Shown here: piece after piece, positions 1-64,000 of the stretch
How the letters are laid out: each line of letters starts with the position of its first letter
Numbering within the stretch: the stretch's first letter is position 1
IMG/VR virus record: IMGVR_UViG_3300037474_000073
Length of the DNA stretch: 64,000 nt
Reading direction: 5' to 3' (one strand)
From: a virus
Notes under the pieces: generated by a model
Told to the model about the DNA's origin: nothing
The model's input: only the letters and a program-made list of their open reading frames with translations
Database searches by the model: none
Program-made: the position numbers and the translations under genes

Positions 1-1
1 C

Positions 2-2011
2 GTCGGTCCGCACCGCTGGTGGTCGTTCGCGTTCGTGATGGTCGGCTGGTTCGTCGCCGGTCTGTGGACGCTGACCCGTCTCAACGTCACCCGGCAGGAC
101 CCGCGCGCGCCCGAGCAGAAGGAGGACACGGTCCTCGAGAAGCTCGGCCTCGGCGGCTGGGGTTTCAAGGTCAAGGAGAAGGTCACCGACCCGAAGACCG
201 GCGAGCCGATCCGTACGGTCGTCGAGGCGAAGCACGCGCCGGGCGACACGTTCGACAAGCTCGCGGGTGCCGTCGGGGCGTTCGAGTCGCTGGCCGGCGC
301 ACCCGCCGGCCTGTCCGACGCGAACCCGACCGACGCGGCGAACCGGTCGGTGTTCACCATCCAGCACCGCGATGAGCTGAAGTACCGCCTGCCCTACGGT
401 CCGCTCAGTAACGTCGGCGGGTCGATTCAGGACCCGATCACGTTCTCGATCTATCAGGACGGGAACCCGGTCTGGTGCTACCTGGCGGGTCACCCCGCCG
501 GCGAGTTCCCGCCTACCGGTTACGGCTTCATGGGCATGACCCGCACCGGTAAGACCGTCGGCGAGAACGAGATGATGACCGAGGTCATCAGCCGCCGCGA
601 CGTGGTGATCCTGTATCTGAACCAGGCGAAGGGCCTGCAGGACATCCGGCCGATCATTCCCGGTGTCGAGGCGGCGATCCTCGCCGAGGACGCCTCCGAT
701 CAGGGCGTCGGCGAGTACCGGGCCGCGCTGGAGATGGTCAAGACGATCATCACCTACCGGCAGGGCACGCTCGCCCGGTTCGGCAAGTCGGCGTGGGATC
801 CGTCGTGCTTCTCGTCGCCGCCGGTCCGGCGTATGGCGGACGGCACGGTGCAGCAGATGGAGCCGATGCCCGCCCTGATCGTCCACGTCGGCGAGGCGGA
901 CTCGATCCTCGAGCGCGCGGGCGAGATCGCAACGTACGTAGCGAGCAAGGGCCTGTCGACCGGCATCATCGCGGGCTGGTCGCTACAGCGCGCCTCGGCC
1001 GAGTTCATGCCGACGGGCCTGCGGTTCAACGTTGGCGCGTGGTGGTGTTTCGGCTGTGGCGACGAGGTGTCGGCGGGATTCGCTCTGACCGACGACGTGA
1101 TCAGGGCCGGTGCGCACCCCGAATACTGGAAGCAGGAAAAGCCCGGCTATCACTATTTCGTCGGTCCCGGCACGCCTCAGGCGCGTAAGGCGAAAACCGC
1201 TCGGACGATGAGCGGTGAGAATCCCGACCAATTGCAGAACGAAATGTTGCGCCGCAACCTCGAGAATGCACCGCAGATGGCGAAGCTCGATCGCGGCTCG
1301 GCCAAGTCGACCGGCATGCCGGGCATGCCGAGCAACCGATGGGACCTGTTGGTCAAGAACACGAACCGGATCCGCAACGAGCTGCTCGACGGTCAGGCTC
1401 CCGCAACTCCGTCCGCAAACATGACCGCAAGCGACCGCAATCTGACCCCGCAAACGGAGGAGCACGTGTTCCGCAAAGAGCCCGCAACTGTGCCCACGTT
1501 CACCGCAACCGAACCTGCGGACGACGAGACCGCAGACCGGATGCAGTTCGAGGTTCAGTTCGACGACGAGGTTCGCGGTGTCCGCGAGGTTGAGGGCGTC
1601 GAGCTCTACCCCCGCAACGACGACGGCACGACGGACGAGTCGGTCGACCTGAGCCGGCCGCTTCCGGAGCCGCCGGCCGGCGACGACACGTCGTTCGAGG
1701 AGGACCGCCCGGACGCCCCGAGCCGGGAGGTGGCGATCCTCGCCCTCCACGACGTGCTTCGGAAGCTGATCGAGCGGGAGGATCTGCGCGACCCGGCCGA
1801 CCCGAACGGCAACACGGTCATCATCCAGGTCTCGGACATCTACGGTCCGTACAAGTTCAAGAGCCGCCCGTGGTTCTCCGGTGAGCTGAAGGCACTGGCC
1901 GGCGGGCAGCGCACGCCGCCGCCGAGTCTGTCCCTGGAGCGCGCCGACGACCTCGGGCTGAAGGCGGGCAAGTACCGCCTGCGGCGGATCCCGGACGGTG
2001 ACGACGAGTGA
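2..2011 (+). CDS. FtsK/SpoIIIE-family (TraB-like) dsDNA translocase, 5'-truncated by window edge
   Basis: Frame is open back to nt 2. The track Met at 35 lies inside a TM-like segment (FAFVMVGWFVAGLW). Walker A GMTRTGKT, Walker B-like ALIVHVGEAD. Stop TGA 2009-2011. Confidence 0.8.
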   Translation, partial: VGPHRWWSFAFVMVGWFVAGLWTLTRLNVTRQDPRAPEQKEDTVLEKLGLGGWGFKVKEKVTDPKTGEPIRTVVEAKHAPGDTFDKLAGAVGAFESLAGAPAGLSDANPTDAANRSVFTIQHRDELKYRLPYGPLSNVGGSIQDPITFSIYQDGNPVWCYLAGHPAGEFPPTGYGFMGMTRTGKTVGENEMMTEVISRRDVVILYLNQAKGLQDIRPIIPGVEAAILAEDASDQGVGEYRAALEMVKTIITYRQGTLARFGKSAWDPSCFSSPPVRRMADGTVQQMEPMPALIVHVGEADSILERAGEIATYVASKGLSTGIIAGWSLQRASAEFMPTGLRFNVGAWWCFGCGDEVSAGFALTDDVIRAGAHPEYWKQEKPGYHYFVGPGTPQARKAKTARTMSGENPDQLQNEMLRRNLENAPQMAKLDRGSAKSTGMPGMPSNRWDLLVKNTNRIRNELLDGQAPATPSANMTASDRNLTPQTEEHVFRKEPATVPTFTATEPADDETADRMQFEVQFDDEVRGVREVEGVELYPRNDDGTTDESVDLSRPLPEPPAGDDTSFEEDRPDAPSREVAILALHDVLRKLIEREDLRDPADPNGNTVIIQVSDIYGPYKFKSRPWFSGELKALAGGQRTPPPSLSLERADDLGLKAGKYRLRRIPDGDDE

Positions 2012-2022
2012 TCAACCCCCAT

Positions 2023-2172
2023 CTGACACCTGACGACGGAAGGACGGGTGTCAGCGCTCTGTATGTCTATAGGGGCTGACACCCCGTCCATGTATCTGAC
2101 ACCCGTCCTGACACCTGATCTGACACCTGTCTGACACCCCGCCTGACAGTAACCGTCCGTATATCTGACACC
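2023..2172 (+). repeat. Phased array of the 8-mer CTGACACC (7 perfect direct, 2 variant, 1 inverted copy)
   Basis: Direct copies start at 2023, 2076, 2096, 2108, 2120, 2131 and 2165. Variants: CTGACGAC at 2030 and CTGACAGT at 2143. Inverted GGTGTCAG at 2047-2054. Central copies are 11-12 bp apart. The array lies in the non-coding gap between stop 2011 and ATG 2197. Confidence 0.9.
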
Positions 2173-2196
2173 GACCCGAGAGGGAGACGAAAACTC

Positions 2197-2541
2197 ATGG
2201 CTGACGGCCACTCGGCGATCAAACCGCCGAAGAATTCCAGCGAGTTCTACAACCTGGTCACCGAACTGCGTAAGCACCACGAGCTGATGGCCACCCAGTG
2301 GCAGGAGGTCGCAGCCGTGCTCAAGGTGGCGCTGCCGAACGCCAAAGGCAAGAACCTGCCCGGCTGGATGCGCCCCGACCTGAAGATCGCGGCATGGATG
2401 GTGTGCCGGAAGCTCGCTCACGTCTCGGCGTGCAACATCGCCACCGCCAAGGCGCTGACCGCCACCTACATCACCTATAACGACCAGTTCGTCAACCGCA
2501 GGAGCACCGCAAGTCCCGCCGCGTTCGACATCGACAAGTAG
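2197..2541 (+). CDS. hypothetical protein (114 aa)
   Basis: ATG preceded by the CCGAGAGGGAGACGA SD-like element (2176-2190). No domain recognised. Confidence 0.6.
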   Translation: MADGHSAIKPPKNSSEFYNLVTELRKHHELMATQWQEVAAVLKVALPNAKGKNLPGWMRPDLKIAAWMVCRKLAHVSACNIATAKALTATYITYNDQFVNRRSTASPAAFDIDK

Positions 2542-2553
2542 GAGACCGCAACC

Positions 2554-2898
2554 ATGCCCGACACCGTGAACACCCGACCCCGCAAACTCTCCACCATCCG
2601 CAATGACGTCCGCATGATCTGCCACACCGCGCTCCCCGCGTCGGGCGACTTGCGGTCGATGGCGACCTTCGTCGGCGACACGCTCGGCGCGCAGTTGCAG
2701 ACGAGCGCCATGAGCGTGTCCGAGTCGGAGCGCCTTGTCGAAGAGCTCCAAGGACACCTGCGTAACCTCGCCGAGACCCTCGACGCGACCGCTGCCGCCG
2801 GACAGCGGGTCATTGATGCCCTCGACAACGTCCGCACCTCGTACAACAAACACCTTCAGCGATCCGGTAATCAGTCCGGCGACGTGGTGCTGCACTGA
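2554..2898 (+). CDS. hypothetical protein (114 aa), coiled-coil-like C-half
   Basis: ATG 12 nt after the previous stop, in an operon with neighbours. No domain recognised. Confidence 0.6.
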   Translation: MPDTVNTRPRKLSTIRNDVRMICHTALPASGDLRSMATFVGDTLGAQLQTSAMSVSESERLVEELQGHLRNLAETLDATAAAGQRVIDALDNVRTSYNKHLQRSGNQSGDVVLH

Positions 2899-3215
2899 TG
2901 GGTGCGCCGAAGAGCCTGCGGGAATTGCGCGAGGCGATTCCTGTTCGCCGCCGTTCGGCGAGCGGAATATTTGACGAATACGCCGCTCTCGTCTCCGTCA
3001 TTCCGCCTCGGATCAGAAAGGCACTCGTCGATCGCGGCGTCAGCCCGAGTCGGGCCGGCGTGCTGAGTAACGACATCGAGGCGGCACTCAAGGAGATCGT
3101 CCGCGGATACGACACCGTGAGCACGTTCCTCGGCGCGCTCGAGGGCGCGATCGACGAGGCACAGCACGCCGCCGTCACGGCCGGCACGTTCCAAGAGCAC
3201 TTCATCATCGACTAG
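2898..3215 (+). CDS. hypothetical protein (105 aa), paralog A
   Basis: ATG overlaps the previous stop (TGATG). Shares the RGVS..RA..LS..I pattern and the C-terminal F(I/V)ID with 3224-3538. Confidence 0.6.
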   Translation: MGAPKSLRELREAIPVRRRSASGIFDEYAALVSVIPPRIRKALVDRGVSPSRAGVLSNDIEAALKEIVRGYDTVSTFLGALEGAIDEAQHAAVTAGTFQEHFIID

Positions 3216-3223
3216 GGGCAGGC

Positions 3224-3538
3224 ATGGCGACAGTGAAGCTCAGCGACCTTAGGCAGGAAGCGGCCGACCGGCGTACGAACACGGTACGAGCGGCCGACCG
3301 CTACTCCCGTCTGCGCGTCCCCCTCGGTGCGGGTCTGCTGGATCTCCTGCGGGCACGTGGCGTCTCGGACGATCGGGCGCTGGAACTGTCCTCGGGGATT
3401 CAGGACCGGGTCGCTGAATTGGACCGTGTGTACTCTGAGGCAGCAAAGAACCTGGCCGCTCTGATCAGCTACCTTGATCGGGTGGAAACCGAACTACGCA
3501 AGGCGGGCCGGGACACCGAGAAGTTCGTCATCGACTAG
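3224..3538 (+). CDS. hypothetical protein (104 aa), paralog B
   Basis: Same length and motif pattern as 2898-3215. Ends ..EKFVID. Confidence 0.6.
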   Translation: MATVKLSDLRQEAADRRTNTVRAADRYSRLRVPLGAGLLDLLRARGVSDDRALELSSGIQDRVAELDRVYSEAAKNLAALISYLDRVETELRKAGRDTEKFVID

Positions 3539-3943
3539 GTGGGGGTCATGGGACGGATCAGCGGCGACGAGTGGCACTCGCTGGCACGGCGGGAGGCGGC
3601 GCGCGAGTTCGGGAAGCGCCATTACGGCTCGTACGTCGTCAGCCAGTTCGCGCCGCACATCGCGCTGATCGTGCTGGCCGGTGCGGCGGGATTCGGCGCC
3701 TGGTGGCTCTACTCGCGCATTCACGCCGCCCTGTCCCGCCCCTCCGTCACGACCGAGGTCGCACAGGTCCACTCGGGCGTGCCGGTCTGGATCTGGTTCA
3801 CCGGCGCCTTGCTCGCGGTCGGCACGGTCGTCGTCTACCGCCCCGGTCGCGTCCCGTCGATGCCGGGCGTCGCGATTGCGAAGGTCGCGATCGTGCTCGT
3901 GCTGTGGCTCGCCTGGGTCGGATTCCTGCTCGCTCAGATCTGA
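3539..3943 (+). CDS. membrane protein, about 3 TM helices
   Basis: GTG directly after the TAG of the previous gene (alternative ATG at 3548). Hydrophobic segments IALIVLAGAAGFGAWWLY, VWIWFTGALLAVGTVVVY and IVLVLWLAWVGFLLA. Confidence 0.6.
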   Translation: MGVMGRISGDEWHSLARREAAREFGKRHYGSYVVSQFAPHIALIVLAGAAGFGAWWLYSRIHAALSRPSVTTEVAQVHSGVPVWIWFTGALLAVGTVVVYRPGRVPSMPGVAIAKVAIVLVLWLAWVGFLLAQI

Positions 3944-3978
3944 TCTACCGGGCCTTATGGGCCAACCGATAAGAAGAC

Positions 3979-4009
3979 GGCAGCCCCGACCATCCAGGTC
4001 GGGGCTGCC
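3979..4009 (+). terminator. stem-loop after the 2197-3943 operon
   Basis: GGCAGCCCCGACC-atcca-GGTCGGGGCTGCC, a 13-bp perfect stem. No clear U-tract. Confidence 0.5.
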
Positions 4010-4254
4010 GCGCGTTCGGGGTCAGTGCCGTACGGCCTGAGCTTGACCGACGACGGTCGTGAGGATGAACGTCACCGAGAGAGCGGCGACGGTGAGACGG
4101 TCCGCAGGGTCGATGGGACGCGGTGCCGTGGTCCGATGTAGCCGTGACGCGATTCCGACATTCCGACAAGATACGGCACCCGCCCGTCAGAGTCACCGGT
4201 TGCCGCGTGCCGTTGCTCTACTCTGGTGGGCGTACACCGAGAGAGGGAGACGAG

Positions 4255-4710
4255 ATGACTCAGAACGAGGTGACCGCGCGGTACGTGCCTGAAGTGCGCA
4301 CGATCGTCGGCACCGACCTGGAACTGACCCAGGCGCTACGGCGCCAGAGCGCACTCGGCCGGCTGCTCACGCCGCCCGGCGAAATCAAGCCGCGGCGCGT
4401 CGAGGACGGTCGCTGGGCGATCACGGTCCGGCTGGCCCGCCCGCTGACCGCGCAGGAGGTTCGCGACCTGACTCCGACGTGGTGGAAACGCCACCGCCGG
4501 CACGTCGGTTACGCCGCCCTCGCGCTCACCCTGCTCGCCGTCATCGGCGGCATCGTGACGCTGTTGATCAGCCTGTTCACCGCGGTCGCCGACAACGGCT
4601 CGTACCTGCTCGCTGGCGCGATCGGCCTCAGCGCCGTCTTGTTCGCCGCAGTGAAGAAAGGTCACCCCTGTACCGGTCTGCACTGCGCGGGATGCAAGGA
4701 CAAGCACTGA
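4255..4710 (+). CDS. membrane protein (151 aa), two TM helices, Cys-rich C-terminus
   Basis: Trimmed from track ORF 4123. ATG 4255 follows CCGAGAGAGGGAGACGAG. TM segments YAALALTLLAVIGGIVTLLISLF and LLAGAIGLSAVLFAAV. Ends CTGLHCAGCKDKH. Confidence 0.55.
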   Translation: MTQNEVTARYVPEVRTIVGTDLELTQALRRQSALGRLLTPPGEIKPRRVEDGRWAITVRLARPLTAQEVRDLTPTWWKRHRRHVGYAALALTLLAVIGGIVTLLISLFTAVADNGSYLLAGAIGLSAVLFAAVKKGHPCTGLHCAGCKDKH

Positions 4711-4721
4711 GTGCACAACGA

Positions 4722-4755
4722 AACGGCCCGCCACCTCATCGAGGGGCGGGCCGTT
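4722..4755. terminator. bidirectional stem-loop between convergent genes
   Basis: AACGGCCCGCC-12 nt-GGCGGGCCGTT, an 11-bp stem, between stop 4710 (+) and stop 4776 (-). The stem sequence recurs at 34528-34566. Confidence 0.65.
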
Positions 4756-4775
4756 CTCCTTGACTGGCGTCAGAT

Positions 4776-5051
4776 CTACCTTAGCGAATCGGATGCGACC
4801 TCGTCCTCGGGCGCGAGCGTGACGGACGGGACGGCACTGGCGCCCTTGCCGCCGATCTTCGAGGTGATGAGGTTCTTGAGCAGCGAGAACGCCGTGACGA
4901 GCCCGGCCGCGCTCCACAGCTTCCAGTTGTCCAGCTTGAGAACGTCCTGCCAGCCGACCGCGTCGGAGGTGGCGAGACCGAGCACGGATACGACGAACGT
5001 CGCGATCACGCGTTCGGCGATGTCCTTGGCTACGGGGAACTTGCTTGCCAT
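4776..5051 (-). CDS. holin-like membrane protein (r1t-holin-like pattern)
   Basis: 91 aa, AAGGAGA RBS. Pattern AERVIATFVVSVLGL...W..W...AAGLVTAFSLLKNL resembles the Phage_r1t_holin family. Last gene of the lysis cassette. Confidence 0.55.
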   Translation of the reverse strand: MASKFPVAKDIAERVIATFVVSVLGLATSDAVGWQDVLKLDNWKLWSAAGLVTAFSLLKNLITSKIGGKGASAVPSVTLAPEDEVASDSLR

Positions 5052-5066
5052 GATCTGTCTCCTTAA

Positions 5067-5669
5067 CTACGCGCCGTCCACGGCGGCAGGCGCGGGCTGA
5101 ATGACCCGAAGGTCCAGGGCGTAGTAAAGATCTCCCGGCGTCACGTCGCCGACCCAGCGCCCATCATCGAACAGGTTGTACGGGACCGGCTGACCGGCGT
5201 ACCCCTTCAGCGAGAACAGCCCGCGGTCGACGAGCTGCGAGCACATCAGGTTGCCTCGCCGGCCGATGAACGCCTTGGCGTGCGGCACCGGAATGTGGAA
5301 CTGGATGCAGGCGAGCACCGGGTACGAGAGCAGCGAGTATCCGATCGGTCCGCCGTGCGGTCCGGCGGTCATGAACATGGTCGCGACCCGCGGCACGTCG
5401 GCGCGCTGCTCGTCGGTGAGCGGCACCGAGGCGTAGGCGAAACCGGGAGCGAGACGCGGACGCAACGGCTGGTACTCGGCGCCGTGCGGCATGGCCTGGA
5501 TGATCAGACCGTCGGGGTAGTCCGGATGGTCGACGGGATGCACGACCCAGAACGCGTGGTCGAACCGGCACCCGTCCTTGAGCAACGCCTGACCCCAGTA
5601 CGGGACCGCGCCACCCGCGCCGGCGATGGTGGAGAACCCGACGTCCCCGGATTGCGGATTGATCGTCAT
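5067..5669 (-). CDS. permuted papain-like (NlpC/P60 superfamily, YiiX/C92-like) peptidase, probable endolysin peptidase module
   Basis: GDVGFSTI...FDHAFWVV followed by ..NLMCSQLVD (His before Cys arrangement). Lies in the lysis cassette. Confidence 0.6.
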   Translation of the reverse strand: MTINPQSGDVGFSTIAGAGGAVPYWGQALLKDGCRFDHAFWVVHPVDHPDYPDGLIIQAMPHGAEYQPLRPRLAPGFAYASVPLTDEQRADVPRVATMFMTAGPHGGPIGYSLLSYPVLACIQFHIPVPHAKAFIGRRGNLMCSQLVDRGLFSLKGYAGQPVPYNLFDDGRWVGDVTPGDLYYALDLRVIQPAPAAVDGA

Positions 5670-5687
5670 CTCTCTATTCTCTCTCAG

Positions 5688-5722
5688 CCGGCCGGTGTGG
5701 GTACGAACCCCGTACCGGCCGG
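5688..5722. other. GC-rich stem-loop inside the lysis cassette
   Basis: CCGGCCGGT...ACCGGCCGG outer stem with an inner GTACG/CGTAC pairing, between stop 5727 and start 5669. No U-tract. Confidence 0.35.
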
Positions 5723-5726
5723 TCCA

Positions 5727-6218
5727 TCAGGTCGGGCGCCGTAGTTGCAGCCGCGCCCGCGTGAGCTCGGGTGGTCCGCCATTGACGTACTGGTGGCGCA
5801 CCTCGGCGTCGCTGATCAGCGGATCGTTCGCCGCAGTGATCACGCGCTCCGTCCAGCTCACCATGCCGTCCATCAGCGTGATCATCGACTGGAGCCGTTC
5901 CTCGGCGGCGTCGGCGCGGCGGGTCGCCGCCTCTGCTGCTCGGCCGGCAGCGGCAGCGGAGGTCTCGGCGGCCTTGGCCTGCCGGGTCGCCTCACCCGCC
6001 TCGGTCTTGGCGGATCGCGCTTCGTCCATCGCCTGTTTGGTCCAGTTCAGTTGATCCTCGGACAACGAGATCCGCTGCTCTCCGGCCTGCGCCTTGCGGC
6101 TGACCCGATAGTTCAATATCCCGACCAACGCCGTGAGTATCGCGCTGACCGCGCCGACCGCCCAGATCGTGGTCGTGCTGGGGTTTGTCGGCGTTGAGGC
6201 GGCGAGCTCCGCGATCAC
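5727..6218 (-). CDS. N-terminally membrane-anchored coiled-coil protein (lysis cassette)
   Basis: Trimmed from track start 6293 to the GTG that overlaps the upstream stop (GTGA). TM segment IWAVGAVSAILTALVGIL, then an Ala/Glu/Arg-rich helix. Confidence 0.5.
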   Translation of the reverse strand: MIAELAASTPTNPSTTTIWAVGAVSAILTALVGILNYRVSRKAQAGEQRISLSEDQLNWTKQAMDEARSAKTEAGEATRQAKAAETSAAAAGRAAEAATRRADAAEERLQSMITLMDGMVSWTERVITAANDPLISDAEVRHQYVNGGPPELTRARLQLRRPT

Positions 6219-6673
6219 TGGTCGGTTCCCATCGGCCCCAGATCGTGAGTGATCTCCTCGGTCGACGTCGGCCGCCGCGGAGGCTCTGACCACCCGCTGA
6301 TGATGCCGATCATGGTAGCGAACACGAGCCAGACAATGCCCGATACCCAGCCCCGATCAACACCCCCGAACATCCAGGACGTGATCCCCACGAGTCCCCA
6401 GATGACCTTTTGGCAGATCGCCAGCGAGTAGCCGAGGGCATCGTGGCGTAGGAACGCCTGAAAGATCAGGAAGATACCCACGACGATCCATCCCCCGCCC
6501 CACACCCAGAGCGGGAGGTAGTGCTGGCGCCACACGGTCGCCGCGGATGTCGCCTGCTCGGTGGTCGGCGAGCTGATCGACCATCCGAAGATCATGTCGA
6601 ACACGCCGAGGATGAGCAGGATCGACCCGCGGCGACCGAAGCGGGACCGGGACAGAAACCGGAGGTTGAACAT
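6215..6673 (-). CDS. 4-TM membrane protein, holin-like
   Basis: 152 aa with four hydrophobic segments, immediately downstream of the glycosidase-type endolysin gene. Confidence 0.55.
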   Translation of the reverse strand: MFNLRFLSRSRFGRRGSILLILGVFDMIFGWSISSPTTEQATSAATVWRQHYLPLWVWGGGWIVVGIFLIFQAFLRHDALGYSLAICQKVIWGLVGITSWMFGGVDRGWVSGIVWLVFATMIGIISGWSEPPRRPTSTEEITHDLGPMGTDQ

Positions 6674-6679
6674 CAGCCC

Positions 6680-7618
6680 TTAGGTGTTCTTCAGTCCGCC
6701 GAATACTGCGCGGATCACTTCTTCTACATCCTGCTTTGAGGCGCCGGCTGGGATCTGGATCAGCGGGCCGAGCAGTGGGGCGAGCTTCTCTGCTACCTCC
6801 TGCGCACTGGCGCCGCTTTGCTGAACAACCAGCGCGGTCAGTCCGTTGACCGCGGTCATCAACGGACCGGCCGACTCGGAGAAGTCGATCGTGGCGTTGA
6901 GGTTGTTCCGGAACACCCGAGCGGCGGCCACGTCATCGGCTGTGGTGTCATTGATGACGGTCGCCACATCGGCGAACAGATCCTTGATCGCTTCCTTGAT
7001 GATCGGCTTGTCTGCGTTGGTCAGTGCCACGTCATCCTCCTGGTATCCCCATTGGCCGTAATCTCCGACCAGCGCGCGGGTAAGATCGCAATCTCCGCCA
7101 CCGATCGTGACGCCGTTCTTGTACTGGTACAGATCGTTGACCGGGTGCACGCGGTCACCCGACCATGCGTAGGTCTGCCAGTACCACCGGGCCAGTCCGG
7201 TCACCGCGCAATGCTCGATCACGTCATAGGAGCCGTATACCCCGACACGCTCCACGCCGATCACCTGTGCGCTCGCACGTAGCGCTGCATCGATGCCCGG
7301 CCAGTCCTTGCTCCCGGCATCGAAGTCCACCGAGAAGTAGATCGGCCGGTTCGCCGGCATGCCGAGCGCTCGGAAGGCGGACTCTGCAGATTGCGCCCAG
7401 GACCGTCCGGCCGCAGCGCCGGTGTAGCCGCCGGCCGTACCCTCTGCGTTTGCCACCACATCCAGTCCGGCTCCACGTAGCGCAGCAAGCTCACCGGCAT
7501 GCAGGTGCTTACCATCGGAACCGGGACCGCCATAGCGGACAGCGAACTTCTTTCCCGCGGCGGCCAGAGAGGCAGGCGAGGGACGCGAGAACGAGTAGTC
7601 CACGCCTTCAGTGATCAT
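6680..7618 (-). CDS. endolysin, glycoside-hydrolase-like module (DUF1906 / Rv2525c-like, GH25-related)
   Basis: N-terminus GVDYSFSRPSPASLAAAGKKFAVRYGG...LHAGELAALRGAGLDVVANAEG fits the DUF1906 pattern. First gene after the tail genes. Confidence 0.7.
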   Translation of the reverse strand: MITEGVDYSFSRPSPASLAAAGKKFAVRYGGPGSDGKHLHAGELAALRGAGLDVVANAEGTAGGYTGAAAGRSWAQSAESAFRALGMPANRPIYFSVDFDAGSKDWPGIDAALRASAQVIGVERVGVYGSYDVIEHCAVTGLARWYWQTYAWSGDRVHPVNDLYQYKNGVTIGGGDCDLTRALVGDYGQWGYQEDDVALTNADKPIIKEAIKDLFADVATVINDTTADDVAAARVFRNNLNATIDFSESAGPLMTAVNGLTALVVQQSGASAQEVAEKLAPLLGPLIQIPAGASKQDVEEVIRAVFGGLKNT

Positions 7619-7633
7619 TCAAGTTCACCCCCC

Positions 7634-8728
7634 TTATCTCCGGGCGACCGGCGTCGTATCGAACGGCGCGCACACGTCAGCGGTCTTCGCGGCCATCTGT
7701 GCGACCTGGGCGATCTGGAGCAGGTTCGTGTTTCCGGCGAGGTACGTCTCGACGTTCGTGAAGTACGGATCCGCCATCACGCACCAGCGGTTGGCGGGTC
7801 CGACCGCGACACCGGCGATCTCCGACGGCAGCCACGCGAGGCGCATGTAGACCAGGGCGTCAGTCGGGCGCGGCGGGGTGAAGGTCGGCGTGTGCATCAT
7901 GACGTAGGCGGCGTTCGAGGCGAGCTGCGGGGCGAGCTGATACATGCCCCACACCGAGTACGACGTGTGATCGGGATCGGTGTCGGCGGTGCGCAGTTCG
8001 GAGTACGGCCAGTCCCGTGTCGCCGGCCGGTACGCGTAGACCTCGCGCCGGGTCACGTCCTCGGCGAGCTGAGCGATGCCCGCGGTGCCGACGCCCGCGG
8101 CGTTCGCGTCGAGCAGGAACGCGGCGACCCCGGCGTTCGAGTTGTGCACGCAGGTGCCGGGCGCGCGGTCGCCGGTCGCGTTCGAGTAGGCGACGCAGGT
8201 GCCCTGCGCGGTGTTGATCTGCGGGAAGTTCTTCAGCATCACCACGATGGCCCGGAGCTCGGTGAACGAGACCACCCCGTGCTTGTAGCCCTCAAGGAAC
8301 GTCGCGCCGACGTGACCGGCGAGCGTCACCGAATAGGTCGTGGTGATCGGGTTGACCGTGCCGTCACCGAGCTGGTCGTATGCGCACGGCAGACCCCAGC
8401 CGCCGTCCGGGTTCTTCATCGACCGGATCTTGTTCAGGTACGCCGTCGTGGTCGGATCATCCCAGCCGCGCAGCCGGCCGGCAGCCTCGCCCGCCCAGGA
8501 ATAGGTCGACGCCCGCTGCGGTGCCGCGGTGACCGTGCCGCATGGCTGCGTGGAACCGGGGCCTCCGATCGCAGTGTGATCGACGGCCTCGAACGTGGCG
8601 AGGGCCTGGACGGCGATGGCTCGCCAGCGCTCGGAACGGGTCGGTACCGGGTCGGCGGACGCTGACGGAGCGAACAAAAAAGCCGCAGTGATGACCGCGG
8701 CACACAGGATCGACATCTGTCGTCTCAT
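7634..8728 (-). CDS. secreted protein with Sec signal peptide, possible alpha/alpha-toroid fold
   Basis: Trimmed from track start 9217 (the upstream part is off-frame and R-rich). ATG overlaps the upstream stop (ATGA). Signal MRRQMSILCAAVITAAFLFAPSASA/DP. Contains NPDGGWGLP. Confidence 0.6.
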   Translation of the reverse strand: MRRQMSILCAAVITAAFLFAPSASADPVPTRSERWRAIAVQALATFEAVDHTAIGGPGSTQPCGTVTAAPQRASTYSWAGEAAGRLRGWDDPTTTAYLNKIRSMKNPDGGWGLPCAYDQLGDGTVNPITTTYSVTLAGHVGATFLEGYKHGVVSFTELRAIVVMLKNFPQINTAQGTCVAYSNATGDRAPGTCVHNSNAGVAAFLLDANAAGVGTAGIAQLAEDVTRREVYAYRPATRDWPYSELRTADTDPDHTSYSVWGMYQLAPQLASNAAYVMMHTPTFTPPRPTDALVYMRLAWLPSEIAGVAVGPANRWCVMADPYFTNVETYLAGNTNLLQIAQVAQMAAKTADVCAPFDTTPVARR

Positions 8729-9273
8729 AGCGGCAACACTATCAATGTGCGGTTCAAGGCGGTGAGCGCGCCGCCGGTGGGCGTCGTGTACTTCGCAGTG
8801 AAGGTGTTCGATCCAGCGGTGATGGTCGGCAGGTCGATGCCGAACGATCGGTGCACCGTGCCGGCCGTTTCGGACATCAGCCGGATCGCGTTGGCGATCG
8901 CCGCTGCCTGCGTCGTGGCGCCGGACACCGCGTAGGACATGTAGCCACCGCAGCCGACCGAGGCGTTCGACATGTAGGCGCCGTACATCACGATCGCCTT
9001 GGTGCCGGTGACCAGCGGCCCGACGACCGGTCCTACGGTGGCGAAGTCGGCGAACACGCCGGTCGACGGCGTGAACGACTCGTTGGTCGCGACGTTCGCG
9101 ATCGTCGGGGTCCGGGCGGCGATCGCGTTGGCGCCGGTGCTGATGAACATCTGGCCGGCGGTCGTCGCGAGCGCAGGCGCGGTCGTGAGCAGGTTGTCCC
9201 GCACGGACGCATTCCACTGCGCGGCGGTCAGCGGCGTGTTTGCTACCGCCGTGAGCGGCGTCGTCCAGGCCAT
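8725..9273 (-). CDS. minor tail protein
   Basis: 182 aa. N-terminus W..PLTAV.NTPLTAAQWNASVRDNL is typical of actinophage minor tail/fibre proteins. Position after the large minor tail gene. Confidence 0.55.
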   Translation of the reverse strand: MAWTTPLTAVANTPLTAAQWNASVRDNLLTTAPALATTAGQMFISTGANAIAARTPTIANVATNESFTPSTGVFADFATVGPVVGPLVTGTKAIVMYGAYMSNASVGCGGYMSYAVSGATTQAAAIANAIRLMSETAGTVHRSFGIDLPTITAGSNTFTAKYTTPTGGALTALNRTLIVLPL

Positions 9274-9274
9274 G

Positions 9275-9736
9275 TCAGCTTCCGATCTCGGGGACCCGGC
9301 GCTGCGGGTCGAACTGGCCGGCGAGCCGGTTGATGTATCCGCCGATGACGTAATCGCCCTGCCCGACGATGAGCGGACCGCCCTGCTCGAGCGCCTCGTC
9401 GGGCGGCATGATCCCGTGCAGGATGTTCTCCATGAGCAGCCCGTCGAGCGTCTCGCCCGGCTCCCAGTTGCGGGTCTTCTCGTCGGGGCGCATGGACAGG
9501 ATCGCCTCGATCGCAGCGGGGTCGGGCGGCCAGGCGATCGCCTCGGTGACCTGCCCGCAGTCCCAGCAGACCATCGACCAGTCGCCCCACTCGATCGAGT
9601 AGCGCACCATCGTGCCGTGCTCGTCGCACAGGTGTACGCCGACGACCAGCCCCGATGTGCAGTGCGCGCAGTCGACGATCCACCGCGACCAGTTCATCCG
9701 GGTCGCCCCGCCGTGACGCAGCACGATATCGCTCAC
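9275..9736 (-). CDS. Cys-rich (zinc-ribbon-like) protein in the tail gene block
   Basis: Trimmed to the GTG that overlaps the upstream stop (GTGA). Contains CAHC...C...CWDC. Confidence 0.5.
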   Translation of the reverse strand: MSDIVLRHGGATRMNWSRWIVDCAHCTSGLVVGVHLCDEHGTMVRYSIEWGDWSMVCWDCGQVTEAIAWPPDPAAIEAILSMRPDEKTRNWEPGETLDGLLMENILHGIMPPDEALEQGGPLIVGQGDYVIGGYINRLAGQFDPQRRVPEIGS

Positions 9737-11325
9737 GTCGCAAAACCCCCTTGATCGAACATCTGTGTCGCGACCGCGGTGTCCAGCGTGAACATCTGGG
9801 TCGGGTTGCTCAGCGCCCCGATGCCGAAGAACCCGTCGTTGAATCCCTTGCCGGCGACGTCGAAGGTGAAAACGTTCGACGGTTGTGCCGGGTCGACCAT
9901 CTGGCACCCGATGGTCAGCGTGTGGATCAGCCCGTTCTTGCGGATCAGGTGCGCGATGTTCTCGATCCAGAAATCGGCGCTGAGTCCCATCTCATCGTTG
10001 ATGATCGTGATCCGGTCGCTGATCCGGCGGGCGAGGATTCCGGTCAGGTGGGCAGCGTTGACGTTGGCGACCGAGAACGTGACCGCCGGCCGGGGTTGGG
10101 CGTAGACCGCGACGATGCGCTGGGCGATCGCCCGCGCGTCGTACTGGTTCGCCCACGGCGCCGTACCGTCCCACTTCTTGCGGGTGAACGTGAGCACGCT
10201 CGCCGAGTCCTCTTCGATGACCTGGATCGTCCGGGCGATCGGTAGCGGCGTGGCGAGCAGCTTGATCCCCTGGATGATCGCGCCGCCCGCGCCGGCCGTG
10301 ATGGTCAGGAAGCACGATGCTCCGGACGTGCGCGACAGCGTGATGGTCACGCTGCCGGTGACGAGCATGTACTCGCCGACCGCGGCGCCGTCCGTTCCGG
10401 TGAACGTGATCGGCGTCGGCACGAGAGCGTTGATGAACGGGTCGGAGCCCTGCACGACGTAGGTGCGCACCTCGTTCGCGCCGAGGTTGATCTGCTCGTC
10501 GGTGCTCCACACGACCTCGACGTCGGTCGGCTGCCGCTGGTTGACCGTGAGCGTGACGCTGTTGATGATGTTCTTCAGCCCGTAGTCGTAGTTGAACGAG
10601 TCCTTCAGGATCTTCATGTCGCCGGCGGCCACGACCCCGGCGGGCTTCCGCTGGGTGTAGAGCCCCTGGCTGGTCTGGCTTGCGGCGCGGGTCAGCCGGT
10701 GCAGCCGGTCGCGGAACACGAACGTTCCGCCGTCGACATAGGCGATGGCGGGTGGTCCCTCGCTGTTGACCAGGTTCGTGATCGCGGTCGCGGCGTCGTT
10801 GCCCTCCTCCCACCACCAGTCGACGGCGGTCGCACCGGCGTCGAGGTCACGCCCGCCGGTCCAGCCGATCGCGTCGAGGATGACGCCGATCAGGTAGCCC
10901 GTGCGCTGCCCCGAGTAGACAGGCGTCGACAGTTGCTCGCTGCCGGGCGTGCCCCATCCGTCGTTGGCCGAGATGGCAACGGGCTTGCTGGACGCGGTCG
11001 TGTCGAATCCGATGTCGCCGATCGGCCCGCTGAACAGCGTCCGGGTCGCAGCGGTCGCGGGGTCGGTCACGAGGTACTGCGCGAGCGTGCCCGGTAGCAC
11101 CTTGCCGTAGATCGGCGATGCGGTGTTCTCGGGGCTGAGCACGCGGTCGATGTTGAGTAGGACAAAATCCATCTTTCCGGTGCCCGCGTCAGAGGTCGCC
11201 CGCGGTTCGTTGCGCCCGAGCGTGATGGAGATGTCGCCGGTCAGCCGTTTGGTGACGTTCTCGTTGGTGTTGGCGAACGACCCGTTCCGCGACCAGTCGC
11301 AGTCCATCTCCCGGCCGGCGACCAT
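9733..11325 (-). CDS. minor tail protein (530 aa)
   Basis: Trimmed from track start 12150 (that extension is off-frame inside the tape measure gene). ATG overlaps the TMP stop (TGATG). Directly follows the tape measure gene. Confidence 0.7.
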   Translation of the reverse strand: MVAGREMDCDWSRNGSFANTNENVTKRLTGDISITLGRNEPRATSDAGTGKMDFVLLNIDRVLSPENTASPIYGKVLPGTLAQYLVTDPATAATRTLFSGPIGDIGFDTTASSKPVAISANDGWGTPGSEQLSTPVYSGQRTGYLIGVILDAIGWTGGRDLDAGATAVDWWWEEGNDAATAITNLVNSEGPPAIAYVDGGTFVFRDRLHRLTRAASQTSQGLYTQRKPAGVVAAGDMKILKDSFNYDYGLKNIINSVTLTVNQRQPTDVEVVWSTDEQINLGANEVRTYVVQGSDPFINALVPTPITFTGTDGAAVGEYMLVTGSVTITLSRTSGASCFLTITAGAGGAIIQGIKLLATPLPIARTIQVIEEDSASVLTFTRKKWDGTAPWANQYDARAIAQRIVAVYAQPRPAVTFSVANVNAAHLTGILARRISDRITIINDEMGLSADFWIENIAHLIRKNGLIHTLTIGCQMVDPAQPSNVFTFDVAGKGFNDGFFGIGALSNPTQMFTLDTAVATQMFDQGGFAT

Positions 11326-14300
11326 CAGGGGATCTTTCTGTCGTTCTTGAGCCGCTTGATGCTGGTCGCGAGCCACCGGTCCATCTCGGCCTGTGAGCCG
11401 ATCACGCCCTCGTTGTGCACATGGACGTGGAGGTCGCCACCACGCCCGCCCCGGCCGTCGTCGACGTATTCGGTGCGCCCGCTCATGTTGGCACCGAGCG
11501 TGCCTGACGGCCACGCCCCGCCGTTGTCGAACAGGCGTACGGGCCGACCGAACAGACCGCCCTGTGCGAGCTTCGCCGCGCCGACCTGGGCGAACCCGCC
11601 GACTCGGCGGGCGCCACCGCCGACGATGACACCGCGGGAACCGCGGGACTCGAACGGCAGGCTGCCGATCTGACCGGCCATGTGACCGACGGACGCCGAC
11701 GCGGGCGCCTGACCCGGATGCGACCAGCCCGCGATCAACGGACCGTTGCGCTTGCCGTTGGTGAAGTACGAGCCGGCCGACTCGGTGCTGAACGTGTGGC
11801 TGTAGGGGTTGCGCCCCTTGAGGATGTTGTACGCCGCCGACACGATGCCCGAGCAGTCGTAGCCTCCCGGTCCCGCCGACGCCCACACGTACGGCTTGCC
11901 GTTCTGCGCGTGAATGAATCGGGTCGCGTCGCCGACCTTGCCCTTGCCGCCTGCGCCGCCGGTGATGAACTTGACGGCGCCGTTCAGGAACCGCTTGCCC
12001 GCGCCGACCAGGAAGTCTTTCACGAGCCCAACGCCGGGGATGTGGTTGATCAGCGACTCGAACGGCTTCTTGATCGTGGCGATCGGGTCGCTGACCGCTG
12101 ACCAGACGTCCTTGACCCAGCCGACGAGCCCGCCGTCCTTGAACGCCCATCCCTCGCTGCCGTCGCCGGGGTAGTCGGTGAGCGGTCGCCCGATCCGGCT
12201 GCCGATCAGGTTCTTACCGCCCTTCATCCCGTCGTTGATCCAGCGCAGCAACGGCAGCGCGCGGGCGGTGTCCTGCCGGTTGACGATGAACTCGCCGCCC
12301 ATGAGCTTGACCGCGCCGACGCCGGGGATGGTCGCCGGTGCGAGCCGGTTGTCCTCGGTGCTGCCCGCGCCCGAGATCTTCCCGCCGGCCGCGTATCCCG
12401 CGATCTCGCCGCCCTTGGCGAAGCCTGGAATCAGGGCGACCCGGTCCTTGATGCCGACGACGCTCGCCGCCTTGTTGAGCCCGCCGATGAACGGGTTGAT
12501 CACGTGGTTGACCACGAATGCGACAGGGATCCGCGCGGCGTCCTGGACGCCCTGCCACGCCTTGCGGATCGCGGCGACGCCCGAGCGGAAGGCGTTCGGC
12601 AGGGTCTTGGTCACGAAGTCGGCGACCGCCGAGAACACCGGCCGGATCTTGCCGGTCCAGATCGCCGAGAACCCGGCGGCGAGGGCGTCCCAGACCACGC
12701 GTACTGCGGCGAACGTCGGGCGTACGCGGGCGTTGTACCAGGCTGAGATGTAGCCACCGATGGCCGTGAAGATCGCACCGAAGAACGCGCGCAGCGAGAC
12801 GAGCGACGCGACCACCGGACCGAGCACGTACGTGCGGAACAGCCCGAAGATCCTCAGCGCCACGCCCCACCAGAACTGGATCGCCGCCGTGATGCCCCGG
12901 AACGCGACCTCGAAACCGGCGCGCAGCGCGGCGATGATCGGCTGGAGCGTGAAAGCGATGATCTTATACAGCCCGACGAAGATCACTCGGACGGCGAGCC
13001 ACCAGATCTCGACGATCTTCTGGATCGCGCCGAACACCGGCTGGAACACGCCGTGCCACAGGAACAGCGCCGCGCCCTTGACGATGTTGAATTCGAGCAC
13101 GAGCGCCGAGATGACCCCGCGCACCGCGACGACCGCGACGCTGACCGCAGCCTGAATGCCGCGCCAGACCGGCTCGATCACGTTGTGCCAGAGGAACAGC
13201 GCGGCACCCTCGACGGCGTGATAACCCGCGAGCAGACCGGGCCAGACCGTCTTGGTGAAGAAGTCGATCGTCGCCGACACCGCGACCTTGATGCCGGTCC
13301 ACGCCCCCTGCACGATGTTGCGGAACGTCTCCGAGTGCCGGTAGGCGAGGATCACGCCGGCGACCAGCGCGGTCAGGGCGACGATGACCAGCCCGATCGG
13401 GTTGGCGATCAGCGTGGCGTTGAGCAACACCTGGGCGGCTGCCCAGCCCTTCGTGATGCCCGTGACGATGCGGATGCCCTGGATGTACTTGATGACGCCG
13501 CCGGCCGCCGTGACCGCGAGCATCAGCGAGTTGATCCGCAGCGCGATCGTCACGGCCGTGATCGCGAGTGCCCAGTCCCGGAACACGCCGAAGTTGTCGC
13601 GGATGAACCCGAACACCTGTGCGACGCGCGCAAAGAAGATCGGTAGCTGTGTGGCGAGGCTGTTCAGGAACGAGGTCAGTGGTCCTTTGGCGAGCGCGTA
13701 GATCGCGATGGCCTCGTTCTCGAACTGGCTCTTGACGTTGTCGATCGCGCCGCCGAGTCCTTTGTTCTTCGCCGCAGCGAAGTCGGCCGCCGCGCCTTGC
13801 TGCAGCACCGCCTTGCGTTGTGCGTCGTAGACCGGCAGTCCGCCCTTGAGTAGGGCGATGACCGAGCGGCTCGCGTCGGCGCCGAAGATCTGGGTGATCG
13901 CGAAGTCGCGTTCCTCGTCGCTCATGCCCTTCGTGCCGGCCGCCGTCAGCGCGATGATGTCGCGCAGCCCGCGCATCTTGCCGCTCGAGGTGAACGCGAT
14001 GTCGCCGAGGTCGCCCAGGTTCTTATTGTGCTTGGCGACCGCGGTCAGCGCCTCGGTCTGCACCTTCGTCGACCCGTGCAGAATCTCGTTCTGCTGTTTG
14101 AGCGAGACGTTCGCGCCGGCCGCCTTGAACGCGAGCAGCTCCATCTCGCCTTTGGCGTTCTTGGTCGGACCGGTGAGCTGCAGCAACATCTGCTTGAGCG
14201 AGGTACCGGCGTCGGAGCCCTTGATGCCGTTGTTGCCGAGCACGGCGATGGCGGTGTTGAGCTCGGTGATCGCTTCGGTCGAACCGACGGCGGGCGCCTG

Positions 14301-15065
14301 GAATCCGGAGAACACCGACGCCGCTTGCTGGAAGGCCAGCGACACGTCGGTGATCTCCACCGACGACGAGTTCGCGGCGGCCGCGAGCTGGTCGACGACC
14401 TTGGTCGTGTCGCTGGCCTTGATCCCGAACGCGTTCACCGCGTTGGCCGCGATCGTCGCTGCGTCCGCCTCGCTGATGCCCGCGACCCGAGCGAGCTGTA
14501 GCGTGCCCTGCGCGGCGTCCATGGCTTGCTGGACCGTGAACCCGGCCTTGGCGAGCTCGGTCATCGCCGCCGCCGCGCCGGCCGCCGAGACGCCGGGCAG
14601 CTTGACGTCGGCGCCGAGCGCGCGGGCCTTCGCCGCGACCGCGGTCATCTGGTCGCCGGTCGCCTTGCTCACGAACTTGAATATGTTGAGGTTGTCCTCG
14701 TAGGCGATGCCGATCTTCCCGATCGACGCCACCGCGGCGCCGAGACCGATCGGGACGAACACGCCCGCGGCAAGCTTCAGGTTGCTGCCGATGATGCTCT
14801 TGAGTCCGCTCGAGCCCTTACCGAACCCGGTCGCGAACTGACTGCCCGCGCCCTGCCCTGCCTTCGCGCCGGCGGCCGTTCCGTCGCTGACGAACTTGCC
14901 GTGAACGTCACGGAGCTTGCCGTTGATGTCGCGCTTGTAGCCCTTGCCGAACCCGTCGGCGGCGCCCTTGCCCGCCTCCTCTCCCGCCTGGTTACCGGCC
15001 TTGACGAAGTCCTGCCGGTTGACCTCGGGACGCAGACGCACGAAAGCGGAGGCGAGCGCCACCAT
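11325..15065 (-). CDS. tape measure protein (1246 aa) with C-terminal NlpC/P60-like motif
   Basis: Longest ORF, located after the chaperone genes. Central hydrophobic repeats (GAALFLWH.V..PV....IQ occurs twice). GKPYVWASAGPGGYDCSG ... VGHMAG near nt 11680-11900. Confidence 0.9.
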   Translation of the reverse strand: MVALASAFVRLRPEVNRQDFVKAGNQAGEEAGKGAADGFGKGYKRDINGKLRDVHGKFVSDGTAAGAKAGQGAGSQFATGFGKGSSGLKSIIGSNLKLAAGVFVPIGLGAAVASIGKIGIAYEDNLNIFKFVSKATGDQMTAVAAKARALGADVKLPGVSAAGAAAAMTELAKAGFTVQQAMDAAQGTLQLARVAGISEADAATIAANAVNAFGIKASDTTKVVDQLAAAANSSSVEITDVSLAFQQAASVFSGFQAPAVGSTEAITELNTAIAVLGNNGIKGSDAGTSLKQMLLQLTGPTKNAKGEMELLAFKAAGANVSLKQQNEILHGSTKVQTEALTAVAKHNKNLGDLGDIAFTSSGKMRGLRDIIALTAAGTKGMSDEERDFAITQIFGADASRSVIALLKGGLPVYDAQRKAVLQQGAAADFAAAKNKGLGGAIDNVKSQFENEAIAIYALAKGPLTSFLNSLATQLPIFFARVAQVFGFIRDNFGVFRDWALAITAVTIALRINSLMLAVTAAGGVIKYIQGIRIVTGITKGWAAAQVLLNATLIANPIGLVIVALTALVAGVILAYRHSETFRNIVQGAWTGIKVAVSATIDFFTKTVWPGLLAGYHAVEGAALFLWHNVIEPVWRGIQAAVSVAVVAVRGVISALVLEFNIVKGAALFLWHGVFQPVFGAIQKIVEIWWLAVRVIFVGLYKIIAFTLQPIIAALRAGFEVAFRGITAAIQFWWGVALRIFGLFRTYVLGPVVASLVSLRAFFGAIFTAIGGYISAWYNARVRPTFAAVRVVWDALAAGFSAIWTGKIRPVFSAVADFVTKTLPNAFRSGVAAIRKAWQGVQDAARIPVAFVVNHVINPFIGGLNKAASVVGIKDRVALIPGFAKGGEIAGYAAGGKISGAGSTEDNRLAPATIPGVGAVKLMGGEFIVNRQDTARALPLLRWINDGMKGGKNLIGSRIGRPLTDYPGDGSEGWAFKDGGLVGWVKDVWSAVSDPIATIKKPFESLINHIPGVGLVKDFLVGAGKRFLNGAVKFITGGAGGKGKVGDATRFIHAQNGKPYVWASAGPGGYDCSGIVSAAYNILKGRNPYSHTFSTESAGSYFTNGKRNGPLIAGWSHPGQAPASASVGHMAGQIGSLPFESRGSRGVIVGGGARRVGGFAQVGAAKLAQGGLFGRPVRLFDNGGAWPSGTLGANMSGRTEYVDDGRGGRGGDLHVHVHNEGVIGSQAEMDRWLATSIKRLKNDRKIP

Positions 15066-15068
15066 GGG

Positions 15069-15823
15069 TCACTCACCTCCGTTTTCGATGTCCACGAACT
15101 GACGCAGGGCACGGTTCGCAGCGAGGTTCTCGGCAGTCAGACCGTAGAGATCGTTGTCGAACTCGTCGCGCTGCTCGGAGTCCATCCCCTTGACCGCCTG
15201 GGCGTAGACCGCGTTCAGCACCGCCCGCGGGGGCATGGCGTCTATCGGTCCGCCCGACCGATATCCCCGACGGGGGTGAGCCCCGCCAACTGCGGGTGCC
15301 GCTGCATGGCCGGCGAGGATGAGGGTTCCCTCGAACTCGGCGAAATTTGCGGCGAGGAGGATGCAGAGGTTCCACGCCGCTTCCGAGGGCGCGCAGCGAT
15401 CACCCCCATCGCGTCGCGGATGAACCCCATCAGTTCCTCGCCGTCGGCCTTCTCGTCGATGGCGTGGCGCTCGAAGCGCTGCCAGTCCGACGGTCCGTCC
15501 CAGACCGGCTCACCGGCCTCGTCGAACTCCTCCTTGCCGTCGGCGTCGAGTTTCTGCACGCGGGTCTGATCCACGGTGTCGCGGATGACCGCGTACATCG
15601 CGGCCATACCCTCCATGTCGTCGGAGTCCAGCCCGCCTTTGCTCGCGTTGGCGAACGCCAGCAGCGGCATGAGCCCGATGTTCTCGGCGAGCCGGAACCG
15701 CTTGCCGAGGAACTCGATCGAGTTCGTGTCGTCGGCGACCGGTGCACCCTCGACGGCCGCCTGCACGTCCTGCGAGGTGACGTCGTCGGGCACGATGTGC
15801 GGGTATGCCATCGGCTCAGCCAC
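15069..15823 (-). CDS. tail assembly chaperone, putative -1 frameshift extension (G-T type)
   Basis: The -1 frame is open from about 15510 to TGA 15069-15071. It encodes a plausible protein (..EAAWNLCILLAANFAEFEGTLILAGH..AVLNAVYAQAVKGMDSEQRDEFDNDLYGLTAENLAANRALRQFVDIENGGE). No canonical XXXYYYZ heptamer found. Confidence 0.45.
15242..15823 (-). CDS. tail assembly chaperone (G-like)
   Basis: Lies between the major tail and tape measure genes. GTG start overlaps the major tail stop. Acidic protein whose last 45 aa or so turn S/P/R-rich. Confidence 0.7.
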   Translation of the reverse strand: MAEPMAYPHIVPDDVTSQDVQAAVEGAPVADDTNSIEFLGKRFRLAENIGLMPLLAFANASKGGLDSDDMEGMAAMYAVIRDTVDQTRVQKLDADGKEEFDEAGEPVWDGPSDWQRFERHAIDEKADGEELMGFIRDAMGVIAARPRKRRGTSASSSPQISPSSREPSSSPAMQRHPQLAGLTPVGDIGRADR

Positions 15824-16397
15824 GGGTGACCCCGGCGTTGGCGAAGTAGATGGGCTGCGAGCTCGCGTCCGGTTCGAACGTGAACGTCAGCGGGAGGGTC
15901 GCGTTGTCGGCGCCCTTCTTGCGCTGGATGCCGACTGAGCCGGTCTGGAAGCACTGCATCCCCCACCAGCGCTCGGTGCCGTCCACCGACTCCCATCCGA
16001 GCTGGCACCGGACCTCGGCGCCGATCGCCGGCAGGGTGTAGGTCGTGAGCAGCGTCGTGCCCGCGCCCGAGGTGGCCAGCGTGCCGCCGTTGAACGACCG
16101 CTTGATGTTGGTCATGTGCATCTGCATCAGCTCGAACTCGGCGGTGATGGTCCGGCCGGTCACGACGTTGAGCAGCGGGTCGACGTACTCGGCGGCCTCG
16201 ACGGCGTCGGTGTTGATGTCGAGGTTGAGCGTGTGGCCTTCCTTGGTCACGCCCCACAGGTTCCAGCCGACGGGCCAGGTGTCGGTGAAGACCGAGCCCA
16301 CGACCGTGTTGGCCGGTGCGGAGACGGCGAGGGCGGACTGGTAGAGGTATCCGGCGCCGAACGCGAGTGCGCCCTTGGGCACGGTAACAGCGGGCAT
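15816..16397 (-). CDS. major tail protein
   Basis: 193 aa, immediately upstream of the chaperone genes. Preceded by a 219-bp gap and a GAAGGAG RBS. Confidence 0.7.
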   Translation of the reverse strand: MPAVTVPKGALAFGAGYLYQSALAVSAPANTVVGSVFTDTWPVGWNLWGVTKEGHTLNLDINTDAVEAAEYVDPLLNVVTGRTITAEFELMQMHMTNIKRSFNGGTLATSGAGTTLLTTYTLPAIGAEVRCQLGWESVDGTERWWGMQCFQTGSVGIQRKKGADNATLPLTFTFEPDASSQPIYFANAGVTRG

Positions 16398-16447
16398 GGT
16401 GATGCTCCTTCGCTAAGGATCCTGGATCCGGGGGACAGCGATGGCCC

Positions 16448-16466
16448 GAACGCCCCTCGGGCGTTC
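16448..16466. other. short stem-loop upstream of the major tail gene
   Basis: GAACGCCC-ctc-GGGCGTTC. Confidence 0.35.
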
Positions 16467-16569
16467 AGGTGGTCTAATGGGATCGCCGGATGCGTGACGG
16501 GTCGTGCCCGCGCATGACCGGACGATCGGCGAACGTGGAGCCTGGTCACTCCAGGGCGTTGTGCCGCAG

Positions 16570-16611
16570 AAAGGGCTCGGCGCCGGAACGATCGCCGGTG
16601 CTGAGCCTTTT
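16570..16611 (-). terminator. imperfect 17-bp stem-loop just after the tail terminator gene
   Basis: AAAGGGCTCGGCGCCGG-8 nt-CCGGTGCTGAGCCTTTT. On the minus strand it has 3 A.C mismatches and is followed by TTTCTG. Confidence 0.4.
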
Positions 16612-16616
16612 CGCTA

Positions 16617-17045
16617 TTACGTCGGCCGGACCCGCACGGTGAACTGGACGAGCAGGCGCGGAACCTCCTGGTCGGGCGCCCACGTCGGACCCTGGATGTC
16701 GTCGCTGACGAAGATCAGCGCACCGGTCACCGATGCGGGGCGACCGGCGAGTTGCGTCGAGATCTCCTCGGCGAGGGCGACGGCCGCGTTCGTCGCCGCC
16801 TCGCGGGTTCCGCCGTAGACCTGCGCCGAGAGCGTCGCCATCATGTCGGGGTTCTCGGGTGAGTCGTCCGACCGGAAGGCGGGCAGCTCTTCCAGGTACG
16901 CGTACGTGACCGGCGTCGATCCCTCGAGGTGCTTCAGGTGCGCGCCGGCCTGCAGCGGGTTGCCGGTCCCGACCAGCGTCGCGGTCCGGCTGTTGATCCA
17001 TGTCCGCACGGCGCCGAGCGAGTCGGCGTAGGTCTGCGCGGTCAT
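16617..17045 (-). CDS. tail terminator-like protein (142 aa)
   Basis: Trimmed to the ATG that overlaps the upstream stop (TGATG). Last gene before the major tail gene. Confidence 0.5.
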   Translation of the reverse strand: MTAQTYADSLGAVRTWINSRTATLVGTGNPLQAGAHLKHLEGSTPVTYAYLEELPAFRSDDSPENPDMMATLSAQVYGGTREAATNAAVALAEEISTQLAGRPASVTGALIFVSDDIQGPTWAPDQEVPRLLVQFTVRVRPT

Positions 17046-17479
17046 CAGAACGTCCGGCCGGCGAGGTCGGCAACGGCCGCCCGCAGCCACGGGTACGGCT
17101 GCGTGCCGGGGTGGTTGACCCGCTTGCCGAACACGCGCCCGTGCTTGTCGCGCAGCGGATAGTTGCCGTGCGACTCGATCACGTGCGGGCGCGAACCGAG
17201 CTCGAGGATGAGCGGGTAGTTCGTGCCGCTCGGCGTCAGCGCGTCGTCGCCGGTGCCGATGTCCCACCACGGTCCGAGCGCGTCGATGCCGGACTCGACA
17301 TGGATCTTCGATTTGGCGTAGCCGGGCTGCCGGCCGTACGAGCCGTCGGCACTGACCGGAATCCGCGCCCGCTGCCCAGCGGCGACGACCGCGGCGGCCG
17401 ACTCCATCGACGGTCCGACCATCGTCTTGAGCTCACGCTCGAACCCCGGCGCGAGCACGACGCGGACCCCGGCGGCCAT
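17045..17479 (-). CDS. head-tail joining protein, HK97 gp10-like
   Basis: Trimmed to the ATG that overlaps the upstream stop. ILELGSRPHVI ... HPGTQPYPWLRAAV matches the gp10-family ELG ... PFLRPA pattern. Confidence 0.6.
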   Translation of the reverse strand: MAAGVRVVLAPGFERELKTMVGPSMESAAAVVAAGQRARIPVSADGSYGRQPGYAKSKIHVESGIDALGPWWDIGTGDDALTPSGTNYPLILELGSRPHVIESHGNYPLRDKHGRVFGKRVNHPGTQPYPWLRAAVADLAGRTF

Positions 17480-17994
17480 CAGCCCTCGTTCGCGGCCTGC
17501 TGGTCGGACAGCGCGGTCGCGATCGTGTCGCCGGGTACGGGCGCCTGAGCCGGTTCCCACGCCTGCAGGTCGGCCTTCGTGGTGCCCTTGTCGCTCGCCC
17601 ACGCCTCATCGCCGCCGTGCCGGGTGACGTACGCGATCCACTCGCTCTTGTTCGCCGAGTCCGCCGGCCGGTCGGCGAGCGCCACGCTGTCGGGTTCCAC
17701 CGCCTCGAGATCCTCCTGACTCGCGTCGGCCGCCTCCTCGGCGGTCATGGCGCCGATGGCGACGGCGTACGCCTCCATCTGCGCGCGGTTCGCCTCGGGA
17801 CCGGGCTTGGCGAGTGCGGGCTGGACGGCGGCGAGCGTGCCGAGGTCGGTCTCGGTCCCCTCCTCGACCTCGCGCACCTGCGTGTCGTCGAGTTCCCACT
17901 TCTCGACCACTTCGTCGGCAACGGGGTCGCCAGGCTGGTAACCGGCGACCAGCGTGTCCGGTGCCCGCAGCGTGGTCAGTGCGATGTACGGCAT
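17479..17994 (-). CDS. acidic hypothetical protein (171 aa) in the connector block
   Basis: GGGAGA RBS. No domain recognised. Confidence 0.55.
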   Translation of the reverse strand: MPYIALTTLRAPDTLVAGYQPGDPVADEVVEKWELDDTQVREVEEGTETDLGTLAAVQPALAKPGPEANRAQMEAYAVAIGAMTAEEAADASQEDLEAVEPDSVALADRPADSANKSEWIAYVTRHGGDEAWASDKGTTKADLQAWEPAQAPVPGDTIATALSDQQAANEG

Positions 17995-18007
17995 GACGTC
18001 TCCCGAC

Positions 18008-18331
18008 TCAGATATTGCCCGGAATCATATATTTCACTTCGGATGCTGTGCCGTCGATGCCGACCGACACGCGACCGTTCGAGTCGCCCCACAGCGAGTT
18101 GATCCGACCGGCCTTGAACCCGCCTGTCGGGATGGAGATCTGCCGACCGGTGACCGTCAGACCGTCGGCGCTGAAGTTGTTCCCGAGCGTGATCACGTGA
18201 GTGCCCGCGCCCGTGTTCTGCCAGACCACGTACGCCCCTGCGGGAACGGTGTCGGCGGACGTGGTGCCGGTGCGGACGGTGAGGGTGGTTCCGACCGTGC
18301 TGGATGCAGCATCGGCGGCGTAGTCGGTCAT
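18008..18331 (-). CDS. hypothetical structural-region protein (107 aa)
   Basis: Trimmed to the ATG after GAAGGAGAGATC. Confidence 0.5.
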   Translation of the reverse strand: MTDYAADAASSTVGTTLTVRTGTTSADTVPAGAYVVWQNTGAGTHVITLGNNFSADGLTVTGRQISIPTGGFKAGRINSLWGDSNGRVSVGIDGTASEVKYMIPGNI

Positions 18332-18353
18332 GATCTCTCCTTCGGTGCTGCTC

Positions 18354-18794
18354 TCAGATGTCGGTGCGGTCGCCCCACCAGACCGGGTCGGGCGCCGTCC
18401 ACACGGGGTACGCCTCAACGGGGCTGGTGCCGGTCTGGTCGATGCTCACGATGAGCGCCTGGTAGTCGGTGTTGTACTGCTTCTCGAGCGCGTCGGCGAA
18501 CACCAGGTCGGCCGCGCTGCGAGGAAATGACCGGGCCAGCGCGATCGCGGTCTTGAGCGCGGTGACGGCGCTGGCGAGCGGGTACAGCGTGGTCGGCAGC
18601 GTGGCACTGATTCCCGCACCGATGACGGCGACCGACCGGTCGATGTGCGCTTGCGCCTGCGCGTCGGTGGGCGAGGTCGTCGTGGTGAACGTGCCCGCGT
18701 ACGTCTGGTTGCCGGGCGTCGCCGTGCTGGTGGTCAGCCACGGTACCCAGATAGCGACCTGCTCGAGAGTCGGAGCCCATGCGACCGTCATCAT
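18354..18794 (-). CDS. head-to-tail adaptor-like protein (146 aa)
   Basis: Trimmed to the ATG after a strong AGGAGG RBS. The assignment is by position only. Confidence 0.45.
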   Translation of the reverse strand: MMTVAWAPTLEQVAIWVPWLTTSTATPGNQTYAGTFTTTTSPTDAQAQAHIDRSVAVIGAGISATLPTTLYPLASAVTALKTAIALARSFPRSAADLVFADALEKQYNTDYQALIVSIDQTGTSPVEAYPVWTAPDPVWWGDRTDI

Positions 18795-18810
18795 GCCTCC
18801 TGGTTTTGGG

Positions 18811-18908
18811 GCCGTGCGGCGGGCGCGGCGGATGGGGGGTCGCAGTCGCGCGCACCGCCGCACGGCGGCACCACGGCGACCGGGGAGACGAAGCCAGGCG
18901 CCGTGGTG
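18811..18908. repeat. two consecutive inverted repeats in a 166-bp gap
   Basis: IR1: GCCGTGCGGCGG 18811-18822 pairs with CCGCCGCACGGC 18855-18866. IR2: CACCACGGCG 18869-18878 pairs with CGCCGTGGTG 18899-18908. Confidence 0.6.
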
Positions 18909-18960
18909 GTTGTTGGCCGGACACGCCGCGATCGCAGGTGCCCCGCTCTGGGAAGTCGCC

Positions 18961-19548
18961 TTACGGAAGGAAGTAGCACTGGAACAGCCGGTACTGATTC
19001 GACAGTTGCGCGTCTGTCTTGCTGGCCGGCAGGTCGGACGCTGCGACCTCGCCCTGCAGGCGGGGGGCGAACCCCGCCGACTGGAACCGGATCGGGATGC
19101 ACTCGAGGATCGGCATCTGTGTGCCGATGCCGAGGATGCCCGACGCGTACCGCACGCCGGCCTGCTTGGTCCACGACGCACTGAGCGCCTTCGTGTAGGG
19201 CGTGTTGGTCGCCGCCCACAGCGTGACGTCGTTGGGCGTGCTGGCGATGAGCGTGATGTCGCCGTTCGCCGCGACCGAGAAGATCCCGATCCGGGCGAGA
19301 GTCAGACCGGTCGCCGCGCTGCTCGACACGTGCGTGCGGACCTGGGTGATGACCTCGGTCTTGCGGGCGGTGAAGAACGTCAGGTGAAGCGTGCCGGACG
19401 CCGGCCGGTCCTCGTTGGTCATCGCGACCCGAGGGACCGCCTCCTCGCCGGACGCGAGCAGGCTGAACCCGGCGGCGAGCGCCGCGTTCGAGCGGTCGCC
19501 GGCGACCCGCCCGAGGCTGCCCCCGCCGCGGCTGAACCGCGCGCTCAC
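18961..19548 (-). CDS. hypothetical protein (195 aa)
   Basis: ORF in the head/connector block. Start overlaps the upstream stop. Confidence 0.55.
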   Translation of the reverse strand: MSARFSRGGGSLGRVAGDRSNAALAAGFSLLASGEEAVPRVAMTNEDRPASGTLHLTFFTARKTEVITQVRTHVSSSAATGLTLARIGIFSVAANGDITLIASTPNDVTLWAATNTPYTKALSASWTKQAGVRYASGILGIGTQMPILECIPIRFQSAGFAPRLQGEVAASDLPASKTDAQLSNQYRLFQCYFLP

Positions 19549-19841
19549 AGAATGCCCCGCAGGCTGGCGGTCGTTCCCGCCGCGCTGATGAGCTTGACGG
19601 TGATGGCGACGCTGTTGTTGCGGCTGATCTGGATCGAGGCGCCGGTCGCCGCAGTCACGACGTCGCAGTCGTTGCCGCCGGTGGTCGGGTTGGCGGGCGT
19701 CGCCGTGCCGTCATAGCTGGTGTAGATCTCGTCGGACCCGGCGCGGTTGAGTACCTCTACCGACGAGTAGTCGCCGGGCAGCGTGAAGCTCTGGACCACG
19801 CCTGCGGCGAGGGTGATGTGACGTGCGTACGAGGCGGCCAC
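19545..19841 (-). CDS. hypothetical protein (98 aa)
   Basis: ORF in the head/connector block. Confidence 0.55.
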   Translation of the reverse strand: MAASYARHITLAAGVVQSFTLPGDYSSVEVLNRAGSDEIYTSYDGTATPANPTTGGNDCDVVTAATGASIQISRNNSVAITVKLISAAGTTASLRGIL

Positions 19842-19901
19842 GGTCTGCCCTTCGATCGGGCCGGACCCGTGCGCGCTGGCGGGCGCGCACGGGTCACGGG
19901 G

Positions 19902-20345
19902 TTACGAGTTGTCCCGAGCGTTGACCGCGTCGATCACGGCCGCTTTGTTCGGCTCAGCCTCGAGCTCGAGCTGATCCATGCCGATGCTGACGCCGTACGC
20001 CTCCCACGCAGCGCGGGAGTCGTTCGGCTTGGGCTTCTCCACCGGTTCCGCCGGTGCGGCGGGGGTCTCCGGGTCACCGGTCAGTGATCCGAGGGCGGGA
20101 ATCGGTCCGGGCGGGTTGTCCGCCGAGACCGGCGGGAACGGCTCTGCCTCGACCGGCTGGATCCCGTGGTCGCGGTTGTCGCCAACCTCGACGATCATGC
20201 CCGCGCTGGCGAGGGCGTTGATCTGGAACGGCAGCACGTAGCCGGGAACCGGGTCGCCGCGCTTCACGACCTCCTCGTCGCCCGCTGACGTGCCGTCGGT
20301 GTTGGTCGGCTGGAAGGCCAGAGCGCTTGAGTAAACGACGTACAT
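19902..20345 (-). CDS. hypothetical protein (147 aa)
   Basis: Strong AAGGAGG RBS overlapping the capsid gene stop. Confidence 0.6.
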   Translation of the reverse strand: MYVVYSSALAFQPTNTDGTSAGDEEVVKRGDPVPGYVLPFQINALASAGMIVEVGDNRDHGIQPVEAEPFPPVSADNPPGPIPALGSLTGDPETPAAPAEPVEKPKPNDSRAAWEAYGVSIGMDQLELEAEPNKAAVIDAVNARDNS

Positions 20346-20357
20346 GGTCTGACCTCC

Positions 20358-21284
20358 TTAGTCGTTGAGCGTGCCCATGCCGGTGATCTTGCAACCGGCG
20401 CCGGGCTCCTGGACGAACGGGACGACCGAGCGGCGAGCGCGCACCAGCCACTCGTCGTTACCCAGCGGGTTGCGCCGGGTCAGCGACTGGATGGCGTCGG
20501 CCGCGCCCTGGTACTCGGGGCTCGGGATGTTCTCGTACCCGAGGGCGCCGAGCGCGCTGGAGTCGCAGACGATCGCGGTTCCGGCGGTCGGCAGGTTCGG
20601 GGTCGGGAGGATCCGCAGACCGGCCAGGACCGGCAGGTCGCCGGACATGGAGACGGTCGTGCCGGCCTCGCGCGCCATCGTGGCGAGCATGTTGAGGTTG
20701 CCGACGATGTACGCGAACGCGAAGTCGTCGACCGCCACGACGTCGGGGTCGTAGCCCTTGTTGAGCGCCCGGATGGTCGCCTTGGCACGGAGCAGGTCCA
20801 GCAGCGGGTTGGCGCCCGCGCCGTCCCAGACGGCCGTCGCGGGGATGGACGCCGTCACGGCGCTCGTGATTACCGCGAGGGCGGTCGAGTCGACGGTCAG
20901 CACCAGGTAGTTGACGATCTTCTGGAGGTTCCGCTCGACGGCCTGACCGCGGAAGCGGCCGACCTCCTCGTCGGTGATCGGAACTTCCTGGCCCCACTTG
21001 ACCGGGTTGGCGACGGACGCCGTACCGGTCGGGGCGAGCGAACGCGGGTACTGGGCGCCGGGAGCGACGACCTCAGGGGCGTCGGAGGTGTAGATCGACT
21101 CGTCGGTCTCGTACAGGATCGAGGAACCCTCGATCCGGCCGGAGAGCAGTACGTCGGCGATGAACCGGTTCTCACCGATCGTCCGCAGCCGCCGGGAGAC
21201 GGCCGTCGGGTTGTTGAGGAACCGGGAGATCGTAAGCGTGTCGCCAGACAGCGACGGTGCAACGGGTGGGTACGTGATAGCCAT
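20358..21284 (-). CDS. major capsid protein
   Basis: 308 aa, directly after the scaffold and decoration-like genes. Size and position are typical of HK97-fold capsid proteins. Family judged by eye only. Confidence 0.8.
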   Translation of the reverse strand: MAITYPPVAPSLSGDTLTISRFLNNPTAVSRRLRTIGENRFIADVLLSGRIEGSSILYETDESIYTSDAPEVVAPGAQYPRSLAPTGTASVANPVKWGQEVPITDEEVGRFRGQAVERNLQKIVNYLVLTVDSTALAVITSAVTASIPATAVWDGAGANPLLDLLRAKATIRALNKGYDPDVVAVDDFAFAYIVGNLNMLATMAREAGTTVSMSGDLPVLAGLRILPTPNLPTAGTAIVCDSSALGALGYENIPSPEYQGAADAIQSLTRRNPLGNDEWLVRARRSVVPFVQEPGAGCKITGMGTLND

Positions 21285-21298
21285 TGTCTATCCCCCTT

Positions 21299-21670
21299 TC
21301 AGCGGCCGACGAAGCGGCAGATGGCGGTGTCCGCGGCAGCGCGGTCGGCGACGCCGACGAGCTGACCGAAGGTACCGGCGGCGATGGGCGAGACGACCCC
21401 GGCGGCACCGGCCGCGAGGTTGTCACCGGCCGAGATGGCACCGGATGCGGTGACCTTGTGTGTGAGCCCGGCCAGCGGCCAGACGTCGACCTTGGCGCCG
21501 TTGGCCGCGTCGAACGCGGCGACGCCGAGCACCTTGACGGACGCGGCGCCGGCCGGTCCGACGGTGCCGTTACCCGTGACCTCGACGAGACGGCCGCCGG
21601 TCACGGCTGCGCTGGCCTGGAGAGTCCAGGGCGCGGTGCCGTTCGTGAAGACGGGCGTGTAATCGGCCAC
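21299..21670 (-). CDS. small Gly/Ala/Val-rich head protein, DUF2190/decoration-like
   Basis: Trimmed from track start 22120 to the GTG after GGAAAGGAGAAG. 123 aa with a beta-rich G/A/V composition, between scaffold and capsid. Confidence 0.5.
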   Translation of the reverse strand: MADYTPVFTNGTAPWTLQASAAVTGGRLVEVTGNGTVGPAGAASVKVLGVAAFDAANGAKVDVWPLAGLTHKVTASGAISAGDNLAAGAAGVVSPIAAGTFGQLVGVADRAAADTAICRFVGR

Positions 21671-21671
21671 G

Positions 21672-22655
21672 TCACTTCTCCTTTCCGTACAGGCCCTCGT
21701 AGGCCAGGTCGGCCTCGTTGAGGTCTGTGTTGTCGGCCGCGCCGAGGAACCCGACGGACTGAACGGGGATGATGTTGCGCGCGAGCAGGCTGACCTGCGT
21801 GCGGGTGCCCTCGGGATCGACGTCCCAGAGCTTCTCGTACGCGGGGAGCGACGCAGGCGGGATCCGCCCCTCGCGCACCGCGCCCGAGAGGAACGCGTCG
21901 CGCTCGTTGCGGCGGTTCTGGTTGTAGGCGAGCTCGCCCTTGGTGGCGCGCTCGATGAGAACCTGCAGGTTCGCGCGGTCCACGAGCACGGCCTGACCGG
22001 TGCCCGCGAGCGCGCTGAGCGCGGCGAGGGATTCGGCGTCGGGCGCGGTCGAAACCGGCGGGGTAGGCGTCTCGGAGAGAGCGGCGAGCGCCATCTCCTT
22101 GACCTCGTCGTCGGAGACATCGGCGGACAGCCCGAACGCCTCCCGGAACTTGGCTGCGTCGAACGCCACGTCCGTCGCCTCCTCTGGATTGTCGGAACTG
22201 CCCGTCGCCGGTTCGACGACGGGGGTCTGAGTGGGCTCGGCGACCGTGGTCGCGGCCATCTTGCGGATAGCGGCGCCGGCCGGCGTCACGTCGGGCGCGA
22301 TCACGACCGCGGTCCCGCCGGTCGTGCTCGTCGCCGGTGCGGGCTCGGTGACACCCGCCGCGGCCAGCGCCGCCTTGCGGTCGGCCCAGCGGTAGGGGAT
22401 CGCGGCGGCCGCCGCGCTCTTCACCGGCGTGTAGGTCTGCGCGACCTCCTGCGGCTCGCCGAACGTGAACTCCTCGCCCGATAGCTCCACCGGAACCGAG
22501 TAGAACTTTCCGGTCGCGTCGTCGCTGGTGATCAGTTCGAGGGGGTCGATGTGCATGGCCGTGATCCACATCGAGTAACCGGCCGACTCGTAGTACTTGC
22601 GGCTGATGTCCTCGACGCTGACGCTGGCCCGCGCAACGGCGGTCTTAGTGGGCAT
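21672..22655 (-). CDS. scaffolding protein
   Basis: 327 aa, acidic and Ala/Pro-rich in the centre. The C-terminal part resembles the Mu gpI-like scaffold pattern. Position between protease/MuF and capsid. Confidence 0.6.
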   Translation of the reverse strand: MPTKTAVARASVSVEDISRKYYESAGYSMWITAMHIDPLELITSDDATGKFYSVPVELSGEEFTFGEPQEVAQTYTPVKSAAAAAIPYRWADRKAALAAAGVTEPAPATSTTGGTAVVIAPDVTPAGAAIRKMAATTVAEPTQTPVVEPATGSSDNPEEATDVAFDAAKFREAFGLSADVSDDEVKEMALAALSETPTPPVSTAPDAESLAALSALAGTGQAVLVDRANLQVLIERATKGELAYNQNRRNERDAFLSGAVREGRIPPASLPAYEKLWDVDPEGTRTQVSLLARNIIPVQSVGFLGAADNTDLNEADLAYEGLYGKEK

Positions 22656-24036
22656 GGGAGTGGTCTCCGATCGACAGACGGACAGTGGTGCGGATGCGCC
22701 CGGTCGGCGCCGCTAGACGCTCGCCCCACACCGAGACGAGTTGGCCGCGGCAGCGCGAGCCGCCGAGACACGAGACGTATTTGCCGGACCCGTACGCGGC
22801 TTGCGCGTCGTCGCGGTTGTCGAACCGCTCACCGTCGATCGACCGGCACGGCGCACACGAGTTCTCGTCGAGGCGCTCGGAGGCGTAATACTCGGCGATC
22901 GGGGCGACCTCGATCACCGACCAGCGGCCTTTCGCCTGTGCCGCGCTGAGCGCGCCGCCGAGCTGGTCGCGCAGGAACCGGTCGCCGTAGCCGGTCAACT
23001 TCTCGCCGACGAGAGCCGCGATGGTCCTGCCGTCACCGGTCCCGATGAGCTGAGCGGCAGTCCGACCGGCAGCGGTCGCGGTGCTGGCGCCCATGACCGC
23101 GGTCACGGTCGCGGCGAGGTCGTCGAGTTCCTTCTGATCGATCTCGGGCGTCTCCACGACGACGCCCTGCCGCATGGCCTCGGCGATCTGTTCGTCACGG
23201 GCGTCGGCGGCGACCGAGCTCATCCGTGCGGCCAACACGGCCGCCGCCGTCCCCGTGGTGACGACCAGCGCGGCGAGGTCGTCGGTGCGGTCCTTGTCGA
23301 CCGCCTCGGTGATCTGCGCCGTGAGTTCGTCCCGCTGTGCCGAGCTGATGTCCGGCCATTCGGCGAGCAGCTCGTCGAGGGCGTCCGACCACGATTTCTG
23401 GATCGCCTCGAAGTCGGTGGTCGCCGCGATCTCGGCCGGCGTCGACTCGCGTACGTCGGACGCGGCGAGCCGGATCGGGATCGTGGTGCTCAGCCGCGCC
23501 GCCGACGCGGTGACCTTGTCGCCGGGCATCGGCTCGGTGAAGGTTGCGTAGACGTCCTGCATGCTCTTGAGCACGCCGACCCCCGGCGCGTAGGCGCCGA
23601 GGATCGCGACCGCGGTGATGACCGACGGGTGCAGGTGCCCGATCTGGCAGAGGAACGGCTGATAGATCTCGATGGACCGGTCGGGGTACGCCGAGGCGAG
23701 CACGCTCATGCCGTTCTCGTCGGCCTCGGTCAGCCACGCGGGCATGCCCATGTAGTCGCCGATCAGCTTGGCGCCGTCCACGTGCATGTTGCCGATCCAC
23801 CCGAGCGCCGGTTCGCCGTCCCACCGGACGCCGTTCGTCGAGTCCTCTTCCATGTGGCCCGCCTTGATGACGGGGTTACGCACGCCCGGACATTCCAGCG
23901 CAGCGACCGCCTGAGCGAGGTCATCGTCGGTCAGCGTCAGCCATCCCGTACTGGCGTGCCATTTACCGACGGCGGCCAGCTCGATCCCGCCGACCGAGCG
24001 CAACGGCACCGGACGGCGGATCTCCAGGTCGGTCAT
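22645..24036 (-). CDS. capsid maturation protease / MuF-like head morphogenesis fusion protein
   Basis: 463 aa after portal. The C-terminus ..NSCAPCRSIDGERF.. matches the SPP1 gp7/Mu F-type motif. Confidence 0.65.
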   Translation of the reverse strand: MTDLEIRRPVPLRSVGGIELAAVGKWHASTGWLTLTDDDLAQAVAALECPGVRNPVIKAGHMEEDSTNGVRWDGEPALGWIGNMHVDGAKLIGDYMGMPAWLTEADENGMSVLASAYPDRSIEIYQPFLCQIGHLHPSVITAVAILGAYAPGVGVLKSMQDVYATFTEPMPGDKVTASAARLSTTIPIRLAASDVRESTPAEIAATTDFEAIQKSWSDALDELLAEWPDISSAQRDELTAQITEAVDKDRTDDLAALVVTTGTAAAVLAARMSSVAADARDEQIAEAMRQGVVVETPEIDQKELDDLAATVTAVMGASTATAAGRTAAQLIGTGDGRTIAALVGEKLTGYGDRFLRDQLGGALSAAQAKGRWSVIEVAPIAEYYASERLDENSCAPCRSIDGERFDNRDDAQAAYGSGKYVSCLGGSRCRGQLVSVWGERLAAPTGRIRTTVRLSIGDHSHAH

Positions 24037-25331
24037 GACGCGGGAACACGCTCGTTCGCGGGCGCGGGCACCGGTGCGGGCTGCGCGGCGGTCGGGGTCG
24101 GCTCGGGCGCGACCGCTGCCGGCCGTTGCGCGATCGTCGGCAACTGGTAGCGGTTACGCAGGTCGTTCTCCAGCGTGATGTCAGGCGTCAGCGCCCCGCA
24201 GGTCACGAGGGCGGCGATCGCGTCGCTGGTGACCTCGGGACGGGTGATGTCCGTACAGATGATTCCGGGGATCGGCTCCTCGCCGCCGGACCAGTTGATG
24301 TCGACCATCTGCATCGACAGGTTGTTCGCCGGCGTGGTGATCTCACCTGCGGTCGCCCGCCACGACAGCTCGAGCATGCCGATCAGCGTCTCGCCGAGCG
24401 CCCGCGACCCGTTGGCGCTGGCGTCGAGGTTGAACACGTTCGCCATGACCGACGCCGCGATCTGCGCGTCGAGGTAGCGAATGAACCCGAGGGTGTCCGG
24501 CACCGACCCGGAGAGCCCCTTCAGGTCGAACGTGTATCCGTCGGGCAGACCGACGCCGGACTGGTCGCCGACGCGGTATCCGCTGGCGAGTTCCTGCGCG
24601 CGGGTGATGTCGGCGGGCGGTGACCCGGCGGGCGCGGTCACCTGCGGGATGCCCATGCCGAACCGGCGCGATGAGGTAGCGAGCACCCGCCAAAGCTCGT
24701 GCTTGATAAGCCACGGCGCGTACGCGGGCCGGATCATCGACTGACCCTGCCAGGCGGCACCCTCCTTCTCGCGCACGTTCCAGAGCAGCCCCGACGCGGG
24801 CACGAGATCCTTGACGCCGCTCTGATAGACGCCCTTGAGCGATCCGTCGTCGTTGGTCACGATGTTCGTGATCGTCTGCGGCAGCCGCTCTGACAGCTCG
24901 GCGAGCCGGGCACGCAGCGGGTTGCCGATGATGTCGTACCGCATGGCGAACGGCGAGTGACCGAAGATCAGCATCAGGTTCACGGCGAGCCGCAGGTACT
25001 CGTCCCACTGCACGCCGCGGCGCCGGAACGGTCCGGGTCCGTCGTTGTCGCCGACGATCGGCAGCCCCCACGCGTCGGCGACCAGCTCGACGACCTCGTC
25101 CCGGCAGCCTTTCGGGTTGACCGCCCACGTTCCCGAGCGCAGCGGCAGACTGTACGACTTGACGACCGACGAGATTTGCGGGTCGTGCCTCATCTTGGCG
25201 AAGGTCTGGATCGACGTGGGGTAGGCGAGTGCGGGCACCGACTCGTAGAGATCGAGCGCGAGCGTGCCGTACCCGTATCCGCCGTCCTGCAGAGATCCGG
25301 CGAGGGTGCGCGGTGCGTCGGACAGTGCCAC
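24033..25331 (-). CDS. portal protein
   Basis: Trimmed from track start 25478 to the GTG after AAGGGGG. 432 aa. Position between the TerL region and the protease. Confidence 0.75.
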   Translation of the reverse strand: MALSDAPRTLAGSLQDGGYGYGTLALDLYESVPALAYPTSIQTFAKMRHDPQISSVVKSYSLPLRSGTWAVNPKGCRDEVVELVADAWGLPIVGDNDGPGPFRRRGVQWDEYLRLAVNLMLIFGHSPFAMRYDIIGNPLRARLAELSERLPQTITNIVTNDDGSLKGVYQSGVKDLVPASGLLWNVREKEGAAWQGQSMIRPAYAPWLIKHELWRVLATSSRRFGMGIPQVTAPAGSPPADITRAQELASGYRVGDQSGVGLPDGYTFDLKGLSGSVPDTLGFIRYLDAQIAASVMANVFNLDASANGSRALGETLIGMLELSWRATAGEITTPANNLSMQMVDINWSGGEEPIPGIICTDITRPEVTSDAIAALVTCGALTPDITLENDLRNRYQLPTIAQRPAAVAPEPTPTAAQPAPVPAPANERVPAS

Positions 25332-25354
25332 GGTGACCCCCTTACGATGCGGAT

Positions 25355-25750
25355 ATGGAGACGAGCGGAAACGACGACTACCCGCCGATGACCGCGCCGC
25401 CGTGGGGGCGGCACGATCACGACGTGATGGCGGACCTGATGCGCGCGGTACGGGTGCTCGGCATGGCACCGGCGCCACCGTTGCCCGACGTGCGGGCCGG
25501 CAGCGATCAGGTGTTCAGGGATCTCGCCAGCGAGTCGGGGATCCAGACCAGCACCGGCGGCGCGGAAACGCTCGCCATGCTCGGCATTCCGGTGCGGGTC
25601 ACGACCGAGCTACCCGAGAACGTGGTCATCATCGGCGACCGCGTGCTGATGCGCCGACAGCGTGGCGACTGGATCACGTTTCCGCTGAGCGTGCTGGATT
25701 ACGATGGCAATGCCACTGCTGAGCACGTGCGTGCATTCCGCGCACCGTAG
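25355..25750 (+). CDS. hypothetical protein (131 aa), antisense to the late operon
   Basis: Only plus-strand ORF inside the structural block with a protein-like translation (..GAETLAMLGIPVRVTTELPENVVIIGDRVLMRRQRGDWITFPL..). Start uncertain. Confidence 0.5.
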   Translation: METSGNDDYPPMTAPPWGRHDHDVMADLMRAVRVLGMAPAPPLPDVRAGSDQVFRDLASESGIQTSTGGAETLAMLGIPVRVTTELPENVVIIGDRVLMRRQRGDWITFPLSVLDYDGNATAEHVRAFRAP

Positions 25751-25769
25751 GACCTGGTGCCCCTACGCC

Positions 25770-25794
25770 GAACCCCCCGCATCGCGGGGGGTTC
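25770..25794. terminator. bidirectional stem-loop between convergent genes
   Basis: GAACCCCCCGC-atc-GCGGGGGGTTC, an 11-bp perfect stem, followed by TT on the plus strand. Confidence 0.6.
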
Positions 25795-25807
25795 TTGGCG
25801 TCCGGTG

Positions 25808-26752
25808 CTAGTAAGTGCCGCCGTAGCGGAACGAACGGAACACGGTCGGCGCGATCATGATCGCGTTGTAATGCGTGGGCACCGATGGGATGTTGAAGAT
25901 CGTCAACGCGGGCGTCACGCCGGCCGGCACGGTGTTGCCGAGCGTGAACGAGTACGACTTGGCGCCAGCGGTCGTCGAGCCGAGCACGCCGCTGCCCATC
26001 TTGGCTCCGATCGGAGCGGTATCGCTGGCCGCGACCTCACCGAACACCTGCACCTTCCCGGCCTGCGTATACGTCGGCGACGTCCACAGGCTGTTCTGGA
26101 ACGCACCGCAATAGTTGCCCTTATAAGACGTCCACCACGCACCACTGACGTACTGCACGCCGAAGAGCTGCGTTGTGGCGCTGCCGACGCTGACGTCGGC
26201 GTTGATGTCCAGTCCGTGCGGGCAGGTCGTTCCGACAGCCGGAACAAATCCTGTGCCGTAGCCATTGAAAACGCCGTTGGTCCAGCTCCCTGCGAACAGG
26301 TGCGGATTGCTGTTGCCGAACAGGGAAGAGTCGACGGTCCAGCCCCACTCGACGATCTGCTGCTCGTTGGCAGACTTGACCGCCAGTTCGAACAGCGAGT
26401 GATAGCAGAACTGCGTCGAGGTGCACGTCGGCTTCTCGACGGTCACTTGATCCGAGGCGCCGTCCGTGGAAACGGTCTGCTGACCGCCTCCGTAGAAGTA
26501 GCACGTGCCGCAGGGCGACTTGGCGGTCATGCCGACTCGCTGAACGGGCATGCCCTTGCGTACCGAGCCCTGCTTGCCGACCAACGCGTGCGCGTAGTCG
26601 AGCGCCGGCAGCGGCTTGCCGATCAGGTTGCTCGCGCTGACCGCCTGCGCGGGCGCCGCAGCGGCCGGCGTGCTGCTGATGCCGGCCGCGCCGGCGAGCA
26701 ACAACAGGAACGCCCCGAGCAGTGACACCGCCCGAGTCTTGATCGTAGTCAT
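25808..26752 (-). CDS. secreted neprosin-like (DUF239) putative glutamic peptidase
   Basis: Trimmed from track start 27364 to the ATG after GAAGGAGACGAG. Signal peptide MTTIKTRAVSLLGAFLLLLAGAAGISSTPAAAAPAQA. VEWGWTVDSSLFGNSNPHLFAGSWTNG..GTGFV...GAWWTSYKGNYCGAFQNSLW...VFGEVA parallels the neprosin pattern, including both Glu positions. Confidence 0.6.
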   Translation of the reverse strand: MTTIKTRAVSLLGAFLLLLAGAAGISSTPAAAAPAQAVSASNLIGKPLPALDYAHALVGKQGSVRKGMPVQRVGMTAKSPCGTCYFYGGGQQTVSTDGASDQVTVEKPTCTSTQFCYHSLFELAVKSANEQQIVEWGWTVDSSLFGNSNPHLFAGSWTNGVFNGYGTGFVPAVGTTCPHGLDINADVSVGSATTQLFGVQYVSGAWWTSYKGNYCGAFQNSLWTSPTYTQAGKVQVFGEVAASDTAPIGAKMGSGVLGSTTAGAKSYSFTLGNTVPAGVTPALTIFNIPSVPTHYNAIMIAPTVFRSFRYGGTY

Positions 26753-26768
26753 CTCGTCTCCTTCATCA

Positions 26769-28403
26769 TCACCAGTCGGCGCGTTCCAGGTCGGCGCCGC
26801 TGAGTAGTCCCGTGCTCGCGGTGTAGGCGAGATCGGCGTCCGTCGGTCGCCGGTTGACCGGCTCGGGCTTCTCGTGGCGCGGGGTCCAGTGCGCCGAGAC
26901 GATCCGGGCGGCGTACGAGAACGTATCCACCTGGTCGTCATGGGTCCACGACGGGAACCCGGCGATCTCGTCGCACCACTCGTCGAGCCAGTCGGCGACC
27001 GCCGGCCAGAACACCGTGTGGCTTGCGAGCCGCTGCGTCGCCGGCAACGCCCGCGTGACCTTGTCCTTGTCCGGCGTGAGCGGCTGGATCCGGATGCCCG
27101 CGGTCGTAGCGTCGATGACCAGCGTGGTCCCGATGAAGCCGCGCTCCACGTAGACGTCCGGCGCCGCCCACTTCGCGCACAGCGGGCGCAGCATGTCGGC
27201 GTGCGCCTGCTCGGCGATGCGCTTGCGCACCCGGTCGAGCAGGATGAGCCGGCCGTCCAGCGTGATCGCCCACACCGAGGCGACCGTGAAGTCGGCCGAG
27301 GTCTTCGTGCTCGACGCCAGGTCCATCGTGATGAACCGGCGCATGTCGCCGACGAACAGCGCATCGCCGTCCACCTGGATCCGCAGACCGGCGGTCGGGT
27401 CGTGGTGCGACCGGTCGTAGCCGATGACCGACCAGTACCGGAAGTCGGAGCGGGCGAACAGATTGCCCTCGGCCGCGACCGGCGTCTGCATGTAGATCGA
27501 GTTCCAGACGTACATGGAACGCTTGGTCTGCAGCTCGCGGTAGTAGCCCGGCCGGCGACCCTGAACGCTGATCAGCTCACCGTGCGGGTCGTACACCGAG
27601 GCGCCGTCGCCGCCACGCACGAGCGGCTGGGTCACGTCGCGCACCGCAGGGATCCGCAGCACCTTCCAGGTTCCCGGCTCACGCTCGAGCATCCGGCCGG
27701 CGAGGTCGTCGGTGTGCCAGCGGGTCATCATCAGCACGACCCGGCCGCGCGAGCTCATCCGCGTCGCGCCGACCGACTCCCACCAGTCCCACGCGCTCTC
27801 GCGGTAGGTCGGCGATTCCGCCTCGGCGCGGCCGCGCACGGGGTCGTCGATCACCATCAGGTCGATCCGCTCACCGGTCAGACCACCGCCGACGCCGACG
27901 GACACGACGCCACCGCCCTGCGTGGTCTCGTACGCGTCCACCGCCCGCGAGTCGGCCATCAGTTCGAGCCCGAGCTCGGGATGCGCCTCGATCATGCGTC
28001 GGATCCACTTGCCCCAGCGCTCGGCCTTGGTCGCCGAGTAGCTGACGATGCCGATGCGCAGGGTCGGGTCCTGGGCAAGCATCCAGAGCGGGAACCAGCA
28101 CGACGTACGGGTGCTCTTGCCCTCCTGCGGCGGGATGAACACCATCAGCCGACCGCGGTCCTGCTCGGCGTCCGCGAGGTCCACGAGAGCGGCGTCGATG
28201 GCCTGCAGCGCGGGGGTCTGCGTCGTCGAGGTCAGGTACGCCTGCGCGAGGGCGCCCGGCGTGGGGTACCGGGCGCGGAACTCACTCGCCGAGATCCTCC
28301 GGAGGTGGTCCCGTTTCGATCTCACCTCGGACAACTTGGCCTTCAACCGCACGAGCTCGTCGACTGATCTCGTCGTCAAGCTCTCGGATAGTGGCGTCGA
28401 CAT
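26769..28403 (-). CDS. terminase large subunit
   Basis: Walker A PPQEGKST, Walker B DLMVIDDP. 544 aa. Start uncertain because it overlaps the TerS-like ORF by 122 nt. Confidence 0.9.
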   Translation of the reverse strand: MSTPLSESLTTRSVDELVRLKAKLSEVRSKRDHLRRISASEFRARYPTPGALAQAYLTSTTQTPALQAIDAALVDLADAEQDRGRLMVFIPPQEGKSTRTSCWFPLWMLAQDPTLRIGIVSYSATKAERWGKWIRRMIEAHPELGLELMADSRAVDAYETTQGGGVVSVGVGGGLTGERIDLMVIDDPVRGRAEAESPTYRESAWDWWESVGATRMSSRGRVVLMMTRWHTDDLAGRMLEREPGTWKVLRIPAVRDVTQPLVRGGDGASVYDPHGELISVQGRRPGYYRELQTKRSMYVWNSIYMQTPVAAEGNLFARSDFRYWSVIGYDRSHHDPTAGLRIQVDGDALFVGDMRRFITMDLASSTKTSADFTVASVWAITLDGRLILLDRVRKRIAEQAHADMLRPLCAKWAAPDVYVERGFIGTTLVIDATTAGIRIQPLTPDKDKVTRALPATQRLASHTVFWPAVADWLDEWCDEIAGFPSWTHDDQVDTFSYAARIVSAHWTPRHEKPEPVNRRPTDADLAYTASTGLLSGADLERADW

Positions 28404-28806
28404 CGCTCTCCCCGATCTGGATCCGAGTCGGAGCGTTCGCGCCGGTCAGTCGGCTGATGGAGTCGATGATCAGGCGGCACTCGGTGACCGCCTTGATGTC
28501 GCCGTCCATCGCCCGCTGCCATAGCGCCTTCAGCAACGCCTGCAGCCGGTCGAGGGACTCGGCACGGTAGTAGACCGTCTCGTGCCGCAGGTCGGCGATC
28601 GCGTCCTGCATGGCGCGGTGAACTGCCATCCCGACGGCCTGGCGGCTCGGCCACACCCGCTTGCCGTTCTCGTCGACCTGGGTCAACCAGATCTCTTCGT
28701 ACGTCATGCCCGAGCGCTTGCGGATCAGTGCCTCGCGGGTGCGCTCGGCGCGCATCTCCGTCGACGCCTTCTGCTGATGCGGCGGGATGTTCCCGGTCAT
28801 CGTCAC
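28282..28806 (-). CDS. terminase small subunit (putative)
   Basis: 174 aa directly upstream of TerL. N-terminal HTH-like region (GMTYEEIWL), a coiled region and an acidic tail. GTG start. Confidence 0.55.
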   Translation of the reverse strand: MTMTGNIPPHQQKASTEMRAERTREALIRKRSGMTYEEIWLTQVDENGKRVWPSRQAVGMAVHRAMQDAIADLRHETVYYRAESLDRLQALLKALWQRAMDGDIKAVTECRLIIDSISRLTGANAPTRIQIGESDVDATIRELDDEISRRARAVEGQVVRGEIETGPPPEDLGE

Positions 28807-29072
28807 GGCGCCTCACCTGATTCCGGGCACGGTGAAGTTGTCGGCATAGTATGCGCCGCCTGATCACTTCGGCAACTGACCGCCCCTGATCTCACCCAGT
28901 CAGCATGCACCCGCATCACCTCTTCGGCCGAATAGACCGGCGCGGGCTTGCCGCCGGCCGCCGTCATCCGGTGCCCGATAACAGGCGAGCCCGCCAATCT
29001 GCGCTGCAACGTCCGGCGCGGGATCGGCGGGCTCAACCATGAGAGCGCCTCGGTGATGGTCAATCCGGTCAA
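28803..29072 (-). CDS. helix-turn-helix DNA-binding protein (excisionase/MerR-like)
   Basis: Trimmed to the TTG that overlaps the upstream stop (TTGA). LTITEALSWLSPPIPRRTLQRRL..KPAPVYSAEEV. Confidence 0.45.
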   Translation of the reverse strand: MTGLTITEALSWLSPPIPRRTLQRRLAGSPVIGHRMTAAGGKPAPVYSAEEVMRVHADWVRSGAVSCRSDQAAHTMPTTSPCPESGEAP

Positions 29073-30049
29073 CGTGCCTGGCGGGGGTAGCGGGCCGACT
29101 TGAACCCCGAGTGGTGCTGCTCGCGCAGCATCTCGGCAGCCGCGTAGTCGTACGCCTCGGACCAGGCGGCGTCGTACTCGGGCAGCCACGCCTCACCAGC
29201 GAGGTCGTGCAAGGTGCCGAACAGTACCGCCTTGACGGCGGCGTACTCCTCGAGCGTCGCGCCACGGGTGACGCCCTCGCTCGGGCGCCAGAATGCGGCG
29301 TGCGCACGACCCATCGCCTGCAGCGCGGTGTCGAGTGGTTCAAGGCTGTCGGGGTTGTCGGGGTCGTACATCGTGGCGAGCGCCTTGAGCGCGCCATACA
29401 GCTTGTCGCGCTGCTTGAGACCGCGAGAGTCGGGGTCACCGAGCGGGTCGCGAGGGGCGAGCAGGTCGGACGGGAAGATCTCGGCGAGATTCGGCGCCGC
29501 GTCCAGCAGCCGCGAGTAGAACGTCAGGATCGCCGTGTCGCCGGTCTCACCGTCGAGCAGGGCGATCGACTCGCGGAGCAGGTCGCTGGTCGTCATGACG
29601 TAGCCCTTCCCTCGGCACGCCGGGCACGGCGGGCGCAACGCCTGGATCTCCGACGCCCGCATCCTGGTCAGCGTGTCGTCGAGCGGGACGTCGACCGGAT
29701 CGTCGACCGACGTATCCGTCGCCCGTTCCCCCTCGATCCTGCCCGCGCCCGCGTAACCGTCGCCGGTCTGAGGTCGGTCGTCGGCCGTGTCCGGCAGGTA
29801 CCGGCCGACGTTCTGCGTACGGTCCGCATCGCTCTGCGCGGGTGGTGCGCTGATCGGCTGTTCTGGTTGCACTGCTTGCTCCCCTGCTACTCGTCTCCGG
29901 AACATGATGAACTTCCCTACCTCGGCCAGGACCCGCCCGAGCATGACCATGCCGGCCAGTCCCCCGACGACGATCAATATCAAGGTGACCATAGACCACG
30001 GGTTACTGCGGATCGGGTCGTTGAACAGGTGATACAGCCAGTCCCTCAT
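29069..30049 (-). CDS. membrane-anchored globin-domain protein
   Basis: N-terminal TM segment WSMVTLILIVVGGLAGMVMLG, then a linker with CPACRGKG. The C-terminal 150 aa or so align by eye to 3-on-3 globins (FY B10, IF CD1, QRD E7, GRAHAAF F8 His, W..AY..AA). Confidence 0.6.
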   Translation of the reverse strand: MRDWLYHLFNDPIRSNPWSMVTLILIVVGGLAGMVMLGRVLAEVGKFIMFRRRVAGEQAVQPEQPISAPPAQSDADRTQNVGRYLPDTADDRPQTGDGYAGAGRIEGERATDTSVDDPVDVPLDDTLTRMRASEIQALRPPCPACRGKGYVMTTSDLLRESIALLDGETGDTAILTFYSRLLDAAPNLAEIFPSDLLAPRDPLGDPDSRGLKQRDKLYGALKALATMYDPDNPDSLEPLDTALQAMGRAHAAFWRPSEGVTRGATLEEYAAVKAVLFGTLHDLAGEAWLPEYDAAWSEAYDYAAAEMLREQHHSGFKSARYPRQAR

Positions 30050-30056
30050 CGGTCGC

Positions 30057-30497
30057 TCATCGGTTCAGCTCCTTACGCCAGCGATTCGACCAGCGGGCGG
30101 CGTGCGCTATCTCGGAGAACGCGGGTGTGTTCGCGTGCTTGGCGCGACCTGCGGTACTCCACAGCTCGTGATTGCGGGTGTACCGGCCACCGAGGAAGCT
30201 CAGACCGTATTCCTGCCAGCCACGATAAGCGATGACCCGCACCGCGCCCGGATAGCGCGCCCAGATCTCCCGAGGCAGCGACCGGATCACCTCGTCGACC
30301 AGCGCGTACGGCGTGGTCAGGGCGACCGCCTCGATCTCGTCGAGCAGGTCGTGCACCAGACCGTGAGCGTTCGCGCAGAGCTGGATCGTGCGTGTGCCGG
30401 TGCCGCCGCGGGCGATCGGGCGGATATGGTGCTGCTCGATCGGCACGACCTCGGAATGAACGGGATGAGCGAGACAGACACGGCCGATCGTCATCAC
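30057..30497 (-). CDS. HNH endonuclease
   Basis: EQHHIRPIARGG ... CANAHGLVH (HNH/HNN core). Typical position near terminase genes. Confidence 0.8.
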   Translation of the reverse strand: MMTIGRVCLAHPVHSEVVPIEQHHIRPIARGGTGTRTIQLCANAHGLVHDLLDEIEAVALTTPYALVDEVIRSLPREIWARYPGAVRVIAYRGWQEYGLSFLGGRYTRNHELWSTAGRAKHANTPAFSEIAHAARWSNRWRKELNR

Positions 30498-30616
30498 AGA
30501 GCCATCGACAACAGGTAGACGGTGAGGACGACGGCACCTCCCAGCATGGTCACGATGCCGACCATGCCGATGAGACCGACGGCGACCCAGCCGACCGCCC
30601 GAGCAACCTTGTGCAA
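30494..30616 (-). CDS. small membrane protein (about 40 aa)
   Basis: One TM segment VGWVAVGLIGMVGIVTMLGGAVVLTVYLL. Start uncertain (TTG 30616 chosen; the track start is 30691). Confidence 0.3.
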   Translation of the reverse strand: MHKVARAVGWVAVGLIGMVGIVTMLGGAVVLTVYLLSMAL

Positions 30617-30706
30617 CGGATACCCCCTGGTACCCCCCGTTCGGACGCTACCCCTCTGACCGGAAACGCACATGAGCCGAGCGTTGCTCAAAGATCGTCC
30701 GAGAGG

Positions 30707-30877
30707 CTACTCAGCCGACCACTGAGTGTCCGTACTCATGCTGGTCGGCATCTGAGTATTCATCGGCGCCACGTACGGTGAGATCTTCCGGAACGGGCGC
30801 ATCAGCCACCACAGCCGGATCCGAGCGATCGTATAGGCGGCCAGGATGCTGGACCACATCCAGACGATCAGGCCCAC
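30707..30877 (-). CDS. small membrane protein (56 aa)
   Basis: Trimmed to the GTG near the upstream stop. TM segment LIVWMWSSILAAYTIARI. Confidence 0.35.
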   Translation of the reverse strand: MGLIVWMWSSILAAYTIARIRLWWLMRPFRKISPYVAPMNTQMPTSMSTDTQWSAE

Positions 30878-31104
30878 GGGTCGCGGTCCTCTTCGGTAAT
30901 CAGGCCGGACACACTCGCGCCCCACTGAATGACCCACGACTGGCCGCTGCCGACCGTCAACTGCTCGGTCTGCTCGATCTCCACCTTGACCATCGTCGCG
31001 CCCTTGAGTTCGGCGTCCAGCATCCGGACCACCCAGCTCAGAGCGTCATCGACATCGGCGAACCCGCCGCGGGCGAGATTGACGTGCCGCTCTCTGGTCG
31101 TCAC
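30868..31104 (-). CDS. hypothetical protein (78 aa)
   Basis: GTG start after GGAGTGAG. Confidence 0.55.
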   Translation of the reverse strand: MTTRERHVNLARGGFADVDDALSWVVRMLDAELKGATMVKVEIEQTEQLTVGSGQSWVIQWGASVSGLITEEDRDPWA

Positions 31105-31240
31105 CGCTCACTCCGATACAGGTCGGTGGGGGTCCACCACAGAATCCGGCGCCAGCGATGCCGGCCGGCGTGCTGCAGAACGCCGGTACAGCGCACGGGC
31201 GGCGTGGTGAACCGGTACGCCCCGCACTGCGGTCCGTGCC

Positions 31241-31555
31241 TCACGTGCCGACCTTTGACCTGTCCACCAGCCAGACAAATTCGCCGTCGGCTCCAACAGG
31301 CGAGTGCTTATGGCACGTCGTGCAGTAGGTGGCACCGTAGAAATCAGGCTGCCGCGCGTATGTCTCGGCGATCGCCCGATTCATGGTCGTCACTTGCCCG
31401 CACGCTTCGTGTATGTACGACTCCCGAAGAGGTCTGACGAATCCAGCCGCCCTCTCTGATTCACTCAGCACCAGATACGCCTCTGCCTGATCAGCTGGCT
31501 CAGCGTCGGCGCCGTGCGTCAGCCGCGGGTCGTTCGGGTCTTCGGTCGTACTCAT
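31241..31555 (-). CDS. hypothetical Cys-containing protein (104 aa)
   Basis: Trimmed to the ATG after GGAGGGG. Contains HEACGQ...CTTCH. Confidence 0.55.
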   Translation of the reverse strand: MSTTEDPNDPRLTHGADAEPADQAEAYLVLSESERAAGFVRPLRESYIHEACGQVTTMNRAIAETYARQPDFYGATYCTTCHKHSPVGADGEFVWLVDRSKVGT

Positions 31556-31784
31556 GGCCCCTCCATCACAACTGATCCGCTTAAGCCGCACTCGGAACAG
31601 TGCGGGCAAGGGTGATTCGGTGAGAGGTGATCGTGACGGCAACGCGGATCCCGAACCGCTGAAGTGCAGGGCACGCCTCGGGCGCCGTGCGAGAGACATC
31701 GGTCGCCCGCGCCTTCCCGCACGGGACGACCCGAATCGACGCAATACCATTCCTGGTTAACCGTCTCCCACGAGATCACCTCCA

Positions 31785-32114
31785 TCACATCGGCACCGCA
31801 TGGCCGGCGGCGAGGATCTCGGCGGCGTAGTCGTAGACCGCGCCCTGCGGGCTGGTCATGCTGATCGAGCCGAGCGGGCGCCCGTACTTGTCGAGCGAGT
31901 GGCTGGTGAACGTCACCCCCATGCCGATCGGCAGCGCGCCCCGTGCCCACGTCAGCGCGGCCTGGCCCTCCTCGAGCGCGAGCTCGGGTGCGTTGATGCC
32001 CGCGATGCGGCACCGCTCCTCGAGCGTGATGTGCCAGCCCAGGTCGAGCTTGAGAACGAACGTGTCGCCGTCGACCACGCGCACGACGGTCGCGGGTACG
32101 GTCCAGGTGGTCAT
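31785..32114 (-). CDS. thermonuclease (staphylococcal-nuclease-like)
   Basis: VVRVVDGDTF ... RIAGINAPE ... DKYGRPL ... match SNase signatures. ATG overlaps the upstream stop. Confidence 0.7.
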   Translation of the reverse strand: MTTWTVPATVVRVVDGDTFVLKLDLGWHITLEERCRIAGINAPELALEEGQAALTWARGALPIGMGVTFTSHSLDKYGRPLGSISMTSPQGAVYDYAAEILAAGHAVPM

Positions 32115-32464
32115 CGCGCTTCCCATCCATGTCGACGAAGCGAGCGCAACGCCCGCGACTTGGTCCAGCCCGAACCGCAACGGGTGAGCGAGCCGTCCTC
32201 CGGCCAGTGATACGGCTCGGCCAGGTAGCCGTTAAAGGTGTTCTTGAGAGCCCGCCAGTCTCGGTCCCGCACATGCCGAACAACGGTCTGACGGATGTGC
32301 CGTAGCGACGTGTATGCGCGATTGATCCGCCAGGACCAGGGCGGCGACCCAACTGCCGCTGGAAACCGACGGACCGTCACGTAACGCCAGGCATGCCTCA
32401 GGTCGGCGAGCACACCGACCGGGTAGACATCGACACGATGCCGGTCGGTCGGCGCCGTCACCAT
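32111..32464 (-). CDS. hypothetical protein (117 aa)
   Basis: Trimmed to the ATG that overlaps the upstream stop region. Confidence 0.55.
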   Translation of the reverse strand: MVTAPTDRHRVDVYPVGVLADLRHAWRYVTVRRFPAAVGSPPWSWRINRAYTSLRHIRQTVVRHVRDRDWRALKNTFNGYLAEPYHWPEDGSLTRCGSGWTKSRALRSLRRHGWEAR

Positions 32465-32739
32465 TGCACCCGATTCGCTCGACGTTCCTGCAACGAGCGC
32501 GGACCGGAAGCGGTCTGACCGTCGAGCCCCTGAATGCGGGCGGTTGCGCGGCTGATGTCGTCGGTGATCGCGAGCCCGACCAGGGTCGCGCCGTCGACCG
32601 TGCCGAGGATGACGCACTTCTCGCCCCAGCCGTTCGGCCCGACGATCGTGCCGGGCTCGGGCGGGTCGGGGTAGCGCAGCCGACCGAGGATGCGCCGGTT
32701 CTTGCCCTCGTAGGAGATGGTGTCCATCTGATCAGGCAT
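32458..32739 (-). CDS. hypothetical protein (93 aa)
   Basis: Trimmed to the ATG that overlaps the upstream stop. Confidence 0.5.
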   Translation of the reverse strand: MPDQMDTISYEGKNRRILGRLRYPDPPEPGTIVGPNGWGEKCVILGTVDGATLVGLAITDDISRATARIQGLDGQTASGPRSLQERRANRVQW

Positions 32740-32947
32740 CGGTCGTCTCCTTCTCGTAGCGCATCCGCCGGGCAGCCTCGGTCGCCACACCGGCGCGATA
32801 GCCGAGTGTCCACGCGAGCTGAACGGCGCGACGGAACCACGGCTTGCGCGGCGCGGTCGGACCCAGCGCGTAACGATGGACCTCGACATAGACCATCGCC
32901 GGAACCTCGACCAGCGGAACCAGGTCGTCGGATGTGGGCTTATGCAT
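32732..32947 (-). CDS. hypothetical protein (71 aa)
   Basis: ORF coupled to its neighbours. Confidence 0.5.
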   Translation of the reverse strand: MHKPTSDDLVPLVEVPAMVYVEVHRYALGPTAPRKPWFRRAVQLAWTLGYRAGVATEAARRMRYEKETTDA

Positions 32948-33602
32948 CGATCGTCTCCCGGAAGTGCAGTGTCGTTCCGTCGCCGAAGATCAGCTGAGCT
33001 TCCCCCGTCAGCCGGCCGGTCTCCATCGTCGCACGGGTGGGTCTGCCGTCCGCGTCCTCACAGCCGGGGAAGAAACACCGGACCTGCCCGCCGCGGCGCT
33101 GCATGCGCAGCCCGAACGTCCGGCAGTACGGGCACTCGGGCGGTGCCGAGCCGGGAACCGCGGGAACCGGCGCCCACGGCTCGGCCTCGTCGATCGCGGG
33201 TACCTGCCGGGCGAGCCGCGCCCACGTCTCGAGCTTGCGGGCGACGTAACGCAAGGTCTCCTCGGGTGCCGCCGGCAGGAGATTCGCGAGCACGTCGAAC
33301 GCCTCGGCGCCGACCGGCAAGAGGTGGTCGGGGAGGCGTCGCATCCCTCGCGCGTACCGGACGATCGCGATCAGCTTGCCGGGACCGAACCAGAGGTTCC
33401 AGTACGCATCGGCGGCCGGGCCGTTCCACGGCTCGCTGCTCTCCGGTGCGCTCCGACCGATCGTGCCGGTCTGCGGTCCGGCGCTGTCGGGCTCGGGCAG
33501 TAACCGCTGCAGCGGGCCGAGCATGCCGGCCGCCTCCTTGATCGCGTCGTTGACCCGTTGCGAGAGGCTGTCGATCGTCTTCGGCATGCGTCCGATCATC
33601 AC
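32940..33602 (-). CDS. hypothetical protein (220 aa) with C-terminal zinc-ribbon-like motif
   Basis: CPYC...C..PGC. The GTG start lies 7 nt after terminator 33610-33629. Confidence 0.6.
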   Translation of the reverse strand: MMIGRMPKTIDSLSQRVNDAIKEAAGMLGPLQRLLPEPDSAGPQTGTIGRSAPESSEPWNGPAADAYWNLWFGPGKLIAIVRYARGMRRLPDHLLPVGAEAFDVLANLLPAAPEETLRYVARKLETWARLARQVPAIDEAEPWAPVPAVPGSAPPECPYCRTFGLRMQRRGGQVRCFFPGCEDADGRPTRATMETGRLTGEAQLIFGDGTTLHFRETIDA

Positions 33603-33609
33603 ACAGAAA

Positions 33610-33629
33610 AGCCCCGCCGTAGCGGGGCT
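33610..33629 (-). terminator. rho-independent terminator
   Basis: On the minus strand AGCCCCGC-tacg-GCGGGGCT followed by TTTCTGTGT. Ends the 33647-33856 transcription unit. Confidence 0.75.
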
Positions 33630-33646
33630 GATCGGGGGGTTGGAGG

Positions 33647-33856
33647 TCAGACTTCGCTGACCTCCGTGGTCTCCCAGATCATCACCGAGGCGTCTCGGCG
33701 AATGATCGTTCCTGTCTTCTGAACTACAGGGTGACCCATGACCATGAAGGTTTCGCTGCCCTGGAATATGTCCGTGACCTTGATGGCGCGACGTTTCTTG
33801 GCATAGCAGTCTTTGACTCGGATCGTCATCCCGATCTTGATCTCATCTCGCGTCAT
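33647..33856 (-). CDS. low-GC small protein (69 aa), leaderless
   Basis: Trimmed to the ATG at 33856, 6 nt after the -10 TACAGT. About 52% GC by eye, against about 66% for the window. Lys/Ile-rich: MTRDEIKIGMTIRVKDCYAKKRRAIKV... Confidence 0.55.
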   Translation of the reverse strand: MTRDEIKIGMTIRVKDCYAKKRRAIKVTDIFQGSETFMVMGHPVVQKTGTIIRRDASVMIWETTEVSEV

Positions 33857-33862
33857 ACTCAG

Positions 33863-33900
33863 ACTGTACCCCCACCCCACCGACCGCGCAAGGAGCTTGC
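33863..33900 (-). promoter_or_regulatory. conserved promoter/operator module
   Basis: Minus strand: palindrome GCAAGCTCCTTGC (33888-33900) containing the -35 TTGCGC, a 17-bp spacer, then GTGGGGGTACAGT (33863-33875) with the -10 TACAGT. Confidence 0.6.
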
Positions 33901-33947
33901 GGGATCCACATCGTACGATGGCAATTCAACCGATCAGGGGGGCGATC

Positions 33948-34520
33948 ATGACGAACAGCACGAAGCAAGATCAGACGGTCATCCGAGATCATCCGGCAGT
34001 CGGACTCGGGCTGATGCGCCACATGTGGGAGATGTACGCCGAGACGTTCGAGGGGATCAACGCGCTCGCCGTCCAGCGGCACATGATGACCTACGCCGAG
34101 TTCGCTGCGGTCTGCATGGACGACCGGATCCACAAGTACGTGGCCACCGACGCGGCCGGCGTCCAGGGCATGTCGCTGCTGACCAACGACCTGAACGCGT
34201 GGCCGCTGATCAGCCCCGCCTACTTCGAGAGGCACTGGCCGACGCACTACGCGGCGAAGAGCGTCTGGTACGTCGGATTCGTCGCGGTCGCCGAGGGCGC
34301 ACCACATCACCTGTTCCCCGAGCTGATCGCCGCGATGTACGAGCCGGTCAAGGCGAGCAAGGGTGTCGCGGTCATGGATTTCTGCTCGTACAACGTCGCG
34401 AGTCGCAGGCTGCCGGACGTGACGACCCGGATCCTGCGCCGCCTGAACGCCTCGGCGGTCGGCGCCCCGATCGACGCGCAAGAGTTCTGGCTCTGGGAGT
34501 TCCCCGACCTGAACGTCTGA
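33948..34520 (+). CDS. hypothetical protein (190 aa), possibly GNAT-like fold
   Basis: Trimmed to the ATG after AGGGGGG. Opposite orientation to the flanking genes. The segment ..SVWYVGFVAVAEG.. is weakly GNAT-like; function not established. Confidence 0.5.
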   Translation: MTNSTKQDQTVIRDHPAVGLGLMRHMWEMYAETFEGINALAVQRHMMTYAEFAAVCMDDRIHKYVATDAAGVQGMSLLTNDLNAWPLISPAYFERHWPTHYAAKSVWYVGFVAVAEGAPHHLFPELIAAMYEPVKASKGVAVMDFCSYNVASRRLPDVTTRILRRLNASAVGAPIDAQEFWLWEFPDLNV

Positions 34521-34527
34521 GCACGAG

Positions 34528-34566
34528 AAACGGCCCGCTCGCCCATCGGGGGTAAGCGGGCCGTTT
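34528..34566. terminator. bidirectional stem-loop between convergent genes
   Basis: AAACGGCCCGCT-15 nt-AGCGGGCCGTTT, a 12-bp stem with flanking A/T runs. Confidence 0.6.
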
Positions 34567-34588
34567 CATGCCATCGGTCAGCGGCACC

Positions 34589-34804
34589 TTACCATCCGGG
34601 AACCTCAAACTCCTGCCCGTACTGAGCGGGGATCGACGCCGTCTGCCCGGCCTCGTTGACGCACCAGATCGCCACGTTGTCCGGCATCTCCGGTGCAAAG
34701 ACCTCGACACTGACGACGGTCACGTTCACCGGGTTCTTTTCGTGAAAGGCGAACGACTGGATCCGATCGCCCTTGGTCAGGGCTTCGGCGATCTTCGTAG
34801 CCAT
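34589..34804 (-). CDS. hypothetical protein (71 aa)
   Basis: ORF at the end of the early region. Confidence 0.55.
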   Translation of the reverse strand: MATKIAEALTKGDRIQSFAFHEKNPVNVTVVSVEVFAPEMPDNVAIWCVNEAGQTASIPAQYGQEFEVPGW

Positions 34805-34836
34805 CGCGGTCCCTTCGTCGTCGGTGATTCGGGAGT

Positions 34837-35109
34837 CTAACCCGCCGGCCGGTCCATCCGGCGCACCAGCACCTCGAGCGCCAGCACCCGATCGAGGAGA
34901 GCGGCGAACACCTTCACGCGGATGACGTCGTCGGGCGGTTGATTCAGTTCCCGGCAGACCCGGATGATCTCCAGAGCCGTCGTGCGGTCATGCGTGAATG
35001 CCGGTTCCGAGAACCAGTAGCGCTCGCCCATCGCCGCCGAGTCGGCGCGGTGCGCGAACTCGGCCAGCAGCGCGTCGTCAGTACTCGACCGCGGCTCGGT
35101 CATCGCCAT
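34837..35109 (-). CDS. hypothetical protein (90 aa)
   Basis: Trimmed to the ATG that overlaps the upstream stop (TGATG). Confidence 0.55.
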   Translation of the reverse strand: MAMTEPRSSTDDALLAEFAHRADSAAMGERYWFSEPAFTHDRTTALEIIRVCRELNQPPDDVIRVKVFAALLDRVLALEVLVRRMDRPAG

Positions 35110-35393
35110 CAGACACGCTCCATCAGGTGCCACACGAGCTGCTCGCCGCCGATGCACTGGTCGATCGGCACGAGCGCGGTCCCGACGTACGCATACTCGG
35201 CGGGTCCGATCTCGTGACCGGTGCCGAACACCCGAAAGTAGCGGCGGCGAAGCCCGGTGGGAGTCCACAGCGCCCAGAACTCCACCACGGCACGCCGCCG
35301 GCAGGCGACATGCAGGATCCGGTCGGGCACCAGCATCTCCCGGTCGTCGCCGTCGACCGGTACCTCGTAGCGGTAGATCCTCTGGTTCGCCAT
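35109..35393 (-). CDS. hypothetical protein (94 aa)
   Basis: Compact ORF with the pattern YRYEVPV...FWALW...FGTGHEI...LVWHL. Confidence 0.6.
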   Translation of the reverse strand: MANQRIYRYEVPVDGDDREMLVPDRILHVACRRRAVVEFWALWTPTGLRRRYFRVFGTGHEIGPAEYAYVGTALVPIDQCIGGEQLVWHLMERV

Positions 35394-35752
35394 CAGTCCT
35401 CACCTACCGAAGGTTCGTGGATCGCGGTCGGGATCGGTTTGCCGTCGGTGCCGAACAGTTGGGCGGGCGTGTCCGGCGCGTTGTCGGTGATCTCGGCGAA
35501 AGCGCGCATCCAGTGCGTCATCGCCATCCGGAAGATAGCGCCCTGCACCTGATCCATCTCGCTCGGACCCATCAGCGACGGATGCACCGCGACGGCCACC
35601 CGCCACCCGGTCCCGTCGCCGCCGTCGCTCTGCATCGCGATCCAGGTGATGTACCGCAGCGGGTAGGTCAGCGCGGTCCGGATGTCGAGCCAGACCGCGG
35701 TGCCGTCGGGAAGGGTCAGCCACTCGCCGTGCCGCTCACCGCCCATGATCAT
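35393..35752 (-). CDS. hypothetical protein (119 aa)
   Basis: Trimmed to the ATG 5 nt after the upstream stop. Confidence 0.55.
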   Translation of the reverse strand: MIMGGERHGEWLTLPDGTAVWLDIRTALTYPLRYITWIAMQSDGGDGTGWRVAVAVHPSLMGPSEMDQVQGAIFRMAMTHWMRAFAEITDNAPDTPAQLFGTDGKPIPTAIHEPSVGED

Positions 35753-35757
35753 GACTC

Positions 35758-36096
35758 TCACGACGGACCCACCTTCGCGACGAACGACCGGCACTGATCC
35801 ACGTTCCGGCAGGACAGACATACGCCCTCGCGGGCCGGAACGGTGACCCCCCGATCGTCCACGTCACCGTGCGCCGACCTCGGATGCCCGCACAGCGTCC
35901 GCGCACACGAAGGCTCGCCGGCGAGCATCCGCGCCACCGACTTGACCGCAGCCGACGGCCGGCTCATCGCCATCGCCCCGATCACCTGCAGGATCCCGTC
36001 CGTCGTCGGGTCGCTGTCGTCGCCCCAGCTCACCTCGATCGAGCTCGGGATACCGCCCTCGGGTGCGGGGTCGCTCCACACGATCCGGACGCTCAT
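35758..36096 (-). CDS. hypothetical Cys-rich protein (112 aa)
   Basis: ATGA overlap with the upstream stop. Confidence 0.55.
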   Translation of the reverse strand: MSVRIVWSDPAPEGGIPSSIEVSWGDDSDPTTDGILQVIGAMAMSRPSAAVKSVARMLAGEPSCARTLCGHPRSAHGDVDDRGVTVPAREGVCLSCRNVDQCRSFVAKVGPS

Positions 36097-36386
36097 GACG
36101 GCACCTGCGACCAGTCGATGACGACCTCGAGCCGACCGACCGTGAACGGCGGCGAGCCGTCCGGCGGGTCGACGTAGTTGAACGTCGTCTGCAGCCGGTA
36201 GGGCTCCATGCCCGGCGCGCAGATCGGCGCGTCCGGACCGGTGACCCGGATCAATACCGAGTCGTTCTCCCACTGATCTCGGACGCCGGTCACGTGCCAG
36301 CCGTCGGGAAGCTGCAGGATCCGAGACAGTTCATCGACACCCAGCCGCACGATTGCTGCGCGCCGCGGTTCCGCTGGCGCGCTCAT
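36093..36386 (-). CDS. hypothetical protein (97 aa)
   Basis: ATGA overlap with the upstream stop. Confidence 0.55.
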   Translation of the reverse strand: MSAPAEPRRAAIVRLGVDELSRILQLPDGWHVTGVRDQWENDSVLIRVTGPDAPICAPGMEPYRLQTTFNYVDPPDGSPPFTVGRLEVVIDWSQVPS

Positions 36387-36715
36387 GACGGCAGCCCCGC
36401 CGAGTTGCCCTCGGTCGCCTCGCGCAGCGCGTCCACGTCGACCAGCGGTTCCCGCTTCGGCTCGGGCGTCGGAACCCACTCGCTCGCGTAGACCGTGACC
36501 GAGCGCTCGTAGCGGACGGTGCGGACCGGCTTCGGCTTCCTGTCCATCAGCGCACCGGCGAGGTTGCCCCAGGTGACCCTGATGTGCGGTTCCATCCGGA
36601 CGGGCTCGCTGTCGACGACCGTCCCATCGGCGAACTCGCTGCGGACCATCACCTCGCGGTAGGTGGTCTCTCCCGTCGCCTCGCCGACCTTGCGCCCCTC
36701 GATTGCATCCTTCAT
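36383..36715 (-). CDS. hypothetical protein (110 aa)
   Basis: ATG after GGGAGACGAG. Confidence 0.55.
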   Translation of the reverse strand: MKDAIEGRKVGEATGETTYREVMVRSEFADGTVVDSEPVRMEPHIRVTWGNLAGALMDRKPKPVRTVRYERSVTVYASEWVPTPEPKREPLVDVDALREATEGNSAGLPS

Positions 36716-36999
36716 CTCGTCTCCCTGCGTTGCTGTTGCCGTGCGATCACAGCCTCCCAACCAGAGACCGTACTTGCGGTACGTTTTGCGGCTCGGCGGA
36801 CCGGTAAAGATTGACCGGTGCCGGCCGACTTTGCGGGGCGAGTTGCGGGCTTCTCGCCGCTGCGTTTGCGGGACGAGTGCGGAACCTCGGCGAACTGCGA
36901 CGGCAGGGATTGCGGTCCGACCGCGAGCAGCGTGTAGCACGCCCCGCCCTTCTTGGCCTCGCACACGTCGCACGCCAGGTACGATCCCCAGTCGGTCAC
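36712..36999 (-). CDS. hypothetical protein (95 aa), CxxC plus basic tail
   Basis: GTG after GGGAGGGGG. Both ends are 4-nt coupled to neighbours. Confidence 0.45.
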   Translation of the reverse strand: MTDWGSYLACDVCEAKKGGACYTLLAVGPQSLPSQFAEVPHSSRKRSGEKPATRPAKSAGTGQSLPVRRAAKRTASTVSGWEAVIARQQQRRETR

Positions 37000-37121
37000 C
37001 GGTCCACCCCCTCCCAGGTCACGGACTCGCCCCGCAACCACTCCCGCAACAACACCGCACCGACGGACGCCGCGCCCGCAAGTGCGAACCACCACGCCAA
37101 CCACAGTTTGCGGTCACTCAC
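36996..37121 (-). CDS. micro-ORF, 41-aa single-TM peptide
   Basis: VSDRKLWLAWWFALAGAASVGAVLLREWLRGESVTWEGVDR. Its stop overlaps the next start (GTGA) and its GTG lies inside the end of the upstream gene. Below the track cutoff. Confidence 0.4.
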   Translation of the reverse strand: MSDRKLWLAWWFALAGAASVGAVLLREWLRGESVTWEGVDR

Positions 37122-37383
37122 CCCGCACCTCGAACGACGCCACGTCGTACCAGTGGTCCGGACCTGCGGGGGCTGTGTAGAGCGGCGGCTGCCAGCCGGG
37201 CGGGAACAGGTACGGGCGGCCGGCGAGCTCTGCCGCCTCGCGGAACCACAGCCCGCCCAGCAGATTCATCTCCTCGTGATGCCGGATCGCGGCGGCGAAC
37301 GCAGCCTCCTTGGTCTCGCCGACGGCGAGGAACCCGCGCCCGCCGTCGTACTTCGACAAGCTCATCGCTACCCAGACGATCAC
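37114..37383 (-). CDS. hypothetical protein (89 aa or shorter)
   Basis: ORF coupled to its neighbours. Confidence 0.55.
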   Translation of the reverse strand: MIVWVAMSLSKYDGGRGFLAVGETKEAAFAAAIRHHEEMNLLGGLWFREAAELAGRPYLFPPGWQPPLYTAPAGPDHWYDVASFEVRGE

Positions 37384-37544
37384 GACCGATCACCCCACAG
37401 CCTCGGCTCGCACCCGCCGGCCGACCTCGGGATCGGCTGCGGCCACGGCCAGGTGAGCTTGCACCGCTGGCACAACCACTGCGCACCGTCACGGACGATC
37501 CGGTGACTGTCGAGCAGCGCGTCCGTCGTCCGGTCGTCAGGCAT
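37380..37544 (-). CDS. hypothetical protein (54 aa)
   Basis: Trimmed to the ATG near the upstream stop. Contains CQRC. Confidence 0.4.
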   Translation of the reverse strand: MPDDRTTDALLDSHRIVRDGAQWLCQRCKLTWPWPQPIPRSAGGCEPRLWGDRS

Positions 37545-37797
37545 GAGGCACCGGCGGATTCGCGCACAACGCCATCGACGCCGGGTGCACCCAGGCGTTG
37601 CCGGACCACATCGCGGTGATCCCATGCCCGCACACTGCGGTATCGCCGGACTCGGGAACGGGAGGACCGGGCAGCCGGTCGTGAATAGCGATCCACGCCA
37701 TCGTCATCCAAGCCATCGCCTCAACGCGCTCGGGGCTGTCGCCGGTCGATGTCGACGCGTACCGGATCGCCTTCTTGAGTGCCTCGTCGCGGGTCAT
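37537..37797 (-). CDS. hypothetical protein (86 aa)
   Basis: ATG overlaps the upstream stop (TGATG). Confidence 0.5.
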   Translation of the reverse strand: MTRDEALKKAIRYASTSTGDSPERVEAMAWMTMAWIAIHDRLPGPPVPESGDTAVCGHGITAMWSGNAWVHPASMALCANPPVPHA

Positions 37798-38144
37798 CAC
37801 AGCACCAGCCGATACAGCCAGATGAGCAACAGGATCAGCGCGGCCGAAGCACCGGCGCCGAGGAGCCCGACGATCCACACGCCGACCTTCGTGGCAGTAG
37901 GTAGATCTACGTACCTCGGCGCCTCGTCCGGCACCTCAGCCGGCGTATCCCAGTTCCACTTACCCGACTCGTTCTCGGGCAGGCGGATGGTCACCGAGTC
38001 GCTGTCCGGGTCGAACCGGTAGGTGACGATCGGACGCGGCGCGGCCGCGAGCTCAGCGCGGGTCAGCGTCAGTTCCGCCAGGTGGGCGTGCATCATCACG
38101 GCACCGCAGATCGCGCCGTCGAGCAGGATCGGTTCGTCGCTCAT
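37797..38144 (-). CDS. C-terminally membrane-anchored protein (115 aa)
   Basis: C-terminal TM segment VGVWIVGLLGAGASAALILLLIWLY. Confidence 0.55.
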   Translation of the reverse strand: MSDEPILLDGAICGAVMMHAHLAELTLTRAELAAAPRPIVTYRFDPDSDSVTIRLPENESGKWNWDTPAEVPDEAPRYVDLPTATKVGVWIVGLLGAGASAALILLLIWLYRLVL

Positions 38145-38611
38145 CGGGCGGCCTCGGCGCGCTGCGGGGTGGCCTTGAGCCCTCGCCGGTCGATCGCCTC
38201 GGCGATGGCGACGGCTACCGCGGCGACCTGGATCGCCTCGGCGCGCATCTTGGCGTCATCGCCCTCGGCGTGGGACAGGACGATCGCCTCGACGAACTCG
38301 GCGACCTCCTCGAGGAGGATGCCGGCCCACGTCCCGCCGTGTAGACCGGCCTCGCTCTCGCAATGCAGCCGGGCGCGGTTCGCGGTCGGCACCTCGTACT
38401 CCTCGGCGACCCGCTTGGCGACCTCGGTCGGGTGCGAGTACCGCTGCGGACGGCCGAGGCTGTCGAGCCGACCGAGCCGCGCGAGCAGAACCGGGTCGGC
38501 GTCGGCGATGTCCGACTGATCGCCCCACTTCGCGAGCTGACGGAACCGTTCGTCGATCACCTCGCTGATAACCGCGCCCATCCGATTGACCCCTGTGACT
38601 TCGTCGCTCAT
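38141..38611 (-). CDS. MazG-like nucleotide pyrophosphohydrolase (putative)
   Basis: Trimmed to the ATG after GAGGGAGACGAG. All-helical, with LLEEVAEFVEA...EAIQVAAVAVAIAE acidic motifs. Confidence 0.45.
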   Translation of the reverse strand: MSDEVTGVNRMGAVISEVIDERFRQLAKWGDQSDIADADPVLLARLGRLDSLGRPQRYSHPTEVAKRVAEEYEVPTANRARLHCESEAGLHGGTWAGILLEEVAEFVEAIVLSHAEGDDAKMRAEAIQVAAVAVAIAEAIDRRGLKATPQRAEAAR

Positions 38612-38708
38612 CTCGTCTCCCTCGAGTCGGTGGCTCCGTAACCCGCTCCGATCGTGCTCACCGCTGACACCGAGCAAGCACGAGCGGAACGGGAGGCGCA
38701 ACCACCGA

Positions 38709-39185
38709 TCAGAACGGCGGCTCATCGTCGAAGTTACTGGTCTGGGTCGGGCCGCGCGAGCCGGACGAACCGAACCCGCCCGAGGCGCGCGTACCGCCGT
38801 CGGCACCGCCGTTCTCGCCCTTCGCGACCCGGCTCACCGTAGCGGTCGCCCACTTCAGACTCGGGCCGATCTCGTCGACCTCCACCTCGTACACCGTGCG
38901 CTTCTCACCCTCGCGCGTCTCGTACGAGCGCTGACGCAGCCGGCCGGTCAGGATGACCCGCATGCCCTTGGTCAGCGACTCGGCCACGTGCTCGGCGGCG
39001 TCGCGCCAGATGTTGCACGCCAGGAACAGCGGTTCGTCGTCGACCCACTCGTTCGTCTGCTTGTCGAAATGGCGGGGCGTGCTGGCGATCCGGAACTTCG
39101 CGACGCCCGCGCCCGACGGCGTGAAGCGCAACTCTGGCGCCTCTACCAGGTTGCCGATCAGCGTGATCTGCGTGTCACCGGCCAT
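38709..39185 (-). CDS. ssb: single-stranded DNA-binding protein
   Basis: Canonical OB-fold N-terminus ([28 protein letters not shown]..), a Gly-rich linker and an acidic tail ending DDEPPF. Confidence 0.95.
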
Positions 39186-39423
39186 TGCGTGCTCCCTCGG
39201 TCTTCAGTCGTTCGATGTTGGTCATGACGTACTCGGCGGTCGCCGACCGGTTGAACGTAAGTTCGCCGCCGGTCGGCGTGTCGATCACAAACCGGTAGGC
39301 GTGCTCAACGTCCGGCAATCCGACCGCAGAACGCAGGTCGGCGACAGCCTCGGCACCGAACACCTCGCGCGCCTCAGCCACGACGTCCACGATCCGCAAG
39401 TGCGGGTCATACTCGACGGTCAT
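39175..39423 (-). CDS. hypothetical protein (82 aa)
   Basis: ORF coupled to ssb. Confidence 0.55.
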
Positions 39424-39671
39424 GAGCCGTCACCGTGCGGACCCTCGACGTTCTCGGACAGCGGCGTACCCGTGTCGGCATGCTCGCGGTAGTCGTTGAG
39501 CAGATCATCGAGCACGTGCCAGGCGGTAGCACCAGGCGCCGCCTCCTTCTGGAAGTCGTCTCGCGCCCGCTTGATCCACGCCTCCACCACGTCACCGCGG
39601 CGAGGCTCGAACGGCTTGACCTGGAAACGATCGTCGCCGTCGTAACCACCGGCTGGATACGGATGTCTCAC
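39420..39671 (-). CDS. hypothetical protein (83 aa)
   Basis: Trimmed to the GTG after CCGAGAGAGAGCGAGACGAA. Confidence 0.5.
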   Translation of the reverse strand: MRHPYPAGGYDGDDRFQVKPFEPRRGDVVEAWIKRARDDFQKEAAPGATAWHVLDDLLNDYREHADTGTPLSENVEGPHGDGS

Positions 39672-39793
39672 TTCGTCTCGCTCTCTCTCGGTGCCGGCCG
39701 GACCGGCTCGGTCTTGCTGGCGGCCGCGACGATCGCGGTCAGGATCGCGGCGAGCTGGTACGACCTGCTCGGCTGGCGGTGCTGCCCCCTCAT
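39668..39793 (-). CDS. micro-ORF, 41-aa single-TM peptide
   Basis: MRGQHRQPSRSYQLAAILTAIVAAASKTEPVRPAPRESETK. ATGA overlap upstream and GTGA overlap downstream. Confidence 0.4.
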   Translation of the reverse strand: MRGQHRQPSRSYQLAAILTAIVAAASKTEPVRPAPRESETK

Positions 39794-40149
39794 GCGGCAC
39801 CGCCAGCCGCGGCGAGCATGCACGCGCCGCACTTCGCGGTCGCGACCCGCTCGGGAATGGCGAGCGCGGTGGCACTGCACGCGCAGGTCGTGCGGACCAG
39901 GTTGGTCGCCGGCATGCCCGTGTCCGGGTCGAATGCGGCGAACTCGTACTCGCCGGGCTTGCGCACGTCCAGACGGCGGGCGACCAGCTCGGCGCTCGGC
40001 GCGGCGAACCCCGTCCCGCGACCCAGGTGCGCCATGCCGTACCGCACGCCGTGACCCTGCTCGGGCGCACCGCACAGCGCACACCCGTTCGGGTCGGAGC
40101 ACATCAGAACCTCGGTCATCACGCTGACCGGCTCGTGGTCGGTGTTCAC
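39790..40149 (-). CDS. Cys-rich hypothetical protein (119 aa)
   Basis: GTGA overlap with the upstream stop. Contains CALCG ... CAC ... CGAC. Confidence 0.5.
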   Translation of the reverse strand: MNTDHEPVSVMTEVLMCSDPNGCALCGAPEQGHGVRYGMAHLGRGTGFAAPSAELVARRLDVRKPGEYEFAAFDPDTGMPATNLVRTTCACSATALAIPERVATAKCGACMLAAAGGAA

Positions 40150-40448
40150 TCGTCCCCCTCGGCTGCATACCACTCCATGACCACGCCGTTCTCCAGCCAC
40201 CGCCCGTACAGGTGCTCGGCGCAATACGCCCACCACTCGCCCCTGCGAACGTCCTTGCCGTCGATCGCGACGACGCGCAGGCGGCGCATGTCGGCGACCG
40301 GCGGATTCGGGCACATCGTGTGTATTCCGGTCTTACGCCGGCACTGCGGGTACCGGCTCGGCGTACGCCAGTCGGCGGCCGAACGGGTCGCCCGGCGAGT
40401 GCCGGCCGGCGCGGGGAACGGATCGGGACGCGGCGTGTCGGTCACCAT
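40146..40448 (-). CDS. hypothetical protein (100 aa)
   Basis: ATG overlaps the upstream stop (TGATG). Confidence 0.5.
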   Translation of the reverse strand: MVTDTPRPDPFPAPAGTRRATRSAADWRTPSRYPQCRRKTGIHTMCPNPPVADMRRLRVVAIDGKDVRRGEWWAYCAEHLYGRWLENGVVMEWYAAEGDE

Positions 40449-40543
40449 CACCGACCCCCCCGCCATGCCTGAACCAGCGCCACGATCCACGCGCCGACCA
40501 GGATCGCGAGTAGCACGACCATCGCATAGATGACTAGGTCCAT
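40448..40543 (-). CDS. micro-ORF, 31-aa single-TM peptide
   Basis: MDLVIYAMVVLLAILVGAWIVALVQAWRGGR. TGATG overlaps at both ends. Confidence 0.4.
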   Translation of the reverse strand: MDLVIYAMVVLLAILVGAWIVALVQAWRGGR

Positions 40544-40818
40544 CACTTCTCCGATCTCGTGCGCATGCGGTCGGCGTACCGACCGAGAGCATCGGCGAGC
40601 AGGTCGAGCGCGTCCGGGTCGACGATCTCGACGCCGCCGAACCAGAGCGAGCCGGCGACGTCCGCGACGATCAGGCGCCGCAGGTTGCAGCCGACCAGCA
40701 CGTGCCCGGCGAGCGCACCGCGGTCGACGTACAGACCGGGCGCGAGCCCGCCGCTGTCGATGTACGTGTCGCCGGCCGACGTGATGTGCGCGACCGCGTT
40801 CACCCGCTCGGGCGTCAT
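40543..40818 (-). CDS. hypothetical protein (91 aa)
   Basis: ORF coupled to its neighbours. Confidence 0.55.
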   Translation of the reverse strand: MTPERVNAVAHITSAGDTYIDSGGLAPGLYVDRGALAGHVLVGCNLRRLIVADVAGSLWFGGVEIVDPDALDLLADALGRYADRMRTRSEK

Positions 40819-41291
40819 GACGGACCCGGCCCGAGCTCGAGCAGCGGGCGCATGTCACCGGTCGCGTACGCGGCGTCGATCGCGGGCTGGGCCATCTCCG
40901 ACACCGTCTGCCCGTTCGGCAGCACCGTGTACGGCAGGAACTCCTCCTCGAGCGTGACGATGCCGTCCTCGACCGCTACGAACTTCGCCTTGATGATCAG
41001 GGCCAGCGCGCGCCACCGCGCGCGACACGCCTGCGTCCACAGGGCGGTGACCTGCTCTGGCTTGCGAGGTGTACGGCGCGACTCGGTGAACCGGAACTCC
41101 GGCGCCGAGCGGTCCGGCAACGGCACTTGGAAGCGGTAGCGCCGGTCGCTCATCTCGAACGTGATCACCGCGTTGTCACCCTGCCAGCCGTAGACGTACG
41201 AACTCGCCCCGTGCTTGGTCACGATCGCCTCGATCTCGCCCCGCGACCGGTCGATCGGCACCTCAGTGCTCTCGGCGTACCGGCTGCTCAT
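40815..41291 (-). CDS. hypothetical protein (158 aa)
   Basis: ORF with a protein-like composition. Confidence 0.6.
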   Translation of the reverse strand: MSSRYAESTEVPIDRSRGEIEAIVTKHGASSYVYGWQGDNAVITFEMSDRRYRFQVPLPDRSAPEFRFTESRRTPRKPEQVTALWTQACRARWRALALIIKAKFVAVEDGIVTLEEEFLPYTVLPNGQTVSEMAQPAIDAAYATGDMRPLLELGPGPS

Positions 41292-41309
41292 CTCAACCAG
41301 CTCCCAAAC

Positions 41310-41777
41310 TCAGCGCTCGACATCCGGCATTGCCCCCAACTTCTCGATGAACTGCTTGGCTTCCAGGAACGACCGGGTCGGGTTGTTCACGTATTGCCGG
41401 GCCGGACCCTTACGGTTCTGCGGGAGCTTCGCCTCGATCAGGGACCACGCGCGCCTGCGCTGATCCCAGGTCATCGGCTTACTCGGGTCGGAATCGTCAC
41501 CCCGAGCCCATTCGCCGACGACCGAGCCGGCGTGGTTGCCCCGCAGGACACGGCGCACCTCGGCGTCGGTCATCACGGGACCACGGCGCTCCGGGTGTGG
41601 CTTCTGCTGGCGCTGAGCGAAGAACCCGATCAACGGAGGCGGGCCGATCCACGACTTGAGCCGGAAACACCGCCACCCGATCTGGGCACCACACAGCGGG
41701 CAGACCCGCGACAGAGCGCCGCGCGGACTGTCGCCGGCGACGATCGGCGAGCCCTGAGCTCGCGGAAGTCGCTTCAC
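41310..41777 (-). CDS. hypothetical protein (155 aa) with N-terminal CxxC
   Basis: GTGA overlap with the upstream stop. Confidence 0.5.
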   Translation of the reverse strand: MKRLPRAQGSPIVAGDSPRGALSRVCPLCGAQIGWRCFRLKSWIGPPPLIGFFAQRQQKPHPERRGPVMTDAEVRRVLRGNHAGSVVGEWARGDDSDPSKPMTWDQRRRAWSLIEAKLPQNRKGPARQYVNNPTRSFLEAKQFIEKLGAMPDVER

Positions 41778-42028
41778 GGCGCGATCACCTTGCGGCCGGC
41801 GTCGGTGATCCGCAGCCCGAACCGCCACCCGTTCAAGTTCGGCACGACCTCGATCAGACCCGCCGAGACCAGCGGCTTAGCCCGCAAGGTGACGTTGCGG
41901 TACGGTAGGGTCGCGCGCAGGCGGGCGTGATATGTCTCCTGATAAGCGCGCTTGTAGCCGTCGCCGTCGCTCGCCAGCGCCTCGAGCAGGTGTCGCTGCG
42001 AGGGCAACAGCCGGATTTCAGTTCTCAC
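41774..42028 (-). CDS. winged-helix-like DNA-binding protein (84 aa)
   Basis: LLEALASDG...VTLRAKPLVSAGLIEVV...GLRITDAGRKVI resembles a MarR-type wHTH. Confidence 0.45.
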   Translation of the reverse strand: MRTEIRLLPSQRHLLEALASDGDGYKRAYQETYHARLRATLPYRNVTLRAKPLVSAGLIEVVPNLNGWRFGLRITDAGRKVIAP

Positions 42029-42356
42029 GGCAGTTCACCGCCACGTCGAACTCCACCGATACGAGCTCGCCGGCCGAGTCCAGCTCGACCCACCCGTTCG
42101 GATACTCGACGGTCTCCATCGCCATCCGCGCGCCGACCACGTCGAGACGGGAGGGGTAGTGCTCATCAACGCCGATCTCTTCGAACAGATCCTCGAGCCG
42201 GTCGACCAGGTTGAGCACCTCGCCGATCCGCGACGGCGCGGTGATCACCTCAGACACGACCGCAGCGATCTCGGCCCACATCCCGCCACGCTTGACGGCA
42301 GCCTCGTACGCCTTGCGGTCACGCTCGCGCTGGGCGAGCACCTCGGGCGCGGTCAT
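42018..42356 (-). CDS. hypothetical protein (112 aa)
   Basis: ATGA overlap with the upstream stop. Confidence 0.55.
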   Translation of the reverse strand: MTAPEVLAQRERDRKAYEAAVKRGGMWAEIAAVVSEVITAPSRIGEVLNLVDRLEDLFEEIGVDEHYPSRLDVVGARMAMETVEYPNGWVELDSAGELVSVEFDVAVNCREN

Positions 42357-42556
42357 GATCCGCCCTCGATCTCGTCGCGCTTCTCGTCGGCAACGACGCG
42401 GCACAGCTCAACGAGCCGCTTGGCCTGTCGCTGAAGTGTGTAGAGCTCACCGATCGACAGCTCAGCCAGATGCGAGCGAGCCTCGTCGTAATCAGGCGCC
42501 CCATCATCGAGCGCCAGCAGCGCATTCGCCTCGATGAACCGCGTCGGAGCGCTCAC
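42353..42556 (-). CDS. hypothetical protein (67 aa)
   Basis: GTGA overlap with the upstream micro-ORF stop. Confidence 0.5.
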   Translation of the reverse strand: MSAPTRFIEANALLALDDGAPDYDEARSHLAELSIGELYTLQRQAKRLVELCRVVADEKRDEIEGGS

Positions 42557-42711
42557 GACACACGCTCGCGGGTGAACACGAGCAGCCCGAGAACCCAGGC
42601 GATCTCGATCAGGATGAGCAGCACCAGCTCCAGCGGGTGCGCCCACAGCCACGACATCACCTCACGCACGCTCTGCGTCAGGCTCGCGACCAGGTAAGCC
42701 AGGAAATCCAT
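42553..42711 (-). CDS. small membrane protein (52 aa)
   Basis: MDFLAYLVASLTQSVREVMSWLWAHPLELVLLILIEIAWVLGLLVFTRERVS. ATG after CCGAGAGAGAGGGCAC. Below the track cutoff. Confidence 0.45.
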   Translation of the reverse strand: MDFLAYLVASLTQSVREVMSWLWAHPLELVLLILIEIAWVLGLLVFTRERVS

Positions 42712-42740
42712 GTGCCCTCTCTCTCGGATCAGGTACTACG

Positions 42741-42825
42741 TGCGCGACCGGGAATCGAACCCGGTGCGAGGATCCTGGTCCCGCCGAAGCGGTTAGGGGA
42801 CCTCTAGCCCAGTGCTTCTCGCGCT
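42741..42825 (-). ncRNA. tRNA-like element: perfect T-arm and acceptor 3' half, non-canonical body
   Basis: Minus strand ..CCGGG-TTCGATT-CCCGG-TCGCGCA, with a matching 5' strand AGCGCGA (6 bp plus an A.A mismatch) 85 nt upstream. The interior forms a CCGC-UUCG-GCGG hairpin but no D or anticodon arm could be folded. Confidence 0.3.
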
Positions 42826-43042
42826 ACCCGGTTACCAGCCGGACCCCATCTCGGATCGGGTCACATTGGGCGGTTGGTAGCCGCTTCACATTGCCTTCAC
42901 TCCGGTGAACCGCTGCCGCATGAGGTCTTGCGCCCCACTGCCGGGGATGCCTCCCCGACACGCTCGAATACGCTCGCTGCTTTGTCCCGGTTCCAGACAT
43001 TTGAGCGGGGTCGGAACCGGGAAGCTCCACCGCTTGGCTTGA

Positions 43043-43291
43043 TCAGATTTCGAACATCGGGGTCAGGTCGGCGTACATGCTGTCGTCGTACTTCGCGGGC
43101 GTCCATCCGTCGGACGCGATCAGGTAGCCGTGACCGAACAGGACCGACTCGACGGTGCTCATCTCGGCGGGATACGTGCCGGCCGGACCGCAGACGCCCG
43201 CATACCGGTTCTGGATCACGGTCACCGTGCCGACGGCGTAGTCGAACGACGCCTCGAAGGTGACCGGGTCGGCCTTGCTCGGGTAGTGCAT
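43043..43291 (-). CDS. hypothetical protein (82 aa)
   Basis: ATG after CCGAGAGAGCGGAGCACCC. First gene downstream of the promoter module at 43397. Confidence 0.6.
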   Translation of the reverse strand: MHYPSKADPVTFEASFDYAVGTVTVIQNRYAGVCGPAGTYPAEMSTVESVLFGHGYLIASDGWTPAKYDDSMYADLTPMFEI

Positions 43292-43396
43292 GGGTGCTCC
43301 GCTCTCTCGGGCTGTGCTGTAAAGCAGGGCGGCGCCTGTCTCCGGTATGAGCCTTGCGGTCTGCCGGCGCTCTCACCGCCCTGCCTTACGAGAACT

Positions 43397-43447
43397 ACTG
43401 TACCCCCACGTACCGAGCAGCACAAGCCATCCGCGCAAGTTCTTTGC
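43397..43447 (-). promoter_or_regulatory. conserved promoter module (variant)
   Basis: Minus strand: GTGGGGGTACAGT (43397-43409), -35 TTGTGC (43420-43425) at a 17-bp spacing, and a degenerate palindrome GCAAAGAACTTGC (43435-43447). Confidence 0.5.
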
Positions 43448-43501
43448 GGGACCGCCTGAGAGCCTCTGTACCGTTGATCAACTCGCTACCCTCACTGACC
43501 C

Positions 43502-44299
43502 CTACACCGGCCCCGAATCGTCAGCGTGGCGCTCAGCGGGCGGGCGGGCGGCTAGCTTGGCGGCGTGGCGCGCCTCGAGCCCGTGGGACCGCGCCTCGGC
43601 GTGCTGCCGCTGAAACCTCGCGTTCCACTCCCGCTGCCGCTGCTTCGCCGTCATGCACGGACCCAGGTGCGGCTCACCGCCCCGATCGCAGCCGGTCGCG
43701 TCATGCGTCACCTCGCCGAGCGACCGACCCGGCACGACCCGGTACTCCCGCACGAGCTGCTCGGTCGACGGGCGGGCAACCTCGAGGGTCCGCTGCGCGC
43801 ACACCGCGGTCAGGCTGTCGGTGCCCGTTCTCGAGCAGGCGCACCCCTCGACGTGCTGCATCTGAATCAAACCCTCATCGACGAGAGGCGCCAGCGCATC
43901 CAGCTCGGCGGCAAACTCCCGGCTCAGCGTCGCCGGCACCGAAACCCCGAGATCCCGCCGGCCGCGATATGCCTGCGTCCACCGCGTCGCGACCACCGTG
44001 TCCGGCCAGTCCCGACCCGGTTGCTGATTCGGGTGCGGGATCCGGATCCAGTACGGCCCGGCCGGCGTACCTTGCTCGATCGCTCCCCTGACGCCCTCTG
44101 CGATCTGCTCGAGCGTGAACGCGTACGGCGTCCACTCGCCGGCCGTGACCGACGGATGCCCGTCCCGCTCGGTCGTCCGGTACGGAGCCAGCCGCATCCG
44201 GTACAGCCCGAACCCCGGCTTGCCAGGCGCCCGGACCCGGCTCTTCGAGATCTCCACCCCGACCCAGCCCGCCTCGGTCCGTACCCGCTGCTCATCCAT
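43502..44299 (-). CDS. hypothetical protein (265 aa)
   Basis: Long ORF. No domain recognised. Confidence 0.6.
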   Translation of the reverse strand: MDEQRVRTEAGWVGVEISKSRVRAPGKPGFGLYRMRLAPYRTTERDGHPSVTAGEWTPYAFTLEQIAEGVRGAIEQGTPAGPYWIRIPHPNQQPGRDWPDTVVATRWTQAYRGRRDLGVSVPATLSREFAAELDALAPLVDEGLIQMQHVEGCACSRTGTDSLTAVCAQRTLEVARPSTEQLVREYRVVPGRSLGEVTHDATGCDRGGEPHLGPCMTAKQRQREWNARFQRQHAEARSHGLEARHAAKLAARPPAERHADDSGPV

Positions 44300-44664
44300 T
44301 ACTCACCCGCCGCAATCCGCTTGGCAGCCTTGATCGTGCCCACGAATACCAGCGGACAGGACAGCACCTCGGCCGCCCGACCTGCCTCGGAGATTCCACC
44401 CAGCGCGATCCCGACCGGCTCCATCACGTCGTCGGTCCATCCGATGATCGCGTACACGCCCCGCCCGTACTCTTCGTCGCTGACCGCCCACAGCGGCCAT
44501 CCCTGAACCTGCATCACCACTTCCCTCGGCCGGCACGGTGACCCGCGCCGCTCTCTCGTCTCCCACGCCAGACACCGCACACAACGGCGCTGGGTCACTC
44601 GCCAGGAACACCGGCGCGTCCCGAACACCGCGTCGTCCGCATCCCGCCACCCGTGCTCAGTCAT
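44299..44664 (-). CDS. hypothetical protein (121 aa), N-terminal Cys cluster
   Basis: Trimmed to the ATG that overlaps the upstream stop (TGATG). Confidence 0.5.
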   Translation of the reverse strand: MTEHGWRDADDAVFGTRRCSWRVTQRRCVRCLAWETRERRGSPCRPREVVMQVQGWPLWAVSDEEYGRGVYAIIGWTDDVMEPVGIALGGISEAGRAAEVLSCPLVFVGTIKAAKRIAAGE

Positions 44665-44885
44665 CAGACCATCCTGTATCTGAGTGCGGGATCGCCTCGC
44701 AGCACGTGCGCCCCGCCCCTGACTCCGTTCGATAGATCGCTCGGCATGATCGGTACTGCGTACGGCAGCCCGGTCCCCGACTCGAACCCGACCACCAGGT
44801 AAGTGATCACGGTCGCGTCCTCGGGGTCGGTGGTCGTCGCCCACAGCGGACACCGCACCGGAATGATCTCTGCATGGGTCTGCAT
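44664..44885 (-). CDS. hypothetical protein (73 aa)
   Basis: ATG after TCGAGAGAGAGACGTC. Confidence 0.55.
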   Translation of the reverse strand: MQTHAEIIPVRCPLWATTTDPEDATVITYLVVGFESGTGLPYAVPIMPSDLSNGVRGGAHVLRGDPALRYRMV

Positions 44886-44923
44886 GACGTCTCTCTCTCG
44901 ATCTTTACTAGTCGTATGACAAC

Positions 44924-45154
44924 GGGGGAACGGGGGAACAGGGGAACATGTTCCCCCTAGGGTGTCTCTCGCGGTGCTCCTCGCGTAACGCGAATCAAAC
45001 TTGTCTTATATTTATATTTATCTATATACGCAGGTCAGACCACATATCACGGAAATTCGTTGATCCTGCAATAATTGCGGTCGCAAACAAAAAGTGTCCG
45101 CGCGACACACACAGGGGGGAACAGGGGCGATGTTCCCCCCTAAAACGTTCCCCC
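44924..45154. repeat. origin-like region: GGGGAAC iterons flanking an AT-rich core
   Basis: GGGGGAAC at 44924 and 44932, GGGGAAC at 44941, inverted GTTCCCCC at 44950-44957 (palindrome GGGGAACATGTTCCCC 44941-44956). AT-rich 45004-45028. GCAATAATTGC 45068-45078. GTGTCCGCGCGACAC 45094-45108. GGGGGGAAC 45114-45122. GTTCCCCCC 45132-45140. GTTCCCCC 45147-45154. Confidence 0.55.
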
Positions 45155-45166
45155 GTACAAAACCGG

Positions 45167-46711
45167 TCATGACGGACTGTCCGAACCGAGCACCAGACAC
45201 CCGTCGACCTCTTCCTCGGCGATCCACCCGACCCGCCGAGCGTGCGCCAGAGCGGCATCGAAGAACGCCTTGTCGCGGCCCATCTTGTCTTTCTTGAGCG
45301 ACCACCTCTTGACCGGATCGAACGTCTCGTTGACGATCCGGTGGATCCGGCGGGCCACTCGTTCCACGTCCGAGCTGACCGCCACCTTCATGACCTCGAG
45401 CTCGGTCGCCTCGGCCAGACGAGCGGTCCGCTTCTCCTCGGCGAGACGTGCGTTCTCCTCATCTCGGTGCCGGATCAGCCGGTTCCGGATCGCCACCGAG
45501 ACCGACCAGATCATGCCGGCCAGGACCCAGTCGTCGCGGTTGACCAGCATCCGGCCGTCGAGGTAGCAGAGCAGGGCCGACAGCTTGGCGCGCATCAGCG
45601 GCTCGTGCGAGTCCATCGGGTCGAACTGGATCGTTCCGCGATGTTTGCCCCAGATCTGATGCCGGAACCACTTGCGGAGCTCGGCAGGGAACTGGATGAC
45701 ACCTGTCCGGCGCTCTTCGGCCGGCACGGTCATTGGCTCGGGGAACTCGAAGTCCTCTTCAGGGTCGGGCATCTCGGTGTCCGTGGCGCCGAACCAGAGG
45801 AACCGCTGCGGTGTGCCTGGACCGACGTCGGACAGCATGGCGACCGCGGTCTCGGGCTGGTAGCCGATGATGACGCCCATCGTGTACGACTCGGCTGGCA
45901 CGAGGCGGAACCGGTCCTCGCTCGCGTTCGCCTGGCTCAGCGTGCCGCCCGACCATGCCGTGCGCAGGTGCGGGCCGAGGGTGGCGCCAGACCGTTCGTG
46001 CATCAGCTTGGTCAGTGCCTCGCCCTCGTCGACGAAGAAGAACGCTCGGTGCCGGACCGCACGGCGGACCTTGACCATCTCGGGCTCGGGCACCGCGTTA
46101 CGACCACGCCCCCTGATCGCCATCTTGACCGAGCCGTCGGGGTTGGTCGCCTCGAGTTCGACCGTTCCCATGTAGGTCTCGGCCAGGCCCTCGCCGGTGC
46201 TGATGTTCAGACCGTCGCGGAACACGTCCATGTTCACCGCGCCGCCCGGTTCGAGCAGGTAGCTCGGCAGCCGGGTCAGCCGCTTGGCCGCCTTGTACGC
46301 ATCCGACTTGCCGATGCCGGACCCCGAGAGCAGGCAGGCGAACAGCGACAGCGTGCCGATCGACTTTCCTGTGTCGAACGTGACCTCGTGCCCGATGGCG
46401 CCGGCCGCTCGTGCGAGCACGCATGCGAGCACCGCGTCGGGATGGGTCTGACTCGCCCACGCCGCCTGCCGTATGGCCTTGAACATCTCGCGGGCGCCCC
46501 AGAACTCCTCGGGCAGCCGGTAGCGGGCGGCGATGGCCTCCTGAGCCGTCATCTCGGCGGGCGTATCCGCCGTCACGTGCGGTTCGATCCCCGCCCCGTA
46601 CACCTCGTCGAGCGGGAACCCCGAGTCGTCGGTCATGCCCTCCCACAGGTCGTCCGGCACGTGTGCGCCCTCGGCGGGCGTCACGCCGGCACCGCGGCCA
46701 CGGGCGGCCAT
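45167..46711 (-). CDS. DUF3987-type replicative helicase / replication initiator-like ATPase
   Basis: Walker A LSGSGIGKSD, Walker B FFFVDEGE. 514 aa (alternative start ATG 46636). Confidence 0.65.
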   Translation of the reverse strand: MAARGRGAGVTPAEGAHVPDDLWEGMTDDSGFPLDEVYGAGIEPHVTADTPAEMTAQEAIAARYRLPEEFWGAREMFKAIRQAAWASQTHPDAVLACVLARAAGAIGHEVTFDTGKSIGTLSLFACLLSGSGIGKSDAYKAAKRLTRLPSYLLEPGGAVNMDVFRDGLNISTGEGLAETYMGTVELEATNPDGSVKMAIRGRGRNAVPEPEMVKVRRAVRHRAFFFVDEGEALTKLMHERSGATLGPHLRTAWSGGTLSQANASEDRFRLVPAESYTMGVIIGYQPETAVAMLSDVGPGTPQRFLWFGATDTEMPDPEEDFEFPEPMTVPAEERRTGVIQFPAELRKWFRHQIWGKHRGTIQFDPMDSHEPLMRAKLSALLCYLDGRMLVNRDDWVLAGMIWSVSVAIRNRLIRHRDEENARLAEEKRTARLAEATELEVMKVAVSSDVERVARRIHRIVNETFDPVKRWSLKKDKMGRDKAFFDAALAHARRVGWIAEEEVDGCLVLGSDSPS

Positions 46712-47043
46712 TCACAGTCGGGCAGCCGGACCGGCGCGGGCACGTCGTAGTCGAGCAGCCCGGCGTCGGCGGCCGCCGCGCGCCTGCGCCGGGCGAGGGC
46801 GTCGGCGGTCTCCCGTCCGGAGAACGGCGCCGCGGTCCGGGCGACGTGCAGTGCGTCGAGATTGAGTTCGACCACCGAGGCGACGCCGTCCGCGTGCCCT
46901 CGCCAGTAGGCCTCGTCGGTGGCGATCTCGGAGCCCCAGCGCATCGCCTGCTTCATCCACCAGGCGAGCTGTGTTCCGGTGAACATCGCCTCAGGGTCGG
47001 CGAGCGCTGCGGTCATTCGGGTGATTCGGTTATGATCTGACAT
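46681..47043 (-). CDS. hypothetical protein (120 aa)
   Basis: ORF upstream of the helicase gene. Confidence 0.55.
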   Translation of the reverse strand: MSDHNRITRMTAALADPEAMFTGTQLAWWMKQAMRWGSEIATDEAYWRGHADGVASVVELNLDALHVARTAAPFSGRETADALARRRRAAAADAGLLDYDVPAPVRLPDCEWPPVAAVPA

Positions 47044-47067
47044 GAGTCCGGCCTTTCTCGGTGCATA

Positions 47068-47098
47068 CAGCCCCCGTCGCTGACCACGGCGGGGGCTG
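47068..47098 (-). terminator. stem-loop
   Basis: CAGCCCCCG-13 nt-CGGGGGCTG, between stop 47108 and start 47043. Confidence 0.45.
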
Positions 47099-47107
47099 AC
47101 TCGTCTC

Positions 47108-47287
47108 TTACGGCTGTCGCAGGGCAGACCGGATCGCCTGGGTGAACTCGGCGAACTCTTCGGGGGCGATGACCGTCCAGCCGTGGGCGCGCAGGATGAT
47201 CGCCTTCTTCTCGTCGGCGTTGCGACGGCGGGTCGCCTGCGCAGCCGCGATCCGGCGCTGTCCCGCCGTCATCTCACTGGTGCTCAT
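47108..47287 (-). CDS. hypothetical protein (59 aa)
   Basis: MSTSEMTAGQRRIAAAQATRRRNADEKKAIILRAHGWTVIAPEEFAEFTQAIRSALRQP. ATG after GAGGGGGTGAAGAG. One residue below the track cutoff. Confidence 0.45.
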   Translation of the reverse strand: MSTSEMTAGQRRIAAAQATRRRNADEKKAIILRAHGWTVIAPEEFAEFTQAIRSALRQP

Positions 47288-47346
47288 GTCTCTTCACCCC
47301 CTCGGGCATTCTCGCACCTCATCCTACCGACAGTTGACCATGTGGT

Positions 47347-47751
47347 CTATCGTGCGTCCGGATGCACCCGCACCGGATCAGAGGACCGGGCGACGCCGGG
47401 CCGGGACAGTTCCCACCGACCGTCGACCAGGCGGGACTCGTAGACGCCCGCGCCGAGCGCCAGGCACAGTCGCTGCAGCACCTCCGGTGCCGCTTCGGCC
47501 GCTCGGTTCACCTCGCAGTCGAACAACGACCGCCCACCCGACCGGCATGCGAGCGGGTGCTGGATCGTCCACCCGTCGTCACGCAGCTCGATCAGGTGCG
47601 GCTCATTGTCGTCCACGATCCGCAGCCCCGGTATCGCCGCGACGACCGCCTCGGCCGCCCGTTCGGCGTCGCCCCCCGCGTCGGCCATGTCCTGTGAGCT
47701 GTAGTAGTCGGCAATCGCCCCCGCGATCCGTACGGTCAGGTCGTCAGTCAT
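47347..47751 (-). CDS. hypothetical protein (134 aa)
   Basis: Trimmed to the ATG that overlaps the upstream stop region. Confidence 0.55.
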   Translation of the reverse strand: MTDDLTVRIAGAIADYYSSQDMADAGGDAERAAEAVVAAIPGLRIVDDNEPHLIELRDDGWTIQHPLACRSGGRSLFDCEVNRAAEAAPEVLQRLCLALGAGVYESRLVDGRWELSRPGVARSSDPVRVHPDAR

Positions 47752-47980
47752 CGGTGACCACCTCAAAACCCTCGCCGGCGAGCAGCGCCGCAATCAGGGC
47801 ACGGACCGAAGCAGGGTCATCGTTGTCCGTCCAGGCCAGTTCTTGCTGCACTCGCCGGATCAATTCCGGCGTGATGCGCACACGTGTCGCGATCTCAATG
47901 GCCGCCGTTACGCGCGACTCGGGATCGGCGATCTCTGCCGCCTCATGTGCCGCCTGCCGCCGTACGTCGAGCGAGTTCAC
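47744..47980 (-). CDS. hypothetical protein (78 aa)
   Basis: GTGA overlap with the upstream stop. Confidence 0.5.
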   Translation of the reverse strand: MNSLDVRRQAAHEAAEIADPESRVTAAIEIATRVRITPELIRRVQQELAWTDNDDPASVRALIAALLAGEGFEVVTDD

Positions 47981-48312
47981 TTCGCCGCCTCGCGTGCCGC
48001 CGCTGTGGCCTTGCCCTCGCTGATCGCCTTGCGGTAGTCGTCGATCCACTGGTCGACCAGCCGCTTGGATTCCGGCGAGAGCATGTCGACGGCGAGTTCG
48101 CCGTCCAGTTCGGTCAGCCCGTGCAGACGCCGGATGATCATTACCGCCCGACCGTACAGCTCGACCGTCTCCTTGGTGCCGAGTCCGGCCTCCCGGAACA
48201 GCCGGCCGACCTCTTTCTTCGCCTCGGATTTGGCGACCAGCATGAATGTCGTCGGGACGGCGATCAGCAGCGTCCCGAAGAACGTCGCCACGATCGCGAA
48301 CAGGGTCGTCAT
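47977..48312 (-). CDS. N-terminally membrane-anchored protein (111 aa)
   Basis: Trimmed from the off-frame track ORF (start 48951). ATGA overlap. TM segment LFAIVATFFGTLLIAVPTTFMLV. Confidence 0.55.
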   Translation of the reverse strand: MTTLFAIVATFFGTLLIAVPTTFMLVAKSEAKKEVGRLFREAGLGTKETVELYGRAVMIIRRLHGLTELDGELAVDMLSPESKRLVDQWIDDYRKAISEGKATAAAREAAK

Positions 48313-49007
48313 CGGTTCGTCTCCTTCTGTAGCGCGCGGGCGACCCGCGCGGCCTTGGCTCTGACGTCGGCGATGCGGCGCGCGGTGCGCTCGCTCGCCA
48401 GCTTGCGGTAGTCGGCCCGCAGGGCGAGCACGTACGACTCGGTGATGCCGAGTCTGACGGCGATCTCGCCGGCGGTCAGGAACCCGGTTTCGTAGCGGTT
48501 CCCGCGCCGGTACAGCGTCTCGATCGCGAGCTGCCGCTCCCGTGTGGTCGGCGAGTCGCTGAACCCGGTCGTCAGCAACAGCACGTTGACCCGTGAGACG
48601 CGGGTCTGCGGTCCGCGCCACTTCTGTACCGAGTAGGGGTCCTCGGTCTCCTTGCGCTTGAGCCGGGTGAGCCGCTGCACCTCGAGCCGCCGGGCGTGCC
48701 GCTGGACGGCGAGCGGGCACCGGCAGCCGGCCGCGTACGCCGCCTGGTTGTCGTGCTTGTCGCTCGGGCAGTCTGGTCGCAGGGCGACGACCGTCGCGGG
48801 TTTCGGTGACGCCGCTCCGCGCTTGAGCGCGAGCGCCGCCTCGTGCGCCGCGACCGCCTCGGGGCACCGGCACCGGTTCTTCTTCCATGCCGACTGCGTG
48901 CCGTGCGTCGCCGCCGGGCAGTTCGGGTCGGTTCGCGGGCGTGAGTTCCACGCGACCCCCGTCTCTCCGCGCAGTGCCCCCTTGGTCTTCTCCATCATGT
49001 CGGTCAC
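48309..49007 (-). CDS. DNA-binding protein with sigma-70 region-4-like HTH and two Cys motifs
   Basis: Contains ..RCRCPEAV.. and ..GCRCPLAV.. plus a C-terminal LTAGEIAVRLGITESYVLALR. Confidence 0.55.
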   Translation of the reverse strand: MTDMMEKTKGALRGETGVAWNSRPRTDPNCPAATHGTQSAWKKNRCRCPEAVAAHEAALALKRGAASPKPATVVALRPDCPSDKHDNQAAYAAGCRCPLAVQRHARRLEVQRLTRLKRKETEDPYSVQKWRGPQTRVSRVNVLLLTTGFSDSPTTRERQLAIETLYRRGNRYETGFLTAGEIAVRLGITESYVLALRADYRKLASERTARRIADVRAKAARVARALQKETNR

Positions 49008-49516
49008 AGCGTCACGCCCCGACCGTCAGCCTCGGCACGGATGGCGTCGAGCGCGTCGGAGACCGGATCACTCGTGACCATCATGTTGATCCGCTCGTAC
49101 ACCGCCCGCAACACCGACGCGACCACCTCGTTGCGGCGTTCGAACACGGTCTCGATCCCGTCGGCGACCGCCTGGCTGATCTGTGCTGCCGTGATGGCGG
49201 CCGGCAGCGATTCCGGCGAGCGCAGCCCGTGCCGGTCGGCGAACGGCGTCACCTCGTCCGTCGCTTCGGCCCATGCCCCCCGCAGCACGAACCGCCGCAA
49301 GGGTCGGCCGACCGCGTCAACATCTCGCTCCCACGTAACGGGGTAGCGCTTTACGATCTCGTTCGCGATCCGATAGGCGTTCTCCTCGGCGTTACCTACG
49401 CCGTCCTCGCTCAGGTCGACGGGTCCGTTCTGGATTACGACGCTGAGCGACCGTGCCGCGGTGACTCTTGCCGCATCGCTGGACTCCGGTGCGCCCGGAT
49501 CCTGGATCTCTGTCAT
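49004..49516 (-). CDS. hypothetical protein (170 aa)
   Basis: ATG after CCCGAGAGGAACGAGAGAG. Confidence 0.6.
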   Translation of the reverse strand: MTEIQDPGAPESSDAARVTAARSLSVVIQNGPVDLSEDGVGNAEENAYRIANEIVKRYPVTWERDVDAVGRPLRRFVLRGAWAEATDEVTPFADRHGLRSPESLPAAITAAQISQAVADGIETVFERRNEVVASVLRAVYERINMMVTSDPVSDALDAIRAEADGRGVTL

Positions 49517-49568
49517 CTCTCTCGTTCCTCTCGGGAATGCGGGGCGGCCTCGCGACCGCCCCGCTCGT

Positions 49569-49802
49569 TCAGCCTCGGGCAGGGTTGACTGTCCAGTCGG
49601 TCGTCAGTACGTAGCGCTCCAATGCCACGACCTCGCCGGCGACCTTCGTGGTCGTGGTCTCCCGCTCGGCGTACCGGAACTCGCCGACGATCTCCTTCGC
49701 GGTGGCGCGGACGTCACCGACGATGTCCGGACCGGAAATCGTGTCGGCGATCAGGGTCTCGACCGCCTCGCGAGCGGTCACGTCCTCTTCGGGCTTGCGC
49801 AT
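49569..49802 (-). CDS. hypothetical protein (77 aa)
   Basis: ORF downstream of the clamp gene. Confidence 0.55.
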   Translation of the reverse strand: MRKPEEDVTAREAVETLIADTISGPDIVGDVRATAKEIVGEFRYAERETTTTKVAGEVVALERYVLTTDWTVNPARG

Positions 49803-49836
49803 TGCGTCTCCTTCTCGTCCCCGGCTCGGTGCCGGG

Positions 49837-51018
49837 TCAGCTCAGTACAACCATCGGCATGATCGCGTGTTGCCAGTTCGGGTCGTTGGGGCTGGTCAGT
49901 ACGATCGGCCGGCGGGTGAACTCTCCGACCTCGAAGCGCACCTCCACCTTGTCGCCGGGCACCGACCCGAGTGCCTCGGCCAGCCATTGCGGGTTGGTCG
50001 CGATCGAGCCGGACTCGCCGGTGTAGTCCACGTCGACCTGCTCGTTGCCGTCCTGGTCGAGATCCTTCTCGCTGGACGCGATGGTCAGCGTGCCGTCGGT
50101 GAACCGCAGCTTGACCGGTCCCTCCTTGCCCCGTACGATCGCCGCCCGCTTGAGCGGCATCGCCACCTCGGCGGGCTCGAGCACCGCCAGTCCGGCGTAG
50201 TTCTGTGCCTGGGCGAAGTTGCCGTCGAGGTGGATCGCCGGCCAGCCGTTCGGACCCGGATCGCCGAGGCGCATGACCAGCGACCGCGCGGGCGAGGTCA
50301 GCGAGATCCCGCCGTCGTGCAGCCCGATCGTGATTCGGCCGGGTCCGGTGAACGACGCGGCGGCGTCGATGAGGTTCGTTCCGTACGGGGTCGCCGACCG
50401 GCCGTATGCCGCGCCCTCGGCGTCGGGCGTCCACGGCAGCACGGTCTTGGCGACCCGGTACCGGTCGGTCGCGTAGACGGTGAGGTTGCTGTCGCCGGTC
50501 TCGTCGCCGAACCCGAGGAACATCTGCCGGAACACGGTCGTGTTATCGGGGTCTTTCAGGTTGGCGACGCCGACCCGTGCGATCGCGGCGGCGAATTGGT
50601 CGCCGTCGACCGATCCGATGGACGGCAGTTCGGCGGTCAGGCCGGGCCAGTCGTCCTCGCTGAACGTCGGCATCGTGCCGACCCAGCGCCCGACGGTGAG
50701 CATCAGGTGCCCGTTGCCGGCGGTGCCGATGCGCACGACCTGGTTGCCGCGGAACGTCGCGGCGAGCTCGCCGAGCAGGCGCCCGGACACGATCGCGATG
50801 CCGGCCGGCGTGTCGGTCAGGTTCTCCTCGGTGAGCACGGTCGCCCGCGCGGTCGCGTTCTCGTTGTACGTGGTGACGGTCAGCTTGCCGTCGCCGACCT
50901 CGAGCGCGACGCCGAGCCCAATCGGTGCCGCCGGCCGTGCCCCGATCCACTTGACCGCCCACGCCACGGCGGCCGCGAACGGCGCCGCCTTGACGGTGAC
51001 CTCTCCGGTGATCGTCAT
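49837..51018 (-). CDS. dnaN: DNA polymerase III beta sliding clamp
   Basis: Trimmed from track start 51192 to the ATG that overlaps the upstream stop (ATGA). Contains ATDRYRVA, NPQWLAEAL and a C-terminal AIMPMV. 393 aa. Confidence 0.85.
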   Translation of the reverse strand: MTITGEVTVKAAPFAAAVAWAVKWIGARPAAPIGLGVALEVGDGKLTVTTYNENATARATVLTEENLTDTPAGIAIVSGRLLGELAATFRGNQVVRIGTAGNGHLMLTVGRWVGTMPTFSEDDWPGLTAELPSIGSVDGDQFAAAIARVGVANLKDPDNTTVFRQMFLGFGDETGDSNLTVYATDRYRVAKTVLPWTPDAEGAAYGRSATPYGTNLIDAAASFTGPGRITIGLHDGGISLTSPARSLVMRLGDPGPNGWPAIHLDGNFAQAQNYAGLAVLEPAEVAMPLKRAAIVRGKEGPVKLRFTDGTLTIASSEKDLDQDGNEQVDVDYTGESGSIATNPQWLAEALGSVPGDKVEVRFEVGEFTRRPIVLTSPNDPNWQHAIMPMVVLS

Positions 51019-52694
51019 TCCTTTTCTCCACTCTCTCGGTTTTTCTCGCACTCGGCGACGCCGAGCATGACCCATTCGAAGACCGGCACGGCGATCGAGT
51101 TGCCGAGCTGCCGGTACCGCGCCGAGTCGGCCTGCGGTTTGCCGTTGCTGGTCGCCGTCCACCCGTCCGGATATCCCTGCAACCGTTCGCACTCCACCGG
51201 CGTCAGCCGCCGGACCGCCGAGGGCGAAGCGATCGCCCCGCCACTGGTGTTGTGTCCCGAGCGCACCGTGTTCGCCAGTTCGCGTGCTCGCGGTCCGACC
51301 CCATCGGTGTGCCCGAACGCGACCGGCTGGACGATCCGCAGTCCATGGTCGCCCCGCTCGCCCTCCTCGGCGGTGATGGTCGGCGCGGTGTCTGTCGGCG
51401 TGACGGTGATCCCGTCCTGGTTGCCGAGTGCCCGCTCCTTGTCGACGATGAAGTTCGTGTTGTGCCCCTGCCCGACCCCGCCGAGGTCGGCGCGCAGCGC
51501 GTACGCGATGAACGCCTCCTCGTCGGGGTGGTTGCGCTGAACGTGGGACATGAGCGCGGGTGAATTATCTCCGATCACCAGATTTGCCGAATCGCCCGCG
51601 TCGTATCGGTCCGCGCCCTTTCCTGCAGTCAAGGAATATGCAACCTCGGGTGCGATCGCGATGGCATGCGCGCCAGTCGTGTCCAGAGTGAACATCGCTC
51701 CGTCGTCATCGCCGTAGCCCGGTCCCGCTGGTCCAGCCGTGTCGCTACGCCCGATGATCGTGTTCTGCATGGGAAAGACGTGGTTCGCGAGTACGTCGGA
51801 AGCATCAACACCCGCCCGTCCGCCACCCATCCATGAGGTGAGCGCGCCGGCAAGGATCTGCCCGCCGGCCGCCGACTCGGCGTCGTACGGGGTACGGGCG
51901 TTGGTCTCGGACAGCGGCGAGATCACTTCTCCCGGTCCGCCAGCGAGCGCAACGCTGCGTGCAAGGACGCGGGCAGTTCGCGCTCGCGCCGCTTCGCCCG
52001 CCGCAGGATCCCCGTCGCGGCCTTGGGGCTCAAGCAGTACCTGAGCAGGTGCGGCCCAGTCTCGAGAATTCGCGACAATGACGACGCGGCGGCGCCGCTG
52101 GGGGACTCCGAAGTGCTGAGCGTCCAGCACTCGGTAGGCGTACCCATACCCGCGGTCTGCCAGTTCCCCGAGGACGGCACCCATTGCACCCCCGTGGATC
52201 TCGACGCACCGGCCGGGGCCACAGGCTCCTCCCCGAACAGAGTGAGGATCGGTGCAACCGTTTCCGCAGGCTCCGTTGCCTGGGCAGGGGCAGACCGACG
52301 ACAGGAGACCAGGGACGTTTTCCAGGACGACCCACCGACACCGAACACCGGTGAGCTCGAGAATCTCGTCGAGGATCCGCACGATCTCGAAATAGAGTCC
52401 CGAACGTGCGCCGTCCAGGCCCATGCGACGTCCCGCCAGGCTGAGATCCTGGCATGGGAAACCGGCTGTGATGATTCCGTTTCGGGGATCAAACCCGGCT
52501 GCGAGTAGGTCGGCACCGGTCACCTTCCTGATGTCGTCGAACATGGTCATGTCGGGGAAGTGATCGGCTGCCACGCCGGCCGCCGCCTTGTCGATCTCAA
52601 CGGCTGCCACGGTGCGGAACCCGACCCGTGCCAGTGCCAGCGGGAACCCGCTGATCCCGTCGAACATCGAGACGGCGGTCAGTTGGCTGTCCAT
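51015..52694 (-). CDS. DNA (cytosine-5)-methyltransferase
   Basis: Motif I FDGISGF, motif IV GFPCQDLS, motif VI ENVPGLL, motif X QLGNSIAVPV. Very long variable region (559 aa in total). Confidence 0.95.
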   Translation of the reverse strand: MDSQLTAVSMFDGISGFPLALARVGFRTVAAVEIDKAAAGVAADHFPDMTMFDDIRKVTGADLLAAGFDPRNGIITAGFPCQDLSLAGRRMGLDGARSGLYFEIVRILDEILELTGVRCRWVVLENVPGLLSSVCPCPGNGACGNGCTDPHSVRGGACGPGRCVEIHGGAMGAVLGELADRGYGYAYRVLDAQHFGVPQRRRRVVIVANSRDWAAPAQVLLEPQGRDGDPAAGEAARARTARVLARSVALAGGPGEVISPLSETNARTPYDAESAAGGQILAGALTSWMGGGRAGVDASDVLANHVFPMQNTIIGRSDTAGPAGPGYGDDDGAMFTLDTTGAHAIAIAPEVAYSLTAGKGADRYDAGDSANLVIGDNSPALMSHVQRNHPDEEAFIAYALRADLGGVGQGHNTNFIVDKERALGNQDGITVTPTDTAPTITAEEGERGDHGLRIVQPVAFGHTDGVGPRARELANTVRSGHNTSGGAIASPSAVRRLTPVECERLQGYPDGWTATSNGKPQADSARYRQLGNSIAVPVFEWVMLGVAECEKNRESGEKE

Positions 52695-54301
52695 CAGAAC
52701 TCCAACACGGGCTGGATGCCCTTGCTGAGCCGCTTGACGATCAGCGGCAGGTGTCCGGGGTCAAGCTCGATCAGCGTGACGCGGAACCCCTCGACGATGC
52801 ACGCTTCGCCGGTCGTTCCGGATCCGGCGAACGGGTCGAGCACCATCCCGCCGGGCGGCGTGACCAGCTTGACCAGCCACCGCATCAGGTCGACGGGCTT
52901 CACGGTCGGGTGCGCGACGACGCCCTCGGATCCATCGCGCGCGATCCACTGCGGCTCGGGGCACACGCACGGCGACCCGGATACGTCGGTCCACCCGCAC
53001 AGAGCGCACCGGTTTCCGGTCACACCCGCACTCGCGCCGCGCCCGATCCGCGGCCGCTCCGACGCGGGCGCCTTGGCCTCATACCGGAACGTCGGGAAGA
53101 ACCGTGATGCCCCGCCGCTGTCGTACTTGATGGCGATTCCGTCGTTAGTCCCAGCTGCGCCTTCGCCAAACCCGATCCCGCTTCGCCGAGCCGGTCGGAT
53201 CCCGCCCTCGATGTATCCGCTCTGCGCGTCCAGCTCGGCGATCGGGCATCCCGGCACACACCTGTCGGCGCACAGATCCTCGCCGTCCGGCGTCGCCGCG
53301 TGCGACAGCACGACGTTGCTCGGCCACCGACCGAGACCGGCGACCGGCACCGACGAGCGGCCGTTCAGCCCGTGACCGTAGGCGGACACCGACTCGGGTG
53401 CATGGCTATCGAATCCAGGATCGCGCGTGCCGCCGGTGTTCCCGACCCGGCACCCGTCGATGTTGAGCGCGCCCGTGCCGTACGCCTGCACGTTGCCGGC
53501 GACGGTGCCCGCCAGCGGCTTGCGCGCAACGACGATCGGTTCCGACGCCGGTTTGAGCGCGGTACCCCAGCCGGCCCACCGCTTTGCGGCGTCGGTGGCG
53601 GGGGCGGTTACGTCGAGGTAGCCGTTCGCTGCGCCGTTAGTCATCGTCGGAAGCATCCGGCCTGTAGTTGCCGTGTTTGCGTAACCCGGCTGCCCTAGCT
53701 TCGTGTCGACCACCTCACGCGTTGCGCCCGCCGCCTTGTCGATGGCCTTGCTGACGTCCAGCGACTTCGGGAAGCCCGAGCCGTACATCCAAGTGATCGT
53801 GTCGCGGATCTCGAACCCGGCATCCTCGATCCCACAGGTCAGCCGATGCCAGGTACGGGTACCGCCGAAGGCGAGCAGGTGCCCGCCAGGCTTGAGAACA
53901 CGCCAGCATTCACGTGCCCAGTCCTCGGTCCATGCTTGAAAGGCGCGGAGTCGGGGGCCGCGCTCATCAGTGAAATCGGGATTCGCGCATCGGCACGGCG
54001 ACCCGCCGCGCTGCGAGTGACCACAGGACTTGCATCGAGGGTTCACTCCGCCAAGGAAGGTGGGAGCCTCGATTCGGCGCGCTCCATCGGAATAGCCAGC
54101 GGCGCTCATCCCCGCTGTTGCGTTAGATCTAGCTTCGCCGCGCCCGAATGTGTCCCACTCGCGACCCATGAACTCGAGCCCATATGGAGGGTCACACACA
54201 ACGGCGTCGATGGAAGCCTCAGCCATAGCACGCAGGACCTCGAGCGAGTCTCCGTGGAACAGCAGCATGTTGTCGCCGTCACGCCAGTACGGCTCAGTCA
54301 T
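52694..54301 (-). CDS. DNA amino-methyltransferase (N6-adenine or N4-cytosine, beta-class order)
   Basis: DPPY near the N-terminus and DPFAGSGTT near the C-terminus. 535 aa with Cys-rich insertions. Confidence 0.9.
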   Translation of the reverse strand: MTEPYWRDGDNMLLFHGDSLEVLRAMAEASIDAVVCDPPYGLEFMGREWDTFGRGEARSNATAGMSAAGYSDGARRIEAPTFLGGVNPRCKSCGHSQRGGSPCRCANPDFTDERGPRLRAFQAWTEDWARECWRVLKPGGHLLAFGGTRTWHRLTCGIEDAGFEIRDTITWMYGSGFPKSLDVSKAIDKAAGATREVVDTKLGQPGYANTATTGRMLPTMTNGAANGYLDVTAPATDAAKRWAGWGTALKPASEPIVVARKPLAGTVAGNVQAYGTGALNIDGCRVGNTGGTRDPGFDSHAPESVSAYGHGLNGRSSVPVAGLGRWPSNVVLSHAATPDGEDLCADRCVPGCPIAELDAQSGYIEGGIRPARRSGIGFGEGAAGTNDGIAIKYDSGGASRFFPTFRYEAKAPASERPRIGRGASAGVTGNRCALCGWTDVSGSPCVCPEPQWIARDGSEGVVAHPTVKPVDLMRWLVKLVTPPGGMVLDPFAGSGTTGEACIVEGFRVTLIELDPGHLPLIVKRLSKGIQPVLEF

Positions 54302-54756
54302 GACTCGACCCGCATCAGCCGCTCGGCGATCTCGTGCTGCAAGAACGTCTTGAAGTCGGGATAGACCTCGATGTCAGGGTGACAGTGGAACACGTGCTCG
54401 CGCGGTCCGACGACGATCAGGCGCATCGGGGCGTCACTGAGCGAAGCCCGGAAATCAGCGTGCATCAAGGCGACGCCGTGCTCGACGTGTCGACCGCCAC
54501 GACCGCCCTGCCCGGTGAACGACACGATCGCGTCTGCGGTACCGAGGTCGGAGATGTCCCGAGCGCCGTGCGCCCAGACCTCGGCGGGATGCGCCGCGAT
54601 GTAGTCGGACGTAAAGCTGTTGTCGAGTCCGGGTGTGACCTCGCGGTGCCAGGACGACACGACCTCACCGCAGCCCGCCGCCTCGAGTACGTCGGCGTTC
54701 TGCGTCATCTCGGCGTGGCGCAGGTATGCGCTCGCGAAGTAGTAGCGGTTGCGCAT
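54298..54756 (-). CDS. nucleoside 2-deoxyribosyltransferase / DNPH1-like protein (putative)
   Basis: Trimmed to the ATG that overlaps the upstream stop (TGATG). RYYFASAY ... GGRGGRHVEHGVAL resembles the family's Rossmann-like core. Weak call. Confidence 0.4.
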   Translation of the reverse strand: MRNRYYFASAYLRHAEMTQNADVLEAAGCGEVVSSWHREVTPGLDNSFTSDYIAAHPAEVWAHGARDISDLGTADAIVSFTGQGGRGGRHVEHGVALMHADFRASLSDAPMRLIVVGPREHVFHCHPDIEVYPDFKTFLQHEIAERLMRVES

Positions 54757-54950
54757 CACGCGGCCGTCTCGACCGGCAGGCTGAGCCGCTCGCTGGTCTG
54801 CTCGTCGGTCTCTTCGAGCAGGAGGTCGAGCATCGCGGTCAGGTACGTCGACCGGTCGATGCCGAGCCGGTCGCACTTCTCGGCCGCCTTCTGCCAGCGG
54901 TCGGTGGGATAGCGCCAGTTCTGTTTGGGCGTGCCCCTGGTCGTAGCCAT
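54756..54950 (-). CDS. ribbon-helix-helix (CopG/Arc-like) DNA-binding protein
   Basis: Trimmed to the ATG after GAGAGAGGTGACCAC. 64 aa. WRYPTDRWQKAAEKCDRLGIDRSTYLTAMLDLLL fits a strand-helix-helix pattern. Confidence 0.5.
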   Translation of the reverse strand: MATTRGTPKQNWRYPTDRWQKAAEKCDRLGIDRSTYLTAMLDLLLEETDEQTSERLSLPVETAA

Positions 54951-54973
54951 GTGGTCACCTCTCTCATGCAATG

Positions 54974-55007
54974 GATGTACCCCCACTATAGCGCGCTGTA
55001 CCCCCAC
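54974..55007 (-). promoter_or_regulatory. tandem GTGGGGGTACA boxes upstream of the RHH gene
   Basis: Minus strand: GTGGGGGTACAGC (54995-55007) and GTGGGGGTACATC (54974-54986), 21 bp apart. No GCAAG-N3-CTTGC palindrome nearby. Confidence 0.5.
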
Positions 55008-55014
55008 ACGACAA

Positions 55015-55043
55015 CAGCCCCCGACCGTGAAGATCGGGGGCTG
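55015..55043 (-). terminator. stem-loop terminating the 59440-55057 operon
   Basis: CAGCCCCCGA-9 nt-TCGGGGGCTG, followed by TTGT on the minus strand. Confidence 0.6.
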
Positions 55044-55056
55044 TCGTGCGAATTGG

Positions 55057-55341
55057 TCAGGCGGTGCGGGCGTCGCGCTCAGGGTCGCGTGGGTCGTACT
55101 GCGTACAGCGCCGGTTCAGCGAGTTCTCGCCCCACTCGGCCGGCGTCTGCTCACTGATCAGGGCGAGGTCGGCGAGCGGGCAGTAGACTTCGGCCTCCTC
55201 GTCCGCGTGCCGACAGGTCCCGCACCAGCGTGCCGACCACATGTCCCACTCGGTGCCGTTACTGAACGCCCGACCGTCCAGCGACGCAGCCTCGAGCCGA
55301 TCGAGATCGACGATCAGCGGAACCGTACCGCGGTCAGACAT
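55057..55341 (-). CDS. hypothetical Cys-containing protein (94 aa)
   Basis: Contains WCGTCRH...C. Confidence 0.55.
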   Translation of the reverse strand: MSDRGTVPLIVDLDRLEAASLDGRAFSNGTEWDMWSARWCGTCRHADEEAEVYCPLADLALISEQTPAEWGENSLNRRCTQYDPRDPERDARTA

Positions 55342-55744
55342 CGGTGTGCCCGTCCGCGTCGGCGAGCCGACCGTGGGCGTCGTGCAGCTCCATCTCCAAT
55401 CGCATCACCTGCGCCGAGAGTTCCTCAATCTCGGTGCGCTGCTCGGCGAGCACGATGATCGCGGTCAGCGCCAGTGTGTCCAGGTAGCTCCGAGCGGTCA
55501 GCCTGCGCATCTGGATCAGGTCCATCACGTCCCGGCCGGGACACAGCGGCTCAGCTGTGCATCCGGTCTTGACGTGCTCGCCGGCGAGCCTGCCGAACAC
55601 CAGCAGATCATCGCGGTTGCCTCGATCGATCAGCTCGCGCCCCTCGCGGCTCTGTACGTCCCGTTGCCGATTCTTCAGGTAGGCGTCCACGTAGGCGCGC
55701 GTGATCTTCTCGGCGGTCTCGTCGTCCGGTCCCGGCATGGTCAT
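55334..55744 (-). CDS. hypothetical protein (136 aa), C-terminal coiled coil
   Basis: Trimmed to the ATG after GAGGAGACG. Confidence 0.55.
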   Translation of the reverse strand: MTMPGPDDETAEKITRAYVDAYLKNRQRDVQSREGRELIDRGNRDDLLVFGRLAGEHVKTGCTAEPLCPGRDVMDLIQMRRLTARSYLDTLALTAIIVLAEQRTEIEELSAQVMRLEMELHDAHGRLADADGHTDV

Positions 55745-55848
55745 CGTCTCCTCGGTTCTCGTCGTATCGGGTGCTCGAAGGTGACCACCGCCGCGACCAC
55801 GCCCGCGCCGAGCAGCGCGAGCGCGGCGATGGACCACCAGCCGTTCAT
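55741..55848 (-). CDS. micro-ORF, 35-aa single-TM peptide
   Basis: MNGWWSIAALALLGAGVVAAVVTFEHPIRREPRRR. ATGA overlaps at both ends. Confidence 0.4.
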   Translation of the reverse strand: MNGWWSIAALALLGAGVVAAVVTFEHPIRREPRRR

Positions 55849-56636
55849 GCCTTCGGTGCCGCTGCGGCCTGGCGCTCGCGACCGATGCGGGTGAGCAGGT
55901 CGATCAGCTTGATCTCCTCGCCGGTCACCGTGGTCACGACGGTCTCGGCGATGTCCGGGTGCGCGGTCAGCTCGCGCCGGATGCGGATCAGCCGGTCCAG
56001 GCTGGTGCGCTCGCGCACGATCTCGTCGGCGTACTCCTCTGCCGTCGGCGCGGCCGGCGTCGCGATCTCGTGCTGAGTGCCGTACTCGGGGTCCATCTGC
56101 GGCTGATTCGTTGGGATGGCTAGCGAGTTGATGTAAAGCGTTCGCAGTGCAACGCTCATCGCCTTGACTGTGGACTTGTCACCCGAGTCGAACGCCTCGC
56201 CCACGCTGACCATCGGGAAGCTGTCACCCTTCGGTCCGTAGACGACGTACTGCACGCGGGCGACGCAGAGCCGCATCGCCGACCCGCCGCTGGTCCTGAT
56301 GGCCTCGTACGTCGTATCGGCGCCGGTCTGCACGACCGTGACCGCGTGCTTGCGCAGCGCCGGTCCGACCGCGTTGAGTACCGCGTCGATACCGCGGAAG
56401 TCGTACGTTCCGCCCGCGCCGGTCTTGCGCCCGTTCTTCCCGATGAACTGAACCTCGGCCATCACCCGCGACCAGGCCACGAACACCGACACGTCCATGT
56501 CGGCGGGGATCCCCGACGTGTCGACGTCGGCCGGCACCGTAATCGGCGCTGTCCCGTCGGTGATGTTCTGAACGTCCTTCACGTATTCCTCGGTGACCGT
56601 CATCGCCTGCGCGGCTCGCGCACGGAGGTCTGTCAT
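55845..56636 (-). CDS. ERF-family single-strand annealing protein
   Basis: YDFRGIDAVLNAVGPALRKHAV ... GEAFDSGDKSTVKAMSVALRTLYINSLAIPT matches the ERF pattern. Confidence 0.75.
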   Translation of the reverse strand: MTDLRARAAQAMTVTEEYVKDVQNITDGTAPITVPADVDTSGIPADMDVSVFVAWSRVMAEVQFIGKNGRKTGAGGTYDFRGIDAVLNAVGPALRKHAVTVVQTGADTTYEAIRTSGGSAMRLCVARVQYVVYGPKGDSFPMVSVGEAFDSGDKSTVKAMSVALRTLYINSLAIPTNQPQMDPEYGTQHEIATPAAPTAEEYADEIVRERTSLDRLIRIRRELTAHPDIAETVVTTVTGEEIKLIDLLTRIGRERQAAAAPKA

Positions 56637-56654
56637 GATTCCTTCTCTCTCGGA

Positions 56655-57497
56655 TCAGATGAACGGGCGGAACGGGTAGGCGCCGGACACGGTCGCTGGG
56701 TCGCCCTTGTCGGGGTTGCGGGTGAAGTGCTCGCGCAGACTTTCGGCCTGCTCGGCGGCGACTTTGGTCAGCCGTAGGTGCAGGTTATGCGCGTCCAGCT
56801 CGCGCAGGGCGTAGAACGCGCGCACGACCTCCTCGGGCTTGTGACGCTTGCGGTAGCGCTCGAACAGCGTGGCCGACGGCTCGTCGCACCGCTGGGCGAT
56901 CCGCCACGCGATCCGCAGCGCCGCGAGTACGTCGGCGCCCGCGTCGTGCGCACCGGCGTCGCCGAGCTTCACCCCGTAGTGCGCTGCGGTGACCTCGAGC
57001 TTGCGCTTACCGGGCCGGAACCTGTCGACCATCTTGTCGAGCACGAGCGTGTCGATCACGGGGAACGTCGCGACCGTGCGCCCATCCTCACGCAGGTTGA
57101 CCAGACCGATCAGCGAGAACTCGCTCTGTTCGAGCCCGAGCGATCCGATCCCGAGCCGCCTCATCTCCCGGTCGAGCACGGTCAGGTCGTAGTTGCCGAC
57201 GTTGTGCCCGATCACGGGCGCGTCGATCGACGCTCCGGTGAGCAGCGAAACGATCAGCTTGACGCCGGTCTCCCGGCTGATCCCCTCGGCGCGCGCCCGC
57301 TCGGTGCTGATCCCGTGGATCGCGGCCGCCTCCTCGGGGATGTCCCGTTCGGGTTGCAGCATGACGTCCACCGGCGCGCACTCCTTCCCTCGGATCGTGG
57401 TCACGTTCGCCGAGATGATCCGCGCGTTCTCGGGGTCCTTGTCGTCACTCTCGAAATCCAGCCCCACCGCACTACCGGTCCACCATTTAGCCGTCAT
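56655..57497 (-). CDS. DnaQ-like 3'-5' exonuclease (DEDDh)
   Basis: Exo I GLDFES, Exo II GHNVGNYDL, Exo III AHDAGADV. Confidence 0.85.
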   Translation of the reverse strand: MTAKWWTGSAVGLDFESDDKDPENARIISANVTTIRGKECAPVDVMLQPERDIPEEAAAIHGISTERARAEGISRETGVKLIVSLLTGASIDAPVIGHNVGNYDLTVLDREMRRLGIGSLGLEQSEFSLIGLVNLREDGRTVATFPVIDTLVLDKMVDRFRPGKRKLEVTAAHYGVKLGDAGAHDAGADVLAALRIAWRIAQRCDEPSATLFERYRKRHKPEEVVRAFYALRELDAHNLHLRLTKVAAEQAESLREHFTRNPDKGDPATVSGAYPFRPFI

Positions 57498-57934
57498 CGG
57501 GCTTGCCGCCTCTCTCGCCTCAGGTCTGCGTCACGCTTACATATCCGGCATCTGGTAGGGACCTGTCGATCTACTCCATGACGGCATTTCGTCTTGTCGC
57601 GACGGTACGGCCGTCGATTCTCGGCCTGCTCCTCGCTGGTCGCCCAGCGACAGTTCTCGGGCGAGTAGCCCGCGTCGTTGTCGCGACGATCCAGACTGCG
57701 CCCCTCTGGTCGCTCGCCCATGTCGGCGTAGAAATTGGCGAACTCGCGCCAGCGTTCGCAGACCGTGATTCCCCGTCCGCCGTAGTCGGCATAGCGAGCG
57801 TGCTTCGGTCGGGTGCATCGATAGACCATGTCGCACCAGATGTAATAGATCTTGGTGCCACACATCCCGTGCGTGCTCACACCCTCATGACCACCGCTGC
57901 GAATTCGGATCCCGCCACTGACGATCGCGGTCAT
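57494..57934 (-). CDS. HNH/AP2-like DNA-binding (homing-endonuclease-like) protein
   Basis: Trimmed from the off-frame track ORF (start 58708). ATGA overlap. IYYIWCDMVYRCTRPKHARYADYGGRGITVCERW...DRRDNDAGYSPENCRWAT. Confidence 0.55.
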   Translation of the reverse strand: MTAIVSGGIRIRSGGHEGVSTHGMCGTKIYYIWCDMVYRCTRPKHARYADYGGRGITVCERWREFANFYADMGERPEGRSLDRRDNDAGYSPENCRWATSEEQAENRRPYRRDKTKCRHGVDRQVPTRCRICKRDADLRRERRQAR

Positions 57935-58977
57935 GACTCCTTCTTTCGCGGCGGCACCTTGTACGCCTTGTCGATGTAGATCGTGTGACCCGTGCGCTGC
58001 TCGACGACCTCGGGGTCGGCGTACGCGTCGGGGTACCTCTCGCGCAGCTTGTCGAGGTCGACGTGCGTGCGCGAGGTCGGAACGTAGCGGTAGGCGGGAT
58101 TGTCGGAGAACAGCACGAGCTGCCGGCCGGCAGCGAGTTGCGCGAGCCGCGCCCGCGCCTCCTCCAATTCCTTCTTGGCGTCGCCGGCCGCGCGCGACTT
58201 GAGCGCGTAGTCCATCACGTCGCCGATGTCGTCGATGCCGATCTCGCCGACCCGATCCGGATACATGATCGCGTCCATCTCGAGCAGCTTGGCGGCCTTG
58301 CCGGCGACGTCCCAGGCGGGCTCGCGACGCGGGATCAGGTGCTGGGCCCGGAACTTGTCGACCTCGCCGACGATGAACGCCATGAGGTCGGCCTCGCGGT
58401 CGGCGTAGACGATCCCCTGCTTCATCACGTTCCCGCCGATCAGGCAGGCATAGTGCGCGTGGGCGTATCCGGTGACGTAGAGCTGGTGGAGGATCTGCGC
58501 GAGGATCCGGTCGGGGATGTCGGCGTGCCAGCGTGACGCTGAGGCGAACCCGACGTTCTTGACCTCGAGCAGGCACTCGCCCTCGGCGGTGTCCTTGTAG
58601 ACGGGGCATTCCCGAACCCGCCGGTCGATCGTGGACTGGTGCCACGGCGCCGCCGCGTGCGACACGAGCCCGATCTCGTCGATGACCGTCCGGTTGCGGC
58701 GGCACCACTCGGATGCGATCGGGTCTTCGAGTAGGTGCCCCCAGGTCATCGCCTCGTTCTGTGGCGTCTGGTATCCCTCGACCTTCGCCTTGTAGACGTG
58801 GACCGGCGTGTCGACCCCATCCAGATCCAGGATGGACGGCACGTCGGACGACCCGATGCAGAACAGGCCGGGCACGGTCGGACGCATCCGCCGAGCCTGA
58901 AGCCAGTCGGCACGCGCCGCCGCAGCGGGCAGCACGAGCCGCCCGCGCGGCGTGATCATTTCCCCGATCTCAGTCAT
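57931..58977 (-). CDS. YqaJ-like (lambda Exo-type) recombination exonuclease
   Basis: IGSSDVPSIL ... WGHLLEDPI ... LLEVKNV ... ILHQLYVTG fits the PD-(D/E)XK YqaJ pattern. Confidence 0.8.
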   Translation of the reverse strand: MTEIGEMITPRGRLVLPAAAARADWLQARRMRPTVPGLFCIGSSDVPSILDLDGVDTPVHVYKAKVEGYQTPQNEAMTWGHLLEDPIASEWCRRNRTVIDEIGLVSHAAAPWHQSTIDRRVRECPVYKDTAEGECLLEVKNVGFASASRWHADIPDRILAQILHQLYVTGYAHAHYACLIGGNVMKQGIVYADREADLMAFIVGEVDKFRAQHLIPRREPAWDVAGKAAKLLEMDAIMYPDRVGEIGIDDIGDVMDYALKSRAAGDAKKELEEARARLAQLAAGRQLVLFSDNPAYRYVPTSRTHVDLDKLRERYPDAYADPEVVEQRTGHTIYIDKAYKVPPRKKES

Positions 58978-59075
58978 CGTCTCTCACTCTCGGGTCGGCG
59001 ACCCATCCGGATCGGCTGCCGCACCACGCAGGCGAGCAGCCGGATCCAGAACGGGTCGGAATCGTAGGCGATCAT
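58974..59075 (-). CDS. micro-ORF (33 aa)
   Basis: MIAYDSDPFWIRLLACVVRQPIRMGRRPESERR. TGATG overlap upstream and ATGA overlap downstream. Confidence 0.3.
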   Translation of the reverse strand: MIAYDSDPFWIRLLACVVRQPIRMGRRPESERR

Positions 59076-59440
59076 CAGAACGGGCAGGGGCGGTCGGTCG
59101 GGTCCACGATCTCCCACGGTTCGGCGACGCGCGGGATCAGGTGGATCGCGGCGGGGTCGGCGATCTTCCAGCCGACTCCCTCGAACGTCGCGATGCGAGC
59201 CGCCATGAACACGGAGGGGTCGGTGCCGCGCGGGATGGGGAACTCGAGGGTCGTGCCGACGAACTCGCCGCCCTCGCGCATCTGCACTCGCGGGTAGGCG
59301 GCGATGACCCAGTGCTCGGCGTCGTACCGCGAGAAGGTCACGGTCTCGTACACCTCGCCCATCGGGCGGAACATCGTCACCTGGTCGTCGGGGGTCATGA
59401 CCTCGGCCTCGTTATCCCAGCCGATCATGTTCTCGCTCAT
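59075..59440 (-). CDS. hypothetical protein (121 aa), first gene of the early operon
   Basis: ATG after ACGAGAGAGAAACCGAGG. 36 nt separate the -10 (end 59477) from the ATG. Confidence 0.6.
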   Translation of the reverse strand: MSENMIGWDNEAEVMTPDDQVTMFRPMGEVYETVTFSRYDAEHWVIAAYPRVQMREGGEFVGTTLEFPIPRGTDPSVFMAARIATFEGVGWKIADPAAIHLIPRVAEPWEIVDPTDRPCPF

Positions 59441-59476
59441 GCTGACCTCGGTTTCTCTCTCGTTGTGCTGAGGTCA

Positions 59477-59553
59477 ACTGTACCCCCACGGGGCCTCACG
59501 TGCAAGCGGCTTGTGACAAGCTACTTGCACAATCGGGTCGGCGAGTGCATGCT
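59477..59553. promoter_or_regulatory. divergent promoter/operator region
   Basis: Leftward: GTGGGGGTACAGT (59477-59489 on plus) with -35 TTGCAC (59500-59505) at 17 bp. Two palindromes: GCAAGCGGCTTG 59502-59513 and ACAAGCTACTTGC 59516-59528. Rightward: -35 TTGCAC 59525-59530, 17 bp, -10 CATGCT 59548-59553. Confidence 0.6.
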
Positions 59554-59559
59554 GAGGAC

Positions 59560-59898
59560 ATGACAGACATCCGGATCCAGACGACCGGGCGCGACACGCT
59601 CGTGACCGGCGCCCACCGCGGTACGACGCTGATGCGACTGCTCTCCCGCGCCCTCGGCGACGCCGGTCCGCTGGACCGGTTCATCGCCAGTCGGCGTGTG
59701 CCGGGCGACCGCTGGCACCGCTGGTCGGACATCGCCGACGACATCGCGACCGCGACCGGTGAACGCTTCAGCGGTGAGTCGGTCCGCCAGTGGGCGGTAA
59801 CGCTCGGCATCCCGCAGGACACCGGTAAGAACGACGGCGCGATCGCGCGCGGTGCGTTCCTCGACGCGATCAGCAAGCAGGGCATTCCGTACGTCTGA
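59560..59898 (+). CDS. helix-turn-helix regulator candidate (112 aa), leaderless
   Basis: Trimmed to ATG 59560, 6 nt after the -10. HTH-like WSDIADDIATATGERFSGESVRQWAVTLGI. Confidence 0.55.
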   Translation: MTDIRIQTTGRDTLVTGAHRGTTLMRLLSRALGDAGPLDRFIASRRVPGDRWHRWSDIADDIATATGERFSGESVRQWAVTLGIPQDTGKNDGAIARGAFLDAISKQGIPYV

Positions 59899-60156
59899 GC
59901 TTTCCAGGTCAGCGGCGAACGTCCACATGGGCGGCGTGAGCCAGCGTCCGACGCGCGTGGTCCCGGTGCGTGACCGGTTACGGGGCACTAACTCCATACT
60001 TCAAGGCGCGGGTCGTCGGTGTTTTCCGCACTCATATCCACCGCAAGGCGGCCGATCCGGAACTGCAATTCCGGGGAGCCTGTCCTGCCCGCGCCGTGAC
60101 CCGACGAGAGCCGGGTCGGATCAGGGAGCGTGCCGGTCCGGCTCGGCTCTTTCCAT

Positions 60157-60194
60157 GCAAGCTACTTGCGTGATCCGCCACGTGGGGGTACAGT
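60157..60194 (+). promoter_or_regulatory. conserved promoter/operator module
   Basis: GCAAGCTACTTGC 60157-60169 containing -35 TTGCGT (60166-60171), a 17-bp spacer, then GTGGGGGTACAGT 60182-60194. ATG 60201 lies 6 nt after the -10. Confidence 0.65.
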
Positions 60195-60200
60195 AGGGGC

Positions 60201-60449
60201 ATGACGAAGACAGAGGTCGCCCGACTTGCCATCCTCTCGGTTTCCGAAGATCGGGACAGGGTGCGCCCCTCACACCTGACGATCATGGAAATCTGCCGGA
60301 CGCTCAAGCTGTCCACCGATGAGGCGGTTTCTCTGCGGGCGACCGTCGTCACCGACTGGCTGCTCGAAGAGAACGAGGAACGTCGCGACCTGCTTCATCT
60401 CGCTAAGACCGTGATCAACCAGTACGCCCGCGACTACAGCCTTCGCTGA
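60201..60449 (+). CDS. hypothetical protein (82 aa), leaderless, possible HTH
   Basis: No room for an SD. Contains IMEICRTLKLSTDEAVSLRATV. Confidence 0.6.
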   Translation: MTKTEVARLAILSVSEDRDRVRPSHLTIMEICRTLKLSTDEAVSLRATVVTDWLLEENEERRDLLHLAKTVINQYARDYSLR

Positions 60450-60458
60450 GAGGTTTAC

Positions 60459-60854
60459 ATGAACCGCCTTAAGTCGTCAGGCTCGTGCCGTATTTGCCGT
60501 ACCTGGCTCGAGGGCGAGTGGGCGAACTCCAGAATCGCAGCGGTGCGCGCCGAGATCGAACGGCAGATGGCGGCCGGCATCTGTGACGGATGCCAGCGTA
60601 AGCGGCAGCTTGCCGCGCGGGAGTACATCGCCGCCTCGGATGACGTGCGCCTGTGGTTCCAGGTGCTGACCGCGCTCGGTTACCGCACGCCCGAGCAGTA
60701 CGCGAACGGTATGCCGGACGCCATGATCACCCGTGTCAAGACCGCCGAGGAGAGGTGTATCTCCCTCGGCATGTGGTCTCGGCATCGGGGAGCGGACGTC
60801 CCGGAACGGTTCCGGGAGCCGCCGAAGTATCGACCGAGGGAGACGCAATGCTGA
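60459..60854 (+). CDS. zinc-ribbon-like protein (131 aa)
   Basis: Contains CRIC ... CDGC. Confidence 0.55.
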   Translation: MNRLKSSGSCRICRTWLEGEWANSRIAAVRAEIERQMAAGICDGCQRKRQLAAREYIAASDDVRLWFQVLTALGYRTPEQYANGMPDAMITRVKTAEERCISLGMWSRHRGADVPERFREPPKYRPRETQC

Positions 60855-61696
60855 CCATTCCTACGAGTGAGCTGATCGGTCTGCTGACCGACGTGCTCGG
60901 ATTCGTTCCGGTCGTCAAGGACGACCCGCGCCACGGTGTGCTGATCGAGTGGGACGGCGACGCCCTGCACGCCAGCGCCTACGACGTGCTGTCCGCCGGC
61001 CGTTCGACCTGGACGCCGGGCGAGGGTCTGGAAGGTACGACGGAGATCGACGAGAACGACACGATCCGTCCCAACTGGGGCGGCGACGACCCCGCCTGGA
61101 AGGCGTTCGTGTCGCTCGACGACGTGAAGGACATCGTCAAGACGTTCAAGGTCGCGAACAAGCTCTGGTGGCTCCCGCTCTCGGTGAAGATCTCACCGAC
61201 CGGCGGCAAGCTGACGGTGGAGCGTGCCGGCGACTTCGGCAAGCCTGCCGCCCTCGTGACCGTCGCCGTCGACCACGACGTGACCGCCAAGTTCCCCGAC
61301 GTACGCAAGGCATTCGAGGGGATGTACGACGAGTGGCACGCGCTGGACGACACGATCGACACGATCACGTTCAGCCCGTACCGCCTCGCCGCGTTCGGCA
61401 CGGTCCGCTCTCACGGCACGCTCGTGCTGAGATTCGCCGGCGAGCAGGGCGCGGTGTCCGCGTCGATGGGCAGCCGCTTCATCGGGTTCATCTTCCCGGC
61501 CGGCGCGCGCATCGCCGAGGCGTCCGCGATCCTGAACGCGGCCGGCGACCAGGCGGGTTCCGATCTCCTGCGCCACGGCACCGGCGTCCACACCAGCACG
61601 GTGCCCGAGCAAGATGCCAGGGACGACGGCCCGGCAAGCGACACGTCTCTGGATCCGTCCGACGAGGATGACGACAACGGATCGCAGTTCGACTAG
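60848..61696 (+). CDS. sliding-clamp-like (DnaN-like) protein, short form with acidic tail
   Basis: Trimmed to the ATG after GAGGGAGACGCA. MLTIPTSELIGLLTDVL...GVLIEWDGDALHASAYD...AKFPDVRKAF...GFIFPAG parallels the clamp motifs of 49837-51018. 282 aa. Confidence 0.45.
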   Translation: MLTIPTSELIGLLTDVLGFVPVVKDDPRHGVLIEWDGDALHASAYDVLSAGRSTWTPGEGLEGTTEIDENDTIRPNWGGDDPAWKAFVSLDDVKDIVKTFKVANKLWWLPLSVKISPTGGKLTVERAGDFGKPAALVTVAVDHDVTAKFPDVRKAFEGMYDEWHALDDTIDTITFSPYRLAAFGTVRSHGTLVLRFAGEQGAVSASMGSRFIGFIFPAGARIAEASAILNAAGDQAGSDLLRHGTGVHTSTVPEQDARDDGPASDTSLDPSDEDDDNGSQFD

Positions 61697-61772
61697 CCCG
61701 CACACGACGGAGGGGCGGACCCGTGGAGGTTCCGCCCCTCATCGATCCCGAGAGAGATGAGAGAACCATACC

Positions 61773-62912
61773 GTGAGCACCTCAGAGATTCCTGACACCG
61801 TCACCGGATGGTTCGGCGACGACCCTACTCGGCTGTGGCTGCTGGTCGTACCGACCGCCCTCGCCATCGTCATCGGGTGGCGTCTGATCCGGTTCGCCCG
61901 CGGTGGTCGCCCCGATGCACGGGTGACGCTGGTCGCCACCCTGATCGGTCTCGGCTGGTCGGCGCAGGGCATGTGGGACACCGCCGTGCACCACTACAGT
62001 GTGGCGCCGATCCTGGCCGCCGTGCTGTTCCTGCTCTTCGAGTCGTTCATGGTCGGCAACATGCTGCGCGCCGCCCGCTACCGCACCGACCGGGTACGCC
62101 GAGCGCGCCCGGTCCGATTCGTGTGGCTGACCGCGGTCGTGATGGGCGTGATCGTCGCTCTCGCCGAAGGTGCCGGGCAGGCGCCGTTGCGGCTCGCCGT
62201 CCCGTTGTTGGTCGCCGGCAACTGGTGGATTGAGCTCGTCGCCGACGACGACCCTGCCGACAAGCTGAGCACCTCGTGGAAATGGACGCCGCGCCGCCTC
62301 GGTCTCGCGCTCGGGCTGCTCGAGCCCGGCGCCAAGGACGCGGTCACGATCGACCGAGACCGGCTGACCGCCAAGCTGACCGCGCTGCGTTTCCGTCAGC
62401 GCTACGGCTGGACCTGGCTCGGTGACGTGACCGGTCGCTCGCGCCGGATCGCCCGCCTGGGCCTGCTCGCCGATGACGCGATCGTGACCGAGTCGGACCT
62501 GCGCCTGCAGCGCGCCGCCCGGCTGATGGGTGACGAACCGGTGCCGCCGGCCGACCAGCCCGCGCCCGAGTCGCACCCGACGATGCCCGAGCAGCCCGCA
62601 CCGCCCGCCCGTGTTCCCGCACCGACACCCGAGCCCGAGCCCGAGCCCGAGCCCGCCCCGACCGAGGGCACCCCGCTTCCGCAGGGCGTCCACATCCGCG
62701 CCGGCCGCACGTTACGTGGCGCGGCCCTGCGTGCCGACGCCGCTGCCCGGTTGCAGGCGTCCATCGGTGCCGAGCGCCCGCGCGGCATGACCACCGCCGA
62801 GCTCGCCGCGCTCTATACGCCGCCACTCAAGGTCCGCACCGCCGAGGCGATCGCCGCCGAGGCGCGCAAGTCGCTACCGGTCAACGGTCACCGGTTCGCC
62901 GACGCGAACTGA
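61773..62912 (+). CDS. polytopic membrane protein (379 aa), DUF2637/Spd-like candidate, Pro-rich linker
   Basis: GTG after CCGAGAGAGATGAGAGAA. About 4 N-terminal TM helices, a PEPEPEPEP linker and a C-terminal helical region. Confidence 0.6.
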   Translation: MSTSEIPDTVTGWFGDDPTRLWLLVVPTALAIVIGWRLIRFARGGRPDARVTLVATLIGLGWSAQGMWDTAVHHYSVAPILAAVLFLLFESFMVGNMLRAARYRTDRVRRARPVRFVWLTAVVMGVIVALAEGAGQAPLRLAVPLLVAGNWWIELVADDDPADKLSTSWKWTPRRLGLALGLLEPGAKDAVTIDRDRLTAKLTALRFRQRYGWTWLGDVTGRSRRIARLGLLADDAIVTESDLRLQRAARLMGDEPVPPADQPAPESHPTMPEQPAPPARVPAPTPEPEPEPEPAPTEGTPLPQGVHIRAGRTLRGAALRADAAARLQASIGAERPRGMTTAELAALYTPPLKVRTAEAIAAEARKSLPVNGHRFADAN

Positions 62913-62922
62913 CAGACACAGA

Positions 62923-62955
62923 GCAGCCCCCGACCTGAGCAAGGTCGGGGGCTGC
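62923..62955. terminator. bidirectional stem-loop between convergent genes
   Basis: GCAGCCCCCGACC-tgagcaa-GGTCGGGGGCTGC, a 13-bp perfect stem, then TTCGT. Confidence 0.7.
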
Positions 62956-62968
62956 TTCGTGCGGTAGC

Positions 62969-63193
62969 TCAGTACGGATAGACCTTGCGCAGGGCCGTCC
63001 GCATCCGAGAGATCATGTCTTCGGTCGCCGCGCTGTCCTCAGGGTCGCCCATCTCGACGATGCCTGCGGTGATGTCCAGGAAGTCGCAGAGCAACTGAGC
63101 CTGGCTTTCGTTGACGACGATCGTGACGTCGCCGTACTCGTTCTTCTCAATGTCGATGGTGTCGGTGTCCGCGAGGTTGCTCATGCCTGTCAT
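62969..63193 (-). CDS. acidic hypothetical protein (74 aa)
   Basis: Trimmed to the ATG that overlaps the stop of the zinc-finger ORF (ATGA). Confidence 0.55.
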   Translation of the reverse strand: MTGMSNLADTDTIDIEKNEYGDVTIVVNESQAQLLCDFLDITAGIVEMGDPEDSAATEDMISRMRTALRKVYPY

Positions 63194-63342
63194 CCGTTCT
63201 GCGAGTTGACGTCGTGGTCGGTCCTGAGCTCGTGACGCTCGAGTTCGTCGCGGGTCGCATATCCGGCGCCGCACTCGTCGCACTCGTACTTGATCCTGCC
63301 GCGCCCGGTCTGTGCGTCGCTGATGCGCTGGGTCTCGGTCAT
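63190..63342 (-). CDS. 50-aa C2H2-type zinc-finger protein, leaderless
   Basis: MTETQRISDAQTGRGRIKYECDECGAGYATRDELERHELRTDHDVNSQNG (C-X2-C-X12-H-X5-H). ATG 63342 lies 6 nt after the -10. Below the track cutoff. Confidence 0.5.
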   Translation of the reverse strand: MTETQRISDAQTGRGRIKYECDECGAGYATRDELERHELRTDHDVNSQNG

Positions 63343-63348
63343 AGCTCT

Positions 63349-63412
63349 ACTGTACCCCCACCCCCTAAGTTATGCAAGCTACTTGCGCAGACGGGTAGGG
63401 TGGGGGTACAGT
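63349..63412. promoter_or_regulatory. near mirror-symmetric divergent promoter/operator
   Basis: ACTGTACCCCCAC 63349-63361, 12 bp, GCAAGCTACTTGC 63374-63386, 13 bp, GTGGGGGTACAGT 63400-63412. -35 TTGCAT (leftward, 17-bp spacer) and TTGCGC (rightward, 18 bp) lie within the palindrome. Confidence 0.65.
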
Positions 63413-63442
63413 AGTCGTATCACCGAGAGAGAGCAGGACACG

Positions 63443-63895
63443 ATGAACAAGCCGATCACCTTCCAGGTCGTCAAGGGCACGAACGTCCGGCGCAACGCCG
63501 AGACCGGCCTCGAGATCCACCGCGACTGCGACGGTTTCACGTTCTTCTCCCGCCAGCGTGACGGCTCCCTCGCCTACTGGGGCGAGGAGTACAGCCTGCG
63601 CGAGGCGCTCGCCGAGGGCCGCGAGAAGGTCCAGATGATCCGCGACCACATCGACATGGACCACGAGGATGCGCTCGAGATGGAGCAGGAGCGGACGCTG
63701 GCGCACATCACCGAGGTCGCCGCCGCAAACGACCTCCCCCGCAGGGCGCGCGAGCTCGCCGAGGGCATCTACATCAAGGCGATCAACTTTCGCAAGGGCG
63801 GCGAGTACGGCAAGGCGATCGGCTATCTGAACGCCGCAGTCGTCAGCATCGACAAGAGCGCCGAGGCATACGCCTTCATGGCAGGCACCCGATGA
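63443..63895 (+). CDS. hypothetical protein (150 aa)
   Basis: Trimmed from track start 63290 to the ATG after CCGAGAGAGAGCAGGA. Confidence 0.6.
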   Translation: MNKPITFQVVKGTNVRRNAETGLEIHRDCDGFTFFSRQRDGSLAYWGEEYSLREALAEGREKVQMIRDHIDMDHEDALEMEQERTLAHITEVAAANDLPRRARELAEGIYIKAINFRKGGEYGKAIGYLNAAVVSIDKSAEAYAFMAGTR

Positions 63896-63972
63896 GCTTC
63901 CCCGTCGTGGCGATCGCCCTGGGCACGCTCGGGGCGATCCTGGCCGTCATCAACATCATCCGTCACCGCTGA
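63892..63972 (+). CDS. micro-ORF, 26-aa single-TM peptide
   Basis: MSFPVVAIALGTLGAILAVINIIRHR. ATGA overlap with the upstream stop. Followed by CCGAGAGAGCGAGAGAG and an ATG at 63995 that the window end cuts off. Confidence 0.4.
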   Translation: MSFPVVAIALGTLGAILAVINIIRHR

Positions 63973-64000
63973 CCCGAGAGAGCGAGAGAGATCATGCTTC

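Follow-up and report, generated by a model that had tools for sequence, protein, structure and literature searches.

We analysed a 64,000-nucleotide stretch of viral DNA (IMG/VR record IMGVR_UViG_3300037474_000073), referred to here as the window. At its left end lie the 3' part of a traB-like translocase gene, a non-coding gap of 185 bp (2012-2196, between the stop codon TGA at 2009-2011 and an ATG at 2197) that carries short repeats, and an operon of five small genes (Table 1). The open reading frame at the window start corresponds to the last 669 of the 791 aa of protein P0001; the first 122 codons of traB are located beyond the window start, across the junction of a circular assembly of 67,392 bp (~67.4 kb), which is closed by a Logan contig running from the window end into the window start.

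Table 1 Features of the traB-like locus, in window coordinates
Feature	Position	Strand	Remarks
traB-like gene, 3' 2,010 nt	2..2011	+	residues 123-791 of a 791-aa membrane-anchored FtsK/SpoIIIE-type dsDNA translocase
Walker A, GMTRTGKT	533..556	+	full-length residues 300-307; from the translation
Walker B region, IVHVGEAD	878..901	+	residues 415-422
SLQR motif, conserved	980-991	+	downstream of Walker B
C-terminal winged-helix-type domain, predicted clt recognition	1724..1987	+	residues 697-784; AlphaFold2, hhalign
Predicted recognition helix a3 and N-cap, SRPWFSGELKALA	1862..1900	+	residues 743-755
Proximal inverted pair	2023..2054	.	CTGACACC 2023-2030 (+), overlapping CTGACGAC 2030-2037 (+), inverted CTGACACC 2047-2054 (-)
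Small palindrome CTATAG, then GGG	2067..2075	.	counterparts at the equivalent spot in all loci
Direct-repeat array	2076..2172	+	CTGACACC at 2076, 2096, 2108, 2120, 2131 and 2165; CTGACAGT at 2143
Downstream operon, five small genes	2197..3943	+	2197-2541, 2554-2898, 2898-3215, 3224-3538, 3539-3943

The earlier note had assigned the locus to a tailed phage, and PHROG and Pfam searches bore this out, as the circular traB replicon carried a complete tailed-phage module, i.e., TerL, portal, protease, major capsid, tape measure, tail and lysis genes. Wherever an IMG/VR contig of at least 65 kb had this capsid gene (six contigs, 65-70 kb), traB was present too, with unchanged synteny; the capsid gene evolves far more slowly than traB. 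An uncultured family of tailed phages of ~65-70 kb thus has the TraB-clt cassette as a conserved core module. These are presumably phages of high-GC actinobacteria; TraB-type transfer requires a mycelial host, and such a host is assumed here. A ParA-type Walker A motif was absent from every ORF of the genome, and no ParB or integrase was found among about 45 ORFs scanned of the ~80 in the genome, many ORFs having no family. Megablast of window positions 1-8000 against GenBank phages and PLSDB gave no match, nor did tblastn of TraB against 50,697 phage records.

The NCBIfam model NF041214 (plasmid_TraB) matched the translocase with an E value of 3.8e-71 and 240 bits, short of the equivalog cut-off of 800 bits; the alignment covered window residues 11-633 and ended at the recognition helix (see below). 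Identity with annotated TraB proteins of Streptomyces plasmids was about 30% (27-32%). Judged from these alignments, the phage protein is a clear TraB homologue but no equivalog. Pfam gave no match for the translocase, FtsK_SpoIIIE included, and sequence searches of the PDB with the whole translocase and with a profile of the C-terminus found nothing. The full-length AlphaFold2 model (pLDDT 80.7) presented four long N-terminal helices (28-154), and FtsK motors occupied the top 15 places among its structural matches (E 2.7e-13 to 2.4e-11, TM about 0.61-0.68 of the target), the best being 6t8g_C (E 2.7e-13). In 28 homologues, G300, R303, G305 and K306 of Walker A were invariant, as were E420, D422, S449 and Q451, with L450 and R452 nearly so (90% or more); GMTRTGKT was the sole canonical P-loop among the real ORFs of the genome. 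Model and conserved motifs together contained the N-terminal membrane anchor and the FtsK-type motor with Walker A and B by which an actinomycete TraB is recognised.

The first repeat of the gap starts 12 nt past the translocase stop. A recount confirmed the coordinates and the gap length given in the earlier note, together with its seven direct, one inverted and two variant copies of CTGACACC, the variants having two mismatches each. From 2076 onward, the copies in the positive strand are spaced by 20, 12, 12, 11, 12 and 22 bp, and a 10-bp inverted repeat (GGGTGTCAGC at 2044-2053 and GCTGACACCC at 2075-2084) surrounds the CTATAG palindrome. The cluster at 2023-2172 holds eight of the ten perfect copies in the window, a total to be compared with 2.60 +/- 1.62 expected from 100 dinucleotide-preserving shuffles (maximum 7; 0/100 reached 10). 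The earlier note had reported a single copy elsewhere, at 38664-38671; this copy is present, and there is a second one at 61792. Both are in the positive strand, and the pair corresponds to the chance level, without strand or positional pattern. The count of the hexamer CTGACA in the reconstructed 67,392-bp circle gave 17 occurrences, nine of them within the gap, a strong localisation. Structured RNA was also looked for in the gap and rejected, as no Rfam family matched and the fold z-score was -1.15.

The FtsK/KOPS and SpoIIIE/SRS systems have a hexameric FtsK-type motor whose C-terminal winged helix recognises an 8-bp motif; copies of KOPS or SRS occur throughout the replicon, with a strand skew toward dif. 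The phage motor domain has its best structural match in FtsK; unlike KOPS, its repeats are concentrated in one 150-bp cluster. The KOPS-like label of the earlier note, and with it a directional segregation system of the FtsK/KOPS type, was rejected because the motif is neither dispersed nor skewed in the window or in the 67,392-bp circle.

For TraB of plasmid pSVH1, the C-terminal domain is described as the clt-recognition domain (PMC4447253, PMC3583192), and helix a3 of its winged helix-turn-helix as reading the 8-bp TRS direct repeats (Vogelmann et al. 2011, as cited in the same two papers). As far as pSVH1 is described there, it resembles the phage system, as do pJV1 and pSN22, in the membrane anchor, the FtsK-like motor, a winged helix-turn-helix at the C-terminus, the position of the repeats just 3' of traB and the homology of the C-terminal domains. 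A winged helix at the C-terminus of the phage protein, as the earlier note had anticipated, was recovered in an AlphaFold2 model of the domain alone (pLDDT 83.3; topology a1-b1-a2-a3-b2-b3), and hhalign of the domain against the C-termini of six plasmid TraB proteins gave 96.8% probability (E 2.2e-10). In a Foldseek search with this model, winged-helix DNA-binding domains ranked first, yet non-significantly (best E 0.13), and FtsK gamma was absent from the hits. When all 27 C-terminal domains were scanned with Pfam, the output was noise only. By model and profile alignment, then, the C-terminal domain is of predicted winged-helix topology and homologous to the plasmid TraB C-terminus.

R744 in the predicted recognition helix was invariant across the family. 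At the same helix position, pWTY27 TraB has SRPWVSARLK, and pJV1 and pSN22 have DRSWVS. A helix start SRPW or SRSW (pWTY27, S. longwoodensis, Amycolatopsis and pCQ3) goes with CTGACA-type repeats, whereas DRSW, found in pJV1 and pSN22, goes with CCGCACA[CG]C repeats. These alignments indicate covariation between helix start and repeat type at the family level. The covariation that the earlier note suggested looking for was seen against pJV1 and pSN22 but not within the phage family, where no clean residue-to-base correspondence appeared: locus L002 has CTGACGC with an almost unchanged helix. Core and helix start are both nearly invariant among the phages, so covariation is visible only against those two plasmids.

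All 13 related loci had an array 3' of the orthologous traB, at TraB identities of 34-57%. Their common layout consists of an inverted CTGACA pair, a small palindrome and then direct copies one helical turn apart; in most of them the CTGACA/TGTCAG pair follows right past the stop codon. The counterparts of the palindrome were CCTATAGG, CCCTATAGGG, CCTTAAGG and CCTAGAG, with CCTAGG in pWTY27 and CCTTAGG in pCQ3. Spacing over 15 loci had its mode at 11 bp, with 31 intervals of 10-14 bp, eight of 7 bp and eight of 20-24 bp. The array was retained where the downstream gene was unrelated, there being no conserved downstream gene in L003, L006/L009, pWTY27 and pCQ3, and in L016 it was located behind an inserted ORF. 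The upstream neighbour is traA in the plasmids and an HTH_17 gene in the phages, with the motif unchanged. Such a cluster of direct 7-9-bp repeats with an inverted repeat at the tra 3' end is of the clt type. Scans of metagenome and genome collections added few loci; a scan with the single protein p379 gave nothing, a profile being required.

The closest counterpart of known function is the clt of pWTY27, a plasmid of Streptomyces sp. Y27 whose Tra protein is called TraA in the original paper (PMC3583192) and TraB in RefSeq. This clt comprises 16 bp of the tra gene and 159 bp downstream, with four TGACACC repeats (Wang et al. 2012, PMC3583192). Both EMSA and DNase I footprinting showed binding of the Tra protein to this region, and transfer fell 10- to 1000-fold when it was deleted; an inverted GGTGTCA lies within the second footprint and a CCTAGG segment between both Tra footprints (PMC3583192). 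We re-checked the pWTY27 sequence, in which the repeats, the inverted copy and the palindrome were all present. Both loci have the identical repeat core TGACACC, a first copy at or over the tra 3' end, direct and inverted copies with a small palindrome (CCTAGG there, CTATAG here) and a length of about 175-185 bp. The Tra proteins are homologous (29% identity, E 7e-35), and in both the predicted recognition helix starts with SRPW(V/F)S. In contrast to the phage, pWTY27, a theta plasmid of 14 kb, has four perfect copies in the arrangement direct copies, palindrome and inverted copy, the opposite of the phage order; the phage has seven direct and one inverted perfect copies with tighter 11-12-bp phasing on a 67-kb replicon, in which the TraA and GntR partners were not detected. 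The proposal of the earlier note that the array is a clt-type recognition locus of the adjacent TraB-like pump is well supported by the computational analysis, including this shared core and the 13 related loci.

The earlier note was not aware of any phage with such a module, which was partly right, as two precedents exist. In plasmid pCQ3 (Streptomyces sp. W9, NC_013449.1, 85.5 kb), too, traB shares one replicon with structural genes of a tailed phage, namely those for the major capsid protein, HK97 gp10 and tail proteins as well as a terminase-like ORF; CTGACA-type repeats, both direct and inverted, and the palindrome lie 3' of this traB. Its TraB is 27-31% identical to that of the phage, and a tblastn HSP over the terminase-like ORF showed 27% identity. 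Unlike the phage, it was deposited as a plasmid, has traA and a GntR regulator, and presents a looser array; in the literature we found no paper describing pCQ3 as a phage. The other precedent, pZL12/phage ZL12 (GQ919031), is a plasmid and a tailed phage in one, and a major tra gene is needed for its conjugal transfer, according to Zhong et al. 2010 as cited in PMC3583192 and PMC7157519. Like the phage studied here, it carries an FtsK/SpoIIIE-like gene (pZL12.71c), which adjoins structural genes; unlike that phage, pZL12 has ParAB and an integrase, neither of which appeared in our scan. A direct homology of the pZL12 Tra was rejected, since BLASTP gave E 0.01 (P-loop only) and no repeat array lies 3' of the pZL12 gene.

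The ORFs of the downstream operon have GC3 values of 0.79-0.92. The third and fourth are paralogues (31% identical), the fifth encodes a predicted membrane protein, and the first alone is conserved, in part of the relatives. Their products matched no Pfam, PHROG or NCBIfam family and had no similarity with those of the genes 3' of traB in six plasmids. A role as spread (Spd)-like accessory genes is possible. Immediately 5' of traB lies a gene for an 85-aa HTH_17 protein. Neither a GntR-type TraR/KorA nor TraA was detected beside the phage traB in the Pfam column of the gene table of L001 (1-9816), which lists no Pfam family for genes besides HTH_17. By comparison, traA is present in pJV1, pSN22, pWTY27 and pCQ3, and an annotated GntR regulator near traA-traB in pJV1, pSN22 and pCQ3. 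Pfam searches of the flanks of L010 and L007 were uninformative.

Taking homology, motif identity with a footprinted clt, conservation and genomic context, all of them observed, we consider it likely that the array is a clt-type loading site of the adjacent TraB-like pump, serving virion-independent spread or segregation of the phage genome. TraB would be a membrane-anchored hexameric FtsK-type motor whose C-terminal winged-helix domains read the 8-bp unit CTGACA(C/G)(C/G). The array offers this unit first in an inverted pair and thereafter in six or seven direct copies, spaced by roughly one helical turn; with this spacing, several domains of one or more rings could bind the same DNA face. 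The loaded motor would drive the circular dsDNA genome across a membrane or cross-wall, and the recipient would be an adjacent cell or hyphal compartment. The binding of TraB to the array, the translocation and its biological role are what we infer. Since the cassette is a conserved core module, it would provide the phages with a probable second, virion-independent route of spread or segregation. More tentatively, and with rather less confidence, these may be conjugative phages, i.e., a lineage of tailed viruses that keeps a complete TraB-clt dsDNA pump as a core function and moves its replicating or resident genome between hyphal compartments or cells without virions; as ParAB and an integrase were not detected, the pump may be the only segregation device of the element. 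Such an arrangement can be likened to the movement proteins of plant viruses, of which it would be a bacterial counterpart.

The repeats could instead be primarily an operator array for the 2197-3943 genes, bound by the HTH_17 protein, another phage regulator or TraB as a repressor only, with no role in translocation, an alternative that the earlier note had named. The last copy is placed, in most loci, at the RBS of the next gene, just before it or between it and the start codon, and in L010 four copies are directly 5' of the traB start. Both positions point to a regulatory role, which could be the main one; the conserved mid-array palindrome is, moreover, typical of dimeric regulators, and a promoter of the downstream operon, if any, must fall in the array region. 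Against an operator as the main role, a scan of 1900-4300 found no sigma-70-type promoter, the array tracks traB rather than its neighbours on either side, and in pWTY27 the Tra protein itself footprints TGACACC in a region required in cis for transfer (PMC3583192). We therefore regard the operator as unlikely in the main role and possible as a second one: the location of the last copy at the RBS means that TraB bound to its loading site may also throttle the downstream operon.

It is more improbable still that the repeats are iterons or a centromere. A plasmid-like prophage would then have its replication origin or partition site here, and the binding protein would be an initiator or TraB, the latter as a segregation pump at sporulation septa instead of one for transfer between cells. 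Direct repeats phased at ~11 bp next to an inverted repeat do look iteron-like, FtsK-family pumps clear DNA from closing septa, and an alternative maintenance device would make sense given that no ParA-type Walker A or integrase occurred in the ORFs examined. No initiator gene is adjacent to the array, however, and the motif is common to rolling-circle and theta plasmids of different replication types; in pWTY27, the RepA-bound iterons (GTGGGAAC/TTCCCAC) form a locus separate from the TGACACC clt (PMC3583192). Chance, low complexity or an assembly artefact, for which nothing speaks beyond the high G+C content of the genome, is practically negligible in view of the shuffles, of an identical array region in an independent Logan assembly and of homologous arrays in 13 independent loci.

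FtsK/SpoIIIE-like genes of actinobacteriophages are routinely annotated without a known role (e.g., PMC13587820), and a speculation of Thoma et al. 2015 has it that the spread of phage DNA in the mycelium is aided by Spd homologues in phiC31 and VWB (PMC4447253). Phage-plasmids with tra genes were already known, and the array matches a textbook clt, so the surprise is moderate. The phage family nevertheless gives the idea of Thoma et al. a concrete, testable form: a pump and its recognisable cognate site, to the core of which the homologous Tra protein of pWTY27 is already known to bind, kept in every complete genome of the lineage. If functional, the cassette would give these phages two transmission routes, virions and conjugation-like dsDNA transfer, and would bear on phage spread in filamentous hosts, on gene flow among plasmids, AICEs and phages, and on the mobilisation of chromosomal clt-like sites.

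The full-length translocase (P0001, 791 residues, the first 122 absent from the window) is a TraB homologue, as the earlier note had it in calling the gene FtsK/TraB-like. A Pfam search gave no match, and three other lines identify the protein. The NCBIfam model of the Streptomyces plasmid transfer protein TraB matched it nearly end to end (E 3.8e-71), with a score (240 bits) far under the equivalog cut-off of 800. A tblastn search with the translocase matched 49 actinomycete plasmids at 25-32% identity, most of the matches being annotated as traB. In an AlphaFold2 model of the whole protein (28 homologues, pLDDT 80.7), four helices at the N-terminus precede a large alpha/beta domain, and a disordered linker leads to a small C-terminal domain. 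Compared with the PDB, this model had FtsK motor domains as its top 15 matches (best E 2.7e-13), with the TcpA coupling protein and EssC/EccC ranking next. The motifs Walker A (GMTRTGKT), Walker B (VGEAD) and SLQR were conserved family-wide.

The frame-2 ORF ends in TGA, and GGGAG precedes the next ATG; stop codon, 185-bp gap length, copy positions and variants were all as previously described. The window contained 10 perfect copies of CTGACACC versus 2.6 +/- 1.6 expected from dinucleotide-preserving shuffles, and 10 was reached in 0/100 shuffles. Two copies lay outside the gap, the number predicted by chance; the earlier count of a single outside copy had missed that at 61792. Spacings in the main array were 20, 12, 12, 11, 12 and 22 bp. 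Codons 2-4 of the gene that follows contain an extra CTGACG (ATGGCTGACGGC), as do those in loci L006 and L009 (GTGGCTGACGAG). Further downstream are two adjacent small paralogous genes (31% identity, both products ending F(I/V)ID) and a membrane protein gene with about three hydrophobic segments; none had a family match, and their products might be Spd-like accessory proteins.

Positions of the array, its neighbours and the phage genes (window coordinates unless marked)
Feature	Position	Strand or remark
TGA stop of traB-like ORF	2009-2011	+
Non-coding gap	2012-2196
Perfect CTGACACC copies	2023, 2076, 2096, 2108, 2120, 2131, 2165	+
Perfect CTGACACC copy, inverted	2047-2054	-
Variant CTGACGAC	2030	2 mismatches to CTGACACC
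Variant CTGACAGT	2143	2 mismatches to CTGACACC
Palindrome	2067-2075; L017 (pWTY27) 4723-4728; L018 ~22444-22450	equivalents in L002-L016
Next ATG	2197
Extra CTGACG	2201-2206
Small paralogous genes	2898-3215, 3224-3538
Membrane protein	3539-3943
Tape measure	11325-15065	-
Major capsid protein	20358-21284	-
Protease	22645-24036	-
Portal	24033-25478	-
Large terminase	26769-28403	-
DNA polymerase III beta clamp	49837-51192	-
C5 DNA methyltransferase, large	51015-52694	-
N6/N4 DNA methyltransferase, large	52694-54301	-
Block holding traB (~12 kb)	59500-64000, L001 (Logan contig) 1374-4765, 1-4710	+
p347	60653-61696	+
p379	61773-62912	+

One of the plasmids matched by the phage TraB was the Streptomyces plasmid pWTY27, whose clt comprises 16 bp within the tra gene and 159 bp downstream and holds four TGACACC direct repeats; its Tra protein bound the clt in EMSA and protected two segments from DNase I, and clt deletions lowered transfer 10- to 1000-fold (Wang et al. 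2012, PMC3583192). When the published coordinates were placed onto the plasmid sequence, footprint 1 corresponded to CTGACACC and three more TGACACC, footprint 2 to inverted GGTGTCA and CTGACAGC, with a CCTAGG palindrome in the unprotected stretch between them. In its core, its kinds of elements and its position the phage array therefore matches an experimentally validated clt.

The TraB of pWTY27 and the phage protein are 29% identical (E 7e-35), and in both the predicted recognition helix starts with the motif SRPW(V/F)S. When the C-terminal 104 residues were modelled by themselves (pLDDT 83), they presented the order a1-b1-a2-a3-b2-b3, that of a winged helix, the kind of fold that the earlier note had proposed to look for. 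FtsK gamma was absent from the Foldseek matches, among which HSF1, FoxA, IRF4, MarR-type and other winged-helix DNA-binding domains ranked first, none of them significant. Homology to plasmid TraB C-termini is clearer: profile-profile alignment of the phage family with six of these gave 96.8% probability (E 2.2e-10), from a1 to the wing. CTGACA-type repeats also lie 3' of traB in two SRPWVS plasmids, one from S. longwoodensis and one from Amycolatopsis, and in pCQ3 (SRSWIS); pJV1 and pSN22 (DRSWVS) have CCGCACA[CG]C repeats, reported as essential to pJV1 clt function (cited in PMC3583192). Judged by these sequences, helix start and repeat type covary at the family level. Among members of the phage family finer covariation is not visible because helix start and CTGACA core are both nearly invariant and only positions 6-8 drift.

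Orthologous traB genes with their flanks were gathered from IMG/VR, JGI and ENA metagenomes, Logan assemblies and one isolate genome. As the clt proposal had predicted, the array was kept 3' of traB in 13/13 loci (TraB identity 34-57%), with an identical layout: an inverted CTGACA/TGTCAG pair, a small palindrome (CTATAG, CCTATAGG, CCCTATAGGG, CCTTAAGG or CCTAGAG), 4-8 direct CTGAC(A/G) units, and a final unit at the RBS of the next gene. The apparent exception, WUUC01186209.1 (L016, 12017-12420), had its array displaced 400 nt, behind an ORF inserted after the traB stop; this array is of the CTGACG type and three of its units are just 6 bp apart. Unit spacing over 15 loci was most often 11 bp (31 intervals of 10-14 bp); two further classes lay at 7 bp and near two turns. 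A mid-clt palindrome (CTATAG, CCTATAGG, CCTTAAGG or CCTAGG) was kept in every clt-like region, phages through Streptomyces plasmids; given its place between two Tra footprints in pWTY27, a second factor may bind to it, or it may mark a bend in the DNA.

A purely regulatory site, serving the 2197-3943 operon or the HTH_17 protein, is unlikely, since the array follows traB and not the neighbour genes: L003, L006/L009, pWTY27 and pCQ3 have an unrelated gene downstream, and upstream of traB the plasmids have traA but the phages an HTH_17 gene. Regulation as a second role is plausible, considering the unit at the RBS and the Rhizomonospora bruguierae contig (L010, NZ_BBQH01000056.1), which besides its 3' array has four more units (CTGACAGC, CTGACACC, CTGACAGG, CTGACGAT; 9930-9995) immediately 5' of the traB start codon, a hint of autoregulation through the same motif. 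Against an array of replication-origin iterons, those of pWTY27 form a separate, RepA-bound locus (PMC3583192). The gap showed an unremarkable RNA fold (z = -1.15) and matched no Rfam family. The KOPS-like label of the earlier note had to be dropped because the motifs are neither dispersed nor strand-skewed: in the reconstructed 67,392-bp genome, 9/17 CTGACA hexamers are clustered inside the gap. Its proposal of a clt fared better, and the common layout, the TGACACC core of the pWTY27 clt and the homologous TraB C-terminus make it quite probable that the array is the clt of the adjacent TraB-like pump.

The traB-array cassette sits in a phage genome, which bears out the tailed-phage context first proposed. 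In addition to the structural genes, the minus strand carries those for Erf, RecE-like and RNase T-like exonucleases, a primase/polymerase, the beta clamp and two methyltransferases, both with family matches in separate, distant N- and C-terminal blocks. Tape-measure residues 721-1193 matched phrog_971, annotated endolysin (E 4.9e-77), and probably form a cell-wall hydrolase domain. Window 62628-64000 and window 1-12541 are joined over 3,392 extra bases by an independent Logan contig, which closes a ~67.4-kb circle and so places traB inside the element; in one of the IMG/VR genomes the contig ends fall within traB. Six complete IMG/VR genomes (65.6-70.6 kb), each from a different sample, have traB in the same location, between recombination genes and tail end. 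When the capsid protein and a neighbouring gene were used as queries, precisely those six were recovered among contigs of at least 65 kb. TraB (39-57% identical among the six) diverges much faster than the major capsid protein (78-82%). The plus-strand block diverges from the phage genes, which otherwise lie on the minus strand, and includes p347 and p379, conserved alongside traB in all six and without family match. Neither integrase, ParB nor ParA-type ATPase was found among the ORFs examined, part of the genome. No deposited phage has a terminase more than 38% identical to this one; the lineage is new and uncultured, with no close cultured relatives.

The phage context has precedents. For pZL12, a plasmid-phage deposited as Streptomyces phage ZL12, conjugal transfer is reported to need a major tra gene (cited in PMC3583192, PMC7157519), but its FtsK-like gene is essentially unrelated to the phage gene and has no array behind it. 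The 85.5-kb Streptomyces plasmid pCQ3 is closer: it has capsid, gp10, tail and terminase-like genes, and 3' of its traA-traB pair lie CTGACA repeats and a CCTTAGG palindrome. For the SpdB2 homologues of phiC31 and VWB a part in spreading phage DNA has been suggested (Thoma et al. 2015, PMC4447253). The conjugative pWTY27 (14 kb) has a gene annotated 'phage major capsid protein' within 1 kb on the downstream side of its clt (L017 5510-6970; NC_013667.2 10642-12102), which is a further sign of TraB plasmid-phage traffic. The literature searched, with subscription journals outside its scope, had no account of a phage lineage that conserves a TraB-clt cassette as a module; given the precedents for the phage context, the earlier suggestion that the arrangement is undescribed is only partly right. 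The cassette is an ordinary representative of the already known TraB/clt kind, and what is new here is the uncultured phage lineage.

Follow-up and report, generated by a model that had tools for sequence, protein, structure and literature searches.

In the window (the whole stretch of 64,000 nt analysed here, from IMG/VR virus record IMGVR_UViG_3300037474_000073), the genes for the large terminase subunit (TerL) and the portal protein are separated by 1,437 bp of DNA (25332-26768), in line with the 1.4 kb of the original prediction, and all the features that it had placed in this gap are present, at or no more than 1 nt from the positions assigned to them (Table 1). The segment next to TerL comprises 967 bp, made up of a 16-nt spacer with a Shine-Dalgarno sequence, an ORF for a putative peptidase and 6 nt past its stop codon; the ribosome-binding site in the spacer (TGATGAAGGAGACGAG) reads GAAGGAG and lies 7 nt 5′ of the peptidase ATG. 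A hairpin follows, standing between the peptidase gene and a convergent gene on the opposite strand, hereafter the antisense gene. The antisense ORF exists as proposed; however, it is its start and not its end that lies 23 bp from the portal start, so that the portal and antisense genes are divergent. The short spacer between them is also the place of the portal Shine-Dalgarno sequence (AAGGGGG, minus strand).

Table 1. Features of the TerL-portal interval and its borders, in window positions.
Feature	Position	Strand	Basis or remark
TerL, large terminase subunit	26769..28403	-	Pfam Terminase_6N/6C and PHROG 38, 8.6e-88
TerL stop codon TGA	26771-26769	-	Upstream boundary of the insertion
Inserted segment, 967 bp	25802..26768	-	Without counterpart in L005-L008
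Spacer TGATGAAGGAGACGAG, TerL stop to peptidase ATG	26753..26768	-	Direct sequence reading
Neprosin-family gene, 314 aa, predicted Sec-exported glutamic peptidase	25808..26752	-	PF03080, Foldseek
Predicted signal peptide MTTIKTRAVSLLGAFLLLLAGAAGISSTPAAAAPAQA, codons 1-36	26645..26752	-	Hydropathy, clade layout
Basic N-terminal extension, codons 37-79	26516..26644	-	Clade motif, charge, AF2
Catalytic domain, neprosin-like beta-sandwich, codons 80-314	25811..26515	-	Profile alignment, AF2, Foldseek
Glu122 codon, replaces neprosin Q173	26387..26389	-	Profile alignment, homologue counts
Glu135 codon (in VEWGW), equivalent to neprosin E188	26348..26350	-	Profile alignment to 7zu8
Glu239 codon (in FGEVA), equivalent to neprosin E297	26036..26038	-	Profile alignment to 7zu8
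Hairpin between the convergent peptidase and antisense genes	25765..25801		RNA folding, shared with L005/L006
Antisense gene, 131 aa, acidic cytoplasmic protein	25355..25750	+	Homologues in L005-L008
Portal-antisense divergent spacer, 23 bp	25332..25354		Site of the portal ribosome-binding sequence
Portal protein, 432 aa, GTG start at 25331	24033..25331	-	Portal_Mu 8.8e-34, PHROG 113

Judged by its sequence, the 314-aa protein is a member of the neprosin family (PF03080), which we take to be MEROPS family G3. Neprosin itself is still listed as U74 in PMC9343461. An HMM search matched the protein to PF03080 with E = 9.4e-16 and 58.3 bits (cut-off 22) over profile positions 5-213 of 214, giving statistical confirmation to a neprosin/DUF239 likeness that had been recognised by eye. 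Searched directly against the PDB with phmmer, the peptidase sequence gave only noise, and a profile was required for a match: that of 22 homologues (A1) matches neprosin PDB chains (7zu8, 9qr8) at about 4e-15 to 5e-13. The AF2 model (pLDDT 78.9, pTM 0.77) predicts an antiparallel beta-sandwich of the neprosin type, and the best five PDB matches of this model in Foldseek are all neprosin (E 3.7e-11 to 2.2e-10; TM 0.69-0.72, normalised to the mature enzyme), with non-neprosin matches at E 4.5e-5 or worse. PHROGs, NCBIfam and PADLOC gave no match for the peptidase. Its gene is under purifying selection, with dN/dS of 0.22-0.33 against homologues.

The closest characterised relative is neprosin of Nepenthes x ventrata, a glutamic prolyl endopeptidase (7ZU8, 7ZVA-C, 9QR8). 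Common to the two are the two-sheet beta-sandwich, both catalytic glutamates, the G-E motif, disulfides, an N-terminal segment before the catalytic domain, and secretion, which is predicted in our case; however, they are only about 20% identical, their cysteine patterns differ, and the one is borne by a phage and the other by a plant. The eqolisins (MEROPS G1; scytalidoglutamic peptidase, 2IFR and 2IFW) have a related beta-sandwich, a far poorer structural match at Foldseek ranks 9 and 13 (E 1e-4; TM 0.59-0.64, normalised to the target), without any match at the sequence level. They hold a catalytic glutamate at the equivalent position (PMC9343461) and use a Gln-Glu dyad instead of the Glu-Glu pair found here.

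Both positions of the neprosin dyad are held, as had been proposed: neprosin loses its activity when E188 or E297 is mutated (PMC9343461), and the residues aligned with these two, E135 and E239, are Glu in 110/110 homologues. The residue count in this alignment was verified by hand and the numbering was checked against PMC9343461. Also nearly or fully invariant are Y87 (neprosin Y136; 109 of the 110 homologues), E122 (109 of 110) and H118 (all 110), and H118, which stands for neprosin F169, together with E122 marks the actinobacterial and phage branch. Among the neprosin residues found important by mutagenesis or modelling (H134, Y136, Q173, W175, Y214; F169, Q192, Y194, E293), Y136 alone is kept in the phage protein, as Y87; L171 (L120), F206 and Y220 (Y165) are kept as well. 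The replacements in the second shell and the subsites are Q173 to E122, W175 to A124, H134 to Y85, Y214 to V161, F169 to H118, Q192 to T139, Y194 to D141 and E293 to Q235, so that neither the prolyl specificity nor the acidic pH optimum of neprosin should be assumed. Characterised glutamic peptidases work at acidic pH, a condition that the actinomycete envelope does not obviously offer. These changes bear on specificity and not on family membership.

By analogy with neprosin, the protein is most likely an exported glutamic endopeptidase; this activity is extrapolated from a plant enzyme, because the literature searched yielded no biochemical characterisation of a bacterial or phage family member. 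On the other hand, a neprosin fold could belong to an exported binding protein, or to an enzyme whose substrate is not a protein but, for example, a cell-wall glycan. A similar fold is the concanavalin/GH16 jelly roll, where paired glutamates are used too, and the Foldseek matches also include GH16 glucanases and galectins, with E 4.5e-5 to 1e-3; the replaced subsite residues, the third invariant glutamate (E122) with His118, and the lack of any assayed prokaryotic member in the literature searched would fit such a function. Nevertheless, neprosin matches better by 6 orders of magnitude, with its TM of 0.69-0.72 against 0.36-0.47 for the GH16 glucanases, the PF03080 match is significant and no glycosidase family was matched, and the residues aligned with the peptidase dyad are precisely the invariant ones. 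We regard a non-protease as very unlikely.

The N-terminus supports the strong signal peptide claimed for the protein. It shows a classical Sec layout, with a basic n-region, a hydrophobic core of ~18 residues (mean Kyte-Doolittle hydropathy up to 2.05 over residues 10-24) and an A-x-A site, and 13/13 homologues of the phage clade are built alike, with AQA, VQA or AHA as the last residues of this segment. Cleavage by the Sec route would be expected at this site, after A33 or A36. The extension that follows carries the clade-specific motif N-L-I-G-K46-P-L-P-A-L-D-Y-A-H and then a basic linker; it contains 6 K/R against 1 D/E, while the core has a pI of 5.7. All 14 members of the phage clade have K46 and P47, which cellular relatives lack, and the AF2 model is confident for residues 41-60 (pLDDT 89 and 76), with disordered stretches on either side. 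In neprosin, the corresponding place is taken by the Neprosin_AP pro-domain (PF14365; ~100 aa, all-beta), with K118 as a lysine latency plug, whereas the phage protein has its 43-aa basic extension with the invariant K46; PF14365 matched neither the window protein nor the precomputed domains of any homologue. The extension is a candidate short pro-peptide. Six clade-specific cysteines lie in the catalytic domain (81, 84, 110, 116, 177 and 215), and phage-clade homologues have ~25-29 kDa when mature.

The nearest cellular relatives are chromosomal PF03080 proteins of Actinoplanes and other Micromonosporaceae, 32-41% identical over residues 85-312. They share the catalytic domain and the H118/E122/E135/E239 set, but are longer (350-390 aa), begin with a signal of the twin-arginine-like form SRRGLLAAGL, as judged by eye, followed by a pro-region of ~130 aa, and lack both the six cysteines and the K46-P47/D-Y-A-H motif of the phage clade.

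Four close relatives of the phage (L005-L008), with TerL 87% and portal 82-84% identical to those of the window, carry the antisense gene between TerL and portal and are missing the peptidase gene, of which tblastn found no remnant in any of the four. In these contigs, what comes next after the TerL stop is the hairpin and/or the antisense gene; L005 and L006 have the same hairpin directly at this place. In the DNA alignment (A2), the conserved columns end at window position 25800 and restart at 26769. With the peptidase gene, 967 bp have been inserted exactly where the TerL stop meets the older hairpin, acquired as a single cassette of Shine-Dalgarno sequence and ORF. This synteny comparison bears out the view that the gene was acquired; the wider view that the 1.4 kb form one island fails, since the four relatives carry the antisense gene alone, two of them together with the hairpin. 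As close relatives do without it, the peptidase is dispensable for virion production. Its gene deviates mildly from the flanks in GC content (0.647 versus 0.69), GC3 (0.86 versus 0.90-0.93) and a CAI-like index (0.64 versus 0.73-0.78), too weakly to indicate foreign origin by itself. Values like those of the peptidase gene are also seen in several of the phage's other genes.

The 11-bp perfect stem-loop noticed originally (25794-25770, with a 3-nt loop) is confirmed by RNA folding and is lengthened by a bulged 5-bp extension to 25801-25765. Its RNA reaches -37.8 kcal/mol on the minus strand (z = -4.6; 0 of 200 shuffles fold as well) and -41.8 kcal/mol on the plus strand (z about -4.6). The hairpin is GC-rich, without a U-tract, and is likely a bidirectional terminator, which pre-dates the peptidase insertion. 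That late transcripts must cross the hairpin and the antisense gene, as had been pointed out, is true of the lineage, but is not caused by the insertion. No sigma-70-type or consensus promoter was found in 24800-29200, a scan of limited value for actinobacteria, and a promoter within the TerL 3′ end is possible. With 16 nt upstream and a borrowed terminator, the most likely template for translation of the peptidase is the late TerS-TerL transcript, and its gene is probably co-transcribed with TerL. Such late timing would apply to this genome specifically, because of the possible promoter within the TerL 3′ end and because homologues elsewhere are early or stand alone.

Beyond the close relatives, homologues 54-85% identical to the peptidase occur at different positions in other phage contigs, either in early regions or, in L099, alone on the opposite strand; a hairpin lies 3′ of the homologue in L002, L003 and L098. 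In a filtered tblastx comparison of loci with the window (the unfiltered one being uninformative noise), the peptidase gene is the only part that L001-L003 have in common with the window within the fetched flanks, and the DNA identity to L001 (91%) is restricted to the mature coding part. The earlier remark that no phage example was known agrees with GenBank, where tblastn against 50,697 phage records gave no homologue; megablast of the 4.5-kb region gave no match in the same records. The peptidase gene is a mobile accessory gene. The host of the phage is probably a high-GC actinobacterium, and the nearest capsids of cultured phages are those of Gordonia, Mycobacterium and Arthrobacter phages, with up to 52% identity. 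Capsid homologues also mark more than 100 related contigs of 64-75 kb.

Phage morons and late-operon accessory slots are exemplified by lambda bor and lom and by the HK97 morons. Moron-like features at our locus are an extra gene between genes that are adjacent in related phages, its dispensability for the virion, the mild composition shift and an exported product (predicted). A lysogenic-conversion gene of this kind would be expressed from a prophage and its product secreted by lysogens, serving the host in nutrition, competition or surface remodelling. Conversion genes typically encode exported products, and the accessory nature of the gene, its slightly deviating composition, the 3′ hairpin here and behind three of the homologues, its mobility among phages, and the lone opposite-strand homologue in L099, for which an own promoter is necessary, all speak for this explanation. 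However, the ATG follows the TerL stop after just 16 nt, without a consensus promoter, the hairpin is older than the peptidase gene, and no integrase or recognisable repressor was found among the ~45 ORFs scanned, ~3.5 kb of the 67.5-kb contig lying outside the window. Furthermore, there is no close cellular copy among 185,579 species representatives, where the closest homologue is 41% identical. A conversion gene seems unlikely, prophage expression is not indicated, and the gene is not a moron in the strict sense of the original prediction, as it has no room for a promoter of its own and borrows its terminator from a hairpin of the L005/L006 type.

The antisense ORF has the codon-position pattern of a genuine gene (GC1/2/3 = 0.70/0.49/0.84) and is under purifying selection (dN/dS 0.31-0.37 against homologues, which are 59-70% identical). 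It is an older, independent occupant of the slot. For its product, only 9 clusters were found among 1.8 billion representatives, and it has no PHROG, NCBIfam or PADLOC match; 10 members of its family gave no Pfam match even at E = 10, and neither a PDB sequence match nor a significant Foldseek match in PDB or BFVD was obtained. In profile comparisons it weakly resembles the central part of the capsid protein; because the MCP family profile has no sequence match in the PDB, the region matched cannot be mapped onto an HK97-fold domain. P0032, a protein of 1,878 aa, was rejected as a homologue of the antisense protein, being a repeat artefact. On the plus strand at 25343-25348, 6 nt before the antisense ATG, lies TACGAT, a candidate -10 box for a leaderless antisense transcript. 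The sequence GTGACCCCCTTACGAT in the portal-antisense spacer is invariant in the window and L005-L008, a conservation that could equally be explained by the portal ribosome-binding site.

The two convergent genes were suspected to form a pair, in which the 131-aa protein would neutralise the peptidase as its cognate inhibitor or immunity protein. They are adjacent and convergent and have one hairpin in common, as such a module might. Yet each gene is found without the other across genomes, which makes this relationship unlikely in itself: L005-L008 have the antisense gene alone, and the contigs with peptidase homologues (L001-L003, L098, L099 and P0005) have no antisense homologue nearby. Judged by its sequence, the antisense protein also lacks a signal peptide and would not meet an exported enzyme. 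Taken together, an inhibitor module is extremely improbable.

We consider it probable that the locus encodes an exported glutamic endopeptidase, inserted as a cassette after TerL and expressed from the late transcript, and that the antisense gene is not its partner. According to this explanation, a single cassette would have been inserted exactly between the TerL stop and the pre-existing hairpin, the peptidase would be made from the TerS-TerL late transcript, and the enzyme, exported late in infection through the membrane of the infected cell, would have envelope or extracellular proteins as its targets. Its biological role may be to aid release or spread, or to remove surface receptors.

A more far-reaching combination of ideas is distinctly improbable as a whole. 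In it, the phage clade would be made up of glutamic peptidases of a compact type, braced by disulfides and without a pro-domain; the K46 motif would plug the Glu135/Glu239 site as in a miniature zymogen; and the His118/Glu122 substitutions would move activity toward near-neutral pH. The late-exported enzyme would then cut a host surface protein, as receptor destruction or as an aid to spread. The antisense protein would be a fragment-like mimic of the central capsid region, a decoy or dominant-negative factor against the capsid assembly of competing phages or against host capsid sensing, and an abundant actinophage lineage with genomes of ~65-75 kb would reserve the TerL-portal junction for conflict genes.

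The neprosin/DUF239 literature that we found concerns plants throughout and treats no bacterial or phage member. Neprosin is under development as an oral enzyme against coeliac disease. The homologues described here define a distinct clade, small and signal-peptide-bearing, carried by phages of high-GC actinobacteria and linked to a large set of uncharacterised Actinoplanes relatives. For enzymology, they offer natural second-shell variants (Glu/His for Gln/Phe) with a minimal N-terminal extension, with which the latency of glutamic peptidases and the tuning of their pH range could be tested. For phage biology, they provide a cassette insertion, resolved to the base pair, into a hypervariable slot between terminase and portal, and raise the question of why a protease should be exported during DNA packaging.

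The TerL-portal site is a hypervariable accessory slot, in which relatives hold 0, 1 or 2 unrelated small opposite-strand genes. A scan of metagenome contigs for portal relatives yielded only 9 loci. In L100-L102 and L106, portal comes right next to TerL; the slot of L105 contains a different antisense ORF of 98 aa, that of L114 contains two antisense genes, again unrelated, and in L103, L104 and L109 TerL and portal lie 1.7 kb apart.

In this region of the window, the late genes are encoded on the minus strand, and the interval between TerL and the portal gene holds a 314-aa ORF (the peptidase gene), a hairpin and a 131-aa ORF on the opposite strand (the antisense gene). The peptidase ATG is 16 nt beyond the TerL stop, across the spacer TGATGAAGGAGACGAG, with the Shine-Dalgarno sequence GAAGGAG ahead of it, and RNA folding of the hairpin gives -37.8 kcal/mol (z = -4.6). 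The antisense ORF starts 23 bp from the portal start, and the two genes are therefore divergent. GC1/2/3 patterns are coding-type for both ORFs, and comparison with homologues indicates purifying selection on both (dN/dS 0.22-0.37); the original prediction had thus described the interval correctly. Three TGA codons stand in tandem and in frame at the end of TerL (window 26763-26771, minus strand; TGATGATGA), the first serving as its stop; the series leads into the Shine-Dalgarno sequence of the peptidase gene, whereas the relatives have one TAA or TGA at this place.

Features of the window and of TerL-portal slots in related phage contigs
Feature	Location	Strand	Remarks
Plus-strand gene blocks	window 35-2011 and 59500-63895	+	convergent/divergent with the long minus-strand block
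Major capsid protein	window 20358-21284	-	
Portal	window 25331-24033	-	GTG start; Portal_Mu at 8.8e-34
TerL-portal interval	window 25332-26768		1,437 bp; 314-aa ORF, hairpin, 131-aa ORF
Antisense ORF, 131 aa	window 25355-25750	+	
Hairpin	window 25794-25770, extending to 25801-25765		11-bp perfect stem
Peptidase ORF, 314 aa	window 26752-25808	-	
TerL	window 28403-26769	-	Terminase_6N/6C; PHROG 38 at 8.6e-88
Globin-like protein, 326 aa	window 29069-30049	-	just upstream of TerS
Early region	window 49837-58977	-	
DNA polymerase III beta-clamp homologue	window 49837-51192	-	early region
N6/N4 DNA methylase	window 52694-54301	-	early region
TerL-portal slot, empty	L102 4978-4989		
TerL-portal slot	L105 2621-2917		unrelated 98-aa antisense ORF, starting 21 bp from portal
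TerL-portal slot	L114 (75-kb contig) 2986-3721		two unrelated antisense genes, 125 and 108 aa
TerL-portal slot	L104 3256-4869		other ORFs

The 314-aa protein matched Pfam PF03080 (Neprosin) with an E-value of 9.4e-16 and 58.3 bits (cut-off, 22 bits) over profile positions 5-213 of 214. A PDB search with the sequence alone gave no match; a profile of 22 homologues matched the neprosin chains 9qr8, 7zu8 and 7zvb at 4e-15 to 5e-13. In the AlphaFold2 model built on the alignment of this profile (pLDDT 78.9, pTM 0.77), residues 84-314 form an all-beta core, and a Foldseek search of the PDB with the model as query returned five neprosin entries as the best five (E 3.7e-11 to 2.2e-10; TM 0.69-0.72, normalised to the mature enzyme), followed by GH16 glucanases and the G1 scytalidoglutamic peptidase at 4.5e-5 or worse. 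Counted along the profile alignment, E135 (in VEWGW) pairs with neprosin E188 (in IEAGW) and E239 (in FGEVA) with E297 (in GGEIY), and mutation of either neprosin residue inactivates the enzyme (PMC9343461). Both positions were Glu in all 110 sequences of an alignment of phage and actinobacterial homologues, which bears out the neprosin-like reading that the first pattern comparison had suggested. The catalytic class, that of a glutamic peptidase, can be inferred from these sequences, the rival reading being a neprosin fold with a non-proteolytic role. Among the other residues implicated in neprosin by the same study (PMC9343461), the window protein keeps Y136 (as Y87, 109/110), L171 (L120), F206 (F153) and Y220 (Y165), whereas it has changes at Q173 (E122, 109/110), F169 (H118, 110/110), W175 (A124), H134 (Y85), Y214 (V161), Q192 (T139), Y194 (D141) and E293 (Q235); therefore, neither post-proline specificity nor an acidic pH optimum can be carried over to the window protein. 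Six cysteines (81, 84, 110, 116, 177 and 215) are peculiar to the phage clade and would fit an extracellular, disulfide-stabilised protein. The family was known already, whereas this member and its carrier are new; the phage clade to which the protein belongs can be recognised and has an N-terminal architecture of its own.

According to the Pfam search and domain annotations, the Neprosin_AP pro-domain found in neprosin is absent from the window protein and its homologues; instead, the window protein has signal-like residues 1-36 and a basic extension (residues 37-79). Residues 1-36 look like a Sec signal peptide, with a basic n-region (K5 and R7), a hydrophobic core of mean hydropathy up to 2.05 and a predicted end at AAA or AQA, and contain neither a lipobox Cys nor a twin arginine. 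The extension has six K/R against one D/E, the core having a pI of 5.7, and carries the motif N-L-[IL]-G-K46-P-L-P-x-L-D-Y-A-H, which occurs only in the phage clade, with K46 and P47 present in 14 of 14 members. AlphaFold was confident on this motif (pLDDT 89 and 76), with disordered linkers on either side. Pro-neprosin has a basic linker and a K118 plug (PMC9343461), and by analogy residues 37-79 may be a short pro-peptide.

The original prediction had taken the interval as a single acquired island of 1.4 kb. Homologues of the antisense protein are 59-70% identical to it, and the three that were looked up correspond to four related phage contigs (L005-L008), in which identity to the window is 87% for TerL and 82-84% for portal. 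All four carry the antisense gene between TerL and portal, with no trace of the peptidase gene. In the DNA alignment, the same hairpin (ACGCCAAGGACCCCCGG...) comes directly after the TerL stop in L005 and L006, with the end of the antisense gene next; the conserved columns in the window end at 25800 and restart at 26769, and the intervening 967 bp comprise the 16-nt spacer, the peptidase ORF and 6 nt beyond its stop. Thus, the peptidase gene alone was inserted, precisely between the TerL stop and a hairpin that was already there. Acquisition stands for this gene, with its exact boundaries and its absence from L005-L008; the interval as a whole is composite, and the hairpin and antisense gene are older than the insertion.

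In this phage group, TerL and portal flank a hypervariable slot. Among more distant relatives, it measures 10 bp in L102, its twins and L106, about 290 bp in L105 and L111, and 1.7 kb, with other ORFs, in L103, L104 and L109. In the window, L005-L008 and L105, the start of an opposite-strand gene lies about 20 bp away from that of portal. Peptidase homologues on other phage contigs lie where the early and tail arms meet (L098, which has tail genes in common with the window), among early genes (the contig of protein P0005), as a lone opposite-strand gene in a replication region (L099) and upstream of the terminase region (L002). Within the fetched flanks, the peptidase gene is the sole gene common to the window and L001-L003, and the 91% DNA identity to L001 covers the mature coding part only. 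The peptidase gene is therefore mobile among mosaic phages. The same distribution contradicts the suggestion that the convergent gene encodes an inhibitor or immunity protein paired with the protease: peptidase homologues occur elsewhere, the antisense gene occurs without the peptidase gene in L005-L008, and the two are not a functional pair. In L099, a tandem direct repeat (CCTAACATGCTGC twice, about 4595-4674) upstream of the peptidase homologue might serve as an operator or promoter.

The peptidase gene has 16 nt upstream of it and no consensus promoter was found, so its product would most simply be translated from the TerS-TerL transcript, which the hairpin would then end. In other phages, the homologue has a longer upstream region and usually its own hairpin after it, so the timing may differ between phages. 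The hairpin and antisense gene do stand between TerL and portal as an obstacle to late transcripts, as first proposed, but the interruption is a property of the lineage, common to relatives, rather than of the island. The portal gene would have its own promoter or depend on read-through. Between it and the antisense gene lies a 23-bp spacer in which five genomes have GTGACCCCCTTACGAT unchanged. The spacer contains the portal Shine-Dalgarno sequence and, on the other strand, TACGAT, located 6 nt ahead of the antisense ATG at a distance compatible with a leaderless antisense transcript; either feature could account for the conservation.

A large protein collection yielded 12 peptidase homologues of 305-326 aa at 54-85% identity and a thirteenth at 42%, all metagenomic, and those on long contigs had phage-like surroundings; nine further, more distant relatives (27-39% identity) were found in IMG/VR. 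No record among 50,697 GenBank phage genomes contained a homologue (tblastn, 1e-3), in line with the earlier remark that no described phage example was known, and a literature search turned up no publication dealing with a neprosin-family protein from bacteria or phages. Representative genomes of 185,579 species gave 162 matching loci, the best 80 of which were almost all from Actinoplanes and other Micromonosporaceae (32-41% identity), with similarity confined to the catalytic domain; two Streptantibioticus cattleyicolor plasmid records also matched (35% identity). The chromosomal Actinoplanes-type proteins differ from the window protein in being longer (about 350-390 aa) and in having an N-terminus that looks twin-arginine-like by eye (SRRGLLAAGL), together with a long pro-region (about 130 aa). 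Their genes (L018-L097, e.g., L024 5809-6885) form a conserved set, for which the literature search found no functional study.

The best supported reading is an exported glutamic endopeptidase made alongside the packaging genes; we infer its activity, export, processing and timing, as well as the host and lifestyle of the phage. Because virion assembly does not require the peptidase, its targets are probably envelope or extracellular proteins, either of the host or of neighbouring cells. The obvious candidate roles are to help the phage leave or spread through a surface layer made of protein, and to destroy a protein receptor; the gene neighbourhoods give no reason to prefer one of these to the other, and showed no linkage of the homologues to lysis genes in L098, the P0005 contig and L099. 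Alternatively, the enzyme could serve lysogenic conversion; however, no integrase or repressor was recognised among about 45 ORFs scanned in the window, which lacks about 3.5 kb of the 67.5-kb contig.

The antisense protein is acidic (pI 4.9), has no signal peptide and comes from a very small family, with 9 clusters among 1.8 billion representatives and no match in any family library searched. Its AlphaFold2 model (pLDDT 72), a small alpha/beta fold, had no significant structural match, the weak ones including several HK97-fold capsid proteins. Compared by hhalign with the phage's own major capsid family, the antisense family scored 32.3 (E 4e-4) over 77 collinear columns, its positions 28-104 corresponding to capsid residues 153-236 in this profile-profile alignment. 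The nulls scored 13.6 (reversed profile), 10.8 (unrelated family) and at most 19.8 (70 block-shuffled profiles); the capsid was the top match among 35 window proteins and reversed copies, and a profile of six cultured-phage capsids alone gave the same register at 22.4. The protein may be capsid-fragment-like, a lead for which the chances of real homology are about even. A 107-aa ORF in the 1.7-kb gap of L104 (3563-3886, plus strand) has the motif GIPVRxDxxMP in common with the antisense family, which it matched at 3e-4 (hhalign) over only 21 columns.

The nearest cultured capsids are those of Gordonia, Mycobacterium and Arthrobacter phages, at 52% identity or less, with Gordonia phages closest at 52%. 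The 947 homologues of the capsid protein include >90 clusters at 78-94% identity, many of them from contigs of 64-75 kb; the lineage is therefore abundant and uncultured. Another lone opposite-strand gene (33813-34520, plus strand; 235 aa), inside the minus-strand early region, had no family match. The early region also encodes an ERF recombinase and RNase T-like and YqaJ-like exonucleases, and the low-end plus-strand block starts with a 658-aa FtsK/SpoIIIE-like protein (PHROG 24831 at 4.7e-30). The 326-aa protein combines an N-terminal transmembrane helix with a C-terminal globin-like domain, matching a haemoglobin-like flavoprotein in the PDB (4e-6), the NCBIfam flavohaemoprotein (1.6e-5) and Pfam Globin (3e-3), and has orthologues in L114 (an unmarked PF00042 match) and L007 (59% identity); for a phage, a globin anchored in the membrane would be unusual.
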